Shown: positions 1 to 64,000 of the stretch, piece by piece
Numbering within the stretch: position 1 is the stretch's first letter
How the letters are laid out: the number at the start of each line of letters is the position of its first letter
Origin: an uncultured bacterium
GTDB lineage: Bacteria > Patescibacteriota > Dojkabacteria > J137
Assembly (NCBI GenBank): GCA_963700155.1
Contig: OY969472.1
Span: 176,271-240,270 of the forward strand
DNA length: 64,000 nt
Reading direction: 5' to 3'
The notes under the pieces: model-generated
Told to the model about the DNA's origin: nothing
The model's input: the letters and a program-made list of their open reading frames with translations, nothing else
Database searches by the model: none
Translations under genes and position numbers: made by a program

Positions 1-1808
1 TTTCTAACTCTTTTTTCTAAAACAAATTTATAAATAAATACTAACAGTACTATAAAAAGTGCTATAAAAATAAGGTTTCGCAATAAATTTATTATATCAA
101 TTTTAAAAAATACATTTTTACTTGTACTCAAACTCGAGGAATCAATTTTATTCTCATCTACTCCAACCTTAATTTCTAAATCTTTAAATCCGTTATAAAG
201 ACTATCTGATTCTAAAAGATTCGAAAATGTAAAAATTGTAGCTTTGCCTGGTATTAAAGCTGGGTAAAAATTATCAGTTTTTAGTGCTGATAAATAATCA
301 TGACCATCAACTCCTATAGAGTTTAATTCTAAAAAATAATTTGATTTATTTTCTATACCCAAATCTGCTGAATAATAATCACCTGAATAAAGATCTCCAT
401 CTTGAGGTTTGAAATCAATATTAATTACTTTATTACTTTCCTCAATATTACTTCCATCTGAAATATTTACTGATACAGGATCTGAATCTACAGAGATCAA
501 TCCTAAGATATTATTGTAATCCATTCCTGGATGCCATCTCCCAAAAATTATTCTATCCATAGGTTCTTTAAAGTTATAATCAATGTTGAATACATCCTCT
601 AAAAAAGGATCAATAAAATATGAGCTATTACCATCATTTATTTCACACCATACATGAGGCTGCCGTTCATTCGATAATAATTCATTTGGAAGAAACATAT
701 ATCCATAAACAAGATTACCCTTATAACCTAGATACTCCGAAGCTGAAATAGCTAAATAACAATATTCTATTGAACTAAGTTTTGCAGACCCACCAAGTTT
801 GCTCCAGATATCACTAATCGATTTTATATCCAGTCTTTCGCTACTATAAGGTGTAAGATTTTCAACTAAATAATTATCAATCTCATTTAAATTTGTTTTA
901 AAGTCATTTTCTTTAGATATTTTTTTCAGAAGATTTTTAACAAAAAGACTGTCTGTATTCAAAGTCCAGTTATATTTTGGAATATTGAATTGCTGATTTG
1001 AATTATCTTGTATTAATGAAATATTAGAATCTAAATATACTTTGAAAGTATCACTTGGAGAAACATTTTTAACCGCAAAATTATCATTATACTCATCGTA
1101 AACACCTCCATCAACATTAGGAAAACTTCTATAATAGGTTGATTGATTTAAGTTAGATGGCAAATTAATTAAATATGCCTTATCACTATCCGAAACATTA
1201 TTAATTGAATAATTCAACTTTAAATCTAAACTAGCCTCTTCACCCCAAATAATTAATAGTGATTTAGATGTTTCAGCTGAAATTATTCCTGTATCATTTT
1301 GTGAAATATTTCTACTCGAAATAAAAGAGGTTTTAGGAAATTTTATAGGATACGTAATTGTATAATTTAAATTATCCAATTTAAAATTACTCTGAATTGC
1401 TGGCATATATAAATATTTCAAACCATACATATCTTTAACTAGTTTAGGAGCATCAAATTGAAGATTTAGAATCGTATCTTTGCTCAAATCTACTGTTAAA
1501 TTTTCAGTTTCAATTTTAATTATAGTTTGCCCATCAACACTTGTACTTGAGGAATCAATTTCTGAATCGTTAAGTTTTGCCGAAATACTATTCAAGTTTA
1601 TTTTGAATGGAACTGTAAACTGAAATCCAGTAAGAAAATTAACATTACTATTGTCTTTAAGATTAAATAAAAGATCAATTTTAGTATTCAGGTTATCTTC
1701 AATTTGAAGCTTTACAGAATTTAAATTTGAATCAGCATTTACTTTTAAAGTAAATACACTAATAAACGCGATTGAAATTATTAAAATACTTATTAACTTT
1801 TTAAACAT
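1..1808 (-). CDS. Secreted transglutaminase-like (Cys-His-Asp core) protein with a C-terminal TM anchor. Partial: the 3' end and stop codon lie beyond the window start.
   Basis: Absent from the ORF track because the stop is outside the window. By hand, the ATG (minus) is at 1806-1808 and gives MFKKLISILIISIAFISVFTLKVNA, a signal peptide. Frame continuity to position 1 is inferred from the absence of any other ORF here in the track and consistent spot translation. Around 600-700 it translates to NELLSNERQPHVWCEINDGNSSYFIDPF, preceded by EYCYLAISASEYLGY, which is the transglutaminase-like catalytic Cys, His and Asp spacing. Positions 3-95 encode LIFIALFIVLLVFIYKFVLEKRVR, a hydrophobic anchor. 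Confidence 0.6.
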   Translation of the reverse strand, partial: MFKKLISILIISIAFISVFTLKVNADSNLNSVKLQIEDNLNTKIDLLFNLKDNSNVNFLTGFQFTVPFKINLNSISAKLNDSEIDSSSTSVDGQTIIKIETENLTVDLSKDTILNLQFDAPKLVKDMYGLKYLYMPAIQSNFKLDNLNYTITYPIKFPKTSFISSRNISQNDTGIISAETSKSLLIIWGEEASLDLKLNYSINNVSDSDKAYLINLPSNLNQSTYYRSFPNVDGGVYDEYNDNFAVKNVSPSDTFKVYLDSNISLIQDNSNQQFNIPKYNWTLNTDSLFVKNLLKKISKENDFKTNLNEIDNYLVENLTPYSSERLDIKSISDIWSKLGGSAKLSSIEYCYLAISASEYLGYKGNLVYGYMFLPNELLSNERQPHVWCEINDGNSSYFIDPFLEDVFNIDYNFKEPMDRIIFGRWHPGMDYNNILGLISVDSDPVSVNISDGSNIEESNKVINIDFKPQDGDLYSGDYYSADLGIENKSNYFLELNSIGVDGHDYLSALKTDNFYPALIPGKATIFTFSNLLESDSLYNGFKDLEIKVGVDENKIDSSSLSTSKNVFFKIDIINLLRNLIFIALFIVLLVFIYKFVLEKRVR

Positions 1809-1900
1809 GAACTCATTGTTAATAAAAGATACTGACTGAGCACCAATACATAATACACTAAAATTAAGCTATAATTCATTATCTAATAATAAAAATAGTT

Positions 1901-2710
1901 ATGTTCAACAAACATCAATTTAAAAAGAGCTTCGGCCAGAATTTTTTAAGGAATGGAAAGTTTACAAATAAGCTGGCCGAAGCTCTTCAAATACAACCCG
2001 ATCAATCTGTGATTGAAATAGGTCCAGGAGAAGGAGTATTAACAAACTCGCTTTTAAAAGTGAAAGCTAAAGTTATCGCAGTTGAGATCGATTATTCTTT
2101 AATACCTAATTTAATAAAAAGATTTGGTGAAAATAAGAATTTCGAAATAATAAATGAAGATATTTTACACATTGATTTTACCGAAGCACTAGATAAATTT
2201 AATGCTACATCAGAAGTAAAAGCAGCAGGTTCGCTTCCATATAATATTTCAAAGAAGATTATAAAAAAATTTGAAGACTTTAACTTAGAACAAGATAAAT
2301 ACTTTGTCTCCCAAATGGCGTTTATTGTTCAAGATGAAGTTGCGAAAGAATATGCTTCTAAAGCACCAAAAGCAAGTTTATTGAGTAACTATATTAATTT
2401 ATATGCAGATGTTAAAAAATTAGAATCAATCCCTGCTTCTCAGTTTTTTCCACAACCAAGAGTTAACGGTGCTATATTATTAATTACACCTAAAAAAGAG
2501 GTAATTGAAAATGCTGGAGAAATTTATAAGTTTATGAGACTAGGGTTTTCCGCTCCGCGGAAAACCCTTCTAAAAAACTTAAAGAACTCAAATAAATGGG
2601 ATAAAGAGTTTCTTATCAAAACTTTTTCTGAACTAGAAATTAAAGAGAATGCTCGTGCTGCTGAAATTGAGAATGAAAAGTGGGTAGAATTATATGAAAA
2701 ATTAAATTGA
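1901..2710 (+). CDS. ksgA: 16S rRNA (adenine1518/1519-N6)-dimethyltransferase KsgA/RsmA
   Basis: N-terminal KKSFGQNFL motif and the SAM-binding VIEIGPGEGVLT motif. Length of 269 aa is typical. Confidence 0.9.
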   Translation: MFNKHQFKKSFGQNFLRNGKFTNKLAEALQIQPDQSVIEIGPGEGVLTNSLLKVKAKVIAVEIDYSLIPNLIKRFGENKNFEIINEDILHIDFTEALDKFNATSEVKAAGSLPYNISKKIIKKFEDFNLEQDKYFVSQMAFIVQDEVAKEYASKAPKASLLSNYINLYADVKKLESIPASQFFPQPRVNGAILLITPKKEVIENAGEIYKFMRLGFSAPRKTLLKNLKNSNKWDKEFLIKTFSELEIKENARAAEIENEKWVELYEKLN

Positions 2711-2721
2711 TTATATATAAA

Positions 2722-4488
2722 TTACTTTATTCTTAATCCACCTAACCTAAAAATCGGATTTAGATATCGCCTCATAATTCTTAACTCTTCAACTTTAAAT
2801 AAGAAACAAAGTAGATAATACACTAAGAAGCTTGTTATCACAGTTAAAGATGTTAAAAGAATCAAGTTCAAAGTAGTCGATCCAAAATATCCTTGTCCTG
2901 CAGAAGTAGGAAGAGCATAAGCAAATGTAGTCCAGATCTTATACATTACATACATTAAAATAAACATTATTCCACCGGCTGCAAATTTCAAACCAGTTGT
3001 TCTGGCAAGAGTTTTAAAATTCAACTTCAATTTCTTGTAATTAAAAATTATTAAAAGTGCAAAAAATTCTAATGAATACGCAACACTCATTCCTAAAGAA
3101 ATACCCCCAACTGCAGCCGGTCCATTGCCTCTAGTAAACAAATTATTAAGATTAATCTGTGTTAATGAGATGGCATAGTCAGCATTATGGCTGAATAAAT
3201 TAGTAAACATTATTGAAAGGAATACTGTTATAACAAGACTTGCTGCAGAAACTAAAAATGGTACAAAAGTATCTTTTGCTGCATAAAAAACTCTATACAT
3301 AAACCATCTTCCACAAACAAATACGTGACCAACAGCAAACCATAATAAAACCCAAGCAGTTTGATATGTAGCATCAAGAGTAAAGTTTGTATTAGGTAAA
3401 ATTCCGAAGACCAACCTTACAATCGGAACTCTTAATACTATTAAAGTAATTATAAACGGTAAAGCTAAGAACAAAATTTCATTTAATGTTTTAATTATTA
3501 CTGTTTGTGCCTTTTCTAAATTATTGTCTTCAAATAACTCTGATAAAATTGTGAACGATGCATATGAAAACGAGGCGGCGAAAAGCGTAGGAATCACTAA
3601 CGATAGTGAGTTTGCATAGTTCAGGGCAGAAATGCTATTTGCGCTAATTGCAAAAGCTAAAAAATCATCAATAGTTAAAGCTATATTCTCCGAAGCTAAA
3701 GCTAGTGTTCTAGGTAAACTAGATACAAGTATTTTCTTGAGATATCCATTCCATTCAAATTCAATTTTGTAATTAAGTCCAAGAGATTTAAATAATGGAA
3801 TTTGTATCAACAAATGTAATATAGAACCCATAAAGACTCCAATTACAATTGCCCATGGGCTGTAATTTAGGAGTGGAACTAAGATCAACAACCCAACAAT
3901 TCTTCCAATATTAAATAATAGTGGGGCAAGTTGAGGAACTACATATCTGTTATAAATGTTAAGTCCACTTGATATTAAGACACTCAAACCTAAAACTACC
4001 TGAGGGATTAATAAAACCCGCATCATAGAAATAACTGTCTGTATCTCTGAAGGTGACAAATCAACTTGCCCCTGCCCAAGCAGTTTTAATAAAAATGGGA
4101 ATATTGAATCAGCAAATATTGCAAATATTAAAGATGCGAAGACAAATAATGCTAAGAGTCCACTTATTATTGAATTGTAGAGCTTATAAAAAGCCTCTTT
4201 ACCTTCTTTTTTTCGAATCTCAATTAATGTAGGAATAATTACCGAACTAATTGCTCCTCCAAGGAGTATATTTGTCAGCATGTCTGGAATAGAACTTGCT
4301 AACTGAAATTGATTCCAGCCTTGGTTTCGAGTTCCAAAGTAAGAAGCAGCAATAAGATTAAAAAAGAGTCCGGAGAACTTAGTTAACAGAGATGGAATCA
4401 TCAAGATGATTGCAGTCTCAAGAATTTCTGTTTGTTCCTTACTTAAAATATTCTTGATGCTGTTAATGCTTTTTTGTAAAGCTGTCAT
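2722..4488 (-). CDS. murJ: Lipid II flippase MurJ/MviN (MOP superfamily), about 14 TM segments
   Basis: Polytopic membrane protein. The N-terminal pattern YFG...F..A..IPDML..ILLGGAISS..IP matches the conserved MurJ N-terminus. Size fits. Confidence 0.65.
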   Translation of the reverse strand: MTALQKSINSIKNILSKEQTEILETAIILMIPSLLTKFSGLFFNLIAASYFGTRNQGWNQFQLASSIPDMLTNILLGGAISSVIIPTLIEIRKKEGKEAFYKLYNSIISGLLALFVFASLIFAIFADSIFPFLLKLLGQGQVDLSPSEIQTVISMMRVLLIPQVVLGLSVLISSGLNIYNRYVVPQLAPLLFNIGRIVGLLILVPLLNYSPWAIVIGVFMGSILHLLIQIPLFKSLGLNYKIEFEWNGYLKKILVSSLPRTLALASENIALTIDDFLAFAISANSISALNYANSLSLVIPTLFAASFSYASFTILSELFEDNNLEKAQTVIIKTLNEILFLALPFIITLIVLRVPIVRLVFGILPNTNFTLDATYQTAWVLLWFAVGHVFVCGRWFMYRVFYAAKDTFVPFLVSAASLVITVFLSIMFTNLFSHNADYAISLTQINLNNLFTRGNGPAAVGGISLGMSVAYSLEFFALLIIFNYKKLKLNFKTLARTTGLKFAAGGIMFILMYVMYKIWTTFAYALPTSAGQGYFGSTTLNLILLTSLTVITSFLVYYLLCFLFKVEELRIMRRYLNPIFRLGGLRIK

Positions 4489-4506
4489 ATTTTCTTTAAA
4501 CTAAGA

Positions 4507-5106
4507 TTACTTGATTAGCCATGATAACACTCCAATAAACAAACCTGTCACAGTTCCTAAAAATAGCTGAAATTCATTATGCTTATGCAGCTTTATTCTC
4601 GCCCACCAAACTAATGGTAGCAAAAATAACAAGATAATAAATATATTATTTCCTTTATCAATAAGATAAACTGCAGAAAATGAAAAAGCTGCTGCATGCA
4701 TACTTATCTTATCAATATACTTATTTATTAAGAACATCAAACAGAAAAATACAAAAATAAGTATACTCTGAAACTGCCAAAAACTTAAATTTAAATATGA
4801 AAATATTAAGACATTAAACAAAAAAGAATATATTGCTATAAAATAAACGGGATTTCTTGTATCTCTTTCTAAAGATACAAAGTGCCAAAAATGTTTTTTA
4901 TGATGTAATAGCTGCTTAATATAAACAATAAATGGAAGTGTATAACCAATAACAATAAACATTAACAGTGGTCCCGGATCAGAAAATATATATTCTGAAT
5001 CTCCAACAATAATTGCAAAAAATATTATTACAAAAGGATTTGAGATAAAAGAAATTACTTTAGCTACAAATAGTTCTGTGTTCTCAGAAATTTTTAGAAG
5101 ATCCAT
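4507..5106 (-). CDS. Hypothetical polytopic membrane protein
   Basis: ORF with about 6 predicted hydrophobic helices. No recognisable motif. Confidence 0.5.
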   Translation of the reverse strand: MDLLKISENTELFVAKVISFISNPFVIIFFAIIVGDSEYIFSDPGPLLMFIVIGYTLPFIVYIKQLLHHKKHFWHFVSLERDTRNPVYFIAIYSFLFNVLIFSYLNLSFWQFQSILIFVFFCLMFLINKYIDKISMHAAAFSFSAVYLIDKGNNIFIILLFLLPLVWWARIKLHKHNEFQLFLGTVTGLFIGVLSWLIK

Positions 5107-5428
5107 CTTTTTAGTTATTAGAAATTAAAAAGCACTTTAAAATTGAGTATTTTAAAGGCGGAATTGATGTAGTTATACTACAACAATTCCGCCGACTAGT
5201 CGATATCTTTAGAATTAGACATTCACAAATGAAGAAGCAGAAAGATGATTTAAATACAAAATATTACTTGAAAAGTTTATTGAGATATCACTCTAATGCT
5301 ATTAATTGTCCTGATATTAGGACCACAAGTAATAAACTAAGAGAAACTTGTCAGATCATCTTACTTGGTTATTTTGTATTTACAATCACTTTCTGCTTCT
5401 ATATAAAATGGATAGTAAATTTTTGCTT

Positions 5429-7681
5429 TTAATATCTTGGTCTTCTATCATTAAATCTTCGTCTATCATTTCTTTGCTCAATTTGCATTTGACCTATTAC
5501 AGGATGTTCGAGAATTTCTTTTATTTTTGGACTTTGTTCTATTCCTTTGATCGTGAAATTAACTCTCCCATCTTCAACTTTCATAACTTGAACATTTAGT
5601 TCTTGTCCTTCTTTAAACATCTTTGATAAATCATATTGTCCCTGTTTTTCAAAAATCTCAGAAACATGAAGTAACCCAGAAATACTTGAGCTTACGTTTA
5701 CGAATACACCATAAGGCATAATCTTATCAATCTCACCGACATAAACTTTTCCTACTTCTGCTTCACCTAGCATTTCTTCTATTGTAGTTTTTATAAAATC
5801 TAATTGAGTTTTATTACCGGCAGTAATCATTACTCTTCCATCTTCATCAACATTAATATCAGCAGGAGTATTACTTTTGCTGTATTCTTGAGATCTCATT
5901 ACTAGTTCTTTAATATTCTTTCCACCTGGTCCGATAAGCTCGCCGATTTTATCCTGTTTAATTTGTACAAAATCTACAACTGGAGCATTTGGAGCAAGTT
6001 CTTTCCTCGGCTCGCTTATTGCTTTATTCATCACCTCTAAAACTGTTTCTCTTCCGGTTTTTGCTAATCTAAAAGCTTCTTTTAATACTGTTAATTTAAC
6101 TCCCCTTAATTTATTTTCAAACTGCATCGCAGTTATTCCATTTTTTGTCCCAGTTACTTTGAAGTCCATATCACCATAAAAGTCTTCGATTCCTTCAATA
6201 TCTAAAAGTAATTTATATTTATCTTCATTCCCATCTTCTGTAACAAGTCCAACTCCTATTCCAGCAACTTGTTCTTTCATTGGAACTCCTGCAGCCATTA
6301 AAGCCATACTTGATGCGCAAGTAGCTGCCATTGAAGTTGATCCATTTGAAGTTAAAATTTCTGAAACAACTCTTATTGTGTAAGGGAATTCATCCTGACT
6401 TGGAACCATATTTTTTAAAGCATTTTCTCCAATTGCACCATGTCCAATCTCTCTTCTCCCAGGCATATAGTTATATCTTCCAGCTTCACCTGTTGCCATT
6501 GGTGGCATGTTGTAATGATGCATAAATCTTTTACTTGCTTCTCCTTCCATGTTATCTGTCAAGAGTTCTTTACTTTGAGAACCAATTGTAACAATTGATA
6601 ATGATTGGGTTAAACCTCTATTGAATAATGCAGATCCATGTACAGTTGGTAGTAAGTCAATCTCTGCAGATAAAGGTCTTATCTCTGTAAGAGTTCTTTT
6701 AGTTACTCTTTTTTCATCTTTTAAGATAGCTTCTCTTACTATTTTTTTTGCGACATATTCTACTGCTAAATCAATTTCAAATTCAGAATATTTTTCAGTT
6801 TCTTCTGGTACATTTACAGTAATAAAGATTTCTTTTTTAATTGCATTCAGGTTTTGAGCCCTATCGGTATCTTTATCTTTTTCAACAAATAAACCTTTTT
6901 TTATTGAGTCTTTATAGTCTTTTTTAACTAAATCAATCAACTCTTGTGGAGCAGGTACATCACTAAATTCTTCTTTTATTTCATCTGGATTTAATACTTC
7001 TTTGCCAGCACCTTTAACAAATTCTCTTTGAATTTTATTTAACTTTTCAATTGCTCCATTAGCTTCATCTAAAAGTTGGTCCATTAAATCATCTGAGATT
7101 TCTTTACCCCAACCTTCTAAATTTAATAATCTTCCATCTAAACCTGATGCTGAAAATTCAGCATTATAATCTTCTCTTACTTCTACTTCAGGATTTAAAA
7201 CAATCTTATTGTCTTTATCAATGCAAGCAACAACACTCGAACTAGGTCCATAATAAGGAGCATTACTTAACATCAACGATAGACTGGCTCCAAAAACAGC
7301 TAATGTCTCTGGATCATTAACCTCATCATAACTTAATATTGTTAAGACGACTAATGTTGGTTTCCTGAAACTTTTAGGAAAAAGTGATCGAATCGAGTGA
7401 TCAACTTGTCTCGCTTTTATTATTGCGTCCTCAGATGGATGTCCTTCTCTCTTTGCAAATCTTGAGCCTGAGATTGCACCTCGAGCATACATCTTTTCAA
7501 TGTATTCAACTGATAATGGGAAAAAATCCTGTTCAGAATCTTTCTCATCAATTGTTGTTGTCGCTAAAACACTTGTTCCGCCAACTTGAAGTAATACCGA
7601 ACCTGCAGCCAATGTTGCTAACTTTCCTGTTGATAGCTTAATTTCTTTCCCTAGGAAATCATATGTTTTTGTATATTCCAT
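5429..7681 (-). CDS. pnp: Polynucleotide phosphorylase (PNPase)
   Basis: Two RNase PH-like domains, a KH domain (IGELIGPGGKNIKEL) and a C-terminal S1 domain (GKVYVGEIDKIMPYGVFVNV). The track ORF starts at 7753, but the conserved N-terminus MEYTKTYDFLGKEIKL begins at an ATG at 7679-7681, so the upstream 24 codons are probably not translated. Confidence 0.9.
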   Translation of the reverse strand: MEYTKTYDFLGKEIKLSTGKLATLAAGSVLLQVGGTSVLATTTIDEKDSEQDFFPLSVEYIEKMYARGAISGSRFAKREGHPSEDAIIKARQVDHSIRSLFPKSFRKPTLVVLTILSYDEVNDPETLAVFGASLSLMLSNAPYYGPSSSVVACIDKDNKIVLNPEVEVREDYNAEFSASGLDGRLLNLEGWGKEISDDLMDQLLDEANGAIEKLNKIQREFVKGAGKEVLNPDEIKEEFSDVPAPQELIDLVKKDYKDSIKKGLFVEKDKDTDRAQNLNAIKKEIFITVNVPEETEKYSEFEIDLAVEYVAKKIVREAILKDEKRVTKRTLTEIRPLSAEIDLLPTVHGSALFNRGLTQSLSIVTIGSQSKELLTDNMEGEASKRFMHHYNMPPMATGEAGRYNYMPGRREIGHGAIGENALKNMVPSQDEFPYTIRVVSEILTSNGSTSMAATCASSMALMAAGVPMKEQVAGIGVGLVTEDGNEDKYKLLLDIEGIEDFYGDMDFKVTGTKNGITAMQFENKLRGVKLTVLKEAFRLAKTGRETVLEVMNKAISEPRKELAPNAPVVDFVQIKQDKIGELIGPGGKNIKELVMRSQEYSKSNTPADINVDEDGRVMITAGNKTQLDFIKTTIEEMLGEAEVGKVYVGEIDKIMPYGVFVNVSSSISGLLHVSEIFEKQGQYDLSKMFKEGQELNVQVMKVEDGRVNFTIKGIEQSPKIKEILEHPVIGQMQIEQRNDRRRFNDRRPRY

Positions 7682-7882
7682 AATATACGAATAAAAAATA
7701 AATACATAAAATCTAAGGGGAATATAAAAAGAAGAAATTTTTCGTGTATGCAATATACGATGTGCTATATTCTACTGAACTTATAGCATATGGCATATAG
7801 TACATTGCATATTGACGCTGCTTCTTAACCCTTAATAATTTACTGAAGAATTATAAATTATAAATGAACCCTTTGGCAAATA

Positions 7883-9370
7883 TTAATAATGTGTTTTTCT
7901 ATATTTATAAACAGTAATACCCAGAACTATAAACAAAATTCCGATTAATATATCTAATCTATCATTTATTATTGCTGTATTAGGTAAACTTCCCGATGCC
8001 GAAGTTAAACAACTCCCACCATTTGCAGCAGCACATCCAGTTGAACTAGATGAAGAACCAGTTGGACAAGATGTTCCACTTGCAGTAAATGGAGAGCACG
8101 CATCGCCATCTGCTATAGAATCAGAGCAAGCATAACATGTAATATTATTTGTACTTTCTGTTGGGCAACTTCCACCTGCTGCTGTTGCGCAAGCATCTGA
8201 AGTAGTTGTTGATCCTGCTGGACATGATGAACCACTAACTACAAAAGACTCACAAGTATTTGAATCTGTTAATGCTGATGTGCATCTATAACAAGTAGTT
8301 GTAATAGCAGGTTCTACAATAATAGCTTGGCAAGCTTGCTGTATTTGCGAAAGTATAGGATTACTACCATTGATTGTTGCATAATTATTCCCCTGATCTC
8401 TTGAGACACACTTCGGAGCCAACCAACCTGTGGGATTTCCGTTATATATTGTACTAGGTAAACAATAAGTTGTTGAACTTAAGCTTCCACCAGAAGTACT
8501 ACAACTTGATCCAACAACATAAACACAAGATGAACCCGTTTGACATAATCCTAAAGATGCACTACATGGATTACCGCAAGCATTTAATGAAGAACAGTCA
8601 CAATTTGCACCGGGGAGACTTTTCCCGGCTGGACAAGCGGCATTTTCACAAATGCCGCTTCTACAAACTGCTGTTCCTCCATTAGCTGGAGCTGCACAAT
8701 CTGAATCTGATGTACATGAACCACCACATTGAACTATGGTCCCTGAAACTAGACCGCCTCCATTTGAAGATCCGCCCCCAGTGTTACCTCCAGTCCCAGT
8801 ATCATTTCCTGTTCCTGTATCTGAGCCATTTCCACCCCCGCCAGATGTTGAGGTTGCTGCACAGCAAACCCCACCGCCGGTACAAATACCAGATTTACTA
8901 GTTGTACCAGTTGGACAAATAGTTAAACTGCTGTAACAAGTTCCACCTGCAAAGGCACATGTTGGACCAGTTCCACCACAACTTGCACCATTATCTATAT
9001 TACCTGGATTAATACAACTAGTTGGGCAAATACATCCATCAACATCTGTACAACTATTATTACAATTATTTATTAGAGTTTTTTTATCATCACTCCCTGA
9101 TGTACTATTCTTTATACAGGCACATTCAAGCAAGCCATCAGATCCTTCACTACCAATAGATTGACATGTACCTGGTGCACTTGATATTGTACAAGAAGAA
9201 CCAATATCCCCTCCAACACATCCCGATCCTGAACCTTGAGTACTACATTTGCCTGAAGTTATTGTTCCACCAATATTCGTTAAGTCTGTACCATTTAATT
9301 TAGAAATTATAAAGAAAGCTACACCTGCAAATAATGCTATAACTATGAGAATTATAATTGTACGTCTCAC
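7883..9370 (-). CDS. Cys/Gly/Ser/Thr-rich cell-surface protein with an N-terminal signal anchor and a C-terminal TM helix
   Basis: N-terminal hydrophobic IIILIVIALFAGVAFFII. C-terminal ILIGILFIVLGITVYKYRKTHY. About 12% Cys in CxxC/CxC-like arrays. Locally GC-rich relative to the flanks. Confidence 0.6.
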   Translation of the reverse strand: MRRTIIILIVIALFAGVAFFIISKLNGTDLTNIGGTITSGKCSTQGSGSGCVGGDIGSSCTISSAPGTCQSIGSEGSDGLLECACIKNSTSGSDDKKTLINNCNNSCTDVDGCICPTSCINPGNIDNGASCGGTGPTCAFAGGTCYSSLTICPTGTTSKSGICTGGGVCCAATSTSGGGGNGSDTGTGNDTGTGGNTGGGSSNGGGLVSGTIVQCGGSCTSDSDCAAPANGGTAVCRSGICENAACPAGKSLPGANCDCSSLNACGNPCSASLGLCQTGSSCVYVVGSSCSTSGGSLSSTTYCLPSTIYNGNPTGWLAPKCVSRDQGNNYATINGSNPILSQIQQACQAIIVEPAITTTCYRCTSALTDSNTCESFVVSGSSCPAGSTTTSDACATAAGGSCPTESTNNITCYACSDSIADGDACSPFTASGTSCPTGSSSSSTGCAAANGGSCLTSASGSLPNTAIINDRLDILIGILFIVLGITVYKYRKTHY

Positions 9371-9437
9371 TTATAAAGTTTAAAAATCTTATCTTTATCA
9401 AGATATCATTTTTAGGAAACAAGAGCAAAATTGAAGT

Positions 9438-10913
9438 TTATTTGTTTTTCTCTAAATATTCTTTTGTGAATCTTAAAAGATCTAACTTTTTATTATAAGC
9501 TGGATCTTCTATTACTTTATCAAGAAGATACTTAAGTATATTTCCCATTTCTGGCCCTGGCTGAATTCCAAAATTATTTTGAATGTCTGTCCCTGTGATA
9601 TCTAAATCAGTAACTTTAAGAGCCATTTCTTTAGATCTTACTTCTGAAATACGGTCAGAAAGCGCATCCAGCTCCTTTGGATCAAATTCTGATTTCGGAT
9701 TTGAAGCTGCATCTGCAATTCTTAGTTTCATTAAATCATCGATTGCTTCTTCACCACCTACATTTTGGATCAATCTTCTTATTGCAGCATCTGACCATCC
9801 AAATTGCGATCTGCTGGATGCGCTCACAGAAGCTGAATCATCTGAGAACTGTTTTCTCCAGTCTGCTGAAGGATAATAAAACATATGCCACCTTACTAAT
9901 CTTACAGTCCTTTCAATTTCAGCATTGGAGAATTTCAATCTCTTCATAATTTCTTTAGTCATTTCTGCACCTTTTACATCATGTCCATAAAAATGAATTC
10001 CTTTCTCATCTTCAGTTCTTGTACTAGGTTTTGCAATATCATGAAAAAGAGCAGCAAGTTTCACTGAATCTTCAGCAAAATCTACTGTCTTTATTAAATG
10101 ATTAAAAACATCATCAGTATGAAATTGTGGTTGTACAATATCGATACCTTCTAAAAGTTCTGGTATAAACAATTGAAGTATCCCTGAATCTTTTAATAGA
10201 CCAAGACCTTTTGAAGGCTGAGGAGATTTTAATAAAAGTTTCATTAATTCTTCTCTGAATCGTTCTACTGAAACTTGTTTAGTAACATGCAAAGTTTCTT
10301 TTATAGCTTCAAAGGTTTTTGGCTTGATTTCAAAATCTAATTGCGAAGCTAATCTACAAGCTCTAACAGCTCTAAGACCATCTTCACTTAAACGTTCAAT
10401 AGGATCCCCAACAGCTTTGATAGTTTTATTTTTTAAATCAACTAAACCACTAAAAGGGTCTACAAGAACTTCTTGAACTGAAACATCACTTTCATCAAAA
10501 TGCTGGAGATCGAGGGCGATGGCATTAATTGTAAAATCTCTTCGTGACAGATCATCATCTATAGTTTTTGCAAATTCTACTTTAGAAGGCCATCGCCCTC
10601 CAACATAATCTGCTTCTGATCTATATGTTGTAACCTGAACATCAAATCTTTCTCCATTATCATCTTCAGTAATAACAGTTATGGTTCCAAATTTTGCACC
10701 AGTTGGGATTGATTTTTCGAAAATTTTTTCGATCTGCTCAGGATAAGCATTAGTAGCAATATCAAAGTCATCAGGTTCTTTATTCATTAGAACATCTCTA
10801 ATAGATCCACCTACAAGATAAGCTTCAAAATTATTTTTCTGCAATGTTTCTGCAATGTTTAATACATACTGAGGAATTAGTTTCTTAAATTGTGAGATTG
10901 TTAAATCATTCAT
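9438..10913 (-). CDS. cca: CCA-adding tRNA nucleotidyltransferase / poly(A) polymerase family with HD domain
   Basis: Pol-beta NTase head (LVGGSIRDVLM...DFDIAT), then an HD motif (FHDIAKP). Confidence 0.8.
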   Translation of the reverse strand: MNDLTISQFKKLIPQYVLNIAETLQKNNFEAYLVGGSIRDVLMNKEPDDFDIATNAYPEQIEKIFEKSIPTGAKFGTITVITEDDNGERFDVQVTTYRSEADYVGGRWPSKVEFAKTIDDDLSRRDFTINAIALDLQHFDESDVSVQEVLVDPFSGLVDLKNKTIKAVGDPIERLSEDGLRAVRACRLASQLDFEIKPKTFEAIKETLHVTKQVSVERFREELMKLLLKSPQPSKGLGLLKDSGILQLFIPELLEGIDIVQPQFHTDDVFNHLIKTVDFAEDSVKLAALFHDIAKPSTRTEDEKGIHFYGHDVKGAEMTKEIMKRLKFSNAEIERTVRLVRWHMFYYPSADWRKQFSDDSASVSASSRSQFGWSDAAIRRLIQNVGGEEAIDDLMKLRIADAASNPKSEFDPKELDALSDRISEVRSKEMALKVTDLDITGTDIQNNFGIQPGPEMGNILKYLLDKVIEDPAYNKKLDLLRFTKEYLEKNK

Positions 10914-10922
10914 TTCAGTAAT

Positions 10923-11474
10923 TTAAATTTGTTTCTTTTCTAAATCTTCAAGTTCTTCTGATGTATATAATTCGGTTGGATCTTTTATATATTTAATAAA
11001 AAGTATTCCATTTAAGTGATCAATTTCATGCTGCACTACATGTGCAAAATAATCATCTGCTGTTAACTCAACTTTATCTCCTTCAATATTAGTATACTCT
11101 ACAGTAATCTTTTCGGATCTTTCAACTTCTCCAAATAAATCACCTTCATTAACACTAAGACATCCTTCCCATTTTAGTGAAGTTGTATCACTCTGTTTTT
11201 TGATTTCTGGATTTATCATAACTTCCCAAATTGGTTCTCCCTCGCCTTTATCATTCTGATCTCTTTCCTCTTCTAAGTCTACTCTTCTACAAATAGCAAC
11301 TCTTAAAACTACGCCAATTTGAGGTGCGGATAAACCAGCAGAATGTTCTTTTACTGAATCCAAGACTTCAAGCATATCGTCAATCAACTTTGAAATTTTT
11401 GTATCTTTAGGATCACTAACATTTTTAGATTTTTGTTCAAGTACAGGACTCCCGTACTGAAGTATCTTCTTCAT
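10923..11474 (-). CDS. def: Peptide deformylase
   Basis: The three PDF motifs are present: GLSAPQIG, EGCLS and HEIDHLNG. An insertion sits between motifs 1 and 2. Confidence 0.85.
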   Translation of the reverse strand: MKKILQYGSPVLEQKSKNVSDPKDTKISKLIDDMLEVLDSVKEHSAGLSAPQIGVVLRVAICRRVDLEEERDQNDKGEGEPIWEVMINPEIKKQSDTTSLKWEGCLSVNEGDLFGEVERSEKITVEYTNIEGDKVELTADDYFAHVVQHEIDHLNGILFIKYIKDPTELYTSEELEDLEKKQI

Positions 11475-11580
11475 CTTTTAAATTTAAATATAATAATATC
11501 TTCCAACGGAATTATATCAATATTATTTGGGATATTCTATCTTATATTAGTTTATACAGCTTTTAAGTAATTCTCTTTTT

Positions 11581-12030
11581 TTAAGGTTTTATTCTTACGA
11601 TTGTAATTATTTTATTAAGACTAGGACGATAAATAATCGCAGTGTCTGGGTATATAATAATTAGATCGTCATTTTCTGCATCAGTATATAAGCTTGGGTT
11701 TTGTTTTTTGAGATTGTCTATATCAGTAATTTGGGCAACAGTTGGCTTTTCAGAAGAATCTACTTTGATAACATTAGAGATGCTTTCTTCTAATGATTGA
11801 ATGCTTGAATCATCAAAAGCATTTAAACTATTCAACTCTATTTTCTTTTGAACCAAAAATAATATTAACCCAAGAAAAATAACTACTATTAAAATAAGTA
11901 TTATCATTCTGTCTCGTTTAGTTTTTCTCCTTTGTTTTTCTAAATCAAAATTTAATTCTGGAAGAAATAATGCTTGCTTTAGAAGGGTTAATCTTTTTTT
12001 TAATCTTTTTAGGTAACTATTATCTGACAT
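11581..12030 (-). CDS. Hypothetical single-pass membrane protein, paralogous to the extracellular domain of 19644..20420
   Basis: Basic N-terminus, one TM (MIILILIVVIFLGLILFLV), then a domain with the motif ITDIDNLKKQNP..YTDAENDDLIIIYPDTAIIYRP that recurs in the other gene. Confidence 0.55.
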   Translation of the reverse strand: MSDNSYLKRLKKRLTLLKQALFLPELNFDLEKQRRKTKRDRMIILILIVVIFLGLILFLVQKKIELNSLNAFDDSSIQSLEESISNVIKVDSSEKPTVAQITDIDNLKKQNPSLYTDAENDDLIIIYPDTAIIYRPSLNKIITIVRIKP

Positions 12031-12080
12031 TGGATTAATATTACTTTACGAAGATTTAAATTACAATCTATGAAATAGTA

Positions 12081-15000
12081 TTAATTTATTATTAAGTAGT
12101 CTATTTTAACATCAGTTTCTTGAGCTTTTTCAATTTCTATTGTAAAGCCTTGTCCAGGAATAATAGATTTTACTATTGGAAGTACAAATTGATTACTCGT
12201 TAGTTGTATATGAGAATCTTCTGTAACAGAAGTATTGTCAACTGTGATTTCAGTCTCTCCAGAAGCAATATTTGCTTGTCCAATGCTAGAGTTTGGTCCG
12301 GATTTAAGTGTTAATTTACCATTAGTATCTACACCTAAAAGTGTGTTACCACCAGCATCTAATAATTTAAATGCATTTTCATTTGAAACGATTTGCATTG
12401 TTAAATCAAATCCGGAAATATTTGTATATGATTTTGCTTCAATTGAATTATTTACAGAAAGTACTTTGTCTAATGATAATTTAGCATCAGAAATCTTTAG
12501 TAATTGTTCAAGTGGTGTAGACCCAGATTCAGAGTTAGGATTTAAATCATTATTTACTGCTAAACCATTACCAAGATAATTTAAATTTACAAACATTGTT
12601 ACTTCTCCGATACCTTGATCATCAAAATTAGTTAATGCCATTCCAATTGCTAAACCTGAGCCTTTTGATTTCATAGCTACCCCAGGTGTTGAAGAAGGGG
12701 CTAAATAATCTCCAGCTTCAATTGGTCCGTTTTCTGTTGTAACTTTAACCGGGACTCTCCCTGACAAAGCTACTGGAACTATTGAACCATTACCTAAAGT
12801 TTTACCATCATCAAGAACCATTCCAGGTCTTGTTGAAACTACTCCTAATACTTTTGCATCATCAGTTCCCTGACTTTTTCTAACCCCAAGTTCTAGTGTT
12901 GGATCTATTGAAACTACCTCACCTAAATTCAAATTATCAGTTGTAGGATAAATTTCTGCCAAGTCAGCACCTGAGGCTGCAATTTCCTGAATTGTTAACA
13001 TAACCTCATCTATTGTTGCATTATTTCCAAAAGAACCATTGGTATCCCTGGTTGAAGCACAAACAGTGTATGTTTGAGGTGAAGTCGAAGCTGGTGAATC
13101 AATTACCGTGAATGGTATCCAAATCTGCTGTATTGGATCAGTCATTGCTGCAACAAAATCATTACCGATTTGTAATCCTGAACAGTTTCCACTTCCTCTT
13201 CTGACTCTAATTCTGACTGCAGTTTCAGTATCATCTCCTCCAGAAGGATTGGTATATTCAATAGCTCCAGTAATTAATATTCTTTGTGATGTATTGTCAG
13301 GACTAATTGTTGGATTTGTTGGAGTTAATACTTCAATTTCTGTCCCCCATGTTGGACTAGTTCCCGGTGTTGGTGAGGTAATACTTGAATCATCTACAGA
13401 TTCTGTTGACGAATTTGCTGCAGGATTTGAATTAGCTCCACCACTAGTTCCGATAACAAGTGCCTCTAGTCCCCAGTCATAAATATTAGTGTCACCTGCT
13501 GCTACAGAAGCACAAAGTGAGTAACTCTGCGCAGAATTTCCTGGATTTGATGCAACACCATAAATATGAAGATTACCTACAGGAGTTGTGTTACTATTAT
13601 TTGTTGATATTGTATATGTAACTGTAGCATTTCCTACTGTTGTACCTGAACAGTTATTAGTTGTTTCAATTGTTAAAGTAAATGGCTGGTCAGTATTATT
13701 ACCACTATGTAAATCTGCAAAACCTGAGACATAAACATCATCTGTAGTAGAACCTGGAGTTACAGAAACAGTACCTAATGTTGTTTGTGAAGAACTTGAA
13801 ATGTTTATAAAGCTATCACTTGTCTTGTATGCTGCATCGTGCTGTAGATTTATTCCTGTTCCTCCGATACAATTTGTCCAAGCCCCATTTTCATAACATC
13901 TAAATTTGTTAGTATTTGAATTATAGTAAATTGCACCGTTGGTGCCGGTGGGGTCGCCAGAGGTATTTTTGACATCAACTTTCAATAAATCCGGAGTTGC
14001 TGAACCAGAACCACCGGCACCAATCTGTACTGATCCAGTAGTCCCGGTTCCTGCTACCTGTAAATTAATATTTCCTGTTCCAGATTGAATTGTTGTTGTT
14101 GATGTTGATGTTGCTGAACCAAGCACTAATGTTTTTGCTGCAGCACCAGTTCCTACATTTATTGTTTCAGCACTTGCATCTCCACCAATTGTAATCGAGC
14201 CTGTAGTCCCAGACTCTATTGTTAAAGCTCTTGCAGCAGCAGTTGTAATATCTGTTCCAATTGTCCCGTTAAATTGTATCCCATTTGTAACTGTTCCTGC
14301 AGTTCTAGTAATGTTTAAAGCATTCGTAAGAGTTCCACCGGTAGTTTGATTAATCAACAAAGCATTAGTCAATGTTGTAGTACTTGTTAAGACTTCCGAA
14401 GTCCCAGCAATTGTTGTAAATGCTCCAGTAGATGGTGTTGTAGTACCTATTGCTGTTCCGTTTATTCCGGTTGAGGTAGTATTAATATTCGATGATGTTA
14501 ATGTTAACAAGTTTGCTCCAGTTGATATACTTGAAGCTGATAAACCTGAAAGTGCTAATGCTCCTGATGTTGATGTTAGATTGATAGCACCTGTTGTAAC
14601 TGTAAGACCAGTTGCAAATGTTGGATTTGAAACTGTCGCAAGTGTTATTGTTCCAGACCCGTTATTTGTTGTTGTTATATTTGTACCTTGTGCTAGTAAT
14701 AATGTTCCACCTTGGGATATCGTGCTATTTGTTCCGCTAGATGCTGAAGCAGTAAATATGCTGCCTCCAGATGTTAAACAAGTTGCACAAGTTAATGTTA
14801 ATCCAGCACCACCTAATGTTGCTGAACCCCCTCCTCCTAATGGTCCAGTAGTCCCTATAGTTACACTTGAATTTGCAAGTTGTGAATTTGTTATTCCTGC
14901 TGTTGCAGAAAGATTTGTTGTTGTTAGTCCTGAAATTGCAACATTAGCAGCAGCTGTTAACCTTCCTTGAGCATCAACTGTGTAAGTTGGGATATTTGTT

Positions 15001-18000
15001 GCACTTCCATAACTTCCTGCGGATACTGCAGTATTAGCTAAGTTTATAGTTGCTGATCCTCCTAACGCTAATGGTGAACCCCCTGTTATACTTATACCTG
15101 TTCCATTATTTAGAGTTACACTTGAATTTGCAAGATTAGCATTTGTTATTCCTGCACTTCCTGACAGATTGGAATTAGTTAATCCTGTTATTGTATTTGA
15201 ACCAGCTGCAATAGTTTTATTTGTTAGTACATCAATCGATGTAGGAGTAATATACCCTGCATCATTTGTCCATTGAGAAATATTTGCTGAAGTGAAGTTT
15301 GATGTTGTTAATCCTGAAATAGCAACACTTGCAGCGGCAGTTAACCTACCTTGAGCATCAACTGTAAATGTACCAATTGTTGAACCACTTCCATATGATC
15401 CTGGGGTAACAGTAGTATTTGCAATATTAATCGTTACAGTACCACTTCCATTATTAACTGTTGTGATTCCTGTACCTTGTGCTAAGGTAAGCGTTCCCCC
15501 ATCTGAAATTGTAGAATCAGAACCAGAACCTGCTGTAAGAGTAAACGATCCACCTCCGCTGGAACCTATGCAATCAACCCAGGAACTATTTTCAAAACAT
15601 CTAAATTTATCATTTGTAGTATTATAATAAATTCCACCGTTTGCCCCTGTAGGATCATTTGTCCCATTATCCAATACTAGTAAATCAGGAGTGTCTGTCC
15701 CACTATTCCCAATTAGAACCTGGCCGCTAGAACCAGTACTTCCAATTGTAAAATTTGCATTACCTGTACCTGATTTGATATTTAATGCTGTTGTAGTTGT
15801 ATTATTGCCTATTGTTATAGTTTTTGCATTTGTACTTGTTCCCAAATTTACCGCCCCTGTTGTACCTGAATCTAAAGTTAAGGCAGTTGCATTACCTGAT
15901 TTAACCGTTAAAGCTCCTCCTCCTGTGACAATTGCTCCTGCAGCTCCTAAATTAATCGCTGTAGCTGCTCCACCAACATTTAGTGTAGTAACATTTGTAT
16001 TGAATAAGTTTGCATTAGTAGCAGTTGTTGTTAAATCACCACCATTAACTCCAATATCACCTGCTGTAATAATGTTAAAGGCTCCAGTCTGATTCCAATC
16101 TTCAGTTAAATCTCCAAGGGAGACTGTATTTCCACTATTATTAAGTCCACTTGCAAAAGTAAAACTTGCGTTAGCTGAAAGTTGTACCCATCCACCAATA
16201 TGTGTTGAATATGTATATGAGATATCATGGTAAGCACTATTAGTATTTCCTACATAAAGTGCATCATTGTTGTTTGGAGATTCTGTTGTATATGTAAAAC
16301 TTCCTGGAGAACCACCAGAGATATGAATTTGATAATCTTTAAGTCCGGAAAGTGAACCTGCAGGAGTTGTACTTGAATTAAATGCAACTCCAAAACTATC
16401 ACCAACTGTTAGTGACTTTATTAAGACCCAAGTTGGATCTTGATATTGAACAAGATCACCAGGTGCAAATCCTGACCATACTCCTGTATTTCCACCAGTA
16501 TTAATCAAATAAGTATCATTATTTACTGGTGATCCAGGAGGAGTGCTTGCATCCTCTATTACATTTATTTCTTCTAACGGGTTATGCCATACAAGACCTG
16601 TAGCAATGTTATCAACATAAGTTTTTACAGCATTTTGAGTAGGATATAAAACGTCTGATGTTCCTAATGTTGTTGATGTCGATTTATTAGCAACATTTTC
16701 AGGGGTAAAGCCTAAAGCATCTTGCTTTCCATTAAACGTATTCCAGTCAGTTGATGTTAAAAATCCTGTTAAGGTAGAACTGGCAGCTTGGTCACCATCA
16801 TAATTCAGTGAAATAGCACCACTAGAATCAATAGTAGCATCTCCACTCAGAACCCTAGTAACCCAAGATGTACCGCTTCCAATTAATAAATTACCAGCAG
16901 TTGGAGTTGTTAAACCTAAAGTATTCCCATTAATCTTAGCTACAGTTGTAGCACCTTGTGTTCCTGTAACATCTCCGGCTAATGAACCTGTAAAATTTGT
17001 TGCAGATGTAGCTGTCGAAGCATTCCCTGAGACATCTATTGAATAGGTACCTGTGTTTATAACAGTGGAATAATTTCCAGCAGTAAGATTTGTTGCTGTT
17101 AAATTTGTTATTGTATTAAGTGATGCATTAATAGTTTTATTAGTTAATTCTTGTGTTGAACTTGCAGTGACATAACTAGAATCATTTGTCCATTGTGAAA
17201 TATTTGAAGATCCAAAATTGCTTACTGTTAAACCAGATATCCCAACATTACTTGCAGCAGTTAGTCTACCTTGAGCATCAACTGTATAAGTAGGAATAGT
17301 CGCTCCACCACCATAACTTCCAGCTGTCACAGTTGTATTTGCTAGGTTAATTGTTATTGTGCCTGATCCGCCGTTTACAGTTGTAATACCTGTGCCTTGT
17401 GATAATGTTAATGATCCCCCCTGTGATATGGTACTGTTGCTTCCACTACTAGCTACCGCAGTAAATAGGCTTCCTCCACTAGTTATACATGTAGTACAAG
17501 TTAATGTTAATGCAGAACCTCCAAGAGAAACTGACCCACCTCCTCCGAGTGGTCCAGAAGTATTTACAGTTACACTCGAATTTGCTAATTGAGAATTTGT
17601 TATTCCAGCTGTACCTGAAAGGTTTGTTGTTGTTAAACCTGCAATTGCTGTATTACTTGCAGAAGTTAACCTACCTTGCGCATCCACGGTAAATGAAGGC
17701 ACAGTAGTTCCACTACCATAACTCCCCGCAGTAACTAAAGTATCAGATAGATTAACCGTTGCTATACCTCCAAGAGCTAATGAACTACCTCCAGTAACAC
17801 TAATTCCTAAACCACTGTTTAATGTCACATAAGGAGTTGCTAAATTAGCATTTGTTATTCCCGCACTTCCAGATAAACTCGTATTAGTTAATCCCCCAAT
17901 TGCTACATTACTGGCTGAAGTCAACCTTCCATAAGTATCAACAGTAAATACTGGTACAGAATTCGAAGTCCCATAAGTAGCTGCAGTAATTCCTGATGGA

Positions 18001-18659
18001 CTTAACGCTGAACAAGATGGACAATCAATTGTTAATGAACCACCCAAACTAACTGAACCACCACCGGTTATTGGTCCTGATGTTTTTATATTTAAACTAG
18101 AATTCGCCAATTGTGAATTGGCTAACCCGAAAATACTATTTTGATCAAAATTTGAACCATTACCATTTGCTCCAACTATAGCAATGTCTCCAATATTAGT
18201 TCCGGGTACTCTTCCTTGAAGATACTCAGCATTTAAATTATTAATCAGACCAGTATCAGGGATTATAAGATATGAACTAGAAATAAGCTTAAGTGGTACT
18301 GTTGGGCTAAGTGTACTTGTTGGAGTTTCAGACTGTTGGCCACTATTATTACTTCCAAACCCACCTGTTCCTCCTGTACCCCCAGTCCCTCCATTATTAT
18401 TTGAAGAGCTTCCAGATGGATTAATCTGTAATACCTGGTTTGTATCTAATATAGTAACTTTTGTAACTTGATTGTAAGCATCTGGATTTACTGGTTTAAG
18501 CAAATCTAAAGATACTCTTCCAACAGGTTGAAATATACTTTGCAAAAAAGATGGCTGCTGCTCTTCAACACCATTTGTAACACCACCATTAGTATAGCCA
18601 AGTAAGTCAGAAGTTTGAGTCTGGGAAGAAATTAAACAATAAAAATAATAACAGTACAA
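12081..18659 (-). CDS. Giant (>=2192 aa) Gly/Thr/Ser/Asn-rich repeat protein, adhesin- or fibre-like. The start is probably wrong and it is likely fused to 18607..18978 by a +1 frame change.
   Basis: At least five copies of an approximately 100-aa module (..SGSAGITNANLANSSVTLN.G.GISITGG..LALGG.ATINLANT.V.AGSYGS...IPTYTVDAQGRLTAA.NVAISGLTT.N). Two copies of a G.IYYN..N.KFRC(F/Y)EN..W..CIG motif resembling phage tail-fibre-type repeats. A non-repetitive C-terminal domain. The track start is a TTG, and no Met occurs in the first roughly 700 residues. No signal peptide. Confidence 0.75.
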   Translation of the reverse strand: MYCYYFYCLISSQTQTSDLLGYTNGGVTNGVEEQQPSFLQSIFQPVGRVSLDLLKPVNPDAYNQVTKVTILDTNQVLQINPSGSSSNNNGGTGGTGGTGGFGSNNSGQQSETPTSTLSPTVPLKLISSSYLIIPDTGLINNLNAEYLQGRVPGTNIGDIAIVGANGNGSNFDQNSIFGLANSQLANSSLNIKTSGPITGGGSVSLGGSLTIDCPSCSALSPSGITAATYGTSNSVPVFTVDTYGRLTSASNVAIGGLTNTSLSGSAGITNANLATPYVTLNSGLGISVTGGSSLALGGIATVNLSDTLVTAGSYGSGTTVPSFTVDAQGRLTSASNTAIAGLTTTNLSGTAGITNSQLANSSVTVNTSGPLGGGGSVSLGGSALTLTCTTCITSGGSLFTAVASSGSNSTISQGGSLTLSQGTGITTVNGGSGTITINLANTTVTAGSYGGGATIPTYTVDAQGRLTAASNVGISGLTVSNFGSSNISQWTNDSSYVTASSTQELTNKTINASLNTITNLTATNLTAGNYSTVINTGTYSIDVSGNASTATSATNFTGSLAGDVTGTQGATTVAKINGNTLGLTTPTAGNLLIGSGTSWVTRVLSGDATIDSSGAISLNYDGDQAASSTLTGFLTSTDWNTFNGKQDALGFTPENVANKSTSTTLGTSDVLYPTQNAVKTYVDNIATGLVWHNPLEEINVIEDASTPPGSPVNNDTYLINTGGNTGVWSGFAPGDLVQYQDPTWVLIKSLTVGDSFGVAFNSSTTPAGSLSGLKDYQIHISGGSPGSFTYTTESPNNNDALYVGNTNSAYHDISYTYSTHIGGWVQLSANASFTFASGLNNSGNTVSLGDLTEDWNQTGAFNIITAGDIGVNGGDLTTTATNANLFNTNVTTLNVGGAATAINLGAAGAIVTGGGALTVKSGNATALTLDSGTTGAVNLGTSTNAKTITIGNNTTTTALNIKSGTGNANFTIGSTGSSGQVLIGNSGTDTPDLLVLDNGTNDPTGANGGIYYNTTNDKFRCFENSSWVDCIGSSGGGSFTLTAGSGSDSTISDGGTLTLAQGTGITTVNNGSGTVTINIANTTVTPGSYGSGSTIGTFTVDAQGRLTAAASVAISGLTTSNFTSANISQWTNDAGYITPTSIDVLTNKTIAAGSNTITGLTNSNLSGSAGITNANLANSSVTLNNGTGISITGGSPLALGGSATINLANTAVSAGSYGSATNIPTYTVDAQGRLTAAANVAISGLTTTNLSATAGITNSQLANSSVTIGTTGPLGGGGSATLGGAGLTLTCATCLTSGGSIFTASASSGTNSTISQGGTLLLAQGTNITTTNNGSGTITLATVSNPTFATGLTVTTGAINLTSTSGALALSGLSASSISTGANLLTLTSSNINTTSTGINGTAIGTTTPSTGAFTTIAGTSEVLTSTTTLTNALLINQTTGGTLTNALNITRTAGTVTNGIQFNGTIGTDITTAAARALTIESGTTGSITIGGDASAETINVGTGAAAKTLVLGSATSTSTTTIQSGTGNINLQVAGTGTTGSVQIGAGGSGSATPDLLKVDVKNTSGDPTGTNGAIYYNSNTNKFRCYENGAWTNCIGGTGINLQHDAAYKTSDSFINISSSSQTTLGTVSVTPGSTTDDVYVSGFADLHSGNNTDQPFTLTIETTNNCSGTTVGNATVTYTISTNNSNTTPVGNLHIYGVASNPGNSAQSYSLCASVAAGDTNIYDWGLEALVIGTSGGANSNPAANSSTESVDDSSITSPTPGTSPTWGTEIEVLTPTNPTISPDNTSQRILITGAIEYTNPSGGDDTETAVRIRVRRGSGNCSGLQIGNDFVAAMTDPIQQIWIPFTVIDSPASTSPQTYTVCASTRDTNGSFGNNATIDEVMLTIQEIAASGADLAEIYPTTDNLNLGEVVSIDPTLELGVRKSQGTDDAKVLGVVSTRPGMVLDDGKTLGNGSIVPVALSGRVPVKVTTENGPIEAGDYLAPSSTPGVAMKSKGSGLAIGMALTNFDDQGIGEVTMFVNLNYLGNGLAVNNDLNPNSESGSTPLEQLLKISDAKLSLDKVLSVNNSIEAKSYTNISGFDLTMQIVSNENAFKLLDAGGNTLLGVDTNGKLTLKSGPNSSIGQANIASGETEITVDNTSVTEDSHIQLTSNQFVLPIVKSIIPGQGFTIEIEKAQETDVKIDYLIIN

Positions 18660-18978
18660 TTATTATGTATATTAACGCGATTATTCCTAGAATAATCGCG
18701 GCTTTCTTTAGTCTCTTTAAAAGCTTAACTGTTCTTCTCTCCATCTGAAAATCTGCAAGTTTTGCGCGCTCTGCAATAGAAATTCCTTTATTTGCATTAA
18801 TTCTGGCAATATCTTCTTTTGTACTAACATGCATTCCTTGCAAAGTTAATTCTCTTAATTCTTTTACACTAATTCCTAACAATCTTGCTGCTTCTTCTTC
18901 AGGGAGACTTAGATTATTGTTTTGTCTAGAAGTTGGGTTATTATTTAATTGATTTTTTAAATTTGAAGTTTGTTCCAT
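18607..18978 (-). CDS. Small protein with an HTH-like segment and a C-terminal TM helix. Probably the true N-terminus of the giant protein.
   Basis: Starts at an ATG. EEAARLLGISVKELRELTLQGM is helix-turn-helix-like. The C-terminal AAIILGIIALIYIIIVLLLFLLFNFF is a TM. Its last 53 nt overlap the giant ORF in another frame. Confidence 0.55.
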   Translation of the reverse strand: MEQTSNLKNQLNNNPTSRQNNNLSLPEEEAARLLGISVKELRELTLQGMHVSTKEDIARINANKGISIAERAKLADFQMERRTVKLLKRLKKAAIILGIIALIYIIIVLLLFLLFNFFPDSNF

Positions 18979-19106
18979 TTATTTAAGACTAGTTTGATTA
19001 TTAATTATTTTATAACTTAATTAACAGCTGATTCTACATAGAAATCCAGACAAAAATCACTTATTGATCAACTCAATAACAATCTATACTAAATTGGAAA
19101 AAAAAT

Positions 19107-19529
19107 CTACATATTATCCTCAGTTTTTTTTTCTTCCTGGTCTAAGTTTTTCTTTTCATCATCTAATAACTTTTTGACCATTTGAAAAATGACCTCGAGA
19201 CTTGAATTTGCTTTTTCCAGAAAATATGAAGGGTGATCTTTTATGGCCTCAGTAATAATGCTAGTATCAGGCTCTAAGTTGGTAAGAATAATTACTTTAA
19301 CTTTTGAACCAAATTCCTCATCTGCCCTTAAATCAGTCAACATTTTCATACCATCCATTTCTGGCATTAATATGTCAGTTATAATTAAATCAGGATGTTG
19401 CTTTAAAGCTATATCTAAACCTACCTTGCCATTTTCAGCAGTCATAACTTCATAACCTAAATCTTTTAAACCATTTTCAAGCACCTCACTTAAAGAAAGT
19501 TCATCTTCAACAACTAATATTCGCTTCAT
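19107..19529 (-). CDS. Single-domain response regulator (CheY-like receiver)
   Basis: ILVVEDE...DLIITDILMPEMDG carries the phospho-acceptor Asp. ILTN and a downstream Lys follow. There is no output domain. Confidence 0.85.
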   Translation of the reverse strand: MKRILVVEDELSLSEVLENGLKDLGYEVMTAENGKVGLDIALKQHPDLIITDILMPEMDGMKMLTDLRADEEFGSKVKVIILTNLEPDTSIITEAIKDHPSYFLEKANSSLEVIFQMVKKLLDDEKKNLDQEEKKTEDNM

Positions 19530-19643
19530 AATGTTTATACCTTATAAAAATAAAATAGTAATTTAGAATATTTTTAACATAAATCTGAATCTATAGAAAA
19601 TATTTTATTGTATTTTCTAATCAATTGCTAATAATATTATTAA

Positions 19644-20420
19644 TTAAACCTTTTGATATGTGGTTGAGAAATTAGCCGAAGTGACAAAGCTTTGACTATC
19701 TGAATTATATACTGCAATCTTACCTGCATCACTAAAAATAACGATTATGTCATTTTTTCTAGCCAGTTTATAAAATTCTTTATTTGATTCACTTTGATTT
19801 CTTAATTGATCAGGATCAGCTATAACAGACAACTGAGGTATTTCATTAGAATCTTCAGAAATCAGTTTTTCAGATTTTGCTAATTTAATTATATTATTAA
19901 CAAGAATTTGTTGATTGTTTTTCTCAATAATACTAGGACTATCACCTTCATAAATAACTTTTCCCTCATCTTTTCGATAGATTATTATATTATCATTGTA
20001 AACAAGTACAATATCTCCATTTTTCGCATCTTTATATACTTGCTCATTTATAACATTGGAAGATTTCAATTGATCAATATCTGAAACTGTAGCAACTACA
20101 GGAATCTCTGTATCTGGATATTTGTTTTTAGCCTTAGAAAGAACTTCATTTATTAATAACTGATTTTGTATATTTTTAAAAAACTCAATTGGATTATATA
20201 CCGATAGGAGTGTGATTACTTGTAGCACAATAATTATAAACAACAGTCCCTTAAGAGTTCGAAGTTTAATTAAATTCTGTTTAATATTAACTTTTGAGAG
20301 ATTTAAATGAAATCTATTCTTATATTCTAAATTTTTTGATTGTTTGTCTATAGGTGTTGATTTGTATTTTAAGTTTTTTCCCAAAGTCTTAAATTCGCTT
20401 TTTATATTTGTTTTGATCAT
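19644..20420 (-). CDS. Hypothetical single-pass membrane protein with two copies of the domain found in 11581..12030
   Basis: The track ORF extends to 20477 but overlaps tRNA-Leu. It is trimmed to the ATG at 20418-20420 (MIKTNIK...). TM is LLFIIIVLQVITLLSV. Repeats are VATVSDIDQLKSS...GDIVLVYNDNIIIYRK and LSVIADPDQLRN...NDIIVIFSDAGKIAVY. Confidence 0.55.
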   Translation of the reverse strand: MIKTNIKSEFKTLGKNLKYKSTPIDKQSKNLEYKNRFHLNLSKVNIKQNLIKLRTLKGLLFIIIVLQVITLLSVYNPIEFFKNIQNQLLINEVLSKAKNKYPDTEIPVVATVSDIDQLKSSNVINEQVYKDAKNGDIVLVYNDNIIIYRKDEGKVIYEGDSPSIIEKNNQQILVNNIIKLAKSEKLISEDSNEIPQLSVIADPDQLRNQSESNKEFYKLARKNDIIVIFSDAGKIAVYNSDSQSFVTSANFSTTYQKV

Positions 20421-20437
20421 CAGCTTTGAAAAATATA

Positions 20438-20519
20438 TACCGAGGGAGGGACTCGAACCCTCACACCCTAAGGGCAAAGGATTTTAAGTCCTTCGTGTCT
20501 ACCATTCCACCACCTCGGC
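20438..20519 (-). tRNA. tRNA-Leu (anticodon TAA), type II with long variable arm, no encoded CCA
   Basis: Reverse complement is GCCGAGGTGGTGGAATGGTAGACACGAAGGACTTAAAATCCTTTGCCCTTAGGGTGTGAGGGTTCGAGTCCCTCCCTCGGTA. It has a 7-bp acceptor stem, anticodon loop CTTAAAA, a long variable arm, the GGTTCGAGTCC T-loop and discriminator A. Confidence 0.9.
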
Positions 20520-20582
20520 ATAAAATAAATTTGCGAAGAAATTATAACTATAAATTCAAAAACTTTCCATAAGATTATTTAA

Positions 20583-21659
20583 CTATCTTTCTCGAAATTT
20601 ATATGCTGGAAGATTTTGATCTTTTATATCGATTTGGTAAGTGTGGAATTTGTAATTTGGATGCTGTATAGAAACATTATATTTCCCAATTGGGATTTCT
20701 TGTTCAGAGAATCTACCATCTTGTGAACTTACTGCTTGAAAAGTTGAGTTATCTTCAAGATTTGTAAATGTAATTGATGCTTGAGAAATTGGATTATCTC
20801 TTTTATCTACAATAACTCCAAATACATTTTTTGTAGTTTTTACTACTGGAGTTACAACCATTCCGCTATTTCTTCCTATAGTTGATTGTATAGGATGATT
20901 TTGAGGATATTGCTGATTATTCATATTAATCAACTTAATTTCGCTATAAAGATCATTAATTCGAGAAAGAATTTCCTGTTCTTTTGGTTTATTATTTGTA
21001 TCTTTATTTAATCTTGACAATTCATATTTTAGTTTATTAATCTCGTTTTGGTAATCCTGAATTGAAATTGGTCTTGTCTGTTGTTGTTTATTAATAGTTT
21101 GTTGAAATTGTTGTTGGTTTTGTATCTGAGGAAGGGCTTTTTGTTGAATATTTCCTGAAAACTCTTGAGAGTATAATCTATCCAAGTTGGATTTCCTTAC
21201 TGGGTCACTTTCAAATGGAGTCTCAAGTTCAGTATATTCTTCAGGTTCTGCCTTTGAACTAAAAAGCTTGTCTAATGGAATTTTTGTTATATCAATTTTT
21301 TCCTCATTTTTCATCGAAGATACTTTTTGAGATTTTTTCACTTCTTTCTCTCCTTTTGCTTGTAATAGTTCTGGTGTAGATTCTTTCTTCATCCATACGT
21401 ATCTTGGTGAAATGAAAATTGACTTAATAAATCCAAACAACCAAACTCCAAAATTTTCATTAAGTGCAATTAAAATTCCTATTGCAACTGATAATAATAT
21501 TAGTGGTATTTTTATTAAAAGAGGGATGATCGGAAGCAAATAGATTACTACACCAACTAAACAACCAATAATAATCTTTGAAAACTGTTTTAAAGTAAAG
21601 CTTCCAAAAAGTTTAAATTCTACATCAATTATATTTTGTGGTACTGGATGTTGTTCCAA
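20583..21659 (-). CDS. Hypothetical membrane protein with a Gln-rich linker and a C-terminal carboxypeptidase-regulatory-like beta domain
   Basis: Two N-terminal TM helices, a Q/N-rich low-complexity middle, and a C-terminal VIVDKRDNPISQASITF...GKYNVSIQHPNYKF. Confidence 0.45.
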   Translation of the reverse strand: MEQHPVPQNIIDVEFKLFGSFTLKQFSKIIIGCLVGVVIYLLPIIPLLIKIPLILLSVAIGILIALNENFGVWLFGFIKSIFISPRYVWMKKESTPELLQAKGEKEVKKSQKVSSMKNEEKIDITKIPLDKLFSSKAEPEEYTELETPFESDPVRKSNLDRLYSQEFSGNIQQKALPQIQNQQQFQQTINKQQQTRPISIQDYQNEINKLKYELSRLNKDTNNKPKEQEILSRINDLYSEIKLINMNNQQYPQNHPIQSTIGRNSGMVVTPVVKTTKNVFGVIVDKRDNPISQASITFTNLEDNSTFQAVSSQDGRFSEQEIPIGKYNVSIQHPNYKFHTYQIDIKDQNLPAYKFRER

Positions 21660-21715
21660 ATTCTTATGTTAAGAACTATTCATTTACAGTTTACATTTTT
21701 CAAAAAAGTTTGTCA

Positions 21716-22384
21716 TCATATTAGTTTTTGTTCTTTAAAACTAAACCAAATGTCCTTAACTATAATTAAATGATCTAAAACATCAATACCTAAAATTTCT
21801 CCTGCTTTAACTAATCTTTTTGTTATATCAATATCTGCTTCAGATGGGCTTGAATTACCCGACGGATGATTATGGACAAGTATAATTGAAGCTGCGTTAT
21901 TTTTTATAGCGACTTCAAAAACTTCTCTTGGATGAACCAAACTTGCTGTTAAGGTGCCAATAGAAACAATTTCTCTTTTTATTTCTTGATTTCTACTATC
22001 TAAAAACAACACAATAAAATGCTCTTTTTTGGCAAAAGAATATTCACGCAATTCCTGATAAATTTCTTGTGGAGATAAATAAATATTAACTTTCTTATTT
22101 TCAAAAATTCTTTTGCCAATCTCAATAGTTGCAATAATTTCACACGCTTTAACATTCCCTAGACCTTGAAAATTAATTATGTCAGTATATTTAATGTTAG
22201 TGATTTTTTCTTTATTAAATTTTTTTAATACTTTCTCAGACAACTTAAGTACATTTTCGCCTTTCCTGCCTGTTCTTAAAATTATTGCAAAAAGCTCAGC
22301 GTCAGAAAGTTTTTCAGGACCATACCTAATCAGTTTTTCCCTTGGTCGAAGTATTATTGGAAGATCATGAATAGTCTGCTGCAT
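21716..22384 (-). CDS. radC: RadC-like JAB/MPN domain protein (UPF0758)
   Basis: The C-terminal HNHPSGNSSPSEADIDITKRL JAMM-like motif and overall RadC layout. Confidence 0.8.
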   Translation of the reverse strand: MQQTIHDLPIILRPREKLIRYGPEKLSDAELFAIILRTGRKGENVLKLSEKVLKKFNKEKITNIKYTDIINFQGLGNVKACEIIATIEIGKRIFENKKVNIYLSPQEIYQELREYSFAKKEHFIVLFLDSRNQEIKREIVSIGTLTASLVHPREVFEVAIKNNAASIILVHNHPSGNSSPSEADIDITKRLVKAGEILGIDVLDHLIIVKDIWFSFKEQKLI

Positions 22385-22453
22385 CTGATACTAATAAAAA
22401 CTAATATCAGATTTTAAAAAAAAGTTCTTACAAAATTATTACATGAATTATAT

Positions 22454-22975
22454 TTAAGATAGAATTATTTTAAAGGCTTCATTAAGGTAGTTAATTTCAC
22501 TATTTGAGTAACTTCTTTTTTTAAGCATTTCAATAACTTGTGCTACCAAGGATCTTATAAGTTCGTTAGACTTATAGAGATCTGATAAGGCGTATCGTGC
22601 AGATGATACAACACTCCTATATAAAATTTTTGTACTTTCATCAGTTTCCATAGAGCCAGGGACAATAACCTCAAGTAGAGCAAAAATTAACAAAATAGCA
22701 ATATTCTCAACTTGAGGTTTGAGAGTTTCGTTACTTTCTAAACTCACTTTTGAATCCTTTACAAGGTCAGCTTGTTCTTTTAGTTCACCTATAGCTAATA
22801 TTAAACTTCCGTTATGCTCTTTTTCTAGACCTTCTACCATTTTATTTAGCCTTTTTACATCCAACCAAGGGGAAAATAATTCATCTACAATTACAGTTTT
22901 ATACTCATTAAAATTCCTTTTCTCTTCACTTTCTCTAAATAATTTCATAAATAACAAAACTAAGGTAAAAGCCAT
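22454..22975 (-). CDS. Hypothetical protein
   Basis: ORF only. Overlaps the upstream gene by 16 nt, consistent with co-transcription. Confidence 0.45.
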   Translation of the reverse strand: MAFTLVLLFMKLFRESEEKRNFNEYKTVIVDELFSPWLDVKRLNKMVEGLEKEHNGSLILAIGELKEQADLVKDSKVSLESNETLKPQVENIAILLIFALLEVIVPGSMETDESTKILYRSVVSSARYALSDLYKSNELIRSLVAQVIEMLKKRSYSNSEINYLNEAFKIILS

Positions 22976-24810
22976 TTAAATCCTAGCAGATTTTCTAAGA
23001 AAGTGTCTAGTCCAGATGGAGTTTTGTTTTTTCTTTGTCGATTTGAGGTTGAATTATTATTAATTTCAAGTTCATATTTATTTTTCAGGTCGTTCAAAAC
23101 CCCCTTATCATAAGCATCTTTGATTACATTCCCATTCATACCACAGTTAGGGCAATTTTGATCCAAGTCGCAAACATCTATCGATCCTTCTCCACAAATT
23201 GGACATTTTATATGTCTCTCAACTTTTTTAGTCTCTTTATTATATTTATCAAAGAACTCAAGAATCTCACCTTTCTTCCCAATTACTTTATCAAAATTGC
23301 CCACAAGAGTATTATTACCAACGCTTTGACTATTTCGAGATTCTGAATTTTCAGACGCTGGTAAAGTTTTATTTTCAGAATTAATATTTTTTATTTGAAT
23401 ATTTACAACACCACATTCTGCCCCTTCTGAAATCTCAGAAATATTAACTTTTCCATCTTTAGAATTTTTACCAACATCAGTATTTTGGGATACGAAACCA
23501 GAAACTGTATTACCTGAGACTACACTTTGTAATAAGTTAGAATTGATTTTATCTTGATCCTCAATAGATATATTTTTATGTTTTGGCATATAAGTCATCC
23601 AAGCTGCATCAAGAACTTGTTGATATCTTTCTGAGAATTTTTGTAATTCAGTTGAATTTAAAGCAGCATTAGGAAGATTTGCCATAAGACTCTGTATAAA
23701 TGGATGAATAGTTAAGCCGATTGCATCTATTTTTGGTTTTATTAAATCATCATTAAGTCTCAAAATATCTAGTCCCCCTAAAGAATTTATTAAATTTAGT
23801 CTTTCGAGCAAATCTTCTTCTTCTATTCCCCTGATAATAAAAGTTTCGGATAAAATCTTATTTTGTGAAGATTTTAAGTTCCCAGTTTGAGTGGCAATCG
23901 AGAGTTCTCGCAGATTTTGTAGATCAAAAGCAAGTGCCTCTAGATTATTTGGCAATGAAAAGATTCTCGATTGCCACCCGTTTTTTGAATATTTATAAAT
24001 TCTCAACATAATATCCTTTTGATGTTTATAAATTGGTGGACTAAATTCAATAAATAAATCACCATTTTGAATTTGGACATCTTTCAATCCAGAGAGCTGT
24101 GAATATAAATAATTCAAGGTATTGCTATCAAAATCTTCTTCTAACAACAAGTTCAAAAGTTCTTCAGAATTTTTATATTTTAATTCCCATAATTTTAATA
24201 AATTCAAAAGTTCTACTAACTCTCTTTCATTATGTTTTACAGTAAAACACCTTATAGCAGAATCAATCATCATTTTATGTTTTTTTTGATCAAAATCGTT
24301 TTTAAAAATTCTTCCTCGCAGACTATTTTTATTCATAAATCTATTAAATTTATTTACTGTCTCACCTGAATAATTTTCTAAAATTTGATATGAATCCGCA
24401 TCTTTTAAAATAGATTCAAAATCATATAGCTTGCCTTCTTTTAGCTGAGTAAGAATATCCTGTTCAATTTGAGAATAAATTTCCCAGTAGCTTTCTGAAA
24501 TATTTAAATATTTTAACTTATCTTTGAAATTCAATTTCGATAAGTCAGCTGAATTTTCTAAAAGCTTTGACCAATAATCCCATTCAGAAAAAATATTTAT
24601 TAAATCTTCTAGTGAAAGTTCACTATTTCTAAAGTTATCTCCTAAAATTTGCAACAATAATCTGAATTTATCTTTTATAGATAAGGATAAACTATATCCT
24701 TTATCTTTAATTTCGAATGACTCTTCATATGTAGGTTTTAACCTTTGTAAAAAAGATTCAATGTATCTATCTAATAATGTAGAATTATCTACTGATTCAA
24801 CAAATTCCAT
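22960..24810 (-). CDS. Hypothetical 616-aa protein with a C-terminal Cys4 zinc-ribbon
   Basis: Long helical, Leu/Asn-rich ORF. The C-terminal CPICGEGSIDVCDLDQNCPNCG is a zinc-ribbon. Confidence 0.5.
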   Translation of the reverse strand: MEFVESVDNSTLLDRYIESFLQRLKPTYEESFEIKDKGYSLSLSIKDKFRLLLQILGDNFRNSELSLEDLINIFSEWDYWSKLLENSADLSKLNFKDKLKYLNISESYWEIYSQIEQDILTQLKEGKLYDFESILKDADSYQILENYSGETVNKFNRFMNKNSLRGRIFKNDFDQKKHKMMIDSAIRCFTVKHNERELVELLNLLKLWELKYKNSEELLNLLLEEDFDSNTLNYLYSQLSGLKDVQIQNGDLFIEFSPPIYKHQKDIMLRIYKYSKNGWQSRIFSLPNNLEALAFDLQNLRELSIATQTGNLKSSQNKILSETFIIRGIEEEDLLERLNLINSLGGLDILRLNDDLIKPKIDAIGLTIHPFIQSLMANLPNAALNSTELQKFSERYQQVLDAAWMTYMPKHKNISIEDQDKINSNLLQSVVSGNTVSGFVSQNTDVGKNSKDGKVNISEISEGAECGVVNIQIKNINSENKTLPASENSESRNSQSVGNNTLVGNFDKVIGKKGEILEFFDKYNKETKKVERHIKCPICGEGSIDVCDLDQNCPNCGMNGNVIKDAYDKGVLNDLKNKYELEINNNSTSNRQRKNKTPSGLDTFLENLLGFKWLLP

Positions 24811-25010
24811 TCAATTTGAATTATATTTATTCATGCTCGTGAACTCTCTATCGAGAATGCAGAAATTTGCTGGTATCCGGACTTTCAAAAATGATTACCG
24901 TTGCGGCACAGTGAAGGATTTTCACCTTCTTCCCCAGCGCCTATCATCTAAGTTTAGACTTCGGCTTCTGTGATATAAACAATAGTTTAAATTTTAAAAA
25001 TATTCAAGAA

Positions 25011-25280
25011 TTATTGGATAAAATCTGTACTTTTTTCTCTGGTACTTCCTTGCAGCTTAGCGATTTCAGCTTTAATTTTAGAAGCGATTTCATTATAATC
25101 ACCGCTATATTGTGCAGTATATTTGAAAATATAGTCATCTATCGATACTTTAGGATTATTTTCACTTTCAATAAGTATTTTTAAAGCAATTCTTTTGACT
25201 TCTGAATCTGTTAAATTTTTGTTTTTCGCTTCAACAGCCTTAATATCTTCAAGGGTACTTGGTTTATTTGTTAAATTCAT
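25011..25280 (-). CDS. Hypothetical small protein
   Basis: ORF only. Confidence 0.4.
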   Translation of the reverse strand: MNLTNKPSTLEDIKAVEAKNKNLTDSEVKRIALKILIESENNPKVSIDDYIFKYTAQYSGDYNEIASKIKAEIAKLQGSTREKSTDFIQ

Positions 25281-25384
25281 ATGGAAAATATTAATATTAA
25301 ATAAGATTAATTTACCATAAAATCTTGTATATAGTATATAATCCCTAAATTACTTTAATATACAAATGAAAAGTATTACTTATA

Positions 25385-25708
25385 ATGGAAACAGAAGCAC
25401 AGGAAGCAAAGAAAGAAATTTTGTTACAAAAAGTTTTTGATTTACTGAAAAGTTACTTTCAATATAAGCTTTTATTTAACAAACCTGAAGTTATCTCAAA
25501 GCGAAATTTAATTAAACTACTAAAAGAAAATCTTCCAGAGTACTCAATGCAAGAAGTACTAGAATCTATAAATACTCTATTTACAATGAAAATTTTATTT
25601 TCCGATGAAATCGATAATCAAGGTGTCTGTGCTTTTTCTGATCAAATAAGAGAATTATATTTAAACGAGATTAGAGTCATTCAAAAAGATATTACCATTC
25701 AGCCTTAG
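25385..25708 (+). CDS. Hypothetical small protein
   Basis: ORF only. Confidence 0.4.
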   Translation: METEAQEAKKEILLQKVFDLLKSYFQYKLLFNKPEVISKRNLIKLLKENLPEYSMQEVLESINTLFTMKILFSDEIDNQGVCAFSDQIRELYLNEIRVIQKDITIQP

Positions 25709-26237
25709 TTTCCTCAATTAACTCAGCACCAGAATCAGAAAGAATAGTATTAACCTCTTCCTCATTCTCTTCATCTATTGGAACAGCTATTAATACATAA
25801 TTTTCTTTCATATAATTTTCGATGAACGTTGTATCTTCTAGTTTTAAACCAAGTTTTTCAAGAATTTTATCAAATTCTATTTCGGGCCTACCTTCTTGAG
25901 TAACCTCGTCTTCAAAATCAGATTCCAGGTCCTCCTCTTCAACAATATTTCCTATCGGCCCTGCAAAAATCATATCTCCTACGTTAGGAACAACAACTTC
26001 AACTGTTCCAAATTCTCCAGTAGCAATCGGATCTATTAACCCACGTACTTCTTCCATTCCTTCTCCGTCAAGTTCACTACTATAATCCTCATTATTTTCT
26101 TCAGGTTCTGGTTCTTCATTTTCATTTTTTGTAATTAAAGATACTTCTTGTAAAAAGCCAGATTCGCTAAGTTCGTTTATTGCTGTTTGAGCATCTTCTA
26201 TTTCTTTAAATATAGCAACCAATAATTTTTGCGACAT
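25692..26237 (-). CDS. Highly acidic YflT/general-stress-protein-like protein (two half-domains)
   Basis: N-terminal LLVAIFKEIEDAQTAINELSESGF resembles the YflT-type heat/general stress domain. The second half YVLIAVPIDEENEEEVNTIL repeats the pattern. About 30% Asp+Glu. Confidence 0.4.
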   Translation of the reverse strand: MSQKLLVAIFKEIEDAQTAINELSESGFLQEVSLITKNENEEPEPEENNEDYSSELDGEGMEEVRGLIDPIATGEFGTVEVVVPNVGDMIFAGPIGNIVEEEDLESDFEDEVTQEGRPEIEFDKILEKLGLKLEDTTFIENYMKENYVLIAVPIDEENEEEVNTILSDSGAELIEETKAEW

Positions 26238-26329
26238 ATTTTCAAATTAAAAGTTAAACAATAATTAAAGTTTATCTTAAGTATTTTAAAAAGTATAGAC
26301 AATATTAATAATCTAAAATATAATACGAA

Positions 26330-26728
26330 TTGCTTTTACATACAATAATGATAGAGGAATTACTCTTTAACGAAACAATCGAAATAAATACTTGTATAGA
26401 AGAAATTGCAAATTATTTACTAAAATATACTGGTTTTGATATATATACTGAAGAAGAGCTAAATAAAATTATCTCACTTCTAAGAACTGATCATAAAAAA
26501 GCCAGAAAATTAAGAGTAATGATATATCTTGTCTTAAAAGAAGGGACAAAGCGAAAAGCAAGTGAATATGCTCAAGGTATTCTTAATCAGAAAGGTTATA
26601 GCAATGTTAATTTCACTATTTATCTATGTAAAAAAAACGTTCGTAATTTAATTGAGGAATACTTAAATAACGAAATAAATATGAATGTTTTTTTTCAAAG
26701 AATTTCTACTAAACAAATAGAGAGTTAA
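26330..26728 (+). CDS. Hypothetical protein
   Basis: ORF only. Confidence 0.4.
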   Translation: MLLHTIMIEELLFNETIEINTCIEEIANYLLKYTGFDIYTEEELNKIISLLRTDHKKARKLRVMIYLVLKEGTKRKASEYAQGILNQKGYSNVNFTIYLCKKNVRNLIEEYLNNEINMNVFFQRISTKQIES

Positions 26729-26731
26729 ATA

Positions 26732-27535
26732 TTATTTACTCTCAAAATAATTATATAATCTTGCAAAAACGTAAAGTATAAAGGCAATTGTAGCTATAAA
26801 GAAGCTTACCGGCCAAGAAATATAATAGGATAATATAATACCTGAAATAACCTCAAATAACCCAATCATTATTGCTAGGATTATTGTATTAATCGGCCTC
26901 GAAGATAAATATTGAGCTGTCGCAGCAGGAACTAAAATTAAAGTAAATATCAATAGAACTCCCACAACTTGAACTGCAATTGAAACACTAACAGCAAGGA
27001 CAATGAAGAAAACTATTGATAAAGTTTTAACTGGAAGTCCTTTAGCTTCAGCAACTACTGGATCAATAGAATAAAATAATAGCTGTTTGTAAATAATTGC
27101 AATTATAACTACACAAATTATACTTAGAACCAAAGTCTGAATTACATCCTGTCCACTAACTCCTAAAATCGTTCCAAATAAAATAGAAAAAACCTGAGTT
27201 GCGTATTTTGTATAAAGACTTAAAAATAACGCCCCCAACCCAAGACTAAATGAAAGTACAACTCCAATTGAAACATCTCGACCTCTAACCTTTTCTCCTA
27301 AAAATCCCATTACAACTCCAGCAATAACCGTAAATACCAAAAGTCCAACTAATGGATTAAGACCAATTAGAACTGCTCCTGTAGCTCCTGCAAACCCAAT
27401 ATGAGCAAGTGAATGTGCAGCAAAAGACAAACCTCTTATTACTACAAAATACCCTATTACAGCAGCAAGAATAGCAACCAATGAGCCTACTATCAATGCA
27501 TTCCTAACAAATTCAAACTGTAAAAAATCAATCAT
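26732..27535 (-). CDS. Metal (Zn/Mn) ABC transporter permease, ABC-3 (ZnuB/TroCD) family
   Basis: Polytopic membrane protein. It sits in an operon after the ATPase and the cluster-9 binding protein. Confidence 0.75.
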   Translation of the reverse strand: MIDFLQFEFVRNALIVGSLVAILAAVIGYFVVIRGLSFAAHSLAHIGFAGATGAVLIGLNPLVGLLVFTVIAGVVMGFLGEKVRGRDVSIGVVLSFSLGLGALFLSLYTKYATQVFSILFGTILGVSGQDVIQTLVLSIICVVIIAIIYKQLLFYSIDPVVAEAKGLPVKTLSIVFFIVLAVSVSIAVQVVGVLLIFTLILVPAATAQYLSSRPINTIILAIMIGLFEVISGIILSYYISWPVSFFIATIAFILYVFARLYNYFESK

Positions 27536-27548
27536 ATAAATTATCTAA

Positions 27549-28337
27549 TCAATTATTTAATTTATTATATTTTTCAATCGCTGCGACAAAAATTCTGCCA
27601 TTTACATCAAAGACTTTAACAGTCGAATCATATAACTTAGACAATACATCCTCTTGAATTACTTCTTTTGGAGTCCCAATTTCCGCATGCTTATTTGCAA
27701 GATATATTACTTTATCTATATAAGGCAGCAAAGGATTTACATCATGAGCAACAAGTAGAATTGTATGACAATGCTCTTTGTGATATTTTGAGATCCTTTG
27801 TAAAATTTCAGACTGATATGAAATATCAAGATTAGCTAAAGGCTCATCTAATAAAAGCAAATGAGGATCACTCACTAAAGCTTGTGCTAAAGAAATCCTT
27901 TGCTGCTCTCCACCAGACATTTTTCCAAGTTTTTTATGTGCTAAATCTTCAGCATCCATCTGCCTTAGTACTTTATCTGTTTTTGATTTAACTCCTGCAA
28001 TTGGTAAAAAAGAGGCGAAGCCATTAGTAACTAACCCTAAAGATACATAATCTCTTCCAGTAATTGGAATATCAGGATCAAAAGGCTTCGCCTGAGGAGA
28101 ATATCCTATTTTCTGATTTCCTCTTTTAATCTTCTTCCCAAATACTTTTATATCTCCCGCTGTTGGGGTGATTAATCCTAAAATTGCTTTTAAAAGTGTT
28201 GATTTCCCTGAACCATTCGGGCCTAATACAGCTATAAAATCTCCCCTATCAATTGTCAAATTAATATTTTCAAGAACATTCTCTCCAGCAAGGTTTATTG
28301 ATAAGTTTTTTATTTCTATTATTGGTTCTTTTTTCAT
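27549..28337 (-). CDS. Metal ABC transporter ATP-binding protein (ZnuC/TroB-like)
   Basis: Walker A GPNGSGKSTLLK, signature LSGGEQQRISLAQAL and Walker B LLLDEP. Confidence 0.85.
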   Translation of the reverse strand: MKKEPIIEIKNLSINLAGENVLENINLTIDRGDFIAVLGPNGSGKSTLLKAILGLITPTAGDIKVFGKKIKRGNQKIGYSPQAKPFDPDIPITGRDYVSLGLVTNGFASFLPIAGVKSKTDKVLRQMDAEDLAHKKLGKMSGGEQQRISLAQALVSDPHLLLLDEPLANLDISYQSEILQRISKYHKEHCHTILLVAHDVNPLLPYIDKVIYLANKHAEIGTPKEVIQEDVLSKLYDSTVKVFDVNGRIFVAAIEKYNKLNN

Positions 28338-29230
28338 TTATTTGAATTTAAAGCATTTTTTAAATCGTTAAGTTGACTTTGCATCCAGCTTTGATAAGTG
28401 GCCCCTATTGGCATTGTCTCAGTTACTCCGACTACTGGAACATTATTTTCTTCGGCAAAAGTTTTCTCTTTTAAAGTTAACTGCGACTCCGTCTGATTAT
28501 TATAAATTAAAACTTTTGCCTCATGAGTCTTTAAAATATTTTCAAAAGAATTTATTGCTGTTACTGATGGATCATTTTCTTCCTCTACAGCTTTTTGAAA
28601 ATCATTTTTTATTGGAATAAGTCCGCATTTCAAAAGCATATAATCCGCAACTCTTTCCATTGCAACAACTTTAGTTCCATTATACAGATTTTTGATGCTA
28701 AGACATTCGCTTTCTATTGAATTCAATGAGTTTATAAAACTATTGTAGCCATCTTTATACCTTCCCTGATTTAAACTATCCATCTCGACTAATTTATCTA
28801 AAAGATTTGTTGCAAAAGTTTTTATTATATCTGTACTGTACCAGACATGAGGATTATCTTCTTCTGTTATTCCTGAAAGATTAGCAACATTTATCACAAT
28901 CTTATTCGAAGTTGTTGATAAAATATTACCCATAAAAGGATCATATCCAGCTCCACTTTCAATAACTATATCAGCGTTACTAATATCCCTTGCATCCTTA
29001 GAAGTAGCATCATAATCATGTGGGTCCTGGCTTGGATTTGAAAGTATACTTAAAACTTCAACATTATCTCCACCTATCTGTGAAGCAATATTCCCATAAA
29101 AGTTTTCGGCTGCGACGATTTTAACTTTATCCAGTGTATTATTTGGTAAATTAGTCCTATTAGCAATCATCAATATTCCTATAATTCCAACAATAATTAT
29201 GACTGGTATAAGAAATATTAATTTCTTCAT
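28334..29230 (-). CDS. Metal-binding lipoprotein/substrate-binding protein, ZnuA/TroA (cluster A-I) family
   Basis: Signal/TM N-terminus. DPHDY and NPHVWYS motifs are typical of ZnuA/TroA metal ligands. Overlaps znuC-like by 4 nt. Confidence 0.7.
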   Translation of the reverse strand: MKKLIFLIPVIIIVGIIGILMIANRTNLPNNTLDKVKIVAAENFYGNIASQIGGDNVEVLSILSNPSQDPHDYDATSKDARDISNADIVIESGAGYDPFMGNILSTTSNKIVINVANLSGITEEDNPHVWYSTDIIKTFATNLLDKLVEMDSLNQGRYKDGYNSFINSLNSIESECLSIKNLYNGTKVVAMERVADYMLLKCGLIPIKNDFQKAVEEENDPSVTAINSFENILKTHEAKVLIYNNQTESQLTLKEKTFAEENNVPVVGVTETMPIGATYQSWMQSQLNDLKNALNSNK

Positions 29231-29319
29231 ATTTCACAGTAAGAAGTTAAACATAAGCAGCATAATATCAGAGTAAAATTCTAATTGCAAATTATTCGCA
29301 TTTAAAATATAATCAAAAA

Positions 29320-29739
29320 ATGAAAACTCAAACTGAAAACATAAGTCAGATACTAAAAATGTATGATATTAAGTCTACATTAGGTACAATTTTAATATAT
29401 AAAATTCTAGATAAAAGTGATAATCCAATTAGTTTGATAGAAATTAAAAAAAAAGTTAATGGAGAAATACATTTAGCAACAATATACCGCATTTTAGAAA
29501 AATTAGAGAATAAAGGAGTTGTTAATAAATTACAATTTAACGAACAAAAATCTTTTTATGAATTAAATCGATCCCCGCATAATCATTTTATTTGTTCTCA
29601 TTGTAATAAAGTTATTGATATTTACTTAGAAAGCGAAAATCTTAGTTTTATAAAAAAAGATATACTAAATAAATATAATCTCAAAGTCCAATCTGCAAGC
29701 ATAAACTTCACAGGAATTTGTTCGGAGTGTAAAAAGTAA
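29320..29739 (+). CDS. Fur-family metalloregulator (Zur-like), divergent from the metal ABC operon
   Basis: A winged-helix N-terminus, then an HxHHxxC...CxxC pattern (HNHFICSHCNKV ... ICSECKK) typical of Fur/Zur. Confidence 0.7.
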   Translation: MKTQTENISQILKMYDIKSTLGTILIYKILDKSDNPISLIEIKKKVNGEIHLATIYRILEKLENKGVVNKLQFNEQKSFYELNRSPHNHFICSHCNKVIDIYLESENLSFIKKDILNKYNLKVQSASINFTGICSECKK

Positions 29740-29760
29740 AAAATAACTTTTTACTTTTTT
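29731..29760 (+). terminator. Putative AT-rich intrinsic terminator after the Fur-family gene
   Basis: AAAAAGTAAAAA-ATAAC-TTTTTACTTTTT is a hairpin with a 12-bp mostly A/T stem containing only one G-C pair, followed by a T-run. Confidence 0.4.
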
Positions 29761-29804
29761 AGATAGTGTTTATAATATAAGTTATAAGTTTTTATATTTA
29801 CTAA

Positions 29805-30941
29805 ATGGAACTCTCCAAAAATGATCAAGATTTGTTAATTAATTCATCCAAAGTCAATGTTTTTAAATTAGCAGTGAAAAGTGCATTTAACCATATAATA
29901 ATAACTAACATAGATGGGAAAATAATTTTTGCAAACTCAGCTGCAGAAAGAATCACAGGTTATTCAAAAGAAGAAATAATAGGTAGTACACCTAGACTAT
30001 GGGGAGGACAGATGCCAAAAGGATTCTATGAAAACATGTGGCATGTTATCAAAGATGAAGGAAAGCCTTTTCAGGGAGAATTAACAAACAGAAGAAAAAA
30101 CGGAATTTTATATATTGCAAAATCGATTATTTCTCCAATTTTTGATGATGAAAATAAAATTATTGGATTTGTTGGAACAGAAGAAGATATAACAAAAGCA
30201 AAAGAGGCTGACAGAATGAAAACAGAGTTTGTTTCAATAACTGCTCATCAATTGAAAACCCCTATGACAAGTATCAAATGGAACTTAGAACTCTTAAAAG
30301 GAAAAATATTCGATAAATTAGATGATGAAGGAAAAGAAGCTTTCAGCTTCATTGATAAATCTAATCTTAATTTAATAAATTTAACAGATATCCTTTTAAA
30401 TATCACAAGAATAGAGTCTGGTCGACTAACTATAATACCTAAACCTATAAAATTAGGAGAATTGTTAAATAACGTTATAAAAACCCTTGAACCCGAAATT
30501 AGAAATAAAAATATTCAATTAAATAAAGAAATAGTTAAAGAAGATGAGGTAAATGCTGATAGTGAATTGGTTTATCAACTTCTCAGTAATCTTATTAGTA
30601 ATGCAATAAAATATTCTCCTGATAATTCAAAGATTGATATAAAAATAATGAAAGACAATGAGAACTTTATCTTAAGTATTAAAGATAATGGATATGGAAT
30701 ACCTGAAAGTGAAAAAAAGAAAGTGTTTCAAAAACATTTTAGAGGGACAAATATTATTGATAAAAGAATTGGAGGAACTGGTCTCGGATTATATTTTGTT
30801 AAATTAATAGTAGATTCTTATGGTGGTGAGATTTGGTTTGAAAGTAAAGAGAATGAAGGTTCAACCTTTACTTTTACCATCCCCATAATTGGTATGAAAA
30901 GCAAAGATGGAGAAATTAGATTAACTTCAGTTGGAAAATAA
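29805..30941 (+). CDS. Cytoplasmic PAS-domain sensor histidine kinase
   Basis: PAS fold (NIDGKIIFANSAAERITGYSKEEIIG). HisKA H-box ITAHQLKTPMTSI. HATPase_c N, G1 and G2 boxes (NAIKYSP, DNGYGIP, GGTGLGLYFVK). No TM. Confidence 0.85.
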   Translation: MELSKNDQDLLINSSKVNVFKLAVKSAFNHIIITNIDGKIIFANSAAERITGYSKEEIIGSTPRLWGGQMPKGFYENMWHVIKDEGKPFQGELTNRRKNGILYIAKSIISPIFDDENKIIGFVGTEEDITKAKEADRMKTEFVSITAHQLKTPMTSIKWNLELLKGKIFDKLDDEGKEAFSFIDKSNLNLINLTDILLNITRIESGRLTIIPKPIKLGELLNNVIKTLEPEIRNKNIQLNKEIVKEDEVNADSELVYQLLSNLISNAIKYSPDNSKIDIKIMKDNENFILSIKDNGYGIPESEKKKVFQKHFRGTNIIDKRIGGTGLGLYFVKLIVDSYGGEIWFESKENEGSTFTFTIPIIGMKSKDGEIRLTSVGK

Positions 30942-30946
30942 TTAAA

Positions 30947-31020
30947 CGGGGTGAAAGGGGATCGAACCCTCAACCTTTCGCGTGACAGGCGAATGCTCTA
31001 ACCAGTTGAGCTATCACCCC
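30947..31020 (-). tRNA. tRNA-Asp (anticodon GTC), 74 nt, no encoded CCA
   Basis: Reverse complement is GGGGTGATAGCTCAACTGGTTAGAGCATTCGCCTGTCACGCGAAAGGTTGAGGGTTCGATCCCCTTTCACCCCG. It folds as a cloverleaf with anticodon loop CTGTCAC. Confidence 0.9.
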
Positions 31021-31082
31021 AAAATTTGGAGCATGTACATTTTAACAAAAATCAGGGATTTTTCTAGTCTAAATATACATAA

Positions 31083-31679
31083 TCAACCTTCAGCATCTTT
31101 ATAGGAATATCTTAAAGTAAAACTTTGCAATTCATTGTTATATTGATCATAACTTTTAAGGTAAAGTTTTCCATTTTTATTAAAATCAAGCCAAAATCCA
31201 TCAACTCTAAAATTACTTGTTGATTGAGATGGTGTCCACCTTGAAATACTCCAATCATCCACAGGTAAATACTGCATCCATATACCGGAAATTCTATCAG
31301 AAAATCCACCAGCTCCATACATTCCCCATTCACTTGTCTGATTGTTATCGTAATCCAATCCAGCCATATTAACTATTGCTATTGAGCGATCTCTTTTAGT
31401 TATCATATATATTTCACTAAGTAATGATATCCTATCAAAATCAGGTTGTTCAGATAAATACATATTAGAAAACAAATCCGGTAGAGGTAATTGGGCTTCT
31501 AATAATTTTGCATCAAGGTAATTTTTCTGCCAAGAAATATCACTATGCATTTCTGGAGATACGGTTGGCACTTGTCTAGAAATTGGAGTAATAGTTGGAG
31601 CCTGTGTTGCTTGAGGATTTCCACCACAAGCTGAAAGGGCTAACAAGCCTGCTGCTACTTCAAGGCGAGAGAACTTCAT
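31083..31679 (-). CDS. Putative lipoprotein
   Basis: Signal peptide with lipobox LLALSAC|GGN. The rest is a hydrophilic, Trp/Tyr-rich domain. Confidence 0.6.
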   Translation of the reverse strand: MKFSRLEVAAGLLALSACGGNPQATQAPTITPISRQVPTVSPEMHSDISWQKNYLDAKLLEAQLPLPDLFSNMYLSEQPDFDRISLLSEIYMITKRDRSIAIVNMAGLDYDNNQTSEWGMYGAGGFSDRISGIWMQYLPVDDWSISRWTPSQSTSNFRVDGFWLDFNKNGKLYLKSYDQYNNELQSFTLRYSYKDAEG

Positions 31680-31759
31680 TAATATGAACTTAATATATCA
31701 AATATAATTGAATAATAGCATATAAAAAAGGAATCTTTAAAATGAAGTTCTCTCGCCTT
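31662..31759. repeat. Perfect 19-bp inverted repeat (AAGGCGAGAGAACTTCATT / AATGAAGTTCTCTCGCCTT) flanking a 60-bp AT-rich spacer
   Basis: Left arm at 31662-31680 is the first 6 codons of the lipoprotein gene. Right arm at 31741-31759 overlaps the 3' end of the HAD gene. Confidence 0.8.
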
Positions 31760-32335
31760 TTAAATTTGGAGAAAATCTATTCCACACTTATCTGCAGCAA
31801 CTCCATCATTTAATCTGCTGTCACCTATCATTAAATATTTTGATTTATCTTCATCTTCACGATAAAGATCTTTAAAGCCAACTGGATCTGGTTTTAAATA
31901 TTTAACACTATCTCTTGTTACAAGTTTTGAAAAAGCACTTCTTATATTTTGTTCACCTAAAATTTTGTCTACCGTAGTCAAAGTGTTTGAAGTCCAAAGG
32001 TAAAAAGTATATTTATCTTTATTCTTTCTAATAAAATCTATTATTTCTTTATTTGGAGTATACCCTTTAAGATTTTTTCTCTCGAAATCAATCCATAACT
32101 TTGCAATAATTACCCACGATGGCGGTCCAAACCTTTTTACAATCATATTAGCAACAACTGAGATATCATTAACCATTTTAACTTTTGAAGTGAAGCTTTT
32201 ATCTACATTCTTTTCGAAATATTTTAATTGTTCTGTTAACTTAGACCAAGGAAGTATTAAAGTTGCAATTGTATGATCAAAATCAAAGATTAAGAATTCT
32301 TTTGGATGATCTTCGAGGTATTTTTCAAGTTCCAT
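31760..32335 (-). CDS. HAD-superfamily hydrolase
   Basis: Motif I FDFDHTIA (DxDxT) near the N-terminus. Size is typical of small HAD phosphatases. Confidence 0.6.
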   Translation of the reverse strand: MELEKYLEDHPKEFLIFDFDHTIATLILPWSKLTEQLKYFEKNVDKSFTSKVKMVNDISVVANMIVKRFGPPSWVIIAKLWIDFERKNLKGYTPNKEIIDFIRKNKDKYTFYLWTSNTLTTVDKILGEQNIRSAFSKLVTRDSVKYLKPDPVGFKDLYREDEDKSKYLMIGDSRLNDGVAADKCGIDFLQI

Positions 32336-32428
32336 AAATAAATTATATCAGAAGTTTTATGAAAGTCTTGTGATTTCTATAATCTTTTTTATAAAAGGAA
32401 CATAGAGTATAATTCTACTGAAATTCAA

Positions 32429-32446
32429 GCAGACGTGGCGGAATTG
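32429..32446 (+). repeat. 18-nt duplicate of the 5' end of tRNA-Leu(GAG) (GCAGACGTGGCGGAATTG), 124 nt upstream of the intact gene
   Basis: Exact match to tRNA positions 1-18. The sequence diverges after that. Confidence 0.8.
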
Positions 32447-32552
32447 ATCATAAGGTCAATTGAGACAAATGTAATGTAGTCGAAATAAAGACCGCATGAA
32501 TCCCCTGAGGGGAGCATACTTGAGTAGCAGAAGTTTGGTAATATTGTTTTAT

Positions 32553-32636
32553 GCAGACGTGGCGGAATTGGCATACGCGCTACCTTGAGGTGGTAGTCCA
32601 AGCAATTGGGTGCAGGTTCAAGTCCTGTCGTCTGCA
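32553..32636 (+). tRNA. tRNA-Leu (anticodon GAG), type II, 84 nt
   Basis: GCAGACGTGGCGGAATTGGCATACGCGCTACCTTGAGGTGGTAGTCCAAGCAATTGGGTGCAGGTTCAAGTCCTGTCGTCTGCA. Anticodon loop TTGAGGT, long variable arm, T-loop GGTTCAAGTCC. Confidence 0.85.
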
Positions 32637-32697
32637 TTAGCTTACCAAAAAGAAATTATATATAACTCAAGTATTTTAGATGTTCTAATTTACAAAT

Positions 32698-33408
32698 ATG
32701 AAACTTTACAGAGGATTTATTGTTGATCATAATAAACCACAAAACGATCCATTCCGACAGGAATCTTCAATTAACATTGCGGAGGCTATACGGGTGCCAG
32801 AAAAATTTGATCCTCATTCTTCAAATAACTCAAATCAACTATTGTGGGCAACTCCAGAAGAAAACTATGCAAAAGGGGTAAATCTAGCGAGATTTCTAAG
32901 CAGGTATATTTTTAGTTCAGCTTTTCGCGAGAGTGTGGGCCAAGGCAAAGTACAGCTAGCAATAGCAGAATATAATGTAGAAGAGGGTAATGTTTATCTC
33001 GTAAATGAAGATGGAGTTCACAAGTATTCCCCAGATGGAGAACAATATTTAATTCAGAAAAGTAATGACAGACCTCAGATACGTACCATTAGTCAGGATT
33101 CATTTACAGAAATAGTAGGATTATTAGGTCGGAAAGGTATGCAGGATTATATAGCGAGAGCGGCGTATAGATTATCTCAGCTATATAAATTAAGTATTAA
33201 CTGGAATAAAGAAAGAATAGTTAATGAGATGACTTTTTATGAAGGTGTAAATTATATACTCTCAAAATACTTTCCCCAAGTACTCTTACAAGAAGAGCTG
33301 TTAGAAGAATTTGCAGAAGGATTATTTGGAACCAGTCTTCGATTCAATAGAATTGCGGAAAATTCAAATTATTCAAACTTATTTGAAGGGGAAATAGATC
33401 TAAGATAA
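32698..33408 (+). CDS. Hypothetical protein (first gene of the repeat-punctuated segment)
   Basis: ORF only, no motif recognised. Confidence 0.45.
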   Translation: MKLYRGFIVDHNKPQNDPFRQESSINIAEAIRVPEKFDPHSSNNSNQLLWATPEENYAKGVNLARFLSRYIFSSAFRESVGQGKVQLAIAEYNVEEGNVYLVNEDGVHKYSPDGEQYLIQKSNDRPQIRTISQDSFTEIVGLLGRKGMQDYIARAAYRLSQLYKLSINWNKERIVNEMTFYEGVNYILSKYFPQVLLQEELLEEFAEGLFGTSLRFNRIAENSNYSNLFEGEIDLR

Positions 33409-33545
33409 ACTCTAATTCAATTTAAGAGAATTGAGATCAAACTGTATTAATTAGTTCATATCCTATTGTTTATTTATAAATACTTGCAGTTTAGCTTCTA
33501 GTGATATTTCTTTCTTTGTATTCAATAAGTTGCTATGGCTAGGAA

Positions 33546-33626
33546 ATTCAAGAGATTCTATAATAGTAGCGAATTCTTGGAGTTCTTCTATGATTTGGGT
33601 TCGCTTTCGATCCTCTAAGTTGCATT
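33546..33626 (+). repeat. Segment repeat copy 1, short subtype (...GATTCTATAATAGTAGCGAATTCTTGGAGTTCTTCTATGATTTGGGTTCGCTTTCGATCCTCTAAGTTGCATT)
   Basis: Near-identical to copies at 36231 and 39204 and to the 3' half of copies 2 and 3. Confidence 0.85.
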
Positions 33627-33684
33627 GAGTTGTTTTATAAATCTTTTATTGATAGAATCCAGGAATAAATTTTAACATCATATT

Positions 33685-33978
33685 ATGAGTGATCAACTCT
33701 TTGTTCAAAGACAAAGTATCTTTAACGCTAAGATTACAACAGCTGAAAGCTTGCTTGAAGCACTCCGAGTAGATAAGCCATACTTACAAGCAGAAACTGC
33801 TGAAGTTACAATAGTAAAGTACGAAGAGGTAGAAGGTATCGATTATTTTACTATCTCTGCTAGTTATTTCGTTTCGAATTCTCCAACTAGTAATCCATAT
33901 AAAAAAACTGAATTAATTACGATTACAGTAGATAAAGGAGAAATTAGTAATTTTGGTTCTAGAGTTATAGAAGGATAG
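33685..33978 (+). CDS. Hypothetical small protein
   Basis: ORF only. Confidence 0.4.
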   Translation: MSDQLFVQRQSIFNAKITTAESLLEALRVDKPYLQAETAEVTIVKYEEVEGIDYFTISASYFVSNSPTSNPYKKTELITITVDKGEISNFGSRVIEG

Positions 33979-34010
33979 GTGTTTAAATTTTACTCTTCAA
34001 AATTAATATA

Positions 34011-34108
34011 TTCCATAATGGTACTGAAAACTTTGAATTCTTCTAATATTACTCGAACTGAGCTACTACTCAGTTCACCGGTTCGCTTTCGATCCTCTAA
34101 GTTGCATT
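34011..34108 (+). repeat. Segment repeat copy 2, long subtype with a 27-nt insertion carrying the GAACTGAGCTACTACTCAGTTC hairpin
   Basis: Shares ...TTCTTCTAATATTACTCGAACTGAGCTACTACTCAGTTCACCGGTTCGCTTTCGATCCTCTAAGTTGCATT with copy 3. Confidence 0.85.
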
Positions 34109-34129
34109 ATTTTATTATAAACTCCTGAT

Positions 34130-34753
34130 TTAAGACTCTCTTCTTGACCTACTTAAAATGGTATCTATTGCCTGTACAAGATCAGCTCTATAGGTTTTAT
34201 AATTCCTAATAAAACTCTCCTCAGAACTAATTATTTGAGCAAATCTGTCAGCCAATGATTTATAATGGCCTGTCAAAGGTAGCATTAAAGAATATTCCAT
34301 ACTTAACAAAGTATTAACTGCATCTATATTAAAAAAGGTTTCAAATAAATCCCCAATCATTTCCAAAGTATATTCATTACCTATATCAGGATCTGCATCT
34401 GGAATACCAGCAAGCACTGGAAGTGAACCGCCATTTCCCATATATTCTAAAATCAAAGCCGTTGATTCCTTAAGTATACCGAGTATTTGCTTTCCTACAT
34501 CTGATAGACCTTCTAGTGCAGTTAACATACTTAAATCCCCTGATATATTTCGCCTTGCTAAATACCTTATTACATCAAATGGGATTTTAGGTGAAGCATT
34601 TAAAACATCCGCGATCTTGAATATTATTCCATTAATTTGAATAGTTTCTCCTAATTCTTCTCTTGAAAGTATTTTTGATCCTATCTCATCTGTTATTTTT
34701 GATACAAACAACGCTGGATTAGATTGAACTCTTTCTAGTGCATTTACATCCAT
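34130..34753 (-). CDS. Hypothetical protein
   Basis: ORF only. Confidence 0.45.
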   Translation of the reverse strand: MDVNALERVQSNPALFVSKITDEIGSKILSREELGETIQINGIIFKIADVLNASPKIPFDVIRYLARRNISGDLSMLTALEGLSDVGKQILGILKESTALILEYMGNGGSLPVLAGIPDADPDIGNEYTLEMIGDLFETFFNIDAVNTLLSMEYSLMLPLTGHYKSLADRFAQIISSEESFIRNYKTYRADLVQAIDTILSRSRRES

Positions 34754-34830
34754 ATATTAGTATTAAAATATAATTGTACGGAATATATAATTTTAATATA
34801 GAAAAAGCAAGTTGAATTTAAATAGCCTCA

Positions 34831-34939
34831 CATTCAATGGATTCTATAATAGTACTAAATTCTTGGAGTTCTTCTAATATTATTCGAACTGAGCTACTAC
34901 TCAATTCACCGGTTCTCTTTCGATCCTCTAAGTTGCATT
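34831..34939 (+). repeat. Segment repeat copy 3, long subtype
   Basis: CAATGGATTCTATAATAGTACTAAATTCTTGGAGTTCTTCTAATATTATTCGAACTGAGCTACTACTCAATTCACCGGTTCTCTTTCGATCCTCTAAGTTGCATTGA. Confidence 0.85.
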
Positions 34940-34946
34940 GACTTAT

Positions 34947-35591
34947 TCAATAAGGATTTTTCTTCTTGTCTTTTATATATTTTTCGTAATACTTCTTAGA
35001 GTCAAGAGCTTCTGGTCCAGTTCCATTCTCGAAATATTCTAAGAGTTGATCTTCAATATAATCATTCTCATCTGAATAAGAGACATTCCAATCATCTATT
35101 GTAATCAAAATACCTAACAAAACCTTATCTTTGAAGTTATAATCATAATACGTTGCTTTAGGGAACTTATGCATAATCTCAAACACAACCTCATGTAAAA
35201 AATTTTCAGAGATCTCATCATCAAAATAAAGCTTTAATACTTTTTTTATTAAAATTTTTACATCATCTTCAGTTGGTTTAGTTTTAGGAAAATTCTCATT
35301 TCGTATATATTCTCCAACTGTTGATTCGAGTTTATCTTCATCATTAGAGGCTAGTGTTTGATAAAAATCTAAAATCCTACCTCTTACCTCGATAAATTCT
35401 GTTGTTGGCTGTCTTACACTCCAATTCAAAGCTAATTCCACCAATGCTCTCAAGTTAGAATCAGATTTATCAATTTTTTGACAGAGAGATCTAGCATTTT
35501 CTGCGAGCTGCTTTCGAGATATTTGACCATCGAAATAACGCTTTATTGCATTTTCGAAAATTTTTCGAGTATTTGAATCATTAATTTTCAT
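34947..35591 (-). CDS. Hypothetical protein
   Basis: ORF only. Helical and Lys/Glu/Asp-rich. Confidence 0.45.
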   Translation of the reverse strand: MKINDSNTRKIFENAIKRYFDGQISRKQLAENARSLCQKIDKSDSNLRALVELALNWSVRQPTTEFIEVRGRILDFYQTLASNDEDKLESTVGEYIRNENFPKTKPTEDDVKILIKKVLKLYFDDEISENFLHEVVFEIMHKFPKATYYDYNFKDKVLLGILITIDDWNVSYSDENDYIEDQLLEYFENGTGPEALDSKKYYEKYIKDKKKNPY

Positions 35592-35786
35592 AGTTTACTA
35601 ATTATAATAATTAAAATTTTATATAGATTTTACCCCTTAAAAATATTTAAACCAACTTTGTCTTTTGGTAAAGCTCGTCACTGCTGACGAGAGAATTGTA
35701 GTCTGTTTCCAGATCTACACTTCTACAAAGTTGGTTTAACTTTTAGCTTCAGATCTACAAATCAACGATTTTGATACTGTTATGGA

Positions 35787-36035
35787 TCAGCCACCGAACC
35801 AGGAGCCGAAGCCACCTTTTTTTTCCTTCTTGCCCTTGCGGTCTTTGACAACACCCGTCTCGATGGTCAGTTTGCGCCCGTTGTCGTGATCGGTCTGGTG
35901 ATCCCCTGTCTTCGATCCATCAGGGTGGCGATCATGAGACCGGTGTAAACCGGGCTGGTGTTTTACCGTGTGAACATACGGTTTTCCATTCTTATCTTTC
36001 TTGTTCTCATTTTTCGTTGTATGTTTCCTAACCAC
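35787..36035 (-). CDS. GC-rich small His/Lys/Gly/Asp-rich hydrophilic protein (disordered, possibly stress- or metal-related)
   Basis: GTG start 5 nt after a strong AGGAGGTG SD. No hydrophobic core. About 50% GC against roughly 30% flanks. The 5'UTR has a GTGTCCGAAAAGGAACAC hairpin. Confidence 0.45.
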   Translation of the reverse strand: MVRKHTTKNENKKDKNGKPYVHTVKHQPGLHRSHDRHPDGSKTGDHQTDHDNGRKLTIETGVVKDRKGKKEKKGGFGSWFGG

Positions 36036-36230
36036 TTTACACCTCCTAAGGGTGTTCCTTTTCGGACACTTAATGTGTCATGAGTAATAATATTATCACT
36101 CAATCTATATATAATGTCAATATACTAGAGACGTTTGTAGAGCTCATCTACTAATATTTATCTAAAACTTTGATGAAATAAATCTTTATCTGCGGTAACT
36201 TCAACTGTTCGGATAGCTTCCGCATTGTCT

Positions 36231-36316
36231 TCAAACTCAATGGATTCTATAATAGTGCTGAACACTTGGAGCTCTTCGATGATTTGGGTTCGCTTTCGAT
36301 CCTCTAAGTTGCATTT
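36231..36316 (+). repeat. Segment repeat copy 4, short subtype
   Basis: CAATGGATTCTATAATAGTGCTGAACACTTGGAGCTCTTCGATGATTTGGGTTCGCTTTCGATCCTCTAAGTTGCATT. Confidence 0.85.
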
Positions 36317-36367
36317 GAATTTAGCTTTCACAACATTTATACTAAGGATAATAAAGTTAATTATCCT

Positions 36368-36976
36368 ATGAATAATATTGATTTACCCAATGCACTTCCA
36401 CAAGACATCATCGCAAAAGAAAAGCTTATAGAATTAGTTAGAGAAAAGTTAATACCAAAACTTGATTTATATAGAGATAGATTTTCTGACTTTCCAGAAC
36501 TACAGAAAAAGGTTTCAGACGAAACTATTGAAATCATGGTAGAAAGTTTTGCTGAATGTTTCTTACTACTTAATTTAACGCAGGAACATATTCCTGATTT
36601 TTTTGTATTTGATGAGAAGTTTAGAGAAGAAATAAGTATGATAACAAATACCGTATGGATTCTAAATAGTGAAGATGGACCTGTTTTTAATATAAACTAT
36701 GATCGTCTTTATGAAATATCACAAAGAATTTCAGAAAAAAATTCAAAATTAAATTTAATGGAAAAAGATCATTTACGACAAATGATTGCCCATGAAGTAC
36801 ACCATATTTATGATATATATTTTGATCCTGAAAGAGCAAAAATTTCAGGAATAGCAAATGCAAGAAGTGACTTAGCTTTCTTAGACCCAGGAGAAAATGC
36901 TGCTCAACAATTTGGTTTTAGATATCGTGATCTAAAAAAAGATGAAGATGACTTAAAAGTTAATAATAAAAACTGA
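36368..36976 (+). CDS. Hypothetical protein with an HExxH motif (possible zincin-like metallopeptidase)
   Basis: MIAHEVHHIYD contains HEVHH. No other support. Confidence 0.4.
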   Translation: MNNIDLPNALPQDIIAKEKLIELVREKLIPKLDLYRDRFSDFPELQKKVSDETIEIMVESFAECFLLLNLTQEHIPDFFVFDEKFREEISMITNTVWILNSEDGPVFNINYDRLYEISQRISEKNSKLNLMEKDHLRQMIAHEVHHIYDIYFDPERAKISGIANARSDLAFLDPGENAAQQFGFRYRDLKKDEDDLKVNNKN

Positions 36977-37142
36977 ACAAAATCGTTCTACCTCTACTTT
37001 CTATCATAATGACATCTAATCTAATCTTAATTTACCTCAATACTTACTTTTAACTTGGTTTTGGAAATTACAATATAGGAACTGTACTTGAACCATTAAT
37101 TATTTTCAGATGTTCAGAAAAGAAAAAATAAATTAAAATAGT

Positions 37143-37994
37143 ATGATGATTATTAAGACATACATTCCAAGCTCACCTTTAAATACATTTATAAAAGTTA
37201 TGTGGATTTCCGAAGGGGTAGCACAAACAAAAAGGATTAAGATTCTCCCCGACACATCACTTCATCTAATGATCAATTTAGGTGAGCCTTATAGAATATA
37301 CAAAACAGATACCGTGGAATGTATTACAACATGTAAAGAAAGTTGGTGCGTAGGAATATGGAAGAATTCCCACTTAATGGATTACCCCACTAAAATGCAT
37401 ATCTTAAATATTACGTTTTTACCTGGTGGAGCATTTCCATTTATTGGTTATCCAGCGATTGAGGTGGAAAACAATATTGTTCCACTAGAGGCAATTTGGG
37501 GATCTAAAGCTTTGGAGTTACGAGAGAAACTTTATTATGCACGTTCTGCAGATGAACGATTTAAAATTCTTGAAGTAAGTTTATTTCAAAGATTGAAAAA
37601 TACTGAAATATCAAAAGAACTTATTATGATCCAAGATGTTATTCGTCAAATTTCAGTTAATAATGGAGTTTTATCTATCTCTTCATTAAGTGAACTTTAC
37701 AATATTAGTCAAAAACACTTGATACATTTGTTCCTTAAGTTTGTGGGGGCTACTCCAAAAGAAGTTGCCAAGATATTTCGATTTAACTTTATACTTTCGC
37801 AAATAAATTCTAATTCCGACATAAACTGGACAAATATTTCTCAAGATTCCGGATACTATGATCAGTCTCATTTTAATAAGGACTTTAAATCATTCACTCA
37901 GATGACACCAAGTGAATATTTGAAGGAAACAATATTGGCAAATGGGAGGGTTCCGGAGTTGTCCTCTTCCCCAAATAATTTAGCAACTGGTTAA
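37143..37994 (+). CDS. AraC-family transcriptional regulator
   Basis: The C-terminal dual HTH (ISQKHLIHLFLKFVGATPKEVAKIFRFNFILSQI ... SGYYDQSHFNKDFKSFTQMTPSEYL) is diagnostic of AraC/XylS. Confidence 0.8.
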   Translation: MMIIKTYIPSSPLNTFIKVMWISEGVAQTKRIKILPDTSLHLMINLGEPYRIYKTDTVECITTCKESWCVGIWKNSHLMDYPTKMHILNITFLPGGAFPFIGYPAIEVENNIVPLEAIWGSKALELREKLYYARSADERFKILEVSLFQRLKNTEISKELIMIQDVIRQISVNNGVLSISSLSELYNISQKHLIHLFLKFVGATPKEVAKIFRFNFILSQINSNSDINWTNISQDSGYYDQSHFNKDFKSFTQMTPSEYLKETILANGRVPELSSSPNNLATG

Positions 37995-38022
37995 ATTTTT
38001 ACAAGCATTACCTCTATCATGG

Positions 38023-38517
38023 ATGTATTATTATAAAATATTAGGAGGTAATATGAAGAAATCAAATACATCTACAAATCAAGAAATTATAACAGTCAAG
38101 ACAATAAATGCATCCCCTGAACGCATTTGGAAAGCTTGGACAAATTCTGATGAAGTACGTACGTGGTGGGGTCCTGCTGGATTTTCAACTGAAACTCAAT
38201 TAATGGATGTGAAGCCGGGTGGAAACTGGGTATATATTATGCACGGACCAGACGGGAAAGACTATGCTAATGCTTTAGTTTATGATGAAGTTCAAGAACC
38301 AAATCGTTTAGTCTATACACATAAAGCAAGCCCTGAATTCAATTTAGACGGCTGGAAAATGATAAATACTTTTGAAGATATTGGAGGGAAAACAAAAGTA
38401 ACCATGCACGCTATTTATGCCTCTCCAGAGGAATACAATAAACATATCACTTTTTTTAATGCTGTTAAGGGAGCAAAAGAAATGCTTCAGCGGCTAGAAA
38501 AGTTTGTCAAGGAATAA
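38023..38517 (+). CDS. SRPBCC-superfamily protein, AHSA1/Aha1-like
   Basis: PERIWKAWTNSDEVRTWWGP and overall length are typical of the AHSA1 domain family. Confidence 0.65.
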   Translation: MYYYKILGGNMKKSNTSTNQEIITVKTINASPERIWKAWTNSDEVRTWWGPAGFSTETQLMDVKPGGNWVYIMHGPDGKDYANALVYDEVQEPNRLVYTHKASPEFNLDGWKMINTFEDIGGKTKVTMHAIYASPEEYNKHITFFNAVKGAKEMLQRLEKFVKE

Positions 38518-38543
38518 TTTAAGTTAATTTTTAAAAAGAAATT

Positions 38544-39149
38544 ATGAGAAAAATAATAGTCACAACAATGATAACAATCGATGGAGTGATGCAAGCTCCT
38601 GGAGGATCTAAAGAAGATACTGCTGAGGGCTTTTCATTTGGTGGGTGGACCGGACCTTACAACGACAAATTTACAGAAAAAATGTTTACAAGAGACATGT
38701 CAGGAAAATTTGATCTTTTGTTAGGGCGAAAAACCTATGAAATTTTCAAAGGATACTGGCCGGAGCATGCCTATGCTTGGCCTCGAATCAATGAAGTAAT
38801 GAAATATGTAGTGTCACGGAATTCTTCACTTAAAACAGATTGGAATAACTCTGTGCTTATTGGTATAGATATAGTCAAAGAAATAAAAAAACTTAAACGA
38901 GGTAACGGGCTTGATATTGAGATTTGGGGAAGCAGTAATCTAATCCAGACACTATTAAAAAATGATTTAGTAGATGAAATTTGGCTTAAAATATATCCTA
39001 TAACTTTAGGCACTGGGAAAAAGCTATTTTCTGAGGGGACAATCCCAGTTGCTTTCAAGCTAGAAGAGTGCAAAATTTCACCAAAAGGAGTCATTTTTGC
39101 TAATTATAAGAAAACCGGAAAAGTTAAAACAAGCGAGGTTAAAGACTAA
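38544..39149 (+). CDS. Dihydrofolate reductase-like (RibD C-terminal domain / YwjB family) protein
   Basis: MRKIIVTTMITIDGVMQAPGG ... YPITLGTGKKLF matches the DHFR-like RibD_C fold pattern. Confidence 0.65.
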   Translation: MRKIIVTTMITIDGVMQAPGGSKEDTAEGFSFGGWTGPYNDKFTEKMFTRDMSGKFDLLLGRKTYEIFKGYWPEHAYAWPRINEVMKYVVSRNSSLKTDWNNSVLIGIDIVKEIKKLKRGNGLDIEIWGSSNLIQTLLKNDLVDEIWLKIYPITLGTGKKLFSEGTIPVAFKLEECKISPKGVIFANYKKTGKVKTSEVKD

Positions 39150-39203
39150 GACGTGAGCATTAGTTATCGATAATCTTTTCACAGCTTAAGCATTAGAGTT
39201 TTT

Positions 39204-39243
39204 TCAATGATTTAGGTTCGCTTGCAGTCTTCTAAACTGCAAT
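39204..39243 (+). repeat. Segment repeat copy 5, degenerate 3' part of the short subtype
   Basis: TCAATGATTTAGGTTCGCTTGCAGTCTTCTAAACTGCAATG matches the consensus GATGATTTGGGTTCGCTTTCGATCCTCTAAGTTGCATTG. Confidence 0.6.
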
Positions 39244-39247
39244 GAAA

Positions 39248-39682
39248 TTACACATTAGTGATTTTTTCTCCTAATTCCTTTGCTCTCCATTGTAAATCTA
39301 TTAACACTCTAAACCTAGCATTCTTGGTTACATCAGTTTGTTTCAATAATTTTAATATCAACTCTGTTTCAAAATTCTTCATTCCTGTTGAATTTATAAG
39401 AAAATCAAGCATTACACAATTATTTGTACCAATGTCTTCCATCAATTGATTTGATACATTGCAAGTTGTAACTAAAAAAGTTCTCACTCCATTTAATTGA
39501 AAATACCCCTCATAAATCTTAATTAAATTATCTATACCTTCTTTAAGTATTAATACTGTAATATCCTGAGGATATTTTTCCAATAATTCTTTGATAGCAT
39601 TCTGACAAATAATTACATCACTAGTAGGTTCTTTATCCATAATATATAAATATGAGTTAATTTTCTGGATTATACATAACAA
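39248..39682 (-). CDS. Hypothetical protein (likely starts at the internal Met, MDKEPTSD, at 39640)
   Basis: ORF only. Confidence 0.4.
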   Translation of the reverse strand: MLCIIQKINSYLYIMDKEPTSDVIICQNAIKELLEKYPQDITVLILKEGIDNLIKIYEGYFQLNGVRTFLVTTCNVSNQLMEDIGTNNCVMLDFLINSTGMKNFETELILKLLKQTDVTKNARFRVLIDLQWRAKELGEKITNV

Positions 39683-39714
39683 TTCATGAATTTATCAAGT
39701 TGTGTTGGTTGTTA

Positions 39715-39756
39715 GGCGCGGCGTTAAATGCCGCGCCATCTCAACCTTGCTAATTA
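39715..39756. repeat. Cassette-1 3' element: GGCGCGGCG-TTAAA-TGCCGCGCC hairpin plus terminal IR AACCTTGCTAATTA
   Basis: Nearly identical elements at 40943-40980 and 41751-41782. The 14-bp IR partner TAATTAGCAAGGTT is at 40798-40811. Confidence 0.85.
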
Positions 39757-40635
39757 TCAATTAGTCCGACGCCTGATCATCTCCAGTACTTGTTGGGCTT
39801 GATATGTAGAACAGGATGGGGTAAGCCCCCATACATGAGTATTGTCGTCTGTCAGGTATATAGGTTCACGGGTAAGCCAGGCGTTCGAATATAAGCCATT
39901 TCGCACTACAATCATCCACTCTCCTTCTGTTGGAAGAAGTTGTTTCGACATTAGCCCATCGGTGTCAAAGAGTGGAGTCCAGTATCCGCCTGGACCATTC
40001 TTAATCTGACCTGCGACTTCACCATTGATCTTATAAATGACTTCTCCGAAGTCGCAGAACGGGACATCCTCACCAGGGCTTGGTGCCACATAGTCGGACG
40101 TCTTGTCGAAATCCACCCACACTGACGCTTCAGAGCCATCAATTCCGACCCGGACAGCGTTACCCTCGCAGGATTGCACTGTGGTGTCGTAACCAATGAC
40201 CGAGATCCCCGCTTCAAGCTGAAGCTGGGAGTCAAGATAAATCTCGACGCTCGGCGGAACGCGAATCGGATTATCGATAGCGCAATGCCTTACTGTCTCC
40301 TGCACTCCGCCAAGTTGATCAGTGTAGCTGGAGGTTTCATCGAAATCCGCCAAGTCTACCCACACACCAGCATCCACACTAGCTACTGATCTATCGTGGA
40401 AAATGACAAGAGCTGCATTTCCCTGGCATGCTCTAACTTCACCATCGAAGCCAGCGATCAAGGATCCAGCACTAACTTGAAGCTGAGAGTCAAGGTAAAG
40501 TGCAGTACCTGCTGGAACATGAATCGAGGGGAGTCCTGTGACACAGTAACGCTGATGAACATCCTGCCCAAGAGCAGGCTGAATCAGTCCGATAGTGAGC
40601 AATACGCCCACGAATATTACCACTAATTTCTTCAT
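39757..40635 (-). CDS. Secreted protein, paralogue 1 of a three-member family (two internal about 70-aa repeats plus a shared C-terminal domain). GC-rich.
   Basis: Signal peptide MKKLVVIFVGVLLTIGLIQPALGQ. Internal duplication YCVTGLPSIHVPAGTALYLDSQLQ... and HCAIDNPIRVPPSVEIYLDSQLQ.... C-terminus GEWMIVVRNG...HVWGLTPSC...VLEMI is shared with paralogues 2 and 3. Confidence 0.7.
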   Translation of the reverse strand: MKKLVVIFVGVLLTIGLIQPALGQDVHQRYCVTGLPSIHVPAGTALYLDSQLQVSAGSLIAGFDGEVRACQGNAALVIFHDRSVASVDAGVWVDLADFDETSSYTDQLGGVQETVRHCAIDNPIRVPPSVEIYLDSQLQLEAGISVIGYDTTVQSCEGNAVRVGIDGSEASVWVDFDKTSDYVAPSPGEDVPFCDFGEVIYKINGEVAGQIKNGPGGYWTPLFDTDGLMSKQLLPTEGEWMIVVRNGLYSNAWLTREPIYLTDDNTHVWGLTPSCSTYQAQQVLEMIRRRTN

Positions 40636-40724
40636 TTCCGGTCTCCAGTATATTATGATTTTGCAGCTACGCTTATAAAGGACGCTACTTACCCTCAGTC
40701 TTTAAAGTTCGAGCTCGTTCAGCT

Positions 40725-40782
40725 TTAAAGATGCGCAAACTAACCTCATTTTATTTTTAAAGTCAGTTTGCGCATCTTAAAG
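40725..40782. promoter_or_regulatory. Large palindromic operator-like element upstream of paralogue 1 (TTTAAAGATGCGCAAACTAAC ... GTCAGTTTGCGCATCTTAAAG)
   Basis: A roughly 21-bp inverted repeat around a 16-nt AT spacer. It is related to the elements upstream of paralogues 2 and 3. Confidence 0.55.
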
Positions 40783-40942
40783 TACAAACTCAAGCAATAA
40801 TTAGCAAGGTTGTTAATGAACTGTAAAACTAACAAATGATTAGAATTTACAAGGGGATTATATCATGGTGATATACTTATGTCACATTAAAGTATCATAG
40901 GTACTTATTTAGGAAGGAATTAAGGAAGTTAGATTAGGTTCA

Positions 40943-40980
40943 GGCGCGGCGTTAAACGCCGCGCCTTCTCAACCTTGCTA
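40943..40980. repeat. Cassette-2 3' element: GGCGCGGCGTTAAACGCCGCGCC hairpin plus AACCTTGCTA
   Basis: A perfect 9-bp GC stem with a 5-nt loop. The IR partner AGCAAGGTT is at 41554-41562. Confidence 0.85.
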
Positions 40981-40981
40981 G

Positions 40982-41389
40982 CTATCCTAGGAAAATCCCG
41001 ATGAGATGAAGTAACCAAACGAGAAACTCGAGCTGCGGTTTTACGCACCCAATTGAATAGGTCCAAACCCTTGAGCCAGGTTTGACACTATCATATGGGG
41101 TTGCTGATACTTCGGCAGTGCTGAACAGTATTCGATCATTATGCAATCTTGCTACGATTAACCACTGCCCCGAAGGATTTACAAATATTGCTCCTCCGTT
41201 ATCAGTACTTAGCGAATCGAAGTACCATCCATTACTCATTGGTACCTGACGAAGCCCTTTTATTAGAATGCACTCAGTCACTCCAAGTGACATCCCCGAG
41301 CTGGAGCTATCGGCGAGAGCTGGGATAATTTGCAGTCCCAGCAATCCAATGAGCAATATGCTCACTAAGAATAATGGAATTCTATTCAT
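40982..41389 (-). CDS. Secreted protein, paralogue 2 (135 aa), GC-rich
   Basis: Signal peptide MNRIPLFLVSILLIGLLGLQIIPALA. GQWLIVARLHND...RVWTYSIGC...LEFLV aligns with the shared C-terminal domain. Confidence 0.65.
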   Translation of the reverse strand: MNRIPLFLVSILLIGLLGLQIIPALADSSSSGMSLGVTECILIKGLRQVPMSNGWYFDSLSTDNGGAIFVNPSGQWLIVARLHNDRILFSTAEVSATPYDSVKPGSRVWTYSIGCVKPQLEFLVWLLHLIGIFLG

Positions 41390-41476
41390 TCTACCTCCAT
41401 TACAAGCTACTGCAGCTTCGCTAACTCAAGGATGCTGCTACCCTTATCATCAAGTACTGAGCTCATTCGGACTCGA

Positions 41477-41524
41477 TGACGCGCAAAGTAACTTAAAATT
41501 TAATTATCGTCACTTTGCGCGTCA
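41477..41524. promoter_or_regulatory. Palindromic operator-like element upstream of paralogue 2 (TGACGCGCAAAGTAAC-N16-GTCACTTTGCGCGTCA)
   Basis: A 16-bp IR with one mismatch. Near-identical copy at 42479-42526. Confidence 0.6.
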
Positions 41525-41553
41525 CCAATCTTAAAATTTTCAAGGATATTATC

Positions 41554-41650
41554 AGCAAGGTTATCAGTAATCTTTCATAGCTTTCGCATATGATTTTGAT
41601 TACTAACAACATTAATCCCATAAGTGGGATTGCTGTTATTAATGTGCTTA
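41554..41650. repeat. Conserved about 100-nt AT-rich structured block (AGCAAGGTTATCAGTAATCTTTCATAGCTTTCGCATATGATTTTGATTACTAACAACATTAATCCCATAAGTGGGATTGCTG...)
   Basis: Repeated at 42555-42660 with a few substitutions. Contains AGTAATC/GATTACT and AATCCCA/TGGGATT hairpins. Confidence 0.8.
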
Positions 41651-41750
41651 TAATACTATTATACACTAAGAGATTATTTTATATAATATAAGAAGTATAT
41701 AAGGATTTTAAAGATATCTATATTTATTTGAAAGTTATCAGGCGCGGCGT

Positions 41751-41782
41751 TAAACGCCGCGCCTACATCGATAACCTTGCTA
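41751..41782. repeat. Cassette-3 3' element: GGCGCGGCGTTAAACGCCGCGCC hairpin plus AACCTTGCTA (overlaps the stop codon)
   Basis: As for cassettes 1 and 2. The IR partner CATAGT..TAGCAAGGTTAT is at 42543-42566. Confidence 0.85.
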
Positions 41783-42406
41783 ACTATGCATAATCTCCAA
41801 GATGTGATCAAGATCCCCCTGATCACACCCATTGTTCAGCGCCCAGACGTGGGCGCCGAAAATCGAGCTGACGAACGTGTAATTGACAAACCGAGCGGTC
41901 TGCCAGAGATCGTTGCCTTCAGGTCCTTTGTCCACTACTAAGAGCAGTTGCCCGTAATAGTGGAGATCAGTCGAGGGATGAACAAAGACGATTCCTCCTT
42001 GATTAGTCTCACGACCGGCATGATAATCTCCGTCACCGATGGCGTCGCCGCCAAAAACCTTCTGAATACGGCAGATCGGGCGAGTAACTTGCGGTCCATC
42101 AGGCATAATTGAGCCTTCAAAGATGGAATTCCTTATATCATCAACCGCAACCCATAACCGATGATCGGAGCCGTGAATACTGATCTCTGCTGAATCGATG
42201 TCATCTGCGCAAGTATTCACAACAGCACCAAATCCTTCCGTTGTCAGACCATATTGTTCGGTCCGACCCGCGTCATTGAATAGCCAGGTGCCTGGCTGGA
42301 CAATTACGTAGCCATTCGTACATGCCACATTTTCTTGCCCGATGGCTGGCGTAACCAGCATGGCTGAAAGGACAATGAACACAATGAACAGAACTAGCTT
42401 CTTCAT
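41780..42406 (-). CDS. Secreted protein, paralogue 3 (208 aa), GC-rich
   Basis: Signal peptide MKKLVLFIVFIVLSAMLVTPAIGQ. The C-terminus GQLLLVVDKG...HVWALNNGC...ILEIM aligns with paralogues 1 and 2. Confidence 0.7.
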   Translation of the reverse strand: MKKLVLFIVFIVLSAMLVTPAIGQENVACTNGYVIVQPGTWLFNDAGRTEQYGLTTEGFGAVVNTCADDIDSAEISIHGSDHRLWVAVDDIRNSIFEGSIMPDGPQVTRPICRIQKVFGGDAIGDGDYHAGRETNQGGIVFVHPSTDLHYYGQLLLVVDKGPEGNDLWQTARFVNYTFVSSIFGAHVWALNNGCDQGDLDHILEIMHS

Positions 42407-42478
42407 TTTCTTATCTCCGTTTTGAACTCTTTCTCTCGAAGTATGCTTATCATCTTCCCGAATGATTCCTGGGTTTAA

Positions 42479-42526
42479 TGACGCGCAAAGTAACTTAAAA
42501 TTTAATTATTGTCACTTTGCGCGTCA
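42479..42526. promoter_or_regulatory. Palindromic operator-like element upstream of paralogue 3
   Basis: TGACGCGCAAAGTAACTTAAAATTTAATTATTGTCACTTTGCGCGTCA. Confidence 0.6.
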
Positions 42527-42554
42527 CTAACTTTCAGTTCTAACATAGTTATAT

Positions 42555-42660
42555 TAGCAAGGTTATCAGTAATCCTTTCATAGCTTTCACATATGATTTT
42601 GATTACTAACAACATTAATCCCATAAAAGGAATTGCTGTTGTTAATGTTCTAAGTAAACT
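42555..42660. repeat. Second copy of the conserved about 100-nt block, beginning with TAGCAAGGTT
   Basis: See 41554-41650. Confidence 0.8.
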
Positions 42661-42774
42661 CATAAATGAATCTACTCGATTGAATTATATCATCGGTATA
42701 TATTTCTTATCAAACTTTTATTTATGAATAAGTTAACTTTAAAATTTCTTTTTCAAAAGCTATACTATTGATAT

Positions 42775-43245
42775 ATGGAAATAAAAATAAGTAAAAATAA
42801 AATAAGTTTATTTTTCAAAATATTAATAACATCAATAATTTTATTAGCTGTACTTGCTTTCTTTCTACCATTTATAGAAAAAGACGCTTCGAGTTTTGAT
42901 AATAGCAATGTTAACTCAAATGGGTATATTGATAACTTGGGATATGTTAATTATTCTCCAGCCATAAAGAGCTTTTCAAATAAAAAGAATGTTTTATTCT
43001 TTAAAGCAAATTGGTGTTCCACTTGTACAACGGCTGATCTGAACTTTCAGAAAGAACTTCAAAATAAAAGTATTCCAAACTACTTAACTATTTATAAAGT
43101 AGATTTTGAAAAAGATGTTGCCTTAAAACAGAAATACGGAGTAACTCTTCAACATACTTTTGTTCAGGTAGATAATAACGGAAATGAACTAAAAAAATGG
43201 ATCGGAAGTTATACTATTGATGAAGTTCTTAAAGAAATCGTTTAA
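42775..43245 (+). CDS. Thioredoxin-fold protein with an N-terminal TM anchor (CxxC)
   Basis: TM ILITSIILLAVLAFFLPF. FFKANWCSTCTTAD is a thioredoxin-like CxxC active site. Confidence 0.55.
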   Translation: MEIKISKNKISLFFKILITSIILLAVLAFFLPFIEKDASSFDNSNVNSNGYIDNLGYVNYSPAIKSFSNKKNVLFFKANWCSTCTTADLNFQKELQNKSIPNYLTIYKVDFEKDVALKQKYGVTLQHTFVQVDNNGNELKKWIGSYTIDEVLKEIV

Positions 43246-43721
43246 ATTACATCTTCAATCTGAGGATTACATAATATCAGCCAATTTTTTGAATTCATTA
43301 ATATTGAAATTGATCTATCCCCAGCATTAAATGCTATTTCATCATTATTTAATAAAGTTTTTTCAGCAATCATTTTTATTCCAAAAAGATTTCCAAAAGG
43401 TGGCACTCCACCAGGAATTACACCGTTTGTAATCTGAAATACTTCATCAGCAGTAGCAAAACTTAGTTTATTTATTCCTAGAATACCTCTGACTTTTTTA
43501 GAATCAAATCTTTGATCACCAGGGACAATAACCATTGCAAATTCATAAACTTTATCTTTGTTTTTATATTTGACTATTAATGCTTTTGCTCCTTGAGTAA
43601 TGCTAATGTCACCTCTTACCTTTGCTGCTTCTTCAGAGGTCCTTACAGGTTCATGCCTAAATTCTTTATATGAAATATTATTATCTTTTAGTAGCTGATT
43701 AATTTTTTCGTATGTGTTCAT
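43242..43721 (-). CDS. ybaK: YbaK/ProX-family aminoacyl-tRNA deacylase (Cys-tRNA(Pro) trans-editing)
   Basis: GAKALIVKY...VIVPGDQRFDSKKV...TNGVIPGGVPPFG matches the YbaK/EbsC deacylase domain pattern. Confidence 0.7.
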   Translation of the reverse strand: MNTYEKINQLLKDNNISYKEFRHEPVRTSEEAAKVRGDISITQGAKALIVKYKNKDKVYEFAMVIVPGDQRFDSKKVRGILGINKLSFATADEVFQITNGVIPGGVPPFGNLFGIKMIAEKTLLNNDEIAFNAGDRSISILMNSKNWLILCNPQIEDVI

Positions 43722-43786
43722 CTTTATAAATTTAGATATACGAAAAAGATTTTAATCTATTTAATTTTTATATTCTACCTTTAGGA

Positions 43787-44218
43787 TTATTTCTTTGTTG
43801 TAGTTTTCTTAGTTGCAGTTTTTTTTGCAGCTGACTTTGTTACCTGTTTTTTTACTGTCGAAGTTTTTTTAATTATTGGTTTCGTATCAACTTTAGTTGA
43901 TGGCATTACATCTATTTCTGTAGGCTTAACTTCTCCACCTTGAACAACAGCTGAAGCACTCTCAACAACATCAACATATTTTTGATGTCTTTTATATCCT
44001 GTCATTCTTCTGAATGCAACGAAGCCTAGTTTTGTTGCATAAAGTGTGAAATCTCTTCCTTGTTTAACATTTACACCTGGATAAAATTCAGAACCTCTTT
44101 GTCTGACAATAATTTCTCCTGGATTAACTTTTTCTCCACCAAATTTTTTAATGCCTAGTCTTTTTCCTATGACATCAACTGTTCTTTTTGCTGAACCGGT
44201 GGCGGCTGAATGTGCCAT
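43787..44218 (-). CDS. rpmA: 50S ribosomal protein L27 with a Lys/Thr-rich C-terminal extension
   Basis: RLGIKKFGGEKVNPGEIIVRQRGSEFYPGVNVKQGRDFTLYA is the conserved L27 core. Confidence 0.9.
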   Translation of the reverse strand: MAHSAATGSAKRTVDVIGKRLGIKKFGGEKVNPGEIIVRQRGSEFYPGVNVKQGRDFTLYATKLGFVAFRRMTGYKRHQKYVDVVESASAVVQGGEVKPTEIDVMPSTKVDTKPIIKKTSTVKKQVTKSAAKKTATKKTTTKK

Positions 44219-44228
44219 TCTCTACAAT

Positions 44229-44546
44229 TTAATATTTAATAGATGTAACTTTAAATTTAGTTACTGATTTTCTGAAACCTCTATTTCTTCTATATCTTGA
44301 TTTTGCCTTAAAAATTCTGCTATTTACTTTTTCACCTTTTCCTTGTTCTAAAATTTCTAATTCAACAACTCCTTTAACAACATTTGGAGTGCCTACAACT
44401 AATTTATCTTCGTCTCCAACTGCTAAAACACTTTCAACTTTCATCTTTTTTCCTACTTCTGCTGTAAAATTAGGCACAGTATATTCTCTGCCTTCATTGA
44501 CAGTATATTGAAACATTCCGATTTGTATTATTGCGTATTTACTCAT
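44229..44546 (-). CDS. rplU: 50S ribosomal protein L21
   Basis: MSKYAIIQIGMFQYTVNEG... and the L21 fold pattern. It is in an operon with rpmA. Confidence 0.85.
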   Translation of the reverse strand: MSKYAIIQIGMFQYTVNEGREYTVPNFTAEVGKKMKVESVLAVGDEDKLVVGTPNVVKGVVELEILEQGKGEKVNSRIFKAKSRYRRNRGFRKSVTKFKVTSIKY

Positions 44547-44675
44547 ATTGAATATTTATTTTTTAGGCTGATGTAGTGTACTACAAAGCACAATTTATAT
44601 CAAGAATTATAGCATAGACTTGCTTATTTGTGAGTATATATACTATATTTATTATTATTTTGTTAAGTTATATAT

Positions 44676-44912
44676 ATGCAAGGAGAATCTCAAATAAAAT
44701 CAATAAAATCTGATTTAGAAGATCTTGAAAATAACATCGCATTGGGATTAAGTTATGAAGATATTGAAAAAACTTGGACTGATGCACAAAGTACAAGAAT
44801 TGAAGAAAATGTTGTCAGACACTTACAATCTAAAGATCTTTTATACCATGGATTACAGTTATGGGAAGTTTTAAGAATTAACGCGATTGTAAAAAATATA
44901 GATGGTAATTGA
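44676..44912 (+). CDS. Hypothetical small protein
   Basis: ORF only. Confidence 0.35.
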   Translation: MQGESQIKSIKSDLEDLENNIALGLSYEDIEKTWTDAQSTRIEENVVRHLQSKDLLYHGLQLWEVLRINAIVKNIDGN

Positions 44913-45014
44913 TATGTTTTAAATGATTTTGTAGACCTAATTGATCAGATATTTCTAAAAGTTAGTTTATATGGTGAAAGTAATTATGCAGATCTTAATA
45001 GTGAAATAAGGACA

Positions 45015-45404
45015 TTGTTAATTAAAAACCTTAAATCTGAAAACTCTCCATTAAAAAGATTTGAAAACGATCAAACTAGAAAAACAAAAGACGCAAGCAT
45101 AAATTATGTAATGAGATGGGTAAAACTTCCAAATTTTACACTAAATGAAAAATTTTTATCAAAGTCTGGGAAAGTAAGCATGGCAGATTTTGAAAAGATT
45201 ATGACTCCATTTTGGAGAAGTTTATGTAACGCTATGCTTGACTTCAATCTCAAAGAGAGTGATCTTAAAGATATTATATTAGAATTAAATATAGCTGGTT
45301 ACGACAGTAAACTATTTCCATTAAAATTTCTAAGAGAAGTTTTCAAATCAGTTGAAAAAGAACAACAAAATATTACACACAGAAAAGATCTTGGTATGGA
45401 TTAG
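45015..45404 (+). CDS. Hypothetical protein
   Basis: ORF only. Confidence 0.4.
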   Translation: MLIKNLKSENSPLKRFENDQTRKTKDASINYVMRWVKLPNFTLNEKFLSKSGKVSMADFEKIMTPFWRSLCNAMLDFNLKESDLKDIILELNIAGYDSKLFPLKFLREVFKSVEKEQQNITHRKDLGMD

Positions 45405-45407
45405 TTT

Positions 45408-45436
45408 ATAAAATTGGGGAAAGCGAAGCTTTCCCC
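45408..45436. terminator. Bidirectional intrinsic terminator between convergent genes (AATTGGGGAAAGC-GAA-GCTTTCCCCAATT)
   Basis: A perfect 13-bp inverted repeat with a G/C core, flanked by A/T runs on both sides. It sits between the stop of 45015..45404 and the stop of thrS. Confidence 0.7.
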
Positions 45437-45463
45437 AATTACTTTTAACTTTGAAAGTATAAG

Positions 45464-47206
45464 TTAAAGATCCAAAGCTTTACTAGAAACTTTTGCATTC
45501 ATTCGTTTACTAAATTCATCAATTTTTAATTCACCTAAATTTTCACCGGACCTCAATCTTACATTAACACTTCCATTCTGCATTTCTTTATCTCCCATAA
45601 CAAGCATATACGGAATTTTCTGTTCTTGAGCTTTGCGGATTCTGTTTCCAAGAGTCTCAGAAGCATCATCAACTTCTACCCTAAATCCTGCATCTTTCAA
45701 TTGCTTATAAACAGAATCCGCATATTCACCATGTTTATCTGTTGATATCGGCAAGACAACAGCCTGAACTGGTGAAAGCCATAATGGGAAAGCTCCTGCA
45801 AAATGTTCTATGATAACTCCTATAAATCGTTCTAGTGATCCATATATAACTCTATGAATAACTACAGGCGTTCTTTCTTTACCATCTTTATCTGTATATT
45901 TAAGATTAAATCTTTGAGGTTGTTGAAAATCTAATTGAATTGTTCCCATTTGCCATTCTCTCCCAATCGCATCTTTCATTAAAATATCAACCTTTGGACC
46001 ATAAAATGCTCCATCTCCTTCTAAAATTGAATATTCTTTCCCTGAATTTGCTAACACTTTTTTAAGTTTTTCTTCTGCTTTATTCCAAGTCTCCAACTCT
46101 CCTAAAAAGCCTTCAGGTCTAGTTCCCATTCTAAATTTATATTCCAAACCGAAGATTGAATAAAATTCTTCACAGATCTTAAATACTTCTTCATATTCAC
46201 TTTCAATCATCTCTTCCGAAATATAATTGTGCGAATCATCCTGCTGGAATGATCTTACTCTGAATAACCCATTTAGAGTTCCAGATCTTTCATATCTATG
46301 AAGTCTATCTGTATCTGATAGTCTTAATGGTAATTCTCTATAACTTCTTGGTTTTGATCCAAAAACAATCATTGCGTTAGGACAATTCATTGGTTTGACT
46401 CCATATACTTCATTTTCACCCATATCGGCGATAAACATATCATCTTTATAATGATCCCAATGACCAGATGTTACATATAGATCTGTTTTATTTAACAACG
46501 GACTAGATATTTCTTGATATCCATGTTCATCATGATATTTTCTCCAAAAGCTAACCAATTCGTTATAAATGACTAATCCTTTAGGGAGCCAGTAAGGCAT
46601 TCCAGGTGAAGTCTCATGGAACATAAATAAATCAAGTTTAGGTCCTAAAATTTTATGATCTCTTTTTTTTGCTTCTTCAAGCATTTGCAAATATGAATCT
46701 AACTCTTCCTGTGTTGGGAAAGCGGTTGCATAAATTCTTGTCAGCATTTTATTTTTCTCGTCACCTCTCCAATATGCTCCAGCTAAAGAAAGAATTTTAA
46801 AAGCTCCAATCTCTTTTGAAGGGTTTTCAACATGTCCGCCTCTGCAAAGATCTTCAAAATCTCCAGCTTTATAAAAAGTGATCTTTTGTCCCTCATTTGA
46901 GAATTCATTTATTAACTCAACTTTATATTCATTCCCTTTAACCTTTTCTAAGGCTTCTTCTTTTGAAACCTCAACATGGTTAAAGTGATCCCAAGATTTT
47001 AAAATCTCTTTCATTTTTTCTTCAATCTTTGGGAAATCATCTTCTGAAATTGAATCTTCACCAAAATCAAAATCGTAATAAAATCCATTTTCAATTGCAG
47101 GACCTATAGTTCTTTTTGCATTAGGCCAGATTTCAATAACTGCTGCTGCAAGCAAATGTGCTGTACTGTGTCTTAGTTTGTTTAAATAGTCTTTATCTTC
47201 ATTCAT
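45464..47206 (-). CDS. thrS: Threonyl-tRNA synthetase
   Basis: N-terminal editing-domain HSTAHLL motif. Class II core. TGHWDHYKDDMF and the C-terminal anticodon-binding domain. Confidence 0.9.
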   Translation of the reverse strand: MNEDKDYLNKLRHSTAHLLAAAVIEIWPNAKRTIGPAIENGFYYDFDFGEDSISEDDFPKIEEKMKEILKSWDHFNHVEVSKEEALEKVKGNEYKVELINEFSNEGQKITFYKAGDFEDLCRGGHVENPSKEIGAFKILSLAGAYWRGDEKNKMLTRIYATAFPTQEELDSYLQMLEEAKKRDHKILGPKLDLFMFHETSPGMPYWLPKGLVIYNELVSFWRKYHDEHGYQEISSPLLNKTDLYVTSGHWDHYKDDMFIADMGENEVYGVKPMNCPNAMIVFGSKPRSYRELPLRLSDTDRLHRYERSGTLNGLFRVRSFQQDDSHNYISEEMIESEYEEVFKICEEFYSIFGLEYKFRMGTRPEGFLGELETWNKAEEKLKKVLANSGKEYSILEGDGAFYGPKVDILMKDAIGREWQMGTIQLDFQQPQRFNLKYTDKDGKERTPVVIHRVIYGSLERFIGVIIEHFAGAFPLWLSPVQAVVLPISTDKHGEYADSVYKQLKDAGFRVEVDDASETLGNRIRKAQEQKIPYMLVMGDKEMQNGSVNVRLRSGENLGELKIDEFSKRMNAKVSSKALDL

Positions 47207-47408
47207 TGTTTTAATAATAAGATTTAATTTAATAATTCGAAATTAATTTGATTATATAGTTTTTCTAGTTTATTTGAAAATTTGATATAGAAAAGTGATA
47301 AATTTTTGGTGTAGTGATTTTTCCCCTTACGGGGTAGTAGTGAAAGTTGTTGAAGTGTAACCGTTAATTGTGAAAATGACTTCCTTATTCATTAATGTGA
47401 TTATACTA

Positions 47409-48362
47409 TTAGCCTTCAATTTGTGCAAAATCAGCAATATCAATCTGATCTAAATGATAGCCATCTGTAATCAAAGTTATTAATAATCGATTAATTCTTT
47501 CCATTACCTCAAGTTTAACTTGATAATCTTTTATATTTTGTACAGACTGAAGTAAGAAGTGATAATTATTATAATCATGAGAGCCTCTTTCATAAACTGT
47601 AGAATTTCTTAAGATATCAATATAAAGCTGAACTTGTTTGTCATCCCACGTTCTTATATCATCAACACTTACCTGCATTAAAGGGAGAGCGCATTCTCTT
47701 TCTGCAAATTCAATTTCATCTTCCGAATCAGGATTATCCATTGGTAGTCCTCCATTCATACCATAACAGGTTTTTATCCATTTATCCGGCAGTACATGAA
47801 TAGGAGCTCGCTGAGAATGCGCTCTCCCGACTTTTGTACTAAAAAACTCTGCTCTTTTATGATCTCTTGCATTCACCTGCCCCATAATATTTTCAGAACT
47901 TCCACCTTCATCATAAATATCATCACCTAATAGCAATACATCAATCAACCCTTCAATATGTGAGAGAGAATACTGATTTTTCCCAGATCCATTTTTTGCT
48001 GCAAAAATAAATTGAGGTGCATTTGAATAAGTTAATAAACTTTGATAAAGTGAGAACCTTTTCATCAGCTCATAATATTTAAGTAGTCCTCCGTTTAAAG
48101 GGGTGCATTCAGCTAAATTTACACCTCGTTCAATATAGTCTTTAATTTCATTAAATAAAAAATCAGAAAAATTATTTATATGATCGATTATATGTTGAGG
48201 AACTAATATCTCATTCTTTCTAGTTGAAGGATTTACAAAAGTTACCACATCAAGACCTGGTAAACTAATTCTTAACTGCTCTGCAAATATGTCTAGGTCA
48301 TCTTGCCTAGTGGCTTCGAAAGGAAACGTTGTTAAAACTCTGTTTGACATCAAAAAAAACAA
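47409..48362 (-). CDS. Hypothetical protein (possible weak phosphoesterase-like LLLGDDIYDEGG motif)
   Basis: ORF only. The motif resemblance is weak. Confidence 0.4.
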   Translation of the reverse strand: MFFLMSNRVLTTFPFEATRQDDLDIFAEQLRISLPGLDVVTFVNPSTRKNEILVPQHIIDHINNFSDFLFNEIKDYIERGVNLAECTPLNGGLLKYYELMKRFSLYQSLLTYSNAPQFIFAAKNGSGKNQYSLSHIEGLIDVLLLGDDIYDEGGSSENIMGQVNARDHKRAEFFSTKVGRAHSQRAPIHVLPDKWIKTCYGMNGGLPMDNPDSEDEIEFAERECALPLMQVSVDDIRTWDDKQVQLYIDILRNSTVYERGSHDYNNYHFLLQSVQNIKDYQVKLEVMERINRLLITLITDGYHLDQIDIADFAQIEG

Positions 48363-48504
48363 AAGGGTAACTTTGGATTCTATAAAAATTTTTTTAAAGA
48401 ATCAATACCTTATATTGTACAAAATACTTCCTTTGATTAATCTTTAGACTAAGTTATAATTTTCAACACTAGGCATATTGTTCCTATATAATATATTTTA
48501 GGAT

Positions 48505-50376
48505 TTGAACATGTGTGGGATTGTTGGATTTTCGGGAGAAGGAGATAGTTATGCTCTAAAGAGAATGACTGATTCAATTTATCATAGAGGACCTGATGAT
48601 GAAGGATTCTTAGAGACAGGTCATTTTTCATTAGGATTTCGAAGACTTGCAATAATCGATTTAACTCCTAATATTTATCCAGTAAAAAATGAAGATGAAG
48701 ACATTTTTGTTTTCTTAAACGGAGAAATTTACAATTATCAGGATATTAAATCTGAATTAATTAATCGTGGCCATAAATTCTCTACAGAATCAGATACAGA
48801 AGTTATCGCTCATGGATATGAAGAGTGGGGAGAAGAAGTATTGAATTATCTTCGAGGTATGTTTGCTTTTATGCTTTATGATAAGAAAAAAGACCATATC
48901 TTTATTGCAAGAGATAGATTAGGAATAAAACCTTTATACTATGCTGAATTTAATAATCGAATAGTTTTTGCTTCAGAAATTAAAGCTTTGTTTGCGGGTT
49001 TTGAAATTGACAGAGAACCAGATAAAGAAGTCGTTTTAAAGTTTCTGTTAGCAAGAGTTCACGATGATACAAAATCTACATTTTTCAAAAATGTAAAACG
49101 ACTTCTTCCTGGACACTTTATGATTATCGACAATCAAAATAATTTTAGAATTCAAAAATATTGGGAACCAACTTATAACAAAGACTTTTCAATTTCAAAA
49201 CCCGCCCAAGAGTATATTGATGAATTTAGGGATATTTTTACTGAAGCAATGAATCTTCATCTTATTGCAGATGTTCCAGTTGGTGTAACACTTTCTGGGG
49301 GATTAGATTCAAGTGGAATTACTGCTCTTGCTGCAAAACTTTACAGCGAATCCAATAATGAGCATATAAATGCTAACAAGCAGAAAATGTATTCATTTTC
49401 TGCAATACACCCAGGCGAAACTATAAACGAAGAAGAATATATTGATTCAGTAGTTGAAGCTACAAATGTTGAACCTATAAAAATACAGCCTGAAATTGAT
49501 AAATTTTGGGATGATTTAGATATCTGGACATATTTTCAAGAAGAACCAGTAATAAGTGGAGCTCCATATGCTTATTACACAGTGATGAGAGAAGCACGTA
49601 AATACGTAACTGTTTTGTTAAGTGGTCAAGGTGGGGATGAATTACTCGCTGGATATCTTCCATATTTTATGACTTATTTACAATCTGCATTTTCAAGTAA
49701 TAAATATTTCACAGCAATAAAAGAAATATTTGCCGGTAAAGATTTATACTGGAAATATTTTTTTGATAAAATAGGAAAACAATTTTCTAAAGGAAATTAC
49801 CTTGATCCCAATTTTATGATTATTAAAGGTGAAAACGAGGTAAATTATAATTTCTCAAACTATAAAAACTTAAATGAAAGATTATTTAAAGATGTTACCT
49901 CTCTAACTACTCCAAGTTTATTAAGATATGAAGATAAGAATTCGATGGCAAACTCTCTTGAATCAAGAGTTCCTTTTTTTGACCATCTTGTTGTTGAATA
50001 TATATTTAATCTTCCGATCGAAATGAAGTTAAAAAACGGTTGGACTAGATATATTTATAGAGAAGCGATGAAAGGGATTATTCCAGAAAAGAACAGGTTA
50101 AGAAGAAGCAAGATTGGTTTTACAAACCCTGAATGGGAATGGATTGAAAGAAAGAAAGAAAACTTTTTGGGAGTATTTGATTCTCAAAGTTTTAGATCTA
50201 GAGAATTCTGGGATGCAGATAAAGTTATTCACGAATTCTTGAATACTCTTGATGGTAAAAGAAAGGGCGACTTATTAATATTCTGGAGATTATTCTCAGT
50301 AGAAATGTGGTTGAGGAAATATGTAGATAACTTTCAAGTTATGGATACTTCAAAACTAGTTTACTTCAGAAGTTAA
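48505..50376 (+). CDS. asnB: Asparagine synthase (glutamine-hydrolysing)
   Basis: N-terminal MCGIVGF (Ntn Cys2). PP-loop SGGLDSS. Overall length fits. Confidence 0.9.
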   Translation: MNMCGIVGFSGEGDSYALKRMTDSIYHRGPDDEGFLETGHFSLGFRRLAIIDLTPNIYPVKNEDEDIFVFLNGEIYNYQDIKSELINRGHKFSTESDTEVIAHGYEEWGEEVLNYLRGMFAFMLYDKKKDHIFIARDRLGIKPLYYAEFNNRIVFASEIKALFAGFEIDREPDKEVVLKFLLARVHDDTKSTFFKNVKRLLPGHFMIIDNQNNFRIQKYWEPTYNKDFSISKPAQEYIDEFRDIFTEAMNLHLIADVPVGVTLSGGLDSSGITALAAKLYSESNNEHINANKQKMYSFSAIHPGETINEEEYIDSVVEATNVEPIKIQPEIDKFWDDLDIWTYFQEEPVISGAPYAYYTVMREARKYVTVLLSGQGGDELLAGYLPYFMTYLQSAFSSNKYFTAIKEIFAGKDLYWKYFFDKIGKQFSKGNYLDPNFMIIKGENEVNYNFSNYKNLNERLFKDVTSLTTPSLLRYEDKNSMANSLESRVPFFDHLVVEYIFNLPIEMKLKNGWTRYIYREAMKGIIPEKNRLRRSKIGFTNPEWEWIERKKENFLGVFDSQSFRSREFWDADKVIHEFLNTLDGKRKGDLLIFWRLFSVEMWLRKYVDNFQVMDTSKLVYFRS

Positions 50377-50439
50377 AACAATCTTGCCAAAATTCACTTC
50401 TACGCTGTAAAATCCACGCATAAATAATACTTATTTTCT

Positions 50440-50808
50440 ATGGAGAAATTTAAAAGAATAAATACTATATTTAAAGATGCTGGTATTGCTTTTAATTATG
50501 AGATGGAGCAGATATTTACAACCGATAAAATTCGAAAATATCTCTTTGAATTTTATGAAACATTACAAGAATGGGAAAGAATGGGAAGATTAGATAGAGA
50601 GCCTGATTATATTATTGGCAGATTTATTAATGCCTATGTAGAAATTCAAGGATATGAACATAATTGGAGAAAAAGACATAATTTCCCTCCAAAATTTAAA
50701 CTTTTACAGAATTTTGCTCTAGATAATAAATCTGGGACTTTTAAAGAATATTGCTTTGTGAAATACGGGTACAATATCGAAACTGATGAATATATTTCTG
50801 AGTCTTAG
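50440..50808 (+). CDS. Hypothetical protein
   Basis: ORF only. Confidence 0.4.
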   Translation: MEKFKRINTIFKDAGIAFNYEMEQIFTTDKIRKYLFEFYETLQEWERMGRLDREPDYIIGRFINAYVEIQGYEHNWRKRHNFPPKFKLLQNFALDNKSGTFKEYCFVKYGYNIETDEYISES

Positions 50809-50814
50809 ATGAAT

Positions 50815-51156
50815 TTATCCTTCTTTTGAATCATCTTTATTACCATTAATCATTTCCATCATTATATTCAAAATCAATCCATATCCAACTGTCTCTCTAA
50901 TTTTTTGATCAAAATATTGTTCAATTTCAACTAACATTTTTGCTGCTTGTTCAATATTTCCAGCTTCGGCATATGAAGATACAACTATTCTTAAATTTTC
51001 AGCATCTGCTGCTCTATCCTCAGGTAATCCGGATAATATTACATCTAATAATGCAATAAAGTTTGTTTCTGAAGGATCAAATGTATATTTATTCATTGTA
51101 TCAACTGCTCTTTTGTCAAAATCTGATGCTTCAAGTTTAATTTGATTTATTGCCAT
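50815..51156 (-). CDS. Hypothetical protein
   Basis: ORF only. Confidence 0.4.
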   Translation of the reverse strand: MAINQIKLEASDFDKRAVDTMNKYTFDPSETNFIALLDVILSGLPEDRAADAENLRIVVSSYAEAGNIEQAAKMLVEIEQYFDQKIRETVGYGLILNIMMEMINGNKDDSKEG

Positions 51157-51197
51157 TAATTGTATCTAAAAATTAAATTATTAAATTCTAGCACAAC

Positions 51198-51578
51198 CTA
51201 TTTCAACTCAATAGCTTCTTTGATTAGAGACTTCAATGCAGCTTCATCTATATGATCATTTTCATAGAAATCTACTGCTCTAACAGTTTTACTATCTAAA
51301 CGGGTATTAAAGATTTTTTTTGGATCTTTCAGCTTTGCACCATTAAAAAATGTTAATCTAACTCTATTCTTAAGAATATTTCCTACACATATTATTCCAT
51401 CATGAGACCAAACAGGAACTCCGAGCGGATTTGAATGCATCTTCCATTTTACTTCCTCTACAATTTCTGGGTCAGATTCTTTTATTATAGATCGAAGTTC
51501 TGACATTGTTTTACCACGCCAGTCGCCAGAGCTTTTGATAATAGCTTCTATTTGTTCAGATATAGATAAATCTTTCAT
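51198..51578 (-). CDS. DUF1801/YdhG-like small protein
   Basis: Spacing and composition (W..KTMSELR...VKWKMHSNP) resemble the DUF1801 family. Confidence 0.4.
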   Translation of the reverse strand: MKDLSISEQIEAIIKSSGDWRGKTMSELRSIIKESDPEIVEEVKWKMHSNPLGVPVWSHDGIICVGNILKNRVRLTFFNGAKLKDPKKIFNTRLDSKTVRAVDFYENDHIDEAALKSLIKEAIELK

Positions 51579-51604
51579 ATTAATTTATATAACAATTAAT
51601 ATTA

Positions 51605-52849
51605 TTAAATAAGACTTTTTATCTCTTCAAGTTCTACAATTCTTGAACTATCTTCATTCCTATTCTTTATTTCAAGTTGGGTTCCTGTTTTTTTAGAAAC
51701 AACAACTCTCAAAGGAATTCCAATTAAATCAGAATCTGCAAACTTTTCTCCAGCTCTAGTATCGACTCTGTCATCATAAAGAACATCAAAACCCAAATCT
51801 GTGAGCGTTTTGTAAACTTCTTCTGCCCTGTTATTTACTTCAACTTCTTCAAGATTAAGCCCTACAAGATGAACTTGAAAAGGAGCTAAAGATTTTGGCC
51901 ATACAATTCCTTTATCATCTGAAAGTTTTTCAACAACAACTCCCATTAACCTTGTTATTCCTATCCCATATGAACCCAATATAACAGGCTTTCTGTTTCC
52001 TTCCTCGTCAGTAAAGTAAAGATCTAACTGTTCAGATTTAGTACTCCCAAAACTAAATATATTTCCAACTTCTGCGGTTTTTACCTTTTCAAGTTCATCT
52101 TTTTTAAGATTTAATTGGTTAATAACATCATCACTAAAGACTTCTTCATTTATCGCAATCTTTTTATTTCTATCAAGATAAATTGTATCCTCACCAGCTT
52201 CAGTTATTGTCTGAAACTCATGGCTGAATTGAGTAAATGCACCACCAGAAGCGAAAGTAAAAAATGTATCTTCTCCAATTCCTGCTCTCTCAAATACTTT
52301 TTTGTAGGCTTCTGTTGTCTTGTCATAAATATCCTTATGTGCTTTCTCATCTACAGAATAAGAATACATATCTTTCATAACAAATTCTCTTCCTCTCATA
52401 ATTCCACTTTTAGCCCTTAATTCATTTCTTAATTTAGTTTGAAATTGATAAACATAAACAGGAAGATCTCTGTAACTTGAGATAAATTCTTTCATCATCT
52501 CAGTAATTGGTTCTTCATGCGACCATCCAAATCCAACTTCAGTTCCGTTTTTTAATTGTGACTTAAACCAGACATCGACTTTTTCATCACTCCACCTATC
52601 AGTTTTCTCCCAAAGTTCTTTTTTTTGTAGCGCAGTCATAATAATTTCTTGTCCACCAATTGCATTCATCTCTTCCCGAACAATTTGTTTTATTTTCTCT
52701 AGAACTTTCAAACCGAGTGGAAGATAAGCATATGCTCCAGCCATCTCTTTATGAATAAAGCCAGCTTTTATTAAAAGCTGAGCATTTTTTGATATTTCTT
52801 CAGCTGGTACATTTTTATTAGTTTTCGAAAACAGTTTCGAATATCTCAT
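51605..52849 (-). CDS. proS: Prolyl-tRNA synthetase, short form lacking the INS editing domain
   Basis: N-terminal MRYSKLF..KNVPAEEISKNAQLLIKAGFI..AYAYLPLGLKVLEKI. Class II motif 2 RGREFVMKDMYS. The anticodon-binding C-terminus is present. At 414 aa it is too short for an INS domain. Confidence 0.85.
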   Translation of the reverse strand: MRYSKLFSKTNKNVPAEEISKNAQLLIKAGFIHKEMAGAYAYLPLGLKVLEKIKQIVREEMNAIGGQEIIMTALQKKELWEKTDRWSDEKVDVWFKSQLKNGTEVGFGWSHEEPITEMMKEFISSYRDLPVYVYQFQTKLRNELRAKSGIMRGREFVMKDMYSYSVDEKAHKDIYDKTTEAYKKVFERAGIGEDTFFTFASGGAFTQFSHEFQTITEAGEDTIYLDRNKKIAINEEVFSDDVINQLNLKKDELEKVKTAEVGNIFSFGSTKSEQLDLYFTDEEGNRKPVILGSYGIGITRLMGVVVEKLSDDKGIVWPKSLAPFQVHLVGLNLEEVEVNNRAEEVYKTLTDLGFDVLYDDRVDTRAGEKFADSDLIGIPLRVVVSKKTGTQLEIKNRNEDSSRIVELEEIKSLI

Positions 52850-53110
52850 TTTTATAAAATTAATAATTACGAAAATAAAAAATCGCCCATTAATAAATTT
52901 AGTCTACATCATTTTAAACTAAATTTATTATAAGGACGATTTGAATCGTGTTACCACCTTAATTTGTTTTGATATTTCTACCAAAACCTTAGTAGCTGCT
53001 AATAACAGCCTCCTTATTTCATTTGTACTAGTTAGGGTTCTAGTGAAAGTTACCTTTCAAAGTTTCCTTTCCTGCTCCAAGGCTGGGAACCTTTTCATTG
53101 CAGACTATAG
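52850..53110 (-). promoter_or_regulatory. Putative T-box riboswitch leader of proS
   Basis: The minus-sense AATTAAGGTGGTAACACG (52964-52947) matches the T-box consensus AATTAGGGTGGTACCGCG at 15 of 18 positions. AAGG-[UGGUAAC]-ACGAUUCAAAUCGU-CCUU gives the canonical antiterminator with a 7-nt UGGN bulge. Its 3' strand, AAAUCGUCC, is also the 5' strand of a downstream terminator hairpin (52942-52879) that is followed by UUUUUUAUUUU and lies 30 nt before the start codon. Confidence 0.55.
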
Positions 53111-53361
53111 GATTTTATAGGATAAGAAAATATTAGTCAATAAAACAAAATTCTTTAGGATATAATTCACTATATAAACAAAATATTATATAAAATATAA
53201 CAATTAGATTTTACAAACTACCTATTTTAGGAATATAATCTATACAATTACACAAGGATATGAGAATACTGCTTATGTATATGCTTATTTATAAAAATTA
53301 GTTCTGACTTGAATATTTATGTAATATCAATTAAACTCGAGAACTAAGAATTTATAGTAAC

Positions 53362-54861
53362 ATGCATCCACTTTTAGAAAAACAATTAGAAGAAATTCAA
53401 AACTCCGACAATGAAGTTATAGTAATACCAGGATTAGGAGGACATTCAGGTGCATCCTGGGCCCAAGTATTAAATTCTCACAACAATATTAATTTTGTAT
53501 TAATTTTTAACTCTTTCGATGATGGAGGTGATACTGGCAAAGTTACTGCAGCATTAGGAACACCTTCAATGGGAGATTTTAGAAACACTTTAGGGCATAT
53601 TTGGGAAGTTTCTGGAAATTTCGAATTGAAAAATCTTGCAAGTATTTTTAACCAAAGAGTAAACAATTTTTATGAACTAAAAATACTTGCAAGAGAAGCA
53701 TTAATGCAAATTGCAAAAATATCAGGTCGCAATGAAATCGGGAGGTTTGATATTGAAAAATATATCGATATTTATGAAGCAGAATGTCAAAAACTTGATC
53801 CAGACTATTTATATGGACCTGATGGGAATCTTATTAAACATAATGTTGGTAATATAATTCTTTCTGCCTTATACACACATTTAGGAGGTATTGATGAACT
53901 GGTATACGCTTTTAAGTCATGTTTGTTAATCAATAAAAATATTTATTGTGTTTCAATGGCAGAAAACGAAAATGTTGAGTTAAGGGGAATAGATGAAGAA
54001 GGAAATCTTATTCGTAGAGAGAAAAATATTGATAACCATAGAAAACGAATTGCTTTAAAATCACTTTTTTGTGCAAGAAGAGGTACAAACCCATCAGAAA
54101 ATTACACTACTAAAAATGAGTTTATTAGTGAAGTAATTAAGCTTGCAAAAATGATAAATTTCCCACAAAGTTCACCAAATAATTGGTCAGTAATAACAAA
54201 AATGTATCAAGATGAAATAACTTATGCATTATCAAAAGTAGATCCTGCAATTGCTGTGTGCTGGACTCCAGTAACACAAGAAGAAAATACTTTTGGGATT
54301 GCTGACATTATCTTATACCTTTGGGAAATGTTCCCTAATAAAGTGAAATTTATCATCCCCGAAACACCGGATAGACTTATACAAGAACATTTTTTTGAGT
54401 ACGGTAATATTCTAAAAGCATATAGAAAAGAAGGTAAAACTTTGCAACTTTTTAATTTAAATCAATTTGCAGAAGCTCTATCTTATGTACTTGAAAATTT
54501 TTATCCAAATCTTAATGTATTTACTGGAGAAGAAATATTAAGAAGTATGTACAATGTTTCGGGATCAGTTAGTATTGTATATGACCATCCAGATGGAGAA
54601 GTTTATGAAATTCCTCTAACGTCAGAACAAAGTGATCTTCATGCAAGACTAGCACTTGAAAATAGAGGAATAAAACATAATCCAAAATTTATGACTGAAT
54701 TTATTAAAAGACTTATAGAATCTAATTGGGAATTATCATGTGAAGTATTTAAGGAAATCGAAAAAGAAGTAAATAGTAACTTTAGAAGCTTGGCAAATAT
54801 TGAAACGAGAGAGCTTAAAGTACGACAAGATAATATCAACACAGAATTAGTAGCAAAATAA
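53362..54861 (+). CDS. Divergent CofD/YvcK (UPF0052) family protein
   Basis: VIVIPGLGGHSG... and FNSFDDGGDTGKV...MGDFRNTL match the family GGGTG / DDGGSSG / PGDxRN motif series. The protein is longer than usual. Confidence 0.5.
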   Translation: MHPLLEKQLEEIQNSDNEVIVIPGLGGHSGASWAQVLNSHNNINFVLIFNSFDDGGDTGKVTAALGTPSMGDFRNTLGHIWEVSGNFELKNLASIFNQRVNNFYELKILAREALMQIAKISGRNEIGRFDIEKYIDIYEAECQKLDPDYLYGPDGNLIKHNVGNIILSALYTHLGGIDELVYAFKSCLLINKNIYCVSMAENENVELRGIDEEGNLIRREKNIDNHRKRIALKSLFCARRGTNPSENYTTKNEFISEVIKLAKMINFPQSSPNNWSVITKMYQDEITYALSKVDPAIAVCWTPVTQEENTFGIADIILYLWEMFPNKVKFIIPETPDRLIQEHFFEYGNILKAYRKEGKTLQLFNLNQFAEALSYVLENFYPNLNVFTGEEILRSMYNVSGSVSIVYDHPDGEVYEIPLTSEQSDLHARLALENRGIKHNPKFMTEFIKRLIESNWELSCEVFKEIEKEVNSNFRSLANIETRELKVRQDNINTELVAK

Positions 54862-54901
54862 CTTTCTATGTGATTTAATATTCCAGTATTAAAAAAGATT
54901 A

Positions 54902-55912
54902 ATGGATTCAGATAATAGATTTACGCGGGAAAATATCGACAAAATTATTTATGACCCTACTGATTCTACACTTGTAAGAATTTTAAAAGAATATGTTTTA
55001 ATACCTATACTAGATTTCTTTGCTGTTTATCTTCTTTTCATTTGGACAGATTTATATTTAATTTTCAAATTTGACTACAGATTATTTTTAATAGTATTTG
55101 CTTTTCTTGTTTTTTTAAGTATTGCACAAATTTTTCTAATATTTTTTGAATATTATTCAATTAATATTAATAACTATAGATTTAAGGTAGGTAAAATAAA
55201 AGATTCATTTAAATTTATTTTTATCAGCGATATACATATAGGGAGAAGATATTATGGAACTAACTCTAAAAGATTAAGAAAAATCATAGACAAAATAAAT
55301 AATTTAAATTTAGATTTAGTAATAATTGGTGGCGATTTTGTATGCGATAAGATTGAAGAAGATTTGATAATTGAATTAAAAAAAATAAAAGCTAATTATA
55401 AGTTAGCAGTCTATGGCAATCATGATTGTGATTATCTTAAAGAAGAAAAATTAAAAAAAGAACCGGTAAAACTTTTAGATATTCTCGAAGATGCAGGTTT
55501 TAAGGTTCTTATTAACTCAGGAGAATTAGTAGAAATTAATAATGAGAAAGTCTATATAGGTGGAATTCCTGATTTATATACAAGAAGGTTTGACATCAAT
55601 AAAGCTTTTGAGAAGGCGCCAAAAGATACACCGAAAATTTTGCTTTCCCATAATCCCGATATTATTGACTTTGTTGAAGATTCAGATGATATAGATTTAA
55701 TATTATCTGGGCATAACCACTCCGGAATGATTTACCTAAAACCTTTTGGCGCCATTCTCCCTATGCCTTCAAAATACAAATGGCTTACAAAAGGAGTATT
55801 CGATATTGGTAAACGTACAAAGCTTTTCTTAAGTCAAGGAATTGGATACTCAGGAACAAGACTTAGAATAGGAACCGAGTCTGAGATTGCAGTGATTGAA
55901 CTTAAGAAATAA
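54902..55912 (+). CDS. Membrane-anchored calcineurin-like metallophosphoesterase
   Basis: Two N-terminal TM helices. MPE motifs FISDIHIG, IIGGDFV, VYGNHD, LLSHNPD and ILSGHNH. Confidence 0.8.
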   Translation: MDSDNRFTRENIDKIIYDPTDSTLVRILKEYVLIPILDFFAVYLLFIWTDLYLIFKFDYRLFLIVFAFLVFLSIAQIFLIFFEYYSININNYRFKVGKIKDSFKFIFISDIHIGRRYYGTNSKRLRKIIDKINNLNLDLVIIGGDFVCDKIEEDLIIELKKIKANYKLAVYGNHDCDYLKEEKLKKEPVKLLDILEDAGFKVLINSGELVEINNEKVYIGGIPDLYTRRFDINKAFEKAPKDTPKILLSHNPDIIDFVEDSDDIDLILSGHNHSGMIYLKPFGAILPMPSKYKWLTKGVFDIGKRTKLFLSQGIGYSGTRLRIGTESEIAVIELKK

Positions 55913-55966
55913 TAATAGTTTCAAGTGTGTTAAGATTAGTTCTAATAAGATTTTACTTACTTAGCA

Positions 55967-56341
55967 GTGGATACTAGCAATTGGGATGAAATTATCCCTG
56001 ATTTAGAACTAAAAATAAATTATGCTGAAATCAATAAACTCTTCAGCTATCTATATATCTTCGTCCAAAATTTATCTAAATCCGATTCATATACTCGATC
56101 ACTATTTGCAGAATTCAAACTCAGGATGTTAAATTTAATGGTTGCTTCGAATTTAAATACTTTACGAAATATTTTCACAAATATTGAAGATACAAAACTC
56201 CGTCAAGAAGCTTACAAAATTGTTAACGAAATTACTAATCTCTTAAAAGAAAATAAATTCGATTTTGAACCTTATACAGAAAAAGAGATAGAATTATCTG
56301 TAAAGCAACTAATAGAATTCTTATTCAGTAAAGAAAATTAA
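55967..56341 (+). CDS. Hypothetical protein
   Basis: ORF only. Confidence 0.4.
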   Translation: MDTSNWDEIIPDLELKINYAEINKLFSYLYIFVQNLSKSDSYTRSLFAEFKLRMLNLMVASNLNTLRNIFTNIEDTKLRQEAYKIVNEITNLLKENKFDFEPYTEKEIELSVKQLIEFLFSKEN

Positions 56342-56365
56342 CCCCCAGCATGTTAAAATGCATGG

Positions 56366-57469
56366 ATGTATAAATCAATTTTAAACTTACAAGAACCTAT
56401 AATTGCGCTTTCTCCCATGGATGGAGTTTCTGATGCATCTTTCAGATTTATTACTAAGAAATATGGGAATCCTGACATTGTTTTCACAGAATTCGTAAAT
56501 GTTATGGGACTTTGCATTGCCGGATACAACACTTTAAAAGAACTTTATTATGATGAAATAGAAAGACCAATTATTGGGCAAATTTATGGAAAAGATCCTG
56601 AATACTTTTATCATGCTGCAAAGATCATTTGTGCATTAGGTTTTGATGGGGTCGATATAAATATGGGCTGCCCCGCAAAAAATGTTTCAAACAGTGGAAG
56701 CGGGGCAGCCCTAATAAGAACTCCAGATTTAGCAAGGGAAATCGTTGCAGCAGTAAAACAAGGTGTCCAAGACTGGGTTGAAGATGGAAAGCTTACAGGT
56801 TTGAATGAAAAGACTTTGGCAGCAGTAAAAAAACAACTTTCAGAATATAAAGAAAGAATTAATACGGCTCCTGATGAAAAATATTTGAATAATGAAGCTT
56901 TAAAAGGATTTAAGAATTTAAAATCAAACTATTCAGATCAGGAGCCAAGATATAAAATTCCTGTCTCAGTAAAAACTAGGATTGGATATGATCATCCAGT
57001 AACAGAAGAATGGATCCGAAATTTAGATAAAGCAGACCCTGCGTGGATCAGCGTTCATGGTAGAACATTAAAGCAAATGTATACTGGAATTGCAGATAGA
57101 ACTGAATTAAAAAAAGCTGTTGAATCAACTGATAAAGCTGTATTAATAAATGGCGACCTGGATACAAAAACTATTGCACTTCAAGCAATTGAAGAAACGG
57201 GCGCCTTCGGCGCCCTTATCGGACGCGGATCATTTGGCAACCCTTGGACATTTTTAAACCCTTTTCCAGATATTTCTTTAGAACAAAAGAAAAAAGTTAT
57301 GATAGAACATACAAAAAAGTTTATAGAATTAAATTCAGAACCGAAAGCTTTTTTTCAGATGCGAAAACATTTTGGATGGTATATGAAAGGCTTTGATGGA
57401 GCAAAAGAACTCAGAATAAAACTACTTCATACAAATAATCTTGAAGAAGTGAAAAATATTCTCATATAA
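56366..57469 (+). CDS. tRNA-dihydrouridine synthase
   Basis: ALSPMDGVSDASFR...IYGKDPE...DGVDINMGCPAKNV has the conserved Dus catalytic Cys context. It carries a long insertion before the C-terminal helical domain. Confidence 0.8.
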   Translation: MYKSILNLQEPIIALSPMDGVSDASFRFITKKYGNPDIVFTEFVNVMGLCIAGYNTLKELYYDEIERPIIGQIYGKDPEYFYHAAKIICALGFDGVDINMGCPAKNVSNSGSGAALIRTPDLAREIVAAVKQGVQDWVEDGKLTGLNEKTLAAVKKQLSEYKERINTAPDEKYLNNEALKGFKNLKSNYSDQEPRYKIPVSVKTRIGYDHPVTEEWIRNLDKADPAWISVHGRTLKQMYTGIADRTELKKAVESTDKAVLINGDLDTKTIALQAIEETGAFGALIGRGSFGNPWTFLNPFPDISLEQKKKVMIEHTKKFIELNSEPKAFFQMRKHFGWYMKGFDGAKELRIKLLHTNNLEEVKNILI

Positions 57470-57475
57470 ATAAAT

Positions 57476-57904
57476 TTAGAAATTCGAATTTTCAATATTT
57501 CTTGCTCTAACACCAGCATTCATACAAATTCTAACAAGCTCTTTCATAGATCCGATAGTATTGTTGCTTACATTAAACACATCATAATCAAGAATTTTGT
57601 ATAATACTAAAATAGCATATTTTTCTTCGGCACCTAATTCATATCCAATTCTTTGTATTGCCCAATACATAAATAATCTAGCTATTTTGCTTGTTGTTTC
57701 GTTGAATAATCCAGAAAAGTTTTGATCTAATATTTCAGCAACATCACTAAATCCTTGGGACATTTCAATATTCTCTGTTACGATTGTCTCAAGAATCTCA
57801 TCAGTTCTTATTGAAAAAGATAATTCTTCAGCATCATCTGATTTTAAAAATTGCCTAGCAAATGCTGCTTCTACTGGTAAGTCATTCCAAGAAAGTTGAT
57901 CCAT
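57476..57904 (-). CDS. Hypothetical protein (last gene of a co-directional block of unknowns)
   Basis: ORF only. Confidence 0.45.
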   Translation of the reverse strand: MDQLSWNDLPVEAAFARQFLKSDDAEELSFSIRTDEILETIVTENIEMSQGFSDVAEILDQNFSGLFNETTSKIARLFMYWAIQRIGYELGAEEKYAILVLYKILDYDVFNVSNNTIGSMKELVRICMNAGVRARNIENSNF

Positions 57905-57906
57905 AA

Positions 57907-58395
57907 TTATATATTTACAACCATAGATTTTTGAACAGTATATCCATTAATTTTTCGAAAAAGTTCTCCCATTTTATCCCATTCCTCCTTTTCAAATAAT
58001 TCTCGAAGATTTTTTATAAAAGAAAGCTTTAAAGTTTTTTCAGTCTGATCTTGAAGTTCATTAATATCTTTTTCAAGATAATCAATCTGATCTGCAACAA
58101 ATGTTTTTAAAGTTGAAGTAAGAGATTCATCCATTTTTTCATCAAAATCGATAGATTTATCTTGTAACTTTTGCTTTACAGCTAAAACAAACTGTTCTTT
58201 TGTAGTCCTTTTTTTAGTCATCTTATTTACAAAATGATGATATTCATCAGTCCCAAGAAGTTCTTCTAAATCTTCAGCAAGAAATTTAAACCAAGCAGAT
58301 TCTTCAAGACCTGATTCTAGATCGGTTCTTTCATCACCATCAACATCCAATCCAACCACATCCCAAATGTAATAATCTAAAATTTTCATCTCCAC
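57907..58395 (-). CDS. Hypothetical acidic protein
   Basis: ORF only. A 2-nt gap separates it from the downstream gene. Confidence 0.45.
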   Translation of the reverse strand: MEMKILDYYIWDVVGLDVDGDERTDLESGLEESAWFKFLAEDLEELLGTDEYHHFVNKMTKKRTTKEQFVLAVKQKLQDKSIDFDEKMDESLTSTLKTFVADQIDYLEKDINELQDQTEKTLKLSFIKNLRELFEKEEWDKMGELFRKINGYTVQKSMVVNI

Positions 58396-58456
58396 TTTAT
58401 TTAAACTTAAAAACTAAGCTACTTTTTGTATTTTATTATTATAATTCTGCTCCATT

Positions 58457-59707
58457 CTATCTACTTTTTCCTTCAATACACCACTTAATGTCAAATTCAA
58501 TCTTGGATATAAGTTCTTTTCCTTTATTAACGAAATCAAAAGGGGTGATTTGATCATCTTTTGGTAATGTTGATACAGGAACTAGTTCAACTATCTCATC
58601 AAAAATATCCTCAGATAATGAACATAGTACAAAATTTCTTTGGTTCAAATAAATATTTACTAATAATCTATTTAATACATTGTTCAGAAGAACTATTTGG
58701 TTTTGCTTTAATGAACTCAAAATTATTCCTACTGTATCTCTTTCTTTTTCGTTTTTGTGTAAAAGTAAATAAAGTTCTTTTAGAACTTCAATTAGTTCTC
58801 TAGGATTTCCTGTAAGATCAATCCTTCTAAAATAAGATTCAATTTGAGCTGCTTCGTCCTCATAACCTTCTTCTGGTTTAACTTCATCCGGAATAGCTGG
58901 TTCTCTTACTATTTCTTCAAGGAAAGCAAAGATATCTAAATCATTAAATGTCCTCATAAACTCAGTGTTTCCATTTCTTTGCTGAAGTTTAGAAGTTCTA
59001 TCTCTAAATTCACTATTTTTTTGCCTTAAATTTGAATATACTTTTGCAACAAATTCTGTTGCGTTACCAAAAATATAGCTTGTAGAAGACCTACCATTTT
59101 TAGTAAGAATATCTCTAACTATCATTCCATAAGTCTTATCATTATTTACAAATTTTATTAATATTTTTTCAATAACAATTGTTTTGACATCATCAGGCAA
59201 CAATTCCCATACAGAAGGCTTTAGTACAGAACTGACAAGAAGTATTTCAATGATTCTTATGTCTAAATTATTTAAAGGTTCTCTCTCGATTGTAGTTTCA
59301 TAAAGTTTAGAGAGGAGCTCTTTAAATCCAGGAACTTCAGAATAAGATCTTAGTAATGCTGGGGAAGATATAACTCTTTCTAATTCAACAGTACTTTGAT
59401 ATCTTACATGCGAAATATCATCATAAATTTCAACAAGCTGATTCTTTTTTTCTCTTAGTGCTTCAAGTTGTTTTGCTGAAGAGTTAAAAACTGATTGTCC
59501 ATTTTTTAATTTTATTGCTTCAGCTCTTTGATTTTTATATTCAACATTATATCTAACTGAAGCTACATTCAAATTAGCATCCCATATTGCAAAAGGAAAA
59601 GCTTTAACCTCTTCTGGCAAAATATCAACAATCACAGGATTGAATAACGCTTTATTAAGAATCATTAGAACTTTTTCTCTGAAACCCTTTAGGATTATTA
59701 CTTTCAT
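58457..59707 (-). CDS. Hypothetical 416-aa protein
   Basis: ORF only. The start may be the internal Met at about 59665. Confidence 0.45.
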   Translation of the reverse strand: MKVIILKGFREKVLMILNKALFNPVIVDILPEEVKAFPFAIWDANLNVASVRYNVEYKNQRAEAIKLKNGQSVFNSSAKQLEALREKKNQLVEIYDDISHVRYQSTVELERVISSPALLRSYSEVPGFKELLSKLYETTIEREPLNNLDIRIIEILLVSSVLKPSVWELLPDDVKTIVIEKILIKFVNNDKTYGMIVRDILTKNGRSSTSYIFGNATEFVAKVYSNLRQKNSEFRDRTSKLQQRNGNTEFMRTFNDLDIFAFLEEIVREPAIPDEVKPEEGYEDEAAQIESYFRRIDLTGNPRELIEVLKELYLLLHKNEKERDTVGIILSSLKQNQIVLLNNVLNRLLVNIYLNQRNFVLCSLSEDIFDEIVELVPVSTLPKDDQITPFDFVNKGKELISKIEFDIKWCIEGKSR

Positions 59708-61418
59708 ACAAATTCTTTAAAGTTATGAAAATATTCCTGATTAATTCTAAATTAGAGGGAACAAGGGCAAATCTTTCAAGATCCTTGAAAGATTTGCCCT
59801 CAGGATCTCCCAAAAAATATGCATTCAACATATTAATAGCATCATCAACCTCAAGTGGGATCTGATCTTCAACTGATACTTTAGCTTTCTCAGTTTCTTT
59901 TTCTCTCCATTTATTATTAAAGAAATTTCTAAACCTTGAAACTGGAATCTTGTTAGCAACTTTCATAAAGTTTGAAGTAGATTCTCTAGATTCTACTTCC
60001 TGCTCAACAGCTCCTTTTCTATCATTCAATTTTGCGAATTTTTGATTAACAGCCTCAAGATCACTCCCTATTGTATTTGATTTTTCAACGTCTTTATCAA
60101 GCAATTTTGCGTTTACTTCTGACTTTACTTCAGGATTAATAAGCAAAATTGCTTTCACTAAATTCTGTAAGTTTGCAGTCCTCTTGCCTTCATTATCTGG
60201 AGTTCTATCAACAATAAGCAGTACAACATTTGCTAACGATTCTATACTTTGAGTATTTAAAAAATTTAAGATTAATTCCAAAGGATCCTGTTTTAAACTT
60301 CTTAAGGACAAACTTAATAATCTTTCAAAAGTATAAAAGCTTGCAGGATCGTTTATTAGAGATAAAAGCTTTTGCCCAACTTGATTATTAAAATTATCAG
60401 ACCAAACTTTTGGGGATTGTTCTTCACTGTCTTGTAAATCTGAAACTATAACTTGAATTTCTCTATTAGTTGAATTTGCTGATAAATTATTAACTTCTCC
60501 TAAAATTTTTATTTCTAACTCTTCATCAAATTTTTCAATTGTTTCTGTTTCTGGTTCTTTAGCAACTTCATTTTCAGATGCAACTTCTTCTACTTTAGAT
60601 TCTAGTAACATTGATTCAGATATGTCTTTTACAGTCTGTAATATTTCCGGCTCATCTTTGACTTTCTCTCTAGTCATTTCAACAAAATTTTCTATCTGGG
60701 CTTTTGGAAACAAATTCTTATCTACAGTCTCCAATAACTTATTAAAGAATGATTTCCTTGTTTGGAATAATACCGATAAAAATTTGAAAAGTTTAAAATT
60801 TCTAGGACTATTCCTAAAATACAAATACATTATTGTATCTGCAATTTCTGGTTCTGAATCTATTAATAAAGGATCTCCTGCTAGTGTATATAAGACTTTG
60901 TATAGGAGCTTGCCTAATAAAAGTCCTTCAAATTTTTCTCTATTATCAATAAGATATCTTATTACTATATTTGCAAAAAATAAATTTTTAGAAATAGATG
61001 ATGCTAAATTTACGTCCAAAAGTGTTATATATTTTTGAGAATCATAAAATTCCATATCAAACTTACCATAAGCTTCGGCAAATCTTTCAATAAGATCAAG
61101 ATCTTTTATTTCAGTAAAATCAAAATTAGGAGCTCCTTTTATTAATGCAGAGACAATTTCAGGAAAATTATCTAAAGTATAAACTGCTTTTTCTTTTCGT
61201 TCACAAAGTGTATTTAACAAATCTATTAAAAAACTTAATTGATCTTCATTCAATGGGGAATTAATTTTCTCAAAATAACTTGAAATTTCATCAAGTGCTG
61301 AATTACCAACATCGATATTAGAAGAAAATAAATTATTCTTTAATGATGATAGATCTATTGTGTTAACAGCTATATTAGGAGCTTCATTTACTTCTGCTAT
61401 TGCAGGATTATCAGCCAT
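59655..61418 (-). CDS. Hypothetical 587-aa helical, acidic protein
   Basis: ORF only. Confidence 0.45.
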   Translation of the reverse strand: MADNPAIAEVNEAPNIAVNTIDLSSLKNNLFSSNIDVGNSALDEISSYFEKINSPLNEDQLSFLIDLLNTLCERKEKAVYTLDNFPEIVSALIKGAPNFDFTEIKDLDLIERFAEAYGKFDMEFYDSQKYITLLDVNLASSISKNLFFANIVIRYLIDNREKFEGLLLGKLLYKVLYTLAGDPLLIDSEPEIADTIMYLYFRNSPRNFKLFKFLSVLFQTRKSFFNKLLETVDKNLFPKAQIENFVEMTREKVKDEPEILQTVKDISESMLLESKVEEVASENEVAKEPETETIEKFDEELEIKILGEVNNLSANSTNREIQVIVSDLQDSEEQSPKVWSDNFNNQVGQKLLSLINDPASFYTFERLLSLSLRSLKQDPLELILNFLNTQSIESLANVVLLIVDRTPDNEGKRTANLQNLVKAILLINPEVKSEVNAKLLDKDVEKSNTIGSDLEAVNQKFAKLNDRKGAVEQEVESRESTSNFMKVANKIPVSRFRNFFNNKWREKETEKAKVSVEDQIPLEVDDAINMLNAYFLGDPEGKSFKDLERFALVPSNLELIRNIFITLKNLYESNNPKGFQRKSSNDS

Positions 61419-61485
61419 AAAAAAGGATTCTAAAATAATCTATGACATTTATAGAATATTCTATTAGAAAATCATTTGCAAGAAG

Positions 61486-62841
61486 TTATCCAACACTACC
61501 TTTCATCGACATTTTTATTAATTCGTTCATTTCAACTGCATATTCCATAGGAAGTTCTTTTGCTATTGGATCAATAAAACCAGCAACTATTAGTCCTGAA
61601 GCTTCTTCTTCAGTAAGACCTTTTGACATCAAATAATAAAGCTGAGATTCAGACACCTTGCTCACAGTTGCTTCATGTTCAACTCTCGATTGTTTTTCAT
61701 AAATTTCATTATAAGGATAAGTATCAGTCTGTGAAATGTCATCTAGTATTAATGCATCACATACCACTTTATCTTTTGAATTTGTTGCACCTTTTGTAAC
61801 TTTAATAAGGCCGCGATAACTTGTCCTGCCACCATTTTTACAGATAGATTTTGTTTTAATAATCCCGCTGGTATTTTTTCCCATATGTATCATTTTTCCA
61901 CCTGAATCTAAATGTTGATTACCATCAGCCACAGCAATTGATAAAACTTCACCATGAGAATGATTTCCAACAAGAAGAACTGATGGATATTTCATTGTAA
62001 CTTGAGAACCTAAGTTGCAGTCAACCCATTCAACTGTTGCATTCTCATATGCTAATCCACGCTGTGTAACAAGGTTATAGACATTTTTCGACCAATTTTG
62101 AATTGTTGTATATCGTATCTTTGAATTTTTTAAAGCAATTAATTCAATAACGCCAGAATGCAGAATTTCAGAAGAATAAGTCGGCGCCGAGCACCCCTCT
62201 ACATAATGAACCTCGGCGCCTTCATCAGCAATAATCATTGTTCGCTCAAATTGACCTAAACTTTCAGTTTGTATATAAAAATATGCTTGAAGCGGCACTT
62301 CAACTTTTACTCCTTTTGGGACATATACAAATGAGCCACCTGACCAACAAGCTGTATTTAGTGCCGCATATTTGTTATCTGTCATTGGGATAGCTTTACC
62401 AAACCATTTTTTAAATAATTCTGGATGCTCCCTCAGACCTGTATCAGTATCAGTAAATATCACACCTTGAGATTCCCATTGCTCTTTAAGTCTGCCGTAA
62501 ATTACATTTGAGTCAAATTGAGTTTCCACTCCTGCAAGAAATTTTCGTTCAGCTTCGGGAACTTTTAGGTCATCAAAAGTCTTTTTGACAGAAGCTGGTA
62601 CCTCATCCCAGCTTCGACCTTTTTTTGAACCTGGGGTTACATAAAATCTAATCTCTTCATCTTTAAAACCATCTAAATTAGCGCCCCAGGTTGGGACAGG
62701 ACGTTGAATGTAATGGTCATAGGCTTTGAGGCGATTATCGGTCATCCATCGAGGTTCCTCTTTAAAGACCGAAATCGCCTCAACAACATCTTTAGAAAGT
62801 CCTTTTTTTGAAAGTATTTTTACAGCTTCGCTTATATTCAT
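61486..62841 (-). CDS. sufB: Fe-S cluster assembly protein SufB (SufB/SufD family), without an adjacent sufC or sufD
   Basis: The C-terminal GGRTSYRGLIKV...DALILDD...TYPYNEI...EHEATVSKVSESQLYYLMSKGLTEEEA...ELPMEYAVEMNELI is strongly SufB-like. Confidence 0.8.
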   Translation of the reverse strand: MNISEAVKILSKKGLSKDVVEAISVFKEEPRWMTDNRLKAYDHYIQRPVPTWGANLDGFKDEEIRFYVTPGSKKGRSWDEVPASVKKTFDDLKVPEAERKFLAGVETQFDSNVIYGRLKEQWESQGVIFTDTDTGLREHPELFKKWFGKAIPMTDNKYAALNTACWSGGSFVYVPKGVKVEVPLQAYFYIQTESLGQFERTMIIADEGAEVHYVEGCSAPTYSSEILHSGVIELIALKNSKIRYTTIQNWSKNVYNLVTQRGLAYENATVEWVDCNLGSQVTMKYPSVLLVGNHSHGEVLSIAVADGNQHLDSGGKMIHMGKNTSGIIKTKSICKNGGRTSYRGLIKVTKGATNSKDKVVCDALILDDISQTDTYPYNEIYEKQSRVEHEATVSKVSESQLYYLMSKGLTEEEASGLIVAGFIDPIAKELPMEYAVEMNELIKMSMKGSVG

Positions 62842-62846
62842 AATTT

Positions 62847-63131
62847 TTACATTGAGTCTAAAATCATTGTTATTTCAACATATTTTGCTATTTCTAATTT
62901 TTCAGAATCACTAAATCCCTCAAAAGAAATTCCGAATAATTCTAAAAGAATAATAAAGTCTACAAGAAAAATTGAGTGATCCATTATAGTCTTGTTAGCG
63001 TAAAGACTTGCTAATCGAATATTAAAATCTGGATTATTATTTTGAAGATTTTCTAATTCAATATTAATTGAATCAATTTTTTGTGTAATAGCTTCCAATC
63101 GACTTACTAAGCCAGGTGTGTCTAAACCCAT
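62847..63131 (-). CDS. Hypothetical small protein with a C-terminal ISFEGFSDSE motif
   Basis: ORF only. It shares the (F/I)SFEGF(T/S)(E/D) motif with the next gene. Confidence 0.4.
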   Translation of the reverse strand: MGLDTPGLVSRLEAITQKIDSINIELENLQNNNPDFNIRLASLYANKTIMDHSIFLVDFIILLELFGISFEGFSDSEKLEIAKYVEITMILDSM

Positions 63132-63178
63132 ATTTTATTAAATTTAATTATATATAAAACATTTTAACATGTTGGATT

Positions 63179-63565
63179 TTATCCTTCTTTTGGACTTTGA
63201 GTTAATAAATAAATCATTGCATTATAAATCTGATCTTCAGTAAAACCTTCAAATGAAAATCCATGATTTTCAAGATAATGTCTAAAATTTGAAGTTAATA
63301 TATTTACTTCCTCTTTTAATTTAACCATTCTGGGATCATCATCTCGCCAGTTAGCAGAATCTGGATCTGTAGGATTTATTTTAACTAATTTCTTTCTATA
63401 TCTTAGAAGTGAACGTCGAATTACATCTCTTCTATCTGAATCTTCAAAAAGGAAAAGATCAATTAGCTCTAAGAGAAATTTTATTCCTAGTTCTTCAGAC
63501 TCATCTATGATTTTTTCATCATTTTCATCTTGTTCAATTATGTCAGATTCTGAAGTTCTTTCCAT
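63179..63565 (-). CDS. Hypothetical small acidic protein with an FSFEGFTEDQ motif
   Basis: ORF only. Confidence 0.4.
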   Translation of the reverse strand: MERTSESDIIEQDENDEKIIDESEELGIKFLLELIDLFLFEDSDRRDVIRRSLLRYRKKLVKINPTDPDSANWRDDDPRMVKLKEEVNILTSNFRHYLENHGFSFEGFTEDQIYNAMIYLLTQSPKEG

Positions 63566-63596
63566 AAAAATATTTTAACATGAGGGACATTATAAA

Positions 63597-64000
63597 CTAG
63601 TTAACTTTAAAACCAATTTTACTATCTGATTTATCTTCTGAAATTTTAGTCAACTCATCAAAAAGAAGTTTCAACTGAATAGAATGATTGGAAAGTTCAT
63701 CTTCGATAGATTTAAGTTTAAGTTCAATATTACTATTAAGAAGGTATGCTTTACGTATTTGAACAAAGATCTTTATAATCATTATATTTATTTCAATAGC
63801 TTTTTTACTTTTTAATACACTTGATAACATTGCAACTCCTAACTCAGTAAATGCCCAGGGAGTACTTCTGTTATATGTTTTATGAGTTGCGGTCACAAAT
63901 TGTGACCGCAACCCCCGAATCTCCTTATCATTAAGGATTATCATAAATTCATCTGGGAATCTTTCAATATTTCTTCTAACTGACTGTTTTAAAGCTTTTG
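63597..64000 (-). CDS. ORF6N-domain protein (phage antirepressor-associated N-terminal domain). Partial: the 5' end lies beyond the window.
   Basis: LRSQFVTATHKTYNRSTPWAFTELGVAMLSSVLKSKKAIEINIMIIKIF matches the ORF6N core. The frame stays open upstream of the track's Met to the window edge (...KALKQSVRRNIERFPDEFMIILND), which matches the conserved KRNIERFPDEF segment, so the true start is outside the window. Confidence 0.7.
   Translation of the reverse strand, partial: KALKQSVRRNIERFPDEFMIILNDKEIRGLRSQFVTATHKTYNRSTPWAFTELGVAMLSSVLKSKKAIEINIMIIKIFVQIRKAYLLNSNIELKLKSIEDELSNHSIQLKLLFDELTKISEDKSDSKIGFKVN

Follow-up and report, generated by a model that had tools for sequence, protein, structure and literature searches.

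By what process did five small packets of unrelated genes, their ends marked by repeats of 85-112 bases, come to lie directly behind a tRNA-Leu(GAG) gene in the genome of an uncultivated Dojkabacteria (CPR) bacterium? We estimate at about one in two the probability that the repeats are att-type sites bounding integrase-less cassettes, added serially at tRNA-Leu by a recombinase encoded elsewhere. The window, that is the whole stretch of DNA analysed, measures 64 kb.

The repeat array extends from position 33544 to 39243 and is made of five direct copies on the plus strand, confined to 5.7 kb. Copies c1 (33544-33626, core 33598-33626, nhmmer E=1.2e-23) and c4 (36233-36315, core 36287-36315) are of a short type, c2 (33997-34108, core 34080-34108) and c3 (34828-34939, core 34911-34939 with 1 mismatch) are of a long type, and c5 (about 39200-39243, 78% identity over 46 nt, E=1.9e-16), at the distal end of the array, is a degenerate copy of the short type. 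The long form corresponds to the short form with a net 27-nt insertion carrying an 8-bp hairpin, GAACTGAG/CTCAGTTC, which is perfect in c2 (34055-34076) and has one change in c3, which reads as a mismatch on the plus strand and as a G-U pair on the minus. With a profile made from six copies, nhmmer picks out exactly the five across the window, at E 1e-16 to 1e-25; the best match after them has E=1.8, and no further copy is found in the remaining ~57-58 kb. The 29-nt core GGTTCGCTTTCGATCCTCTAAGTTGCATT occurs 4 times at no more than 1 mismatch, against 0 expected from 100 shuffles. Repeat search and alignment therefore bear out the sequence-only reading of this DNA, which had described a same-orientation family of five copies in two subtypes, the long one with a 27-nt hairpin insert, and nothing similar in the rest of the window. 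That reading had placed all copies between genes, which holds for c1, c2, c3 and c5; c4 overlaps a 57-codon minus-strand ORF.

The repeat is asymmetric. Away from the tRNA it stops abruptly after ...CTCTAAGTTGCA, followed by TT (in c1, ...GTTGCA then TT), and toward the tRNA it fades gradually. Its last 27 nt, the core, differ by a single substitution among c1-c4 and match at 26/27 bases in the copy from another population, the remaining stretch being only ~65% alike. The core variant of c5, GGTTCGCTTGCAGTCTTCTAAACTGCA followed by AT, folds into its own 7-bp hairpin. At 11 nt from the sharp end, c1, c2, c4 and the copy of a second genome (L003, see below) have a small imperfect hairpin, GGTTCG-CTTT-CGATCC, which is broken in c3 and c5. 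The repeat also holds a perfect TATAAT within a 9-nt palindrome, CTAT-A-ATAG, which reads CCAT-A-ATGG in c2 owing to two compensating changes and is missing in the L003 copy and in c5. The 27-nt insert of the long type, in c2 and c3, carries the only strong hairpin. The sharp and fading ends, the abutment of the sharp end on stop codons and a stop-free frame on the opposite strand are features absent from the earlier description.

The tRNA-Leu(GAG) gene (32553-32636, plus strand), which had been placed upstream of the repeats, is confirmed by ARAGORN and Rfam (tRNA, 53 bits). We propose it as the primary attachment site; the array sets in at its 3' end, which reads ...GTCTGCA followed by TT. 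At the opposite side, 6 nt separate the sharp end of c5 from the stop codon of a convergent 130-aa gene (39248-39640, minus strand); a public gene call confirms the ATG start of this gene at 39640. The repeat and the tRNA 3' end are identical over the last 5-6 nt, are similar at 12/22-14/22 positions in the natural register, and give a gapped alignment with p=0.06-0.08. Right after GCA, each genome has the bases of its local tRNA 3' flank, which are TT for the window and CTT for L003. The repeat was also considered as a copy of the tRNA 3' end, as in the direct repeats of classical tRNA islands, and is unrecognisable as such. A stretch of 18 nt copied from the 5' end of tRNA-Leu(GAG) is found 124 nt before the gene, at 32429-32446 (plus strand); an older rearrangement may have left it as a scar, and its membership in the system is uncertain.

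The units are 0.5-2.9 kb long with 1-4 genes each, and the ORF listing agrees with the earlier count of one to four genes, in either orientation, between successive copies. Unit 1 (32637-33543, plus strand) carries a 236-aa ORF (32698-33408, plus) with no confident family, and unit 2 (33627-33996, plus) a 97-aa ORF (33685-33978, plus) with a gene call in Logan contig L002. The 207-aa ORF of unit 3 (unit 34109-34827, ORF 34130-34753, both minus) encodes a protein unlike the other cargo, and its stop is 23 nt from the sharp end of c2. Unit 4 (34940-36232, minus) comprises a 214-aa ORF (34947-35591, minus) whose stop is 9 nt from the sharp end of c3, a strongly structured RNA-like segment (35600-35760, minus) and a GC-rich segment with an 82-aa ORF (35787-36035, minus). 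The four ORFs of unit 5 (36316-39199), all on the plus strand, code for a 202-aa HExxH protein (36368-36976), an AraC-family regulator (37143-37994), an SRPBCC/AHSA1 protein (38023-38517) and a RibD_C reductase-like protein (38544-39149). The cargo proteins are mutually unrelated, and except for the AraC, SRPBCC and RibD_C domains of unit 5 no family is detectable among them. The cargo genes recur only in other assemblies of the same sample, in an identical arrangement.

No integrase had been noticed near the array, and the finding extends to the ORFs of at least 120 aa screened across the window, all but three short ones nested in a 2192-aa ORF: none has a Pfam match to integrase, resolvase or transposase families, and seven large housekeeping-type ORFs, screened with NCBIfam only, are likewise without a recombinase match.

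The matching loci of related genomes are without the insertions. A distant relative (L014) keeps the order tRNA-Asp, HAD, tRNA-Leu(GAG), with a HAD protein 34% identical (E=4e-30), and in its genome 8 nt separate the tRNA-Leu(GAG) end from the stop of a convergent gene, repeat and array both being absent. A second, independent locus is found in groundwater Dojkabacteria (L003-L008, L015, L016), where the stop codon of an SBP gene is followed, after 2 nt, by the element, a 287-aa gene, tRNA-Leu(CAG) and LemA. This element shares 26/27 core bases with the window core, has the same order and orientation relative to the tRNA, is associated with one cargo gene, and occurs as a single copy across the ~20-21.8 kb of that genome. 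In L009-L011 the same spot reads SBP, 44-46 nt, LemA; element, cargo gene and tRNA are all missing there in two related genomes. Since tRNA-Leu(CAG) itself is absent from these relatives, the element, its cargo and the tRNA could have come or gone together, and the linkage to tRNA-Leu amounts to two loci, that is only two observations.

These comparisons favour the earlier view of an att-like cassette array over dispersed REP elements. It is backed by the anchoring at tRNA-Leu(GAG), by the absence of the array from the relative's locus, by the homologous element bounding a one-gene insertion at tRNA-Leu(CAG) in another Dojkabacteria population, and by the lack of copies elsewhere, in ~57 kb of the window or in ~20 kb of the second genome. 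An attC-like or terminator-like fold, which that reading had suggested looking for, is not supported: no hairpin is conserved among the copies, and those of the short type fold no better than shuffled sequences (z between -0.8 and +0.8).

We propose that the repeats would be recombination sites carried by small mobile gene cassettes rather than copies of the target. A cassette would consist of the cargo, then an arm of ~60-90 nt, then the nearly invariant 27-nt core at whose end the crossover probably falls. A putative site-specific recombinase, whose gene would lie elsewhere in the genome or on a phage or plasmid, would join the core of each circular cassette to one of two targets, the tRNA-Leu 3' end (...TGCA, followed by TT) or the core of a previously inserted cassette. 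Joining to either target would stack the cassettes head-to-tail and in one orientation behind the tRNA, and would leave the last core against the former downstream neighbour of the tRNA. Cassettes of this kind may still be mobile today.

The alternative that survives best, unlikely as we judge it, is that larger integrative elements (prophages or ICE/IME-like) entered tRNA-Leu serially and decayed, each unit losing its integrase and most of its genes by deletion, so that att-bounded stumps remain, the sites are relics and there are no functional cassettes, as in cis-mobilizable elements (CIMEs) derived from tandem accretion. The location at tRNA-Leu, the direct repeats and the absence from relatives fit this scenario equally, and c5 is clearly decayed. 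Streptococcal islands are a documented case of such accretion in tandem with later decay to att-flanked elements lacking an integrase (review PMC5704250), and tandem islands at ssrA are documented for Dehalococcoides (PMC3146451). However, the units are tiny, each closes precisely at a repeat and opens right after the previous one, and they contain no fragments of integrase, phage or conjugation genes, whereas independent random deletions would rarely be so clean for every element. The repeat is moreover an element-borne sequence and not a tRNA 3' copy, and the almost identical cores of c1-c4 argue against a long neutral decay.

Quite unlikely, in our view, is a coding origin, in which the repeat is the N-terminal part of a minus-strand family of small proteins or pseudogenes (CNLEDRKRT, then Q or GELSSSSVR, then IIEELQEFSTIIESIEF...), duplicated with adjacent DNA, and the sharp end is the coding start. 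The minus strand of c1-c4 is free of stops for 38-53 codons in DNA of 30% GC, the indel between the two types is a multiple of three (27 nt, 9 codons), and pN/pS is lower in this frame than in the other five, at 0.30-0.36 (permutation p=0.03). Stop-free frame, three-multiple indel and a pN/pS of 0.36 are not predicted for a pure DNA site, and the frame remains unexplained by the att-site reading. An ATG, GTG or TTG stands one base upstream in 6/6 copies and could in principle feed the frame via a +1 slip at CUU-AGA-G, and the 57-codon ORF over c4 (36158-36331, minus strand) has an in-frame GTG start and a gene call in a public assembly. Yet a start in frame is found in c4 alone: c1, c2 and c3 have none and carry a stop 0-7 codons before the conserved Cys codon, and in c5 and the L003 copy in-frame stops follow after 9 and 12 codons. 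The Shine-Dalgarno sequence is not conserved, homology stops within the c4 ORF 6 codons past its start, and the core DNA is more conserved than the remainder of the "protein". Codon-usage log-odds of these ORFs are 0.8-2.6, under the 5th percentile of the window's real genes at comparable lengths (2.0 at 26 codons, 10.0 at 52 codons), and the selection signal is marginal once conditioned on open frames (p=0.06). A word-indexed search of 5.8 billion proteins gave no homologue, and full HMMER against 1.84 billion representatives one spurious match. The ORF overlapping c4 is probably not a gene.

It is improbable that the repeat is the end of a non-autonomous transposable element inserted repeatedly, whether MITE-like, an IS200/IS605-type (HUH) right end or Tn7-like, the latter homing downstream of tRNA genes. 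Some transposons do home beside tRNA genes, the sharp end starts with 5'-TG on the minus strand, and the hairpin near it in c1, c2, c4 and L003 resembles the subterminal hairpin of IS200/IS605 right ends. Against this, that hairpin is disrupted in the other two copies of the array, the unit starts have no matching left-end hairpin and target duplications are not evident. The terminal 17 nt have no inverted copy in the window at up to 3 mismatches and there are thus no terminal inverted repeats; no transposase was found in the window and the repeat is not dispersed.

Very improbable is a cis-acting RNA or regulatory element (a minus-strand terminator or 3' UTR stabiliser, a TATAAT promoter or a small RNA) spread by local duplication. 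The repeat begins 2-23 nt past the stop codon of a same-strand gene in 4/6 cases, its TATAAT lies within a palindrome with compensating changes in c2, and a cargo gene begins downstream of either TATAAT face in c1, c3 and c4. But the copies share no structure, the short type folding like shuffles; there is no hairpin with a trailing U-tract, and Rfam has no match at E up to 5. Promoter-like sites occur at shuffle frequency in the region with no conserved -35, the palindrome is not kept in all copies, c1 and c4 are not behind a same-strand gene, and the linkage to tRNA-Leu and the insertion polymorphism are left unaccounted for. An integron-type array without nearby integrase (CALIN), the repeats being attC sites, is hardly tenable, as the gene, repeat, gene, repeat layout, a repeat length of 85-112 nt within the attC range and the GTT of the sharp end (GTTGCAT vs consensus GTTRRRY) are offset by z-scores of ~0 for c1, c3 and c4 folded as single-stranded DNA, where attC sites are defined by an imperfect palindrome folding into a hairpin, by the absence of the inverse core (RYYYAAC) at the other end, by mixed cargo orientation with four genes in one unit, and by the lack of intI in the window and an anchor that is a tRNA gene and not attI.

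The cassettes proposed here recall several known systems. Xer-dependent modules (IMEX; Acinetobacter pdif) are moved by a host-encoded recombinase, and the array shares with them small recombinase-less modules between conserved sites of ~28 nt. Dif-like sites consist of two 11-bp inverted arms separated by 6 bp of spacer, and successive pdif sites point in alternating directions; in contrast, all copies here are direct and the 27-29-nt core has neither dif-like symmetry, only 3/11 bases matching between putative arms, nor a clear inverted binding-site pair around a spacer. In the ssrA islands of Dehalococcoides the repeats are reportedly copies, ~20 bp long, of the end of ssrA, and a serine integrase is encoded on the islands; neither holds for the array. 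What the proposed cassettes have in common with these islands (PMC3146451) is the repeated site-specific insertion at the 3' end of a small RNA gene and a tandem series bounded by direct repeats in the small genome of an uncultivated-type bacterium. Integron cassettes and CALINs share compact, mostly one-gene cassettes ending in an element-borne repeat of ~60-140 nt, stacked in one orientation, with unrelated cargo and no recombinase inside; unlike CALINs, the array has no attC hairpin, R''/L''-L'/R' symmetry, attI or intI, is anchored at a tRNA gene, and has cargo of mixed orientation with one four-gene unit.

A further comparison is with the CIME/ICE tandems of the ICESt1-related islands of Streptococcus thermophilus, and with IME/CIME at tRNA-Lys, which arise by tandem accretion at tRNA or other conserved genes (PMC5704250). 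CIMEs are bounded by direct repeats copied from the 3' end of the target gene, and their units, several kb in length, are decayed ICEs or IMEs, whereas here the repeat of 85-112 nt is element-borne with only ~5-6 nt in common with the tRNA end, the 0.5-2.9 kb units hold no relics of integration or transfer genes, and the host is a CPR bacterium. Both arrangements have head-to-tail units at a tRNA 3' end, separated by direct repeats in one orientation, and in both the units are without integration genes of their own and are missing from the same locus in relatives.

The array begins directly after the tRNA-Leu(GAG) gene at 32553-32636 and is built of five units (U1 to U5), each made of cargo followed by a repeat, the first one lying immediately behind the tRNA. 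The sequence-only reading had claimed five direct copies of this repeat in the same orientation and had divided them into two subtypes; repeat search and MAFFT alignment bear out both points. Copies c1 (33544-33626) and c4 (36233-36315) are of the short type, c2 (33997-34108) and c3 (34828-34939) are of the long type with a net 27-nt insert, and c5 (about 39200-39243) is degenerate, all of them on the forward strand. A profile built from all copies gives exactly five matches in the window, with E-values from 1e-16 to 1e-25 and the next best hit at E=1.8. The 29-nt core GGTTCGCTTTCGATCCTCTAAGTTGCATT, for which TGCAACTTAGAGGATCGAAAGCGAAC would be a search probe, occurs four times in the window at no more than one mismatch, with 0 occurrences expected from shuffles. 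The repeat had also been described as found nowhere else in the window and as different from dispersed REP elements. This holds: the profile search reveals 0 further copies in the other 58 kb, the 21.8 kb of contig L003 from another Dojkabacteria population contain a single, tRNA-linked copy, and the compared contigs L009-L014 have none, leaving no place in these sequences for a dispersed REP/BIME/ERIC-like repeat.

The repeat is asymmetric. On the side facing away from the tRNA, hereafter the sharp end, the likeness among the aligned copies breaks off at once after ...CTCTAAGTTGCA(TT); on the tRNA side it declines gradually. The 27 nt beside the sharp end are near-invariant, with 24 of the 78 columns variable in the remainder. 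Sharp ends lie 6 nt (c5), 9 nt (c3) and 23 nt (c2) from minus-strand stop codons, and plus-strand genes begin 51-57 nt downstream of those of c1 and c4. The 8-bp hairpin of the long-type insert, present nowhere else, is found at 34055-34076 in c2, where it is perfect, and at 34886-34907 in c3. The single c3 change creates a C-A mismatch on the plus strand and a G-U pair in minus-strand RNA, hinting that the hairpin, if it matters, acts in a minus-strand transcript. A 9-nt palindrome, CTAT-A-ATAG, with a perfect TATAAT is found inside the repeat at 33560-33572, 34018-34030, 34847-34859 and 36249-36261; the c2 version is CCAT-A-ATGG, whose two changes preserve the palindrome, and the motif is missing from c5 and from the copy of the other genome.

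The units are compact and their cargo is diverse. U1 (0.99 kb), U2 (0.48 kb) and U3 (0.83 kb) code for proteins of 236, 97 and 207 amino acids, respectively. U4 (1.38 kb) has a gene for a 214-aa protein, a structured RNA-like segment and a GC-rich 82-codon ORF, while U5 (2.93 kb) codes for an HExxH protein, an AraC regulator, an SRPBCC protein and a RibD_C-like reductase. Unit GC content is 0.31-0.35, near the 0.30 of the genome, except for a 0.43 segment in U4. The 207-aa and 214-aa cargo proteins and the flanking 144-aa ORF, the only three window proteins compared, are mutually unrelated, and a set of paralogous larger units was rejected. Cargo proteins outside U5 have no match in Pfam, PADLOC or PHROG families, and a reading as defence or phage cargo was discarded as PADLOC and PHROGs returned no match at all. 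In agreement with the earlier statement that no integrase is nearby, Pfam or NCBIfam detects no integrase, resolvase or transposase among the screened window ORFs of at least 120 aa. The structured segment of U4 (35600-35760, minus strand), directly upstream of the gene for the 214-aa protein, is predicted to adopt a very stable multi-branch RNA fold (MFE -48.3 kcal/mol, z=-5.4, 0/200 shuffles as good) in which a 13-bp stem AAACCAACUUUGU/ACAAAGUUGGUUU closes around three hairpins. Its sole Rfam match is a sub-threshold one to the aspC motif (25.5 bits, E=2.1), and the predicted fold may represent an undescribed cis-regulatory or small RNA.

The gene content of the window (a PrgI-like protein, RadC, a 2192-aa ORF, 30% GC) fits a CPR bacterium. 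The next relatives of its histidine kinase are just 55-56% identical, several being labelled Candidatus Dojkabacteria, and no close relative is present in a collection of 185,579 species-representative genomes, where the HAD hydrolase neighbour of the array has 0 relatives. Just past the array, positions 39701-42450 form a 45% GC block in this 30% GC genome. Its three genes, all on the minus strand, encode secreted proteins of 292, 135 and 208 aa, and the signal peptides of two of these proteins closely resemble each other. A 45-nt repeat with a GC-rich hairpin GGCGCGGCGTTAAATGCCGCGCC follows two of these genes (39714-39758 and 40942-40986). The block looks like separately acquired foreign DNA. 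On the other side, an 18-nt copy of the tRNA-Leu(GAG) 5' end, GCAGACGTGGCGGAATTG, lies at 32429-32446, 124 nt upstream of the real gene, and may be what an earlier rearrangement or insertion left behind on the 5' side of the tRNA.

Comparison with relatives shows the tRNA-Leu locus free of the insert. The order tRNA-Asp, HAD hydrolase, tRNA-Leu(GAG) is kept in the distant relative L014 (GCA_041750555.1), whose HAD protein is 34% identical to that of the window over its full length (E=4e-30). There 8 nt separate the 3' end of the tRNA-Leu(GAG) gene from the stop codon of a convergent gene; neither repeat nor array is found. Taking away the 6.6 kb that lie in the window between its tRNA and a convergent 130-aa gene would bring the window to this state. 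No empty site of the same species was seen, the contigs with window cargo genes all coming from a single run (ERR11571143). The three other such contigs (L002, L012, L018) share the gene arrangement of the window; L002 is 100% identical to it where aligned and terminates within 30-mers common to c1 and c4.

A degenerate pattern of the core gives one match in the metagenome collection, and 0 in the 185,579 species-representative genomes and in viral contigs. The match is a groundwater Dojkabacteria population represented by eight assemblies (L003-L008, L015, L016). The gene order of this second locus is ATP synthase, SecG, SBP (a peptide-binding protein), 2 nt, the element, a 287-aa gene on the other strand, tRNA-Leu(CAG) and LemA. 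Relative to the tRNA-Leu, order and orientation are the same as in the window: tRNA, cargo, element with its sharp end outward. The L003 core is identical to the window core at 26 of 27 positions, the remainder being about 65% alike. In L009-L011, whose SBP is 63-66% identical, SBP and LemA are separated by 44-46 nt that carry no element, cargo gene or tRNA. Linkage of the element to tRNA-Leu is seen at two loci only, tRNA-Leu(GAG) in the window and tRNA-Leu(CAG) in L003. The latter tRNA is inside the 1.28 kb L003 segment (11831-13107) that is missing in L009 (11840-11885) and L010 (3507-3550); it either moved or was lost in the relatives, or travelled with cargo and element. In another sample (ERZ27254749) a megahit contig, L015, stops 66 nt into the element directly after the SBP gene (6636-6701), perhaps because the assembly graph branches at the element, which would mean that the element has more than one context in that community. 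Phage and plasmid collections searched with blastn give no match; in viral contigs the 207-aa cargo protein is matched only weakly (33%), and the 214-aa and 287-aa proteins have no match.

We privilege the hypothesis, with a probability of about one half, that the repeats are element-borne recombination sites of recombinase-less cassettes inserted by an enzyme encoded elsewhere. A cassette would insert at the 3' end of the tRNA-Leu gene or at the core of a resident cassette, giving a product of the form tRNA-O-[cargo-arm-O]n-old flank, where the arm is the tRNA-side part of the repeat. Insertion of this kind would account for the single orientation, the sharp ends pointing away from the tRNA and the invariant core. 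It would equally explain the unrelated cargo, the last core lying tight against the stop codon of its neighbour, the two independent tRNA-Leu loci and the absence from relatives. Recombination as such, the position of the crossover, the enzyme and any activity today are what we infer. The bases that follow GCA agree with the local tRNA 3' flank: ...CTGCA|TT at the tRNA and ...TTGCA|TT at the elements in the window, ...CAGCA|CTT and ...TTGCA|CTT, respectively, in L003. A conservative crossover at the tRNA end would predict such agreement, the match being too short to serve as proof.

In the nearest rival, larger islands accreted in tandem and then decayed, leaving the units as stumps, a course of events described for CIMEs (PMC5704250). 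Several features of tRNA-targeting islands and CIMEs are present: insertion at a tRNA 3' end in the window, with a second locus adjoining tRNA-Leu(CAG); absence from the orthologous loci of relatives, distant ones in this case (L014, L009-L011); and direct repeats of one orientation bounding the units. That the units are all compact and four of the cores nearly identical speaks against decayed stumps, which we consider unlikely. The stretch of the repeat identical to the tRNA 3' end is just TGCATT in the window or GCACTT in L003. In the natural register, the last 22 nt agree with the end of tRNA-Leu(GAG) at 12 positions (p=0.005; 14/22 for c5), falling to 9 of 19 (p=0.055) once the terminal GCA is left out; with gapped local alignment p is 0.06-0.08. 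The repeat is not matched by the Rfam tRNA covariance model. Because this evidence is only borderline, a reading of the repeat as a tRNA 3' fragment was not adopted; mimicry of the tRNA, judged from these alignments, is possible but unproven.

A second rival, that the repeat is a family of small genes, draws on a coding-like frame of the minus strand. From the first base of homology this frame reads CNLEDRKRT[Q or GELSSSSVR(V/I)]I(I/L)EEL(Q/K)(E/V)F(A/S)TI(I/M)E..., is open over 38-53 codons in c1-c4 and absorbs the difference between long and short types as nine codons. Among the six frames it shows the lowest pN/pS, 0.30 (0.36 if only shared columns are counted). This signal of selection is modest, with a permutation p of 0.03 that rises to 0.06 under conditioning on open frames, and the three codon positions contain 10, 4 and 10 variable columns. 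An in-frame start is found in c4 only, in non-homologous sequence, an in-frame stop lies 0-7 codons upstream in c1-c3, and stops interrupt the frame in c5 and in the L003 copy. The copies share no conserved Shine-Dalgarno sequence, and a small-protein family with a start and a ribosome-binding site for each copy was rejected. The codon-usage score of the frame is under the 5th percentile of the window's genes, and no homologue of the small ORF is found in a word-indexed search of 5.8 billion proteins, nor any relative in a full HMMER search of 1.84 billion representatives. A small-gene family is on balance distinctly unlikely; we read the arm of the site as derived from a small coding sequence or overlapping one, the best-conserved part being conserved as DNA. 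Pilin-like silent cassettes and orphan toxin modules were also set aside, the variable tails being just 3-27 codons long, as were the repeats of a diversity-generating retroelement: the window has no reverse transcriptase and the copies do not lie at the 3' ends of long ORFs. In all six copies an ATG, GTG or TTG stands one base ahead of the long frame, followed by CAA CTT AGA G, and opens a short frame MQLRGSKAN... (for instance 33616-33626, minus strand, and L003 11831-11845). The heptamer CUU-AGA-G resembles CUU-AGG-C, the +1 frameshift site of yeast Ty1; by this analogy one may speculate that a +1 slip would join the start codon to the open frame.

That the repeat is a transposon end is very unlikely. 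A MITE or DDE transposon would bring terminal inverted repeats and a target-site duplication; no inverted copy of the terminal 17-mer exists in the 64 kb at up to 3 mismatches, and no duplications were seen flanking the units. Ends of the IS200/IS605 (HUH) type do not fit either, with no hairpin at unit starts and no TnpA found. A weak 6-bp hairpin is located 11 nt from the sharp end in four copies and is broken in c3 and c5. A Xer/dif-type site, which consists of two 11-bp inverted arms around a 6-8-bp spacer (about 28 bp), was rejected: the putative arms GGTTCGCTTTC and CTAAGTTGCAT are complementary by inspection at 3 of 11 positions, and all copies are direct. Highly improbable as well is a regulatory element. 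A portable promoter was rejected, there being no enrichment of promoter-like sites and no conservation of the -35 region. Rfam at E up to 5 returns the tRNA as the only known RNA family and gives no match to group II intron domain V.

An attC site is barely credible, as the attC-like or terminator-like fold proposed for checking did not materialise: single-stranded DNA and RNA folds of the six copies show no shared structure, c1, c3 and c4 score at the level of shuffled sequence whether folded as DNA or as RNA (z between -0.8 and +0.8), and the sole strong stem among the copies is the 8-bp insert hairpin of c2 and c3. The hairpin attC of integrons and CALINs (R''-L''/L'-R' with extrahelical bases) was discarded on these shuffle-level folds. 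GTTGCAT at the sharp end is one position off the GTTRRRY consensus, and the alignment has no inverse core RYYYAAC at the fading end. A complete integron is likewise rejected, no tyrosine recombinase having been found in the window and the array being anchored at a tRNA gene.

We put forward tentatively, and consider rather unlikely, a new type of integron-like capture platform in Dojkabacteria and perhaps other CPR, in which the tRNA-Leu 3' end would act as attI for promoter-bearing mini-cassettes of 0.5-3 kb with an unstructured site of about 85 nt and a 27-nt core, inserted, stacked and exchanged by a putative recombinase encoded elsewhere. The open frame across the site could belong to such a platform, for example as a small factor whose expression is limited to one junction configuration. 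The genomes of CPR bacteria are tiny; few mobile elements are known from them, and how these bacteria acquire genes is not well understood. With a repeat-defined stack of cassettes at tRNA-Leu, gene gain in these organisms would have a concrete and searchable route. The 27-nt core, common to two Dojkabacteria populations, is usable as a metagenome probe for cassettes and their cargo, and could reveal the responsible recombinase through co-occurrence in metagenomes. Units that are merely decayed island stumps would amount to ordinary genome archaeology. Active sites would be recombination sites unlike both att sites copied from a tRNA and hairpin attC sites. Compared to integrons, the array has no hairpin attC, attI or intI and so fails the tests that define them; compared to tRNA islands, whose direct repeats are usually copies of the tRNA end, it has repeats that are no clear copy of that end. 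In the way it would work, it most resembles tandem accretion at a tRNA gene combined with the compact cassettes of integrons.

Follow-up and report, generated by a model that had tools for sequence, protein, structure and literature searches.

The mini-gene analysed here lies on the reverse strand of a 64,000-nucleotide stretch of DNA from an uncultured CPR bacterium (the window). It is probably a native, long-resident small-protein gene of a rare family, carried in a conserved cassette whose composition and expression signals have been maintained. Comparison with related loci establishes the family and the purifying selection acting on it, as well as the conservation of its composition, its Shine-Dalgarno sequence (SD), its RNA structures and its synteny with a partner gene. 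From 5′ to 3′, the cassette comprises a promoter-like site, a 5′UTR with a 5′ hairpin and an SD hairpin, the SD itself, the GC-rich CDS, an RNA element of ~93 nt that is predicted to fold as a four-way junction, and a partner gene that is AT-rich and has a −10-like box of its own (Table 1). Our best guess is that this arrangement is a dedicated expression cassette, in which a stable mRNA would be translated in an SD-dependent manner into a basic, His-rich protein that works with an acidic partner.

Table 1. Features of the mini-gene cassette and of its immediate surroundings, in window coordinates.
Feature	Position	Strand	Details
Promoter-like site TTGACA-17-GATAAT	36092..36120	−	11/12 consensus matches; predicted transcript start ~36085
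5′UTR hairpin H1, GACAC-AUUAA-GUGUC	36065..36079	−	
SD hairpin H2, ACACC-CUUAGGA-GGUGU	36039..36055	−	contains the SD
SD AGGAGGTG	36040-36047	−	4 nt (36036-36039) from last SD base to GTG
Mini-gene ORF	35787..36035	−	82 aa; GTG start
Upstream copy of GUAGAUCUG	35750..35758	−	in the spacer between stop codon and junction
Four-way-junction RNA (predicted)	35647..35739	−	~93 nt; P1-P4
P1	35725-35739 paired with 35647-35661	−	15 bp
P2	35692-35724	−	hairpin inside P1
P3	35674-35691	−	CTCGTCA-GCAG-TGACGAG
P4	35662-35673	−	hairpin inside P1
Partner gene	34947..35591	−	214 aa; pI 5.1; GC 30%; GC3 23%; no SD
Four-copy repeat, core CTTAGAGGATCGAAAG, upstream copy	36233..36315		bounds the module
Four-copy repeat, downstream copy	34828..34947		directly after the partner stop codon

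The ORF had been described in an earlier note as encoding an 82-aa protein rich in His, Lys, Gly and Asp, and it is present as claimed. The protein is basic and very hydrophilic (pI 10.1; GRAVY −1.72), with 8 His, 20 Lys plus Arg and 10 Asp plus Glu residues. The same note had called its GC content out of character for the genome, and the deviation holds on calculation. The mini-gene has a GC content of 0.502 and a GC3 of 0.568, compared with a GC content of ~0.32 for the window, and its GC content is reached by just 0.9% of 249-nt windows. GC3 in the 60 other genes of the window is 0.19±0.04, with a maximum of 0.29. When the mini-protein was re-encoded with the codon usage of the window, a GC3 of 0.178±0.041 was obtained, which places the actual gene at z = 9.5; the highest value among 20,000 such simulations was 0.358. 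The atypical codons are those for Arg, His and Thr.

The proposed homologue search of the peptide placed it in a rare family. A phmmer search against 1.84 billion representatives returned four homologues, and a subsequent profile search found eight homologous clusters of 79–104 aa among 5.8 billion proteins. Ten residues are invariant in the family (H22, H26, R32, S33, D35, K42, D45, H46, G61 and V63), giving the motif H-x3-H ... R-S-x-D ... K-x2-D-H ... G-x-V. A MAG labelled Candidatus Dojkabacteria is the source of one homologue, and this MAG was also the sole match in a scan of GTDB species representatives. The more distant members belong to genomes of 49–56% GC, in which the gene has its own SD and an ATG start. 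The mini-protein had no match in Pfam-A or NCBIfam even at E <= 1, including their ribosomal protein families, and none in PHROGs or PADLOC at E <= 0.1; its best PDB profile match had an E-value of 0.43. A word-indexed protein search matched the mini-protein to itself only, and family peptide patterns recovered no further members from the JGI metagenome and IMG/VR collections. Judged by its sequence, the family is new and uncharacterised, and is distributed among Dojkabacteria-like organisms (CPR/Patescibacteria) and a few other bacteria.

The AlphaFold2 (AF2) model of the mini-protein, built from an alignment of nine sequences only, is all-β with a pLDDT of 79.5. The protein is predicted to form a hydrophilic, solvent-exposed β-meander, a single-layer β-sheet, and the absence of a hydrophobic core that had been remarked upon earlier fits such a fold. 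A generic topological likeness to the central sheet of OspA and to the TCP/G-box domain of CPAP (8–16% identity; Foldseek E >= 0.75) implies neither homology nor a shared function. Binding of metal, nucleic acid, the ribosome or the partner protein by the basic, His/Asp-rich surface are guesses.

Five instances of the mini-gene in low-GC contexts were compared: the window and loci L001/L002/L018, L003–L005, L006 and L017, some of which are very short contigs. The homologues in these contigs show 46–64% identity, and one contig is labelled Ca. Dojkabacteria. Background GC is 31.8% in the window, 31% in L001, 35.6% in L003, 31% in L006 and 34% in L017. In all five contexts the mini-gene has a GC content of 48–53% and a GC3 of 49–65%, with neighbouring genes at a GC3 of 15–35%. 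Among the five members, pS is 0.67–0.82, which is saturated, compared with a pN of 0.23–0.45, and dN/dS is 0.11–0.33 where it could be computed. Saturated pS with a much lower pN indicates an old protein-coding gene under purifying selection, in agreement with the earlier proposal that the mini-gene encodes a protein. The saturation also marks the gene as an old resident, which had ample time to drift to the GC content of its host yet did not. Since GC3 lies 30–45 points above background despite this saturation, selection appears to maintain the GC-rich codons.

Two possible causes of the GC-richness were rejected. The first, a specific mRNA fold, fails because the CDS folds no better than its shuffles in three of the five members (z = 0.1 in the window, −0.6 in L003 and −0.4 in L017; −3.3 in L001 and −2.0 in L006). 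The second is translational selection for C-ending codons. GC3 reaches its lowest values in the window, 0.13 and 0.15, in two genes for ribosomal proteins, bL21 and bL27; a high level of expression is thus not enough to account for the GC-rich codons. The codons that the mini-gene uses include CGC, CGG, CAG, AAG and ACG. As both explanations fail, the constraint seems to act on composition itself, and we infer that what selection maintains in the GC-rich codons is their composition and not a particular sequence or fold. As a separate observation, the bL27 of the window is 143 aa long; enlarged bL27 proteins have been reported in some CPR (PMC9297842). This length, the labelled homologues, the GC content of 31.8% and a contig of roughly 1.14 Mb all point to a Dojkabacteria-like CPR bacterium as the source.

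Could the GC-rich segment instead be mainly a structured non-coding RNA, with an ORF that is incidental or secondary, as in a dual-function RNA? Where AT-rich genomes have long, GC-rich intergenic regions, structured non-coding RNAs are enriched in them (PMC6429828, PMC8632094). The ORF here does have a real structured RNA beside it, and in L001 and L006 the CDS gives a somewhat better fold than its shuffles. We nevertheless consider this highly improbable, given that the protein is conserved while its synonymous sites are saturated, that homologues in genomes of 49–56% GC have their own SD and ATG, that the CDSs of the window, L003 and L017 show no excess folding, that there is no Rfam hit, and that the AF2 model is confident. 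The locus does resemble the motifs found in GC-rich intergenic regions of AT-rich genomes in being a GC-rich island with a multi-stem junction RNA that shows covariation and is not in Rfam (PMC6429828, PMC8632094, PMC11109978). It differs from them in that a real CDS makes up most of its GC-rich part, and in having four to five representatives only.

The earlier note had suggested that the mini-gene may have been acquired horizontally, or that it may be a small mobile insertion with the inverted repeat marking its borders. A GC3 that is 9.5 standard deviations above expectation, atypical Arg, His and Thr codons and an SD unique in the window invite such a reading, but four further low-GC contigs show the same composition and UTR structures, and the three of them that are long enough also have the partner; the synonymous sites, moreover, are saturated without drift toward host GC. 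A homologue of similar composition is found at the same locus in relatives, with the same SD, 3′ structure and partner, so the foreign reading fails. The inverted repeat does not flank the gene but lies wholly downstream of the CDS, where it is the closing stem of the junction RNA and encloses three conserved hairpins; the segment that it bounds is single-copy in the 64-kb window, not a multi-copy element. Pfam scans of the 26 ORFs between 28.3 and 50.4 kb found no integrase, transposase or recombinase, and the mini-gene had no matches in phage collections, plasmid collections or IMG/VR. A foreign or mobile origin of the mini-gene is thus largely refuted, and a recent acquisition would be very surprising. 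The locus is a counter-example to the practice of reading GC-rich sequence with odd codons as recent horizontal transfer.

Movement on other scales is conceivable. Copies of a four-copy repeat border the module (34948-36232) on both sides, and the array of ORFan units to which it belongs is located beside tRNA-Leu, a setting that also speaks for the foreign reading; the module as a unit may have moved within the genome. The repeat is absent from all related loci and is treated as context outside the conserved module, whose flanks differ between relatives. An attC-like integron site was considered for the repeat and rejected, as there is no integrase and the repeat ends, judged by eye, do not fit GTTRRRY/RYYYAAC cores. 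Distant family members at 49–56% GC, which also favour a foreign source, have no partner gene beside them, and an ancient acquisition by the low-GC lineage is possible.

On the 5′ side, the promoter-like site has counterparts at the equivalent place in L017 (TTGACA) and in L003 (TTGATT-16-TATAAT). Judged by its consensus match only, it is a putative strong sigma-70-type promoter. The 5′UTR hairpin that had been noted before is present, and is actually two small hairpins, the second of which holds the SD. H1 is near-identical in L017 (GACAC-AUUGG-GUGUC), as is the whole 5′UTR, and L006 and L001 have a 5′ hairpin of other sequence at the same relative place. In H2, the SD AGGAGGUG is split evenly between the loop and the 3′ arm. 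The same layout is found in L017 (ACACCU/AGGUGU) and L006 (UACAC/GUGUA), and in L001 with a compensatory stem (UUGUAC/GUACAA); in L003 it can be drawn by eye (ACAC/GUGU), but the MFE fold differs. As a single sequence, the 5′UTR fold of the window is not significant (z = −0.5).

The SD is indeed out of character, being the sole strong SD in the window: among the 60 other genes, a 4-mer SD core precedes two and a 5-mer core none. GGAGG is conserved in all five low-GC homologues, and in L001, L003 and L006 no gene but the mini-gene has an SD of the GGAGG type, two further called ORFs of L003 having a 4-mer core only. The string GGAGGUGUAAA-GUG is conserved among the homologues, which shows that P0008 and P0010 have been annotated with start codons too far upstream. 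The mini-gene mRNA would be translated by SD pairing, a route that other genes here appear to leave unused. For translation in CPR, the locus points to genomes almost without SDs in which a few genes keep perfect ones, a parallel to rpsU in Flavobacteriia.

In Flavobacterium johnsoniae, rpsU, which encodes bS21, is the one strongly SD-led gene against an SD-blind background, and its autoregulation depends on how accessible the anti-SD is (PMC7797042, PMC9976891, PMC13000453). The likeness, which extends to other Flavobacteriales, is that of a nearly SD-less genome in which one gene for a small, very basic protein has a conserved extended SD. By analogy, the mini-gene may use a special translational route or take part in an autoregulatory loop. 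The two proteins share neither sequence nor fold, bS21 being helical and the mini-protein predicted to be all-β. The hosts differ as well (Bacteroidia and a CPR lineage), and rpsU has no counterpart of the GC-rich codons or of the 3′ four-way junction. A system of the rpsU type would have an anti-SD in its 16S rRNA that is sequestered on the 30S platform; the window itself contains no 16S rRNA gene.

The analogy can be carried further, into a reading that we regard as very unlikely. GC-rich, SD-led genes would then form a separately translated class, the mini-protein would be a ribosome-associated switch factor and the junction a new 3′-end motif. Such genes would be read solely by ribosomes with a free anti-SD, and the basic mini-protein would control the switch, much as bS21 does in the autoregulation of rpsU in Flavobacteriia. 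Candidates may include, besides the mini-gene, three secreted paralogues at 39.7–42.4 kb and small ORFs in L003 and L023.

Downstream of the CDS lies the RNA structure that the earlier note had glimpsed as an inverted repeat enclosing a hairpin. Both were confirmed, with a correction of the repeat from 14 to 15 bp; of the two direct repeats placed within it, the GTAGATCTG copy at 35710-35718 lies inside, and the other, at 35750-35758, lies outside, in the interval from the repeat to the stop codon. That a structured RNA adjoins the gene is real. The junction of the window has an MFE of −40.9 kcal/mol, with z = −7.5 for a 105-nt core and z = −5.0 for the 199-nt 3′ region, and the structured part itself has a GC content of 38%. 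Independent folding of the five low-GC loci predicts a four-way junction in four of them (z = −5.3 to −7.5). It is the MFE fold in L003 and L001, whose internal sequences are quite different, and in L017 it is at most 0.9 kcal/mol above the MFE; in L006 the element is reduced to P1 and P2.

Compensatory double changes occur in eight of the 19 pairs of P1 and P4, a count that rests on four sequences; none of 500 shuffles reached it, and slid controls gave 0–2. The covariance model built from these four sequences (R1) left the register of P2 and P3 unfixed, and covariation was therefore counted for P1 and P4 only. In P3, pairing is kept through variation in sequence (CUCGUCA/UGACGAG, UAGUCA/UGACUA and UUUGUA/UACAAA). 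The model distinguishes sense from antisense (97 vs. 36 bits in the window; 71 vs. 31 bits in L017), and its search of the window and related loci returned just the four source sequences, plus weaker hits on the reverse strand. Rfam gave no match in the region at the gathering threshold; the best permissive match for the 3′ element was the aspC motif, whose score of 25.5 bits (E = 0.21) falls short of the gathering score of 100. A metagenome scan with a DNA pattern for the P1 stem found four unrelated loci only (L019–L022). From its predicted fold and covariation, the junction is a candidate new RNA motif. Together with the uncharacterised small-protein family, this candidate four-way-junction motif adds to the sparsely known regulatory repertoire of Patescibacteria.

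The mini-gene transcript may end in the four-way junction, which would terminate or stabilise it and insulate the partner gene. In the window, P1 is followed by UUUAAAUAUUUUU, and in L003, L006 and L017 by no clear U-tract; a terminator scan left the site unflagged. The lack of a clear U-tract in these three loci makes the role of a classical intrinsic terminator doubtful. The alternative, that the junction is a cis-regulatory leader of the partner within one regulated operon (riboswitch-like, protein-binding, or a GUAGAUCUG switch), is an unlikely one. It draws on the position of the junction, always between the two genes and on their strand, and on an architecture that is more elaborate than a terminator requires, with several stems and some conserved sequence (UGUAGA/UGUGGA). 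The sequences and loops of the internal helices, however, vary freely, and the four sequences share no conserved core that resembles a ligand pocket; L006 retains P1 and P2 alone. Alternative pairings are possible through the upstream copy of GUAGAUCUG, which could displace the strand that normally pairs with the 3′ strand of P2, and through a near-copy of the P1 5′ strand in L003, but these repeats are not conserved; the absence of the 35750..35758 copy from the homologues makes its significance doubtful. In four of the five loci, the stretch from the junction to the partner start codon contains a TATAAT-like box; in L017 there is a GATAAT-like box only before the contig ends. Such boxes 3′ of the junction suggest a separate promoter for the partner, which would favour the junction as the 3′ end of the mini-gene transcript over a leader of the partner.

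With the junction taken as a transcript 3′ end, the mRNA would be long-lived owing to the combination of a 5′ hairpin, a strong SD, a GC-rich body and a large structure at the 3′ end. Stabilised mRNAs of this general kind include that of Bacillus thuringiensis cryIIIA, with its STAB-SD, and that of E. coli ompA, with its 5′ hairpin. The resemblance is that the short ORF is flanked on its 5′ side by a hairpin and a perfect SD, both close to the 5′ end, and on its 3′ side by a large structure. Unlike those cases, the 3′ element is predicted to be a four-way junction instead of a simple hairpin, the organism is an uncultured CPR bacterium, and mRNA stability is inferred.

The AT-rich partner gene encodes an acidic protein, and a homologue of it lies 3′ of the mini-gene in L001, L003 and L006 (blastp E-values of 1e-38 to 2e-5), the three contigs that are long enough to show it. 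The partner homologues are ~183–256 aa long, acidic and of host-like composition. The AF2 model of the partner (pLDDT 79.2; 11 helices) is all-α, and searches of Pfam, PDB and Foldseek found no match. The mini-protein probably acts with this acidic, α-helical partner.

Whether such joint action amounts to a toxin/antidote, effector/immunity or chaperone pair is another matter, and we think this quite unlikely. The opposite charges of the two proteins (pI 10.1 vs. 5.1), their conserved adjacency and a neighbourhood that is a repeat-delimited array of unannotatable ORFs are what such a pair would have in its favour. The two genes, however, are 195 nt apart, with a large RNA structure between them and apparently separate promoters, and there are no PADLOC, Pfam or PHROG matches. 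The partner is also missing beside family members outside the low-GC lineage, and the strongest expression signals of the region would be unusual for a toxin.

A further partner homologue is found in L023, near a different GC-rich, SD-led small ORF. This ORF of 76 aa was considered as a homologue of the mini-gene and rejected (hhalign probability 0.3%). The outlier in similarity is L003 for the mini-protein and L006 for the partner, and these differing rankings make exchange of the mini-gene within the low-GC lineage possible.

A 4-mer Shine-Dalgarno (SD) core precedes only two of 60 genes in the window and a 5-mer none, and the genome is essentially SD-free; the same scarcity is seen in L001, L003 and L006, low-GC contigs carrying homologues of the mini-gene, the GC-rich, strongly SD-led gene for the 82-aa mini-protein. 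Besides the mini-gene, the only SD-led genes in the window are three paralogues contained in three tandem units at 39700-42700 (Table), which suggests that GC-rich, SD-led genes form a class. The AT-rich flanks of these units are conserved, with 85-96% identity, and every unit contains the inverted repeat TGACGCGCAAAGT...ACTTTGCGCGTCA, a GC hairpin AGGCGCGGCGTTTAACGCCGCGCCT and one SD-led ORF of 44-50% GC (GC3, the GC content at third codon positions, 43-51%) that encodes a signal peptide. The three proteins are divergent, sharing 21-31% identity with one another, and none had a match in Pfam.

Small GC-rich ORFs with strong SDs are also found in L003 and in L023, a related low-GC contig with a homologue of the partner gene. 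These two ORFs have a GC content of 49-58% and the SDs AAGGAGGAG and GGGAGGTG. One encodes a predicted small membrane protein, while the other encodes a hydrophilic protein of 76 aa and lies close to the partner-gene homologue; neither has a detectable relationship to the mini-protein. The motif TTGCGG(Y)ACAATG, which may be a promoter or operator, precedes the small GC-rich ORFs of L001 and L006 (the mini-gene in both) and L023 (motif at positions 10-30) by about 95-100 nt, and the L001 copy is accompanied by a TTGTA...TACAA palindrome. It is absent from the window and from L017, another low-GC contig with a mini-gene homologue, where TTGACA is found instead. Four tandem ORFs encoding small hydrophilic proteins (84, 80, 84 and 82 aa) occupy positions 483-1753 of L012, a contig of 56% GC, and the last of them encodes P0011, a distant member of the mini-protein family. 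Two of the four share an M-[AP]-[PA]-N-H N-terminus, and the four may represent a cluster of related small proteins.

The module of mini-gene, four-way-junction RNA and partner gene is part of an array of ORFan genes (236, 97, 207, 214 + 82 and 202 aa) that adjoins a tRNA-Leu gene and whose members are separated by a repeat present in four copies. Each copy is about 80-115 nt long and has a core that reads CTTAGAGGATCGAAAG (minus strand), and a 27-nt hairpin is inserted in two of them. One reading frame is open throughout all four (CNLEDRKRT...IIEELQEF...), and the repeat was absent from the related loci. A recombination scar and a gene fragment are both candidate natures for it. The 202-aa ORFan contains an HExxH motif (HEVHH), and its weak match to DUF5700, a putative zinc peptidase, fails the threshold (E = 0.0014).

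The 5′-end of tRNA-Leu(GAG) is duplicated where the ORFan array borders it: a second copy of 23 nt (32424-32446; 21 of 23 positions identical to 32548-32570) is situated 124 nt upstream of the complete gene and may be a relic of an old integration or rearrangement. The interior of the 19-bp inverted repeat at 31662-31759 folds only weakly. Elsewhere in the window, the long bL27 agrees with reports that bL27 is enlarged in some CPR (PMC9297842).

Table. Location of features in the window and, where a locus is named, in related loci
Feature	Location	Strand	Remarks
ORF, 2192 aa	12081-18659	-	High GC at second codon positions (GC2) but low GC3
Cobalamin riboswitch	24851-24999	-	43 bits
Inverted repeat, 19 bp	31662-31759		60-nt interior; between ORFs 31083-31679 and 31760-32335
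Four-copy repeat	33548-33625, 33997-34116, 34828-34947, 36233-36315		
ORFan, 202 aa	36368-36976	+	Adjoins module
ORFs of three tandem units	39757-40635, 40982-41389, 41780-42406	- (all)	
bL27, long	43787-44218	-	143 aa
Small GC-rich ORF	L003, about 9140-9390	+ (of locus)	Strong SD
Small GC-rich ORF	L023, 113-343		Strong SD

What the first reader, a model, noticed from the sequence alone, without database searches (positions are those of the whole stretch)
39713..42660. GC-rich tandem trio of IR-bounded secreted-protein cassettes
Three consecutive minus-strand genes encode signal-peptide proteins that share only a C-terminal domain (G.W.IV.R......VW....C.....LE.I). Each gene unit has the same non-coding architecture. 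The stop codon is followed by a 9-bp GC stem hairpin (GGCGCGGCGTTAAACGCCGCGCC) and AACCTTGCTA. The matching inverse copy, TAGCAAGGTT, lies about 1 kb away on the other side of the gene's upstream region, with 9- to 18-bp perfect arms. A large palindromic GCGCAAA-type operator sits in front of each gene. The coding parts look close to 50% GC, against roughly 30% around them. Flanking signals that are nearly identical around strongly diverged genes look like a mobile or recombining cassette, perhaps a MITE-like passenger element or an invertible or cassette-exchange locus. They do not look like ordinary paralogues. No recombinase is present in the window.
Basis: seen in the sequence. Interest (0 to 1): 0.8.

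Follow-up and report, generated by a model that had tools for sequence, protein, structure and literature searches.

The report
Foreign secreted-protein genes with end-pairing mRNAs
Three tandem, horizontally acquired genes for secreted proteins of unknown function sit in a small AT-rich bacterial genome, and each is bracketed by matching sequences that most likely make its messenger RNA pair end to end; they could instead be sites for DNA inversion or cassette exchange.

Summary
Three minus-strand ORFs (A 39757-40635, B 40982-41389, C 41780-42406) have third-codon-position GC content (GC3) of 0.43-0.51, against 0.14-0.29 for the other window ORFs measured. They are orphans in about 15 billion proteins. 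Each carries the same non-coding kit: a promoter, a 5' arm AACCTTGCT, a 15-25 bp 5'UTR hairpin, the ORF, a 3' arm AGCAAGGTT at the stop codon, and a GC hairpin without a U tract.

The three are true but distant paralogues. Whole units are homologous, and synonymous sites are saturated while the flanks keep 88-100% identical blocks.

Promoter-like sites lie outside the 5' arm (strong for A and C, weak for B), so both arms would be transcribed. In full-length folds the 5'-3' helix forms with probability 0.7-1.0. It extends with unit-specific complementarity into each ORF's last codons. Non-Watson-Crick pairs are mostly G·U on the mRNA strand.

My best reading (confidence about 0.4) is an acquired paralogue array with end-pairing mRNAs, serving as a stability or processing module.

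It is not an integron, MITE or REP by the features tested. No recombinase, target-site duplication or second copy was found. However, the six core sites alternate in orientation and also bracket two promoter-bearing spacers. A shufflon, inverton or novel cassette system is therefore not excluded.

The parts
42684..42713 (-). Promoter-like site of unit C (TTGATA-18-TATAAT with TG); predicted transcription start near 42677
   Evidence: 11 of 12 matches plus TG. It lies upstream of the 5' arm, so the arm would be transcribed.
42598..42653 (-). Leader hairpin of unit C (AU-rich, about 17 bp with an internal loop); part of the 86-nt block shared with unit B
   Evidence: (repeat D1, inverted repeat I10). 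Differences from B give G·U or C-G pairs on the minus strand.
42554..42567 (-). 5' arm of unit C (mRNA GAUAACCUUGCUAA). A further 7 nt, AACUAUG at 42543-42549 (after a 5-nt bulge), pairs with the last codons of ORF C.
   Evidence: (I16, 14 bp at 100%).
42475..42530 (-). 5'UTR hairpin of unit C (20-bp stem, 16-nt loop)
   Evidence: I9; z = -6.4.
41780..42406 (-). ORF C, 208 aa: signal peptide, N-terminal domain and C-terminal domain; GC3 0.51
   Evidence: It is an orphan.
41770..41783 (-). 3' arm of unit C (mRNA UUAGCAAGGUUAUC); its UAG is the stop codon of ORF C
   Evidence: I16; pair probabilities 0.87-1.0.
41731..41764 (-). GC hairpin of unit C (41740-41764) plus the short downstream AACC-type copy GAUAACUUU (41731-41739), which can pair locally with the 3' arm
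   Evidence: -29.5 kcal/mol, no U tract.
41658..41712 (-). Promoter region of unit B. Only weak matches (TTTAAA-16/18-TATATT/TATTAT at 41712-41683), plus a TATAAT read by eye at about 41658-41663.
   Evidence: This region aligns with the promoter of unit C.
41595..41641 (-). Leader hairpin of unit B
   Evidence: (D1, I2).
41526..41565 (-). 5' arm of unit B: core AACCUUGCU (41554-41562) plus a unit-specific stretch (41526-41553) with 7+6 bp complementary to the last codons of ORF B
   Evidence: p = 0.006 against shuffles; core pair probabilities 0.71-1.0.
41477..41524 (-). 5'UTR hairpin of unit B
   Evidence: I14; z = -6.5.
40982..41389 (-). ORF B, 135 aa: signal peptide and C-terminal domain only; GC3 0.43
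40971..41000 (-). 3' arm of unit B: core AGCAAGGUU (40971-40979) plus the end of ORF B that pairs with the leader
40936..40966 (-). GC hairpin of unit B (40942-40966) plus the downstream AACCU copy (40936-40940)
   Evidence: -27.4 kcal/mol, no U tract.
40857..40885 (-). Promoter-like site of unit A (GTGACA-17-TATAAT with TG); predicted transcription start near 40850
   Evidence: 11 of 12 matches plus TG.
40795..40812 (-). 5' arm of unit A (mRNA CAACCUUGCUAAUUAUUG)
   Evidence: I13, 16 bp at 100%; probability about 1.0.
40722..40784 (-). 5'UTR hairpin of unit A (about 25 bp, with a 9-nt apical loop in the predicted fold). Two stem positions differ from B and C, and both are compensated.
   Evidence: I7; z = -7.3.
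39757..40635 (-). ORF A, 292 aa: signal peptide, two copies of the N-terminal domain and the C-terminal domain; GC3 0.47
39742..39759 (-). 3' arm of unit A (mRNA UGAUAAUUAGCAAGGUUG); it begins with the stop codon UGA
39707..39737 (-). GC hairpin of unit A (39715-39737) plus the downstream CAACC copy (39707-39711). The promoter of the next gene starts 9 nt further on.
   Evidence: -25.3 kcal/mol, no U tract.

Best explanation
A three-gene family for secreted proteins was acquired from a GC-richer donor and expanded by tandem duplication of a whole expression unit.

Each unit is transcribed from its own promoter into an mRNA that carries a built-in structural kit:
- a structured 5' leader;
- a 15-25 bp 5'UTR hairpin;
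- a very stable GC hairpin at the 3' end, without a U tract;
- a long-range helix of 18-23 bp between a leader segment about 160-177 nt upstream of the start codon and the sequence at and around the stop codon.

This helix closes the mRNA into a panhandle.

**Shown by computation**
- Both arms lie downstream of promoter-like sites.
- The helix dominates the thermodynamic ensemble.
- The helix extension differs between units and matches within each unit.

**Inferred**
- The duplex, together with the terminal hairpins, protects both mRNA ends or serves as a double-strand-specific processing site. Such a site would cut each ORF out of read-through transcripts of the array, as the flanking stems of rRNA operons do.
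- Because the stop codon lies inside the duplex, terminating ribosomes would open it.
- The near-identity of some blocks between B and C, and between A and B, reflects sequence constraint plus occasional gene conversion between units.
For: - **Promoter placement.** Sigma-70-like sites with 11 of 12 matches plus TG lie outside the 5' arms of A and C. A weaker homologous one lies upstream of B.
- **Folding.** The long-range helix appears in the minimum-energy and centroid structures of the full-length A and C transcripts. Its core pairs have ensemble probability 0.71-1.0 in all three units.
- **Specificity.** Among 60 ORFs in the window, only these three have such 5'/3' complementarity.
- **Unit-specific extension.** The helix extends beyond the shared 9-nt core into each ORF's own last codons. 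In A it is 18 contiguous bp including two G·U pairs. In B it is 7+6 bp (p = 0.006). In C it is 7 bp (p = 0.07). My own Fisher combination of the three shuffle p-values is about 0.005.
- **Divergent island.** This extension lies in a 28-nt stretch that I count as 43% identical between B and C, between blocks of 88-96% identity.
- **5'UTR hairpin.** All 15 core pairs are paired in all three units. Both stem differences between A and B/C are compensated on both sides. One conserved G·U is on the mRNA strand.
- **Strand bias.** By my reading of the sequences, about 5-6 non-Watson-Crick pairs in the helices are G·U on the minus (mRNA) strand, against one A·C.
- **3' hairpins.** They are the most stable 3' structures among 50 genes and lack U tracts. 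Host genes such as thrS have canonical terminators.
- **No recombination machinery.** No recombinase, target-site duplication or extra copy was found.
- **Precedent.** End-to-end pairing that controls an mRNA is known in type I toxin mRNAs (PMC6733600).
Against: - Only three sequences from one genome are available, so covariation statistics are weak. For the palindrome, 58 of 500 shuffles reach the observed score.
- Promoters and transcript ends are predictions only.
- An RNA helix does not need its 9-nt core to be identical in all six arms while synonymous sites are saturated. Such strict conservation fits a protein recognition site at least as well.
- The RNA model does not itself explain the GC3 shift, or why the composition boundary roughly coincides with the arms.
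- The same sites also form 11-12 bp perfect inverted repeats around the two promoter-bearing spacers (my reading of the arm sequences). That arrangement is the classic layout of invertible promoters.
- Minimum-energy folds of 1-kb RNAs ignore co-transcriptional folding and ribosomes.
Confidence: 0.4

Rival explanations
1. The sites form a DNA inversion system of the shufflon or inverton type. The six AACCTTGCT/AGCAAGGTT sites alternate in orientation along the array. They would be recombination sites for an invertase encoded elsewhere in the 1.14-Mb genome. Inverting a gene segment (promoter outside) or a spacer segment (promoter inside) would switch each secreted protein ON or OFF independently. 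The palindromic GC hairpins would insulate the units in either orientation.
For: - The core is 100% identical in all six arms, although synonymous sites are saturated.
- Site orientation alternates strictly.
- The 3' arm of C and the 5' arm of B form a 12-bp perfect IR around a 228-bp spacer that holds promoter B. The 3' arm of B and the 5' arm of A form an 11-bp IR around a 179-bp spacer that holds promoter A. These pairings are my reading of the arm sequences.
- The promoters lie outside the gene-flanking IRs.
- The products are secreted proteins of a small-genome, probably host-attached bacterium, a typical substrate for phase variation.
Against: - No recombinase was found in about 47 ORFs of the 64-kb window. 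Most such systems encode it nearby.
- All three genes are in the ON orientation, and each has its own promoter.
- The sites have no consistent internal dyad symmetry, by inspection of the sequences.
- Unit B's own IR is only 9 bp.
- A recombinase does not need the unit-specific, bulged extension of the helix into coding sequence.
- The bias towards G·U on the mRNA strand is unexplained by this model.
Confidence: 0.17
2. The units are mobile gene cassettes with a folded, attC-like recombination site. In a circular form, each cassette would carry one imperfect palindrome: 3' arm, 4-9 nt, GC hairpin, 1-3 nt, full 5' arm. For unit A this is about 62 nt with a 16-bp outer stem. Integration by crossover in the AACC core would split it. 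The full 5' arm would end up at one cassette end and a short AACC remnant at the other, which is what is seen. An unknown recombinase would act in trans.
For: - The topology (X' - ORF - X - hairpin - X') is the same as in integron cassettes.
- The short copy after each hairpin is a unit-specific direct repeat of the outer part of the 5' arm: TAACAACC in A and CTGATAAC.TT in C. It extends 2-3 nt beyond what pairing requires (my comparison of the sequences).
- Foreign GC3 is confined to the segment between the repeats, while the spacers are host-like at 0.23-0.28 GC.
- The ORFs end exactly at the arm.
- The locus borders a variable region.
Against: - The canonical attC boxes are absent. The order here is GGTT...AACC, not RYYYAAC...GTTRRRY.
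- The inner stem is perfect, with no extrahelical bases.
- The cassettes are separated by 130-210-nt spacers with promoters instead of abutting.
- There is no integrase in the window.
- The core repeat differs between units, which a single recombinase would not tolerate easily.
- The three ORFs are paralogues and whole units align, so duplication explains the array without insertion.
- The exact hairpin pattern gave no IR-bearing match in 596 Gb of genomes or the JGI metagenomes. BLASTN against the plasmid and phage collections found nothing.
Confidence: 0.13
3. These are ordinary diverged paralogues whose conserved flanks are just a terminator-like hairpin, a regulator-binding palindrome and promoter elements. 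On this reading the 5'/3' inverted repeat has no function of its own. It would be a relic of how the unit was first duplicated or inserted.
For: - Whole-unit homology and significant protein similarity.
- An AraC-family regulator is encoded 2 kb away.
- A second small family with conserved intergenic modules lies 4-6 kb away. Repeated flanks are therefore not unique to the trio in this region.
Against: - A functionless repeat should have decayed like the synonymous sites, which show third-position identity of 0.24-0.33. Instead, the arms are perfect over 14-16 bp and are re-matched unit by unit.
- The palindrome lies about 100 nt inside the transcript and has 16-20 bp arms with a 16-17 nt loop. 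Its changes are compensated, which is unlike known operators.
- The hairpins lack the U tract that host terminators have.
Confidence: 0.12

Closest known systems
5'-3' long-distance interaction in type I toxin mRNAs (hok, aapA1/aapA3)
   Same: The two ends of a full-length mRNA pair with each other and lock it in a defined, stable fold. The pairing is conserved among paralogous copies (PMC6733600).
   Different: In those systems the ORFs encode toxins of 30-50 aa, the interaction hides the ribosome-binding site, and an antisense RNA is part of the system. Here the ORFs encode 135-292-aa secreted proteins. The 5' arm lies about 100 nt upstream of the ribosome-binding site. The 3' arm covers the stop codon. 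No antisense RNA is evident.
RNase III processing stems that flank rRNAs in rRNA operons, and phage T7 early mRNAs (from general knowledge)
   Same: Sequences on both sides of a gene-sized segment pair over about 20 bp, so that each unit of a longer transcript is bracketed by a duplex.
   Different: No cleavage has been shown here, the segments are protein-coding, and RNase III could not be looked for outside the window.
Integron gene cassettes and attC sites, including integrase-less clusters (CALINs) (from general knowledge)
   Same: Both have same-orientation arrays of about 1-kb single-gene units of foreign composition. Both have near-identical imperfect-palindrome elements at the 3' ends of unrelated or diverged ORFs. 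Both share the X' - ORF - X - hairpin - X' topology.
   Different: Here there are no RYYYAAC/GTTRRRY boxes, no extrahelical bases and no integrase. Each unit has its own promoter and is separated from the next by a spacer. The ORFs are paralogues.
Invertible promoters and shufflons (fim switch, Bacteroides invertons, R64 shufflon, Mycoplasma vsp/vsa loci) (from general knowledge)
   Same: Short identical sites in alternating orientation bracket promoters and genes for surface or secreted proteins. The 5' regions are conserved in front of divergent coding regions.
   Different: No recombinase is nearby. Every gene has a promoter and all are in the same orientation. No alternative orientation has been observed. 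The arm extensions are bulged and unit-specific.
REP/BIME elements and Neisseria Correia repeats (from general knowledge)
   Same: These are GC-rich or IR-bounded intergenic elements at gene ends. They are transcribed, can stabilise mRNA or be cut by RNase III, and can carry promoters.
   Different: Those occur in tens to hundreds of copies around unrelated genes. Here there are three copies in 64 kb, all within the trio, and no match elsewhere.

Membership tests
Integron cassette / attC (CALIN) | attC with R'' RYYYAAC and R' GTTRRRY boxes (5'-AAC...GTT-3' order) closing an imperfect hairpin with extrahelical bases | tested here: not met
   The outer stem reads 5'-(A)GGTT...AACC(T)-3' on either strand. 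The inner 9-11 bp stem is perfect. Only unit A contains GCCTAAC/GTTAGGC, which I take to be chance.
Integron cassette / attC (CALIN) | Cassettes abut one another and are mostly promoterless | tested here: not met
   Spacers of 131-210 nt with promoter-like sites lie upstream of each unit, two of them between units.
Integron cassette / attC (CALIN) | IntI integrase and attI next to the array (not required for a CALIN) | tested here: not met
   No recombinase domain was found in about 47 ORFs of the window. The rest of the genome could not be searched.
MITE or other TIR transposon with passenger | Terminal inverted repeats flanked by a target-site duplication | tested here: not met
   Inverted repeats are present, but the bases outside them are not duplicated. 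The only direct repeat overlaps the IR and the foot of the hairpin.
MITE or other TIR transposon with passenger | Several dispersed copies, and a cognate transposase somewhere | tested here: inconclusive
   There is no copy outside 39.7-42.7 kb in the window. Scans of genomes and metagenomes for the exact hairpin pattern found no match carrying the IR. The other 1.08 Mb of the source genome was not available.
Inverton / shufflon | Identical short sites in inverted orientation that bracket a promoter or gene segment | tested here: met
   Six sites alternate in orientation. The gene-flanking IRs are 16, 9 and 14 bp. By my reading of the arm sequences, the IRs around the spacers holding promoters B and A are 12 and 11 bp.
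Inverton / shufflon | Both orientations present in the population; a site-specific invertase | not testable with these tools
   No reads are available. No invertase is in the window.
REP / BIME | High copy number at the 3' ends of many unrelated genes | tested here: not met
   There are three copies in 64 kb, all in the trio, and none of the 47 other 3' regions inspected has one. A genome-wide count was not possible.
Intrinsic (Rho-independent) terminator | GC-rich hairpin directly followed by a U tract | tested here: not met
   The hairpins are present, but the tails are UAACAACC, UGAACCUA and UGAUAACU. The scan reports none at these sites. Host genes such as thrS do have hairpin plus U tract.
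mRNA locked by 5'-3' long-distance pairing (type I toxin type) | Stable pairing of the 5' and 3' ends of the full-length transcript | tested here: met
   This was tested in silico only. The pairing is present in the minimum-energy and centroid folds of A and C, and pair probabilities are 0.71-1.0 in all three units.
mRNA locked by 5'-3' long-distance pairing (type I toxin type) | Small toxin ORF, sequestration of the ribosome-binding site by the 3' end, cis-antisense RNA | tested here: not met
   The ORFs are 135-292 aa with signal peptides. The 5' arm lies 161-177 nt upstream of the start codon, not at the ribosome-binding site. An antisense RNA was not tested.
RNase III processing stem | About 20 bp or more of duplex formed by the flanks of the processed segment | tested here: met
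   Unit A has 18 contiguous bp, unit B about 23 bp with loops, and unit C 14+7 bp. The 5'UTR hairpins have 20-25 bp.
RNase III processing stem | Cleavage by RNase III | not testable with these tools
   This needs an experiment. The rnc gene could not be sought outside the window.

The most novel reading that the evidence does not exclude
The six alternating AACCTTGCT sites and their adjoining GC hairpins are the DNA sites of a so far undescribed recombination system in a candidate-phyla-radiation bacterium. The system could be a gene-and-promoter shufflon or an integron-like cassette platform with a non-canonical folded site. It would capture, reshuffle or phase-vary foreign secreted-protein genes through a recombinase encoded elsewhere in the genome.
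Probability: 0.2. Interest if true: 0.8.

Novelty: new variant of a known kind. Interest (0 to 1): 0.55.

Why it matters
If the RNA reading holds, these would be full-size bacterial mRNAs for secreted proteins that close end to end. Each helix is re-matched gene by gene. So far this design is documented mainly for tiny toxin mRNAs and for rRNA precursors.

It would also show that a foreign gene can travel and duplicate together with a self-contained RNA stability or processing kit in a genome of only 1.1 Mb.

If the DNA reading holds, it would be a new recombination platform, of inversion or cassette type, in the candidate phyla radiation. Mobile-element biology and phase variation are almost unexplored in that group.

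Either way, the locus gives a concrete and cheap test: look at the reads and transcripts from the source sample. It also marks three orphan secreted proteins as likely interaction factors.

Tried and rejected
1. **Rfam.** The gathering-threshold search of the whole window and the permissive E-value search of 39600-42800 found no family for any element.
2. **Canonical attC.** Rejected on box sequence and order, and on the presence of spacers and promoters.
3. **TIR plus target-site duplication.** No duplication is present.
4. **REP-like ubiquity.** The hairpin pattern gave 2 hits in 596 Gb of genomes and 48 in the metagenomes. All but one are in DNA of 44-71% GC and many look like ordinary terminators. 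None has the IR nearby. The looser pattern of IR plus half hairpin in viral contigs gave only chance hits. The 5'UTR palindrome gave none there.
5. **BLASTN of the 3-kb locus** against plasmids and phages found nothing.
6. **Protein function.**
   - Pfam, NCBIfam and PHROGs gave no hits.
   - The word-based search with protein C and the HMMER profile search of 1.84 billion representatives found only the three proteins, plus one spurious repeat protein.
   - Viral contigs gave none.
   - The AlphaFold model from three sequences was poor (pLDDT 45; only the C-terminal roughly 60-100 residues reached 50-85). Foldseek against PDB gave nothing with E below 0.1. The afdb50 library was unavailable.
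7. **Finding the source contig.** Two exact-protein look-ups failed. Genome-wide counts and a recombinase search could therefore not be done.
8. **Small hydrophobic ORFs in the B and C leaders** (57 and 53 aa). I judge them non-coding because their frames diverge right after the shared nucleotide block, they have no ribosome-binding site, and the B/C differences are non-synonymous.
9. **Empty-site test.** The nearest relatives (65-66% identity in the YbaK-like protein) keep synteny only up to the thioredoxin gene and then differ completely. No clean empty site could be defined.
10. **GC elevation as an amino-acid effect.** Rejected for the trio (GC3 is high). It is true for two other GC-elevated genes.

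Full report
**1. What is there**

The window has 31.8% GC. It carries housekeeping genes of a small-genome bacterium:
- ksgA, murJ, pnp, cca, def, znuABC, thrS, rplU, rpmA and another class II aminoacyl-tRNA synthetase;
- a 2192-aa protein with no recognised domain;
- many ORFs without any Pfam family.

The source is a 1,140,724-bp contig. Named relatives of the YbaK-like protein include Candidatus Dojkabacteria and Parcubacteria. The organism is therefore most likely a member of the candidate phyla radiation.

Between 39.7 and 42.7 kb lie three minus-strand ORFs:

| ORF | Coordinates | Length |
|---|---|---|
| A | 39757-40635 | 292 aa |
| B | 40982-41389 | 135 aa |
| C | 41780-42406 | 208 aa |

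All three have Sec-type signal peptides and good Shine-Dalgarno sequences.

**2.

- The GC hairpin occurs three times, only here, with none expected by chance.
- The core AACCTTGCT/AGCAAGGTT occurs six times without mismatch, only here, in strictly alternating orientation.
- The gene-flanking inverted repeats are 16, 9 and 14 bp perfect.
- Among 60 ORFs of the window, no other gene has more than 11 nt of complementarity between its 300-nt upstream region and its 3' end. Those matches are AT-only.
- The 5'UTR palindromes fold with z-scores of -6.4 to -7.3.

The composition shift is real and lies at synonymous sites. GC3 is 0.47/0.43/0.51, against 0.15-0.29 for the other window ORFs of at least 150 aa (most 0.15-0.25). 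Two other GC-elevated genes (7883-9370 and 12081-18659) have GC3 of 0.14, so their GC comes from amino-acid content. The spacers between units have 0.23-0.28 GC, like the host.

**3. The units are paralogues**

- BLASTP gives A-C E=6e-7 (signal peptide plus N-terminal domain) and 5e-5 (rest), B-C 8e-8 and A-B 0.004.
- A carries the N-terminal domain twice (43% identity, E=4e-18).
- The upstream regions also align end to end: promoter -10 region, leader, 5' arm, palindrome, proximal UTR and ribosome-binding site.

What is unusual is the contrast in divergence:
- third codon positions are 24-33% identical, which is saturated;
- the flanks are 53-72% identical overall;
- some blocks reach 88-100%: the hairpin, both arm cores, and the palindrome and an 86-nt leader block between B and C.

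B is a mosaic. Its 3' module and proximal UTR resemble A. Its distal leader and palindrome resemble C.

**4. The proteins are orphans**

- A word-based search of 5.8 billion clusters with protein C found only itself.
- A HMMER profile search of 1.84 billion representatives found only the three proteins and one spurious repeat protein.
- Pfam, NCBIfam, PHROGs, viral contigs and a fold search gave nothing.
- The profile search also implies that no detectable fourth family member is present among the proteins in that collection, which includes these three from this contig.

**5. Where the elements sit relative to transcription**

Strong promoter-like sites on the minus strand (11 of 12 matches plus TG) lie at 42713-42684 and 40885-40857, outside the 5' arms of C and A. 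A weaker homologous one precedes B. Both arms, the palindrome and the GC hairpin are therefore predicted to lie on the same mRNA.

- **Full-length folds.** The 5' arm pairs with the 3' arm in the minimum-energy and centroid structures of A and C. Core pair probabilities are 0.71-1.0 in all three units.
- **Stop codon.** The 3' arm begins at or contains the stop codon in all three units.
- **Extension beyond the core.** The helix continues with unit-specific complementarity into each ORF's last codons:

| Unit | Extension | Shuffle p |
|---|---|---|
| A | 18 contiguous bp, two of them G·U | 0.24 |
| B | 7+6 bp | 0.006 |
| C | 7 bp after a 5-nt bulge | 0.07 |

  My own Fisher combination of these p-values is about 0.005.
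- **Divergent island.** In B and C this extension lies in a 28-nt stretch that I count as 43% identical, between blocks of 88-96% identity. The leader has therefore been matched to its own gene.
- **5'UTR hairpin.** All 15 core pairs are paired in all units. The only two stem differences are compensated on both sides. A conserved G·U lies on the mRNA strand.
- **3' hairpins.** At -25 to -30 kcal/mol they are the most stable 3' structures among 50 genes. They lack the U tract that host terminators such as that of thrS have.

**6. Most likely mechanism**

I read these facts as a transcript-embedded structural kit:
- a panhandle mRNA closed by an 18-23 bp leader/stop-codon duplex;
- an internal 20-25 bp 5'UTR hairpin;
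- a terminal GC hairpin.

The positions, the thermodynamics and the matched differences are shown by computation. The function is inferred. It could be protection of both ends. It could also be double-strand-specific processing that releases each ORF from read-through transcripts of the array, since the 3' hairpins are poor terminators. Terminating ribosomes would open the duplex.

The closest precedents are:
- the 5'-3' long-distance interaction of type I toxin mRNAs (PMC6733600);
- the processing stems that flank rRNAs (general knowledge).

The foreign GC3 needs a separate explanation. If the copies had diverged in this AT-rich genome, GC3 should have decayed. The array was therefore probably acquired as a block, already duplicated and diverged. 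It lies at the edge of a region (about 31.7-42.7 kb) that is not syntenic with the nearest relatives. Those relatives keep thrS-L21-L27-YbaK-(DsbD)-thioredoxin and then differ.

**7. Rivals**

The DNA readings are not excluded.

*(a) Inversion or shufflon.*
- The core is identical in all six arms, and the sites alternate in orientation.
- By my reading of the arm sequences, the 3' arm of C matches the 5' arm of B over 12 bp, and the 3' arm of B matches the 5' arm of A over 11 bp.
- The 228- and 179-bp spacers that hold promoters B and A are therefore themselves IR-bounded, like classic invertible promoters.

*(b) A cassette with a folded site.*
- Joining the ends of unit A would recreate a palindrome of about 62 nt (16-bp outer stem, bulges, 9-bp inner stem).
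- The short AACC copy after each hairpin is a unit-specific direct repeat of the outer part of the 5' arm.
- The composition boundary roughly follows these repeats.

*Against both:*
- there is no recombinase in the window;
- there is no target-site duplication and no canonical attC boxes;
- the cassettes are separated by promoter-bearing spacers;
- the exact hairpin scans of public genomes and metagenomes, and BLASTN against plasmids and phages, found no other copy;
- the helix extensions are bulged and unit-specific, and non-Watson-Crick pairs favour the mRNA strand.

*(c) A functionless relic* is unlikely, because the arms are perfect while neutral sites are saturated.

**8. Limits**

- There are three units in one genome.
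- Promoters and transcript ends are predicted, not measured.
- Genome-wide copy number, the presence of recombinases or RNase III, and alternative DNA arrangements therefore remain untested.

**9. Verdict**

- The finding is real and statistically solid.
- The "mobile cassette, not paralogues" interpretation is only partly right.
- The best-supported explanation is a horizontally acquired paralogue array whose mRNAs pair end to end (confidence about 0.4).
- A novel recombination system remains a live alternative (about 0.3 for the two DNA readings together).
- It is a new variant of known kinds rather than a member of any tested family. It deserves moderate to fairly high interest.

Noticed in passing
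window 35787-36035 (-), with flanks 35640-36140: This is a second gene with foreign-looking composition: an 82-aa ORF with a GTG start after AGGAGG, GC 0.50 and GC3 0.57. I read a strong TTGACA-17-TGATAATAT promoter-like site just upstream. Downstream, a 13-bp core stem (AAACCAACTTTGT/ACAAAGTTGGTTT; reported as 20-nt arms, 90% complementary) encloses a second hairpin, CTCGTCA-ctgc-TGACGAG. No family matched.
   Followed up: partly
window 33544-33626, 33997-34116, 34828-34947, 36233-36315: An AT-rich, host-like repeated module of 83-120 nt has four copies, 60-88% identical. It lies next to ORFs of about 200 aa with no family hit (34130-34753, 34947-35591, 36368-36976). A motif from it, ATGCAACTTAGAGGATCGAAAG.GAACC, follows two of the stop codons. 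This is another small family with conserved flanks in the same variable region.
   Followed up: partly
window about 31700-42700: This stretch is not syntenic with the two nearest relatives found (65-66% identity in the YbaK-like protein). Those relatives keep thrS-L21-L27-YbaK-DsbD-thioredoxin and then carry MIP and DUF2200 genes. The window lacks the DsbD gene between YbaK and thioredoxin. A tRNA-Leu (32552-32637) lies near the far edge of the variable stretch.
   Followed up: partly
window 41493-41666 (-) and 42502-42663 (-): Small hydrophobic ORFs of 57 and 53 aa overlap the conserved B and C leaders. They share TAIP[LF]MGLMLLVIKIICESYER. Their frames diverge after the shared nucleotide block and no ribosome-binding site is seen, so they are probably not coding.
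   Followed up: partly
window 7883-9370 (-): A 495-aa protein rich in Cys, Gly, Ser and Thr has hydrophobic segments at both ends and no Pfam family. Its GC of 0.40 comes from codon position 2 (0.65), while GC3 is host-like at 0.14.
   Followed up: no
window 12081-18659 (-): A giant 2192-aa ORF has no Pfam domain and host-like GC3 of 0.14.
   Followed up: no
window 24851-24999 (-): A cobalamin riboswitch (43 bits) lies directly upstream of a 616-aa ORF (22960-24810) that has no Pfam family.
   Followed up: no
window 43787-44218 (-): Ribosomal protein L27 carries a Lys/Thr-rich C-terminal extension of roughly 50 residues. The L27 of the relative in L172 is only 115 aa, against 143 aa here.
   Followed up: no
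window 37143-39149 (+): Three genes (AraC-family regulator, AHSA1/SRPBCC protein, RibD_C-domain protein) next to the trio have slightly raised GC3 of 0.27-0.29. They may belong to the same acquired or variable stretch.
   Followed up: no
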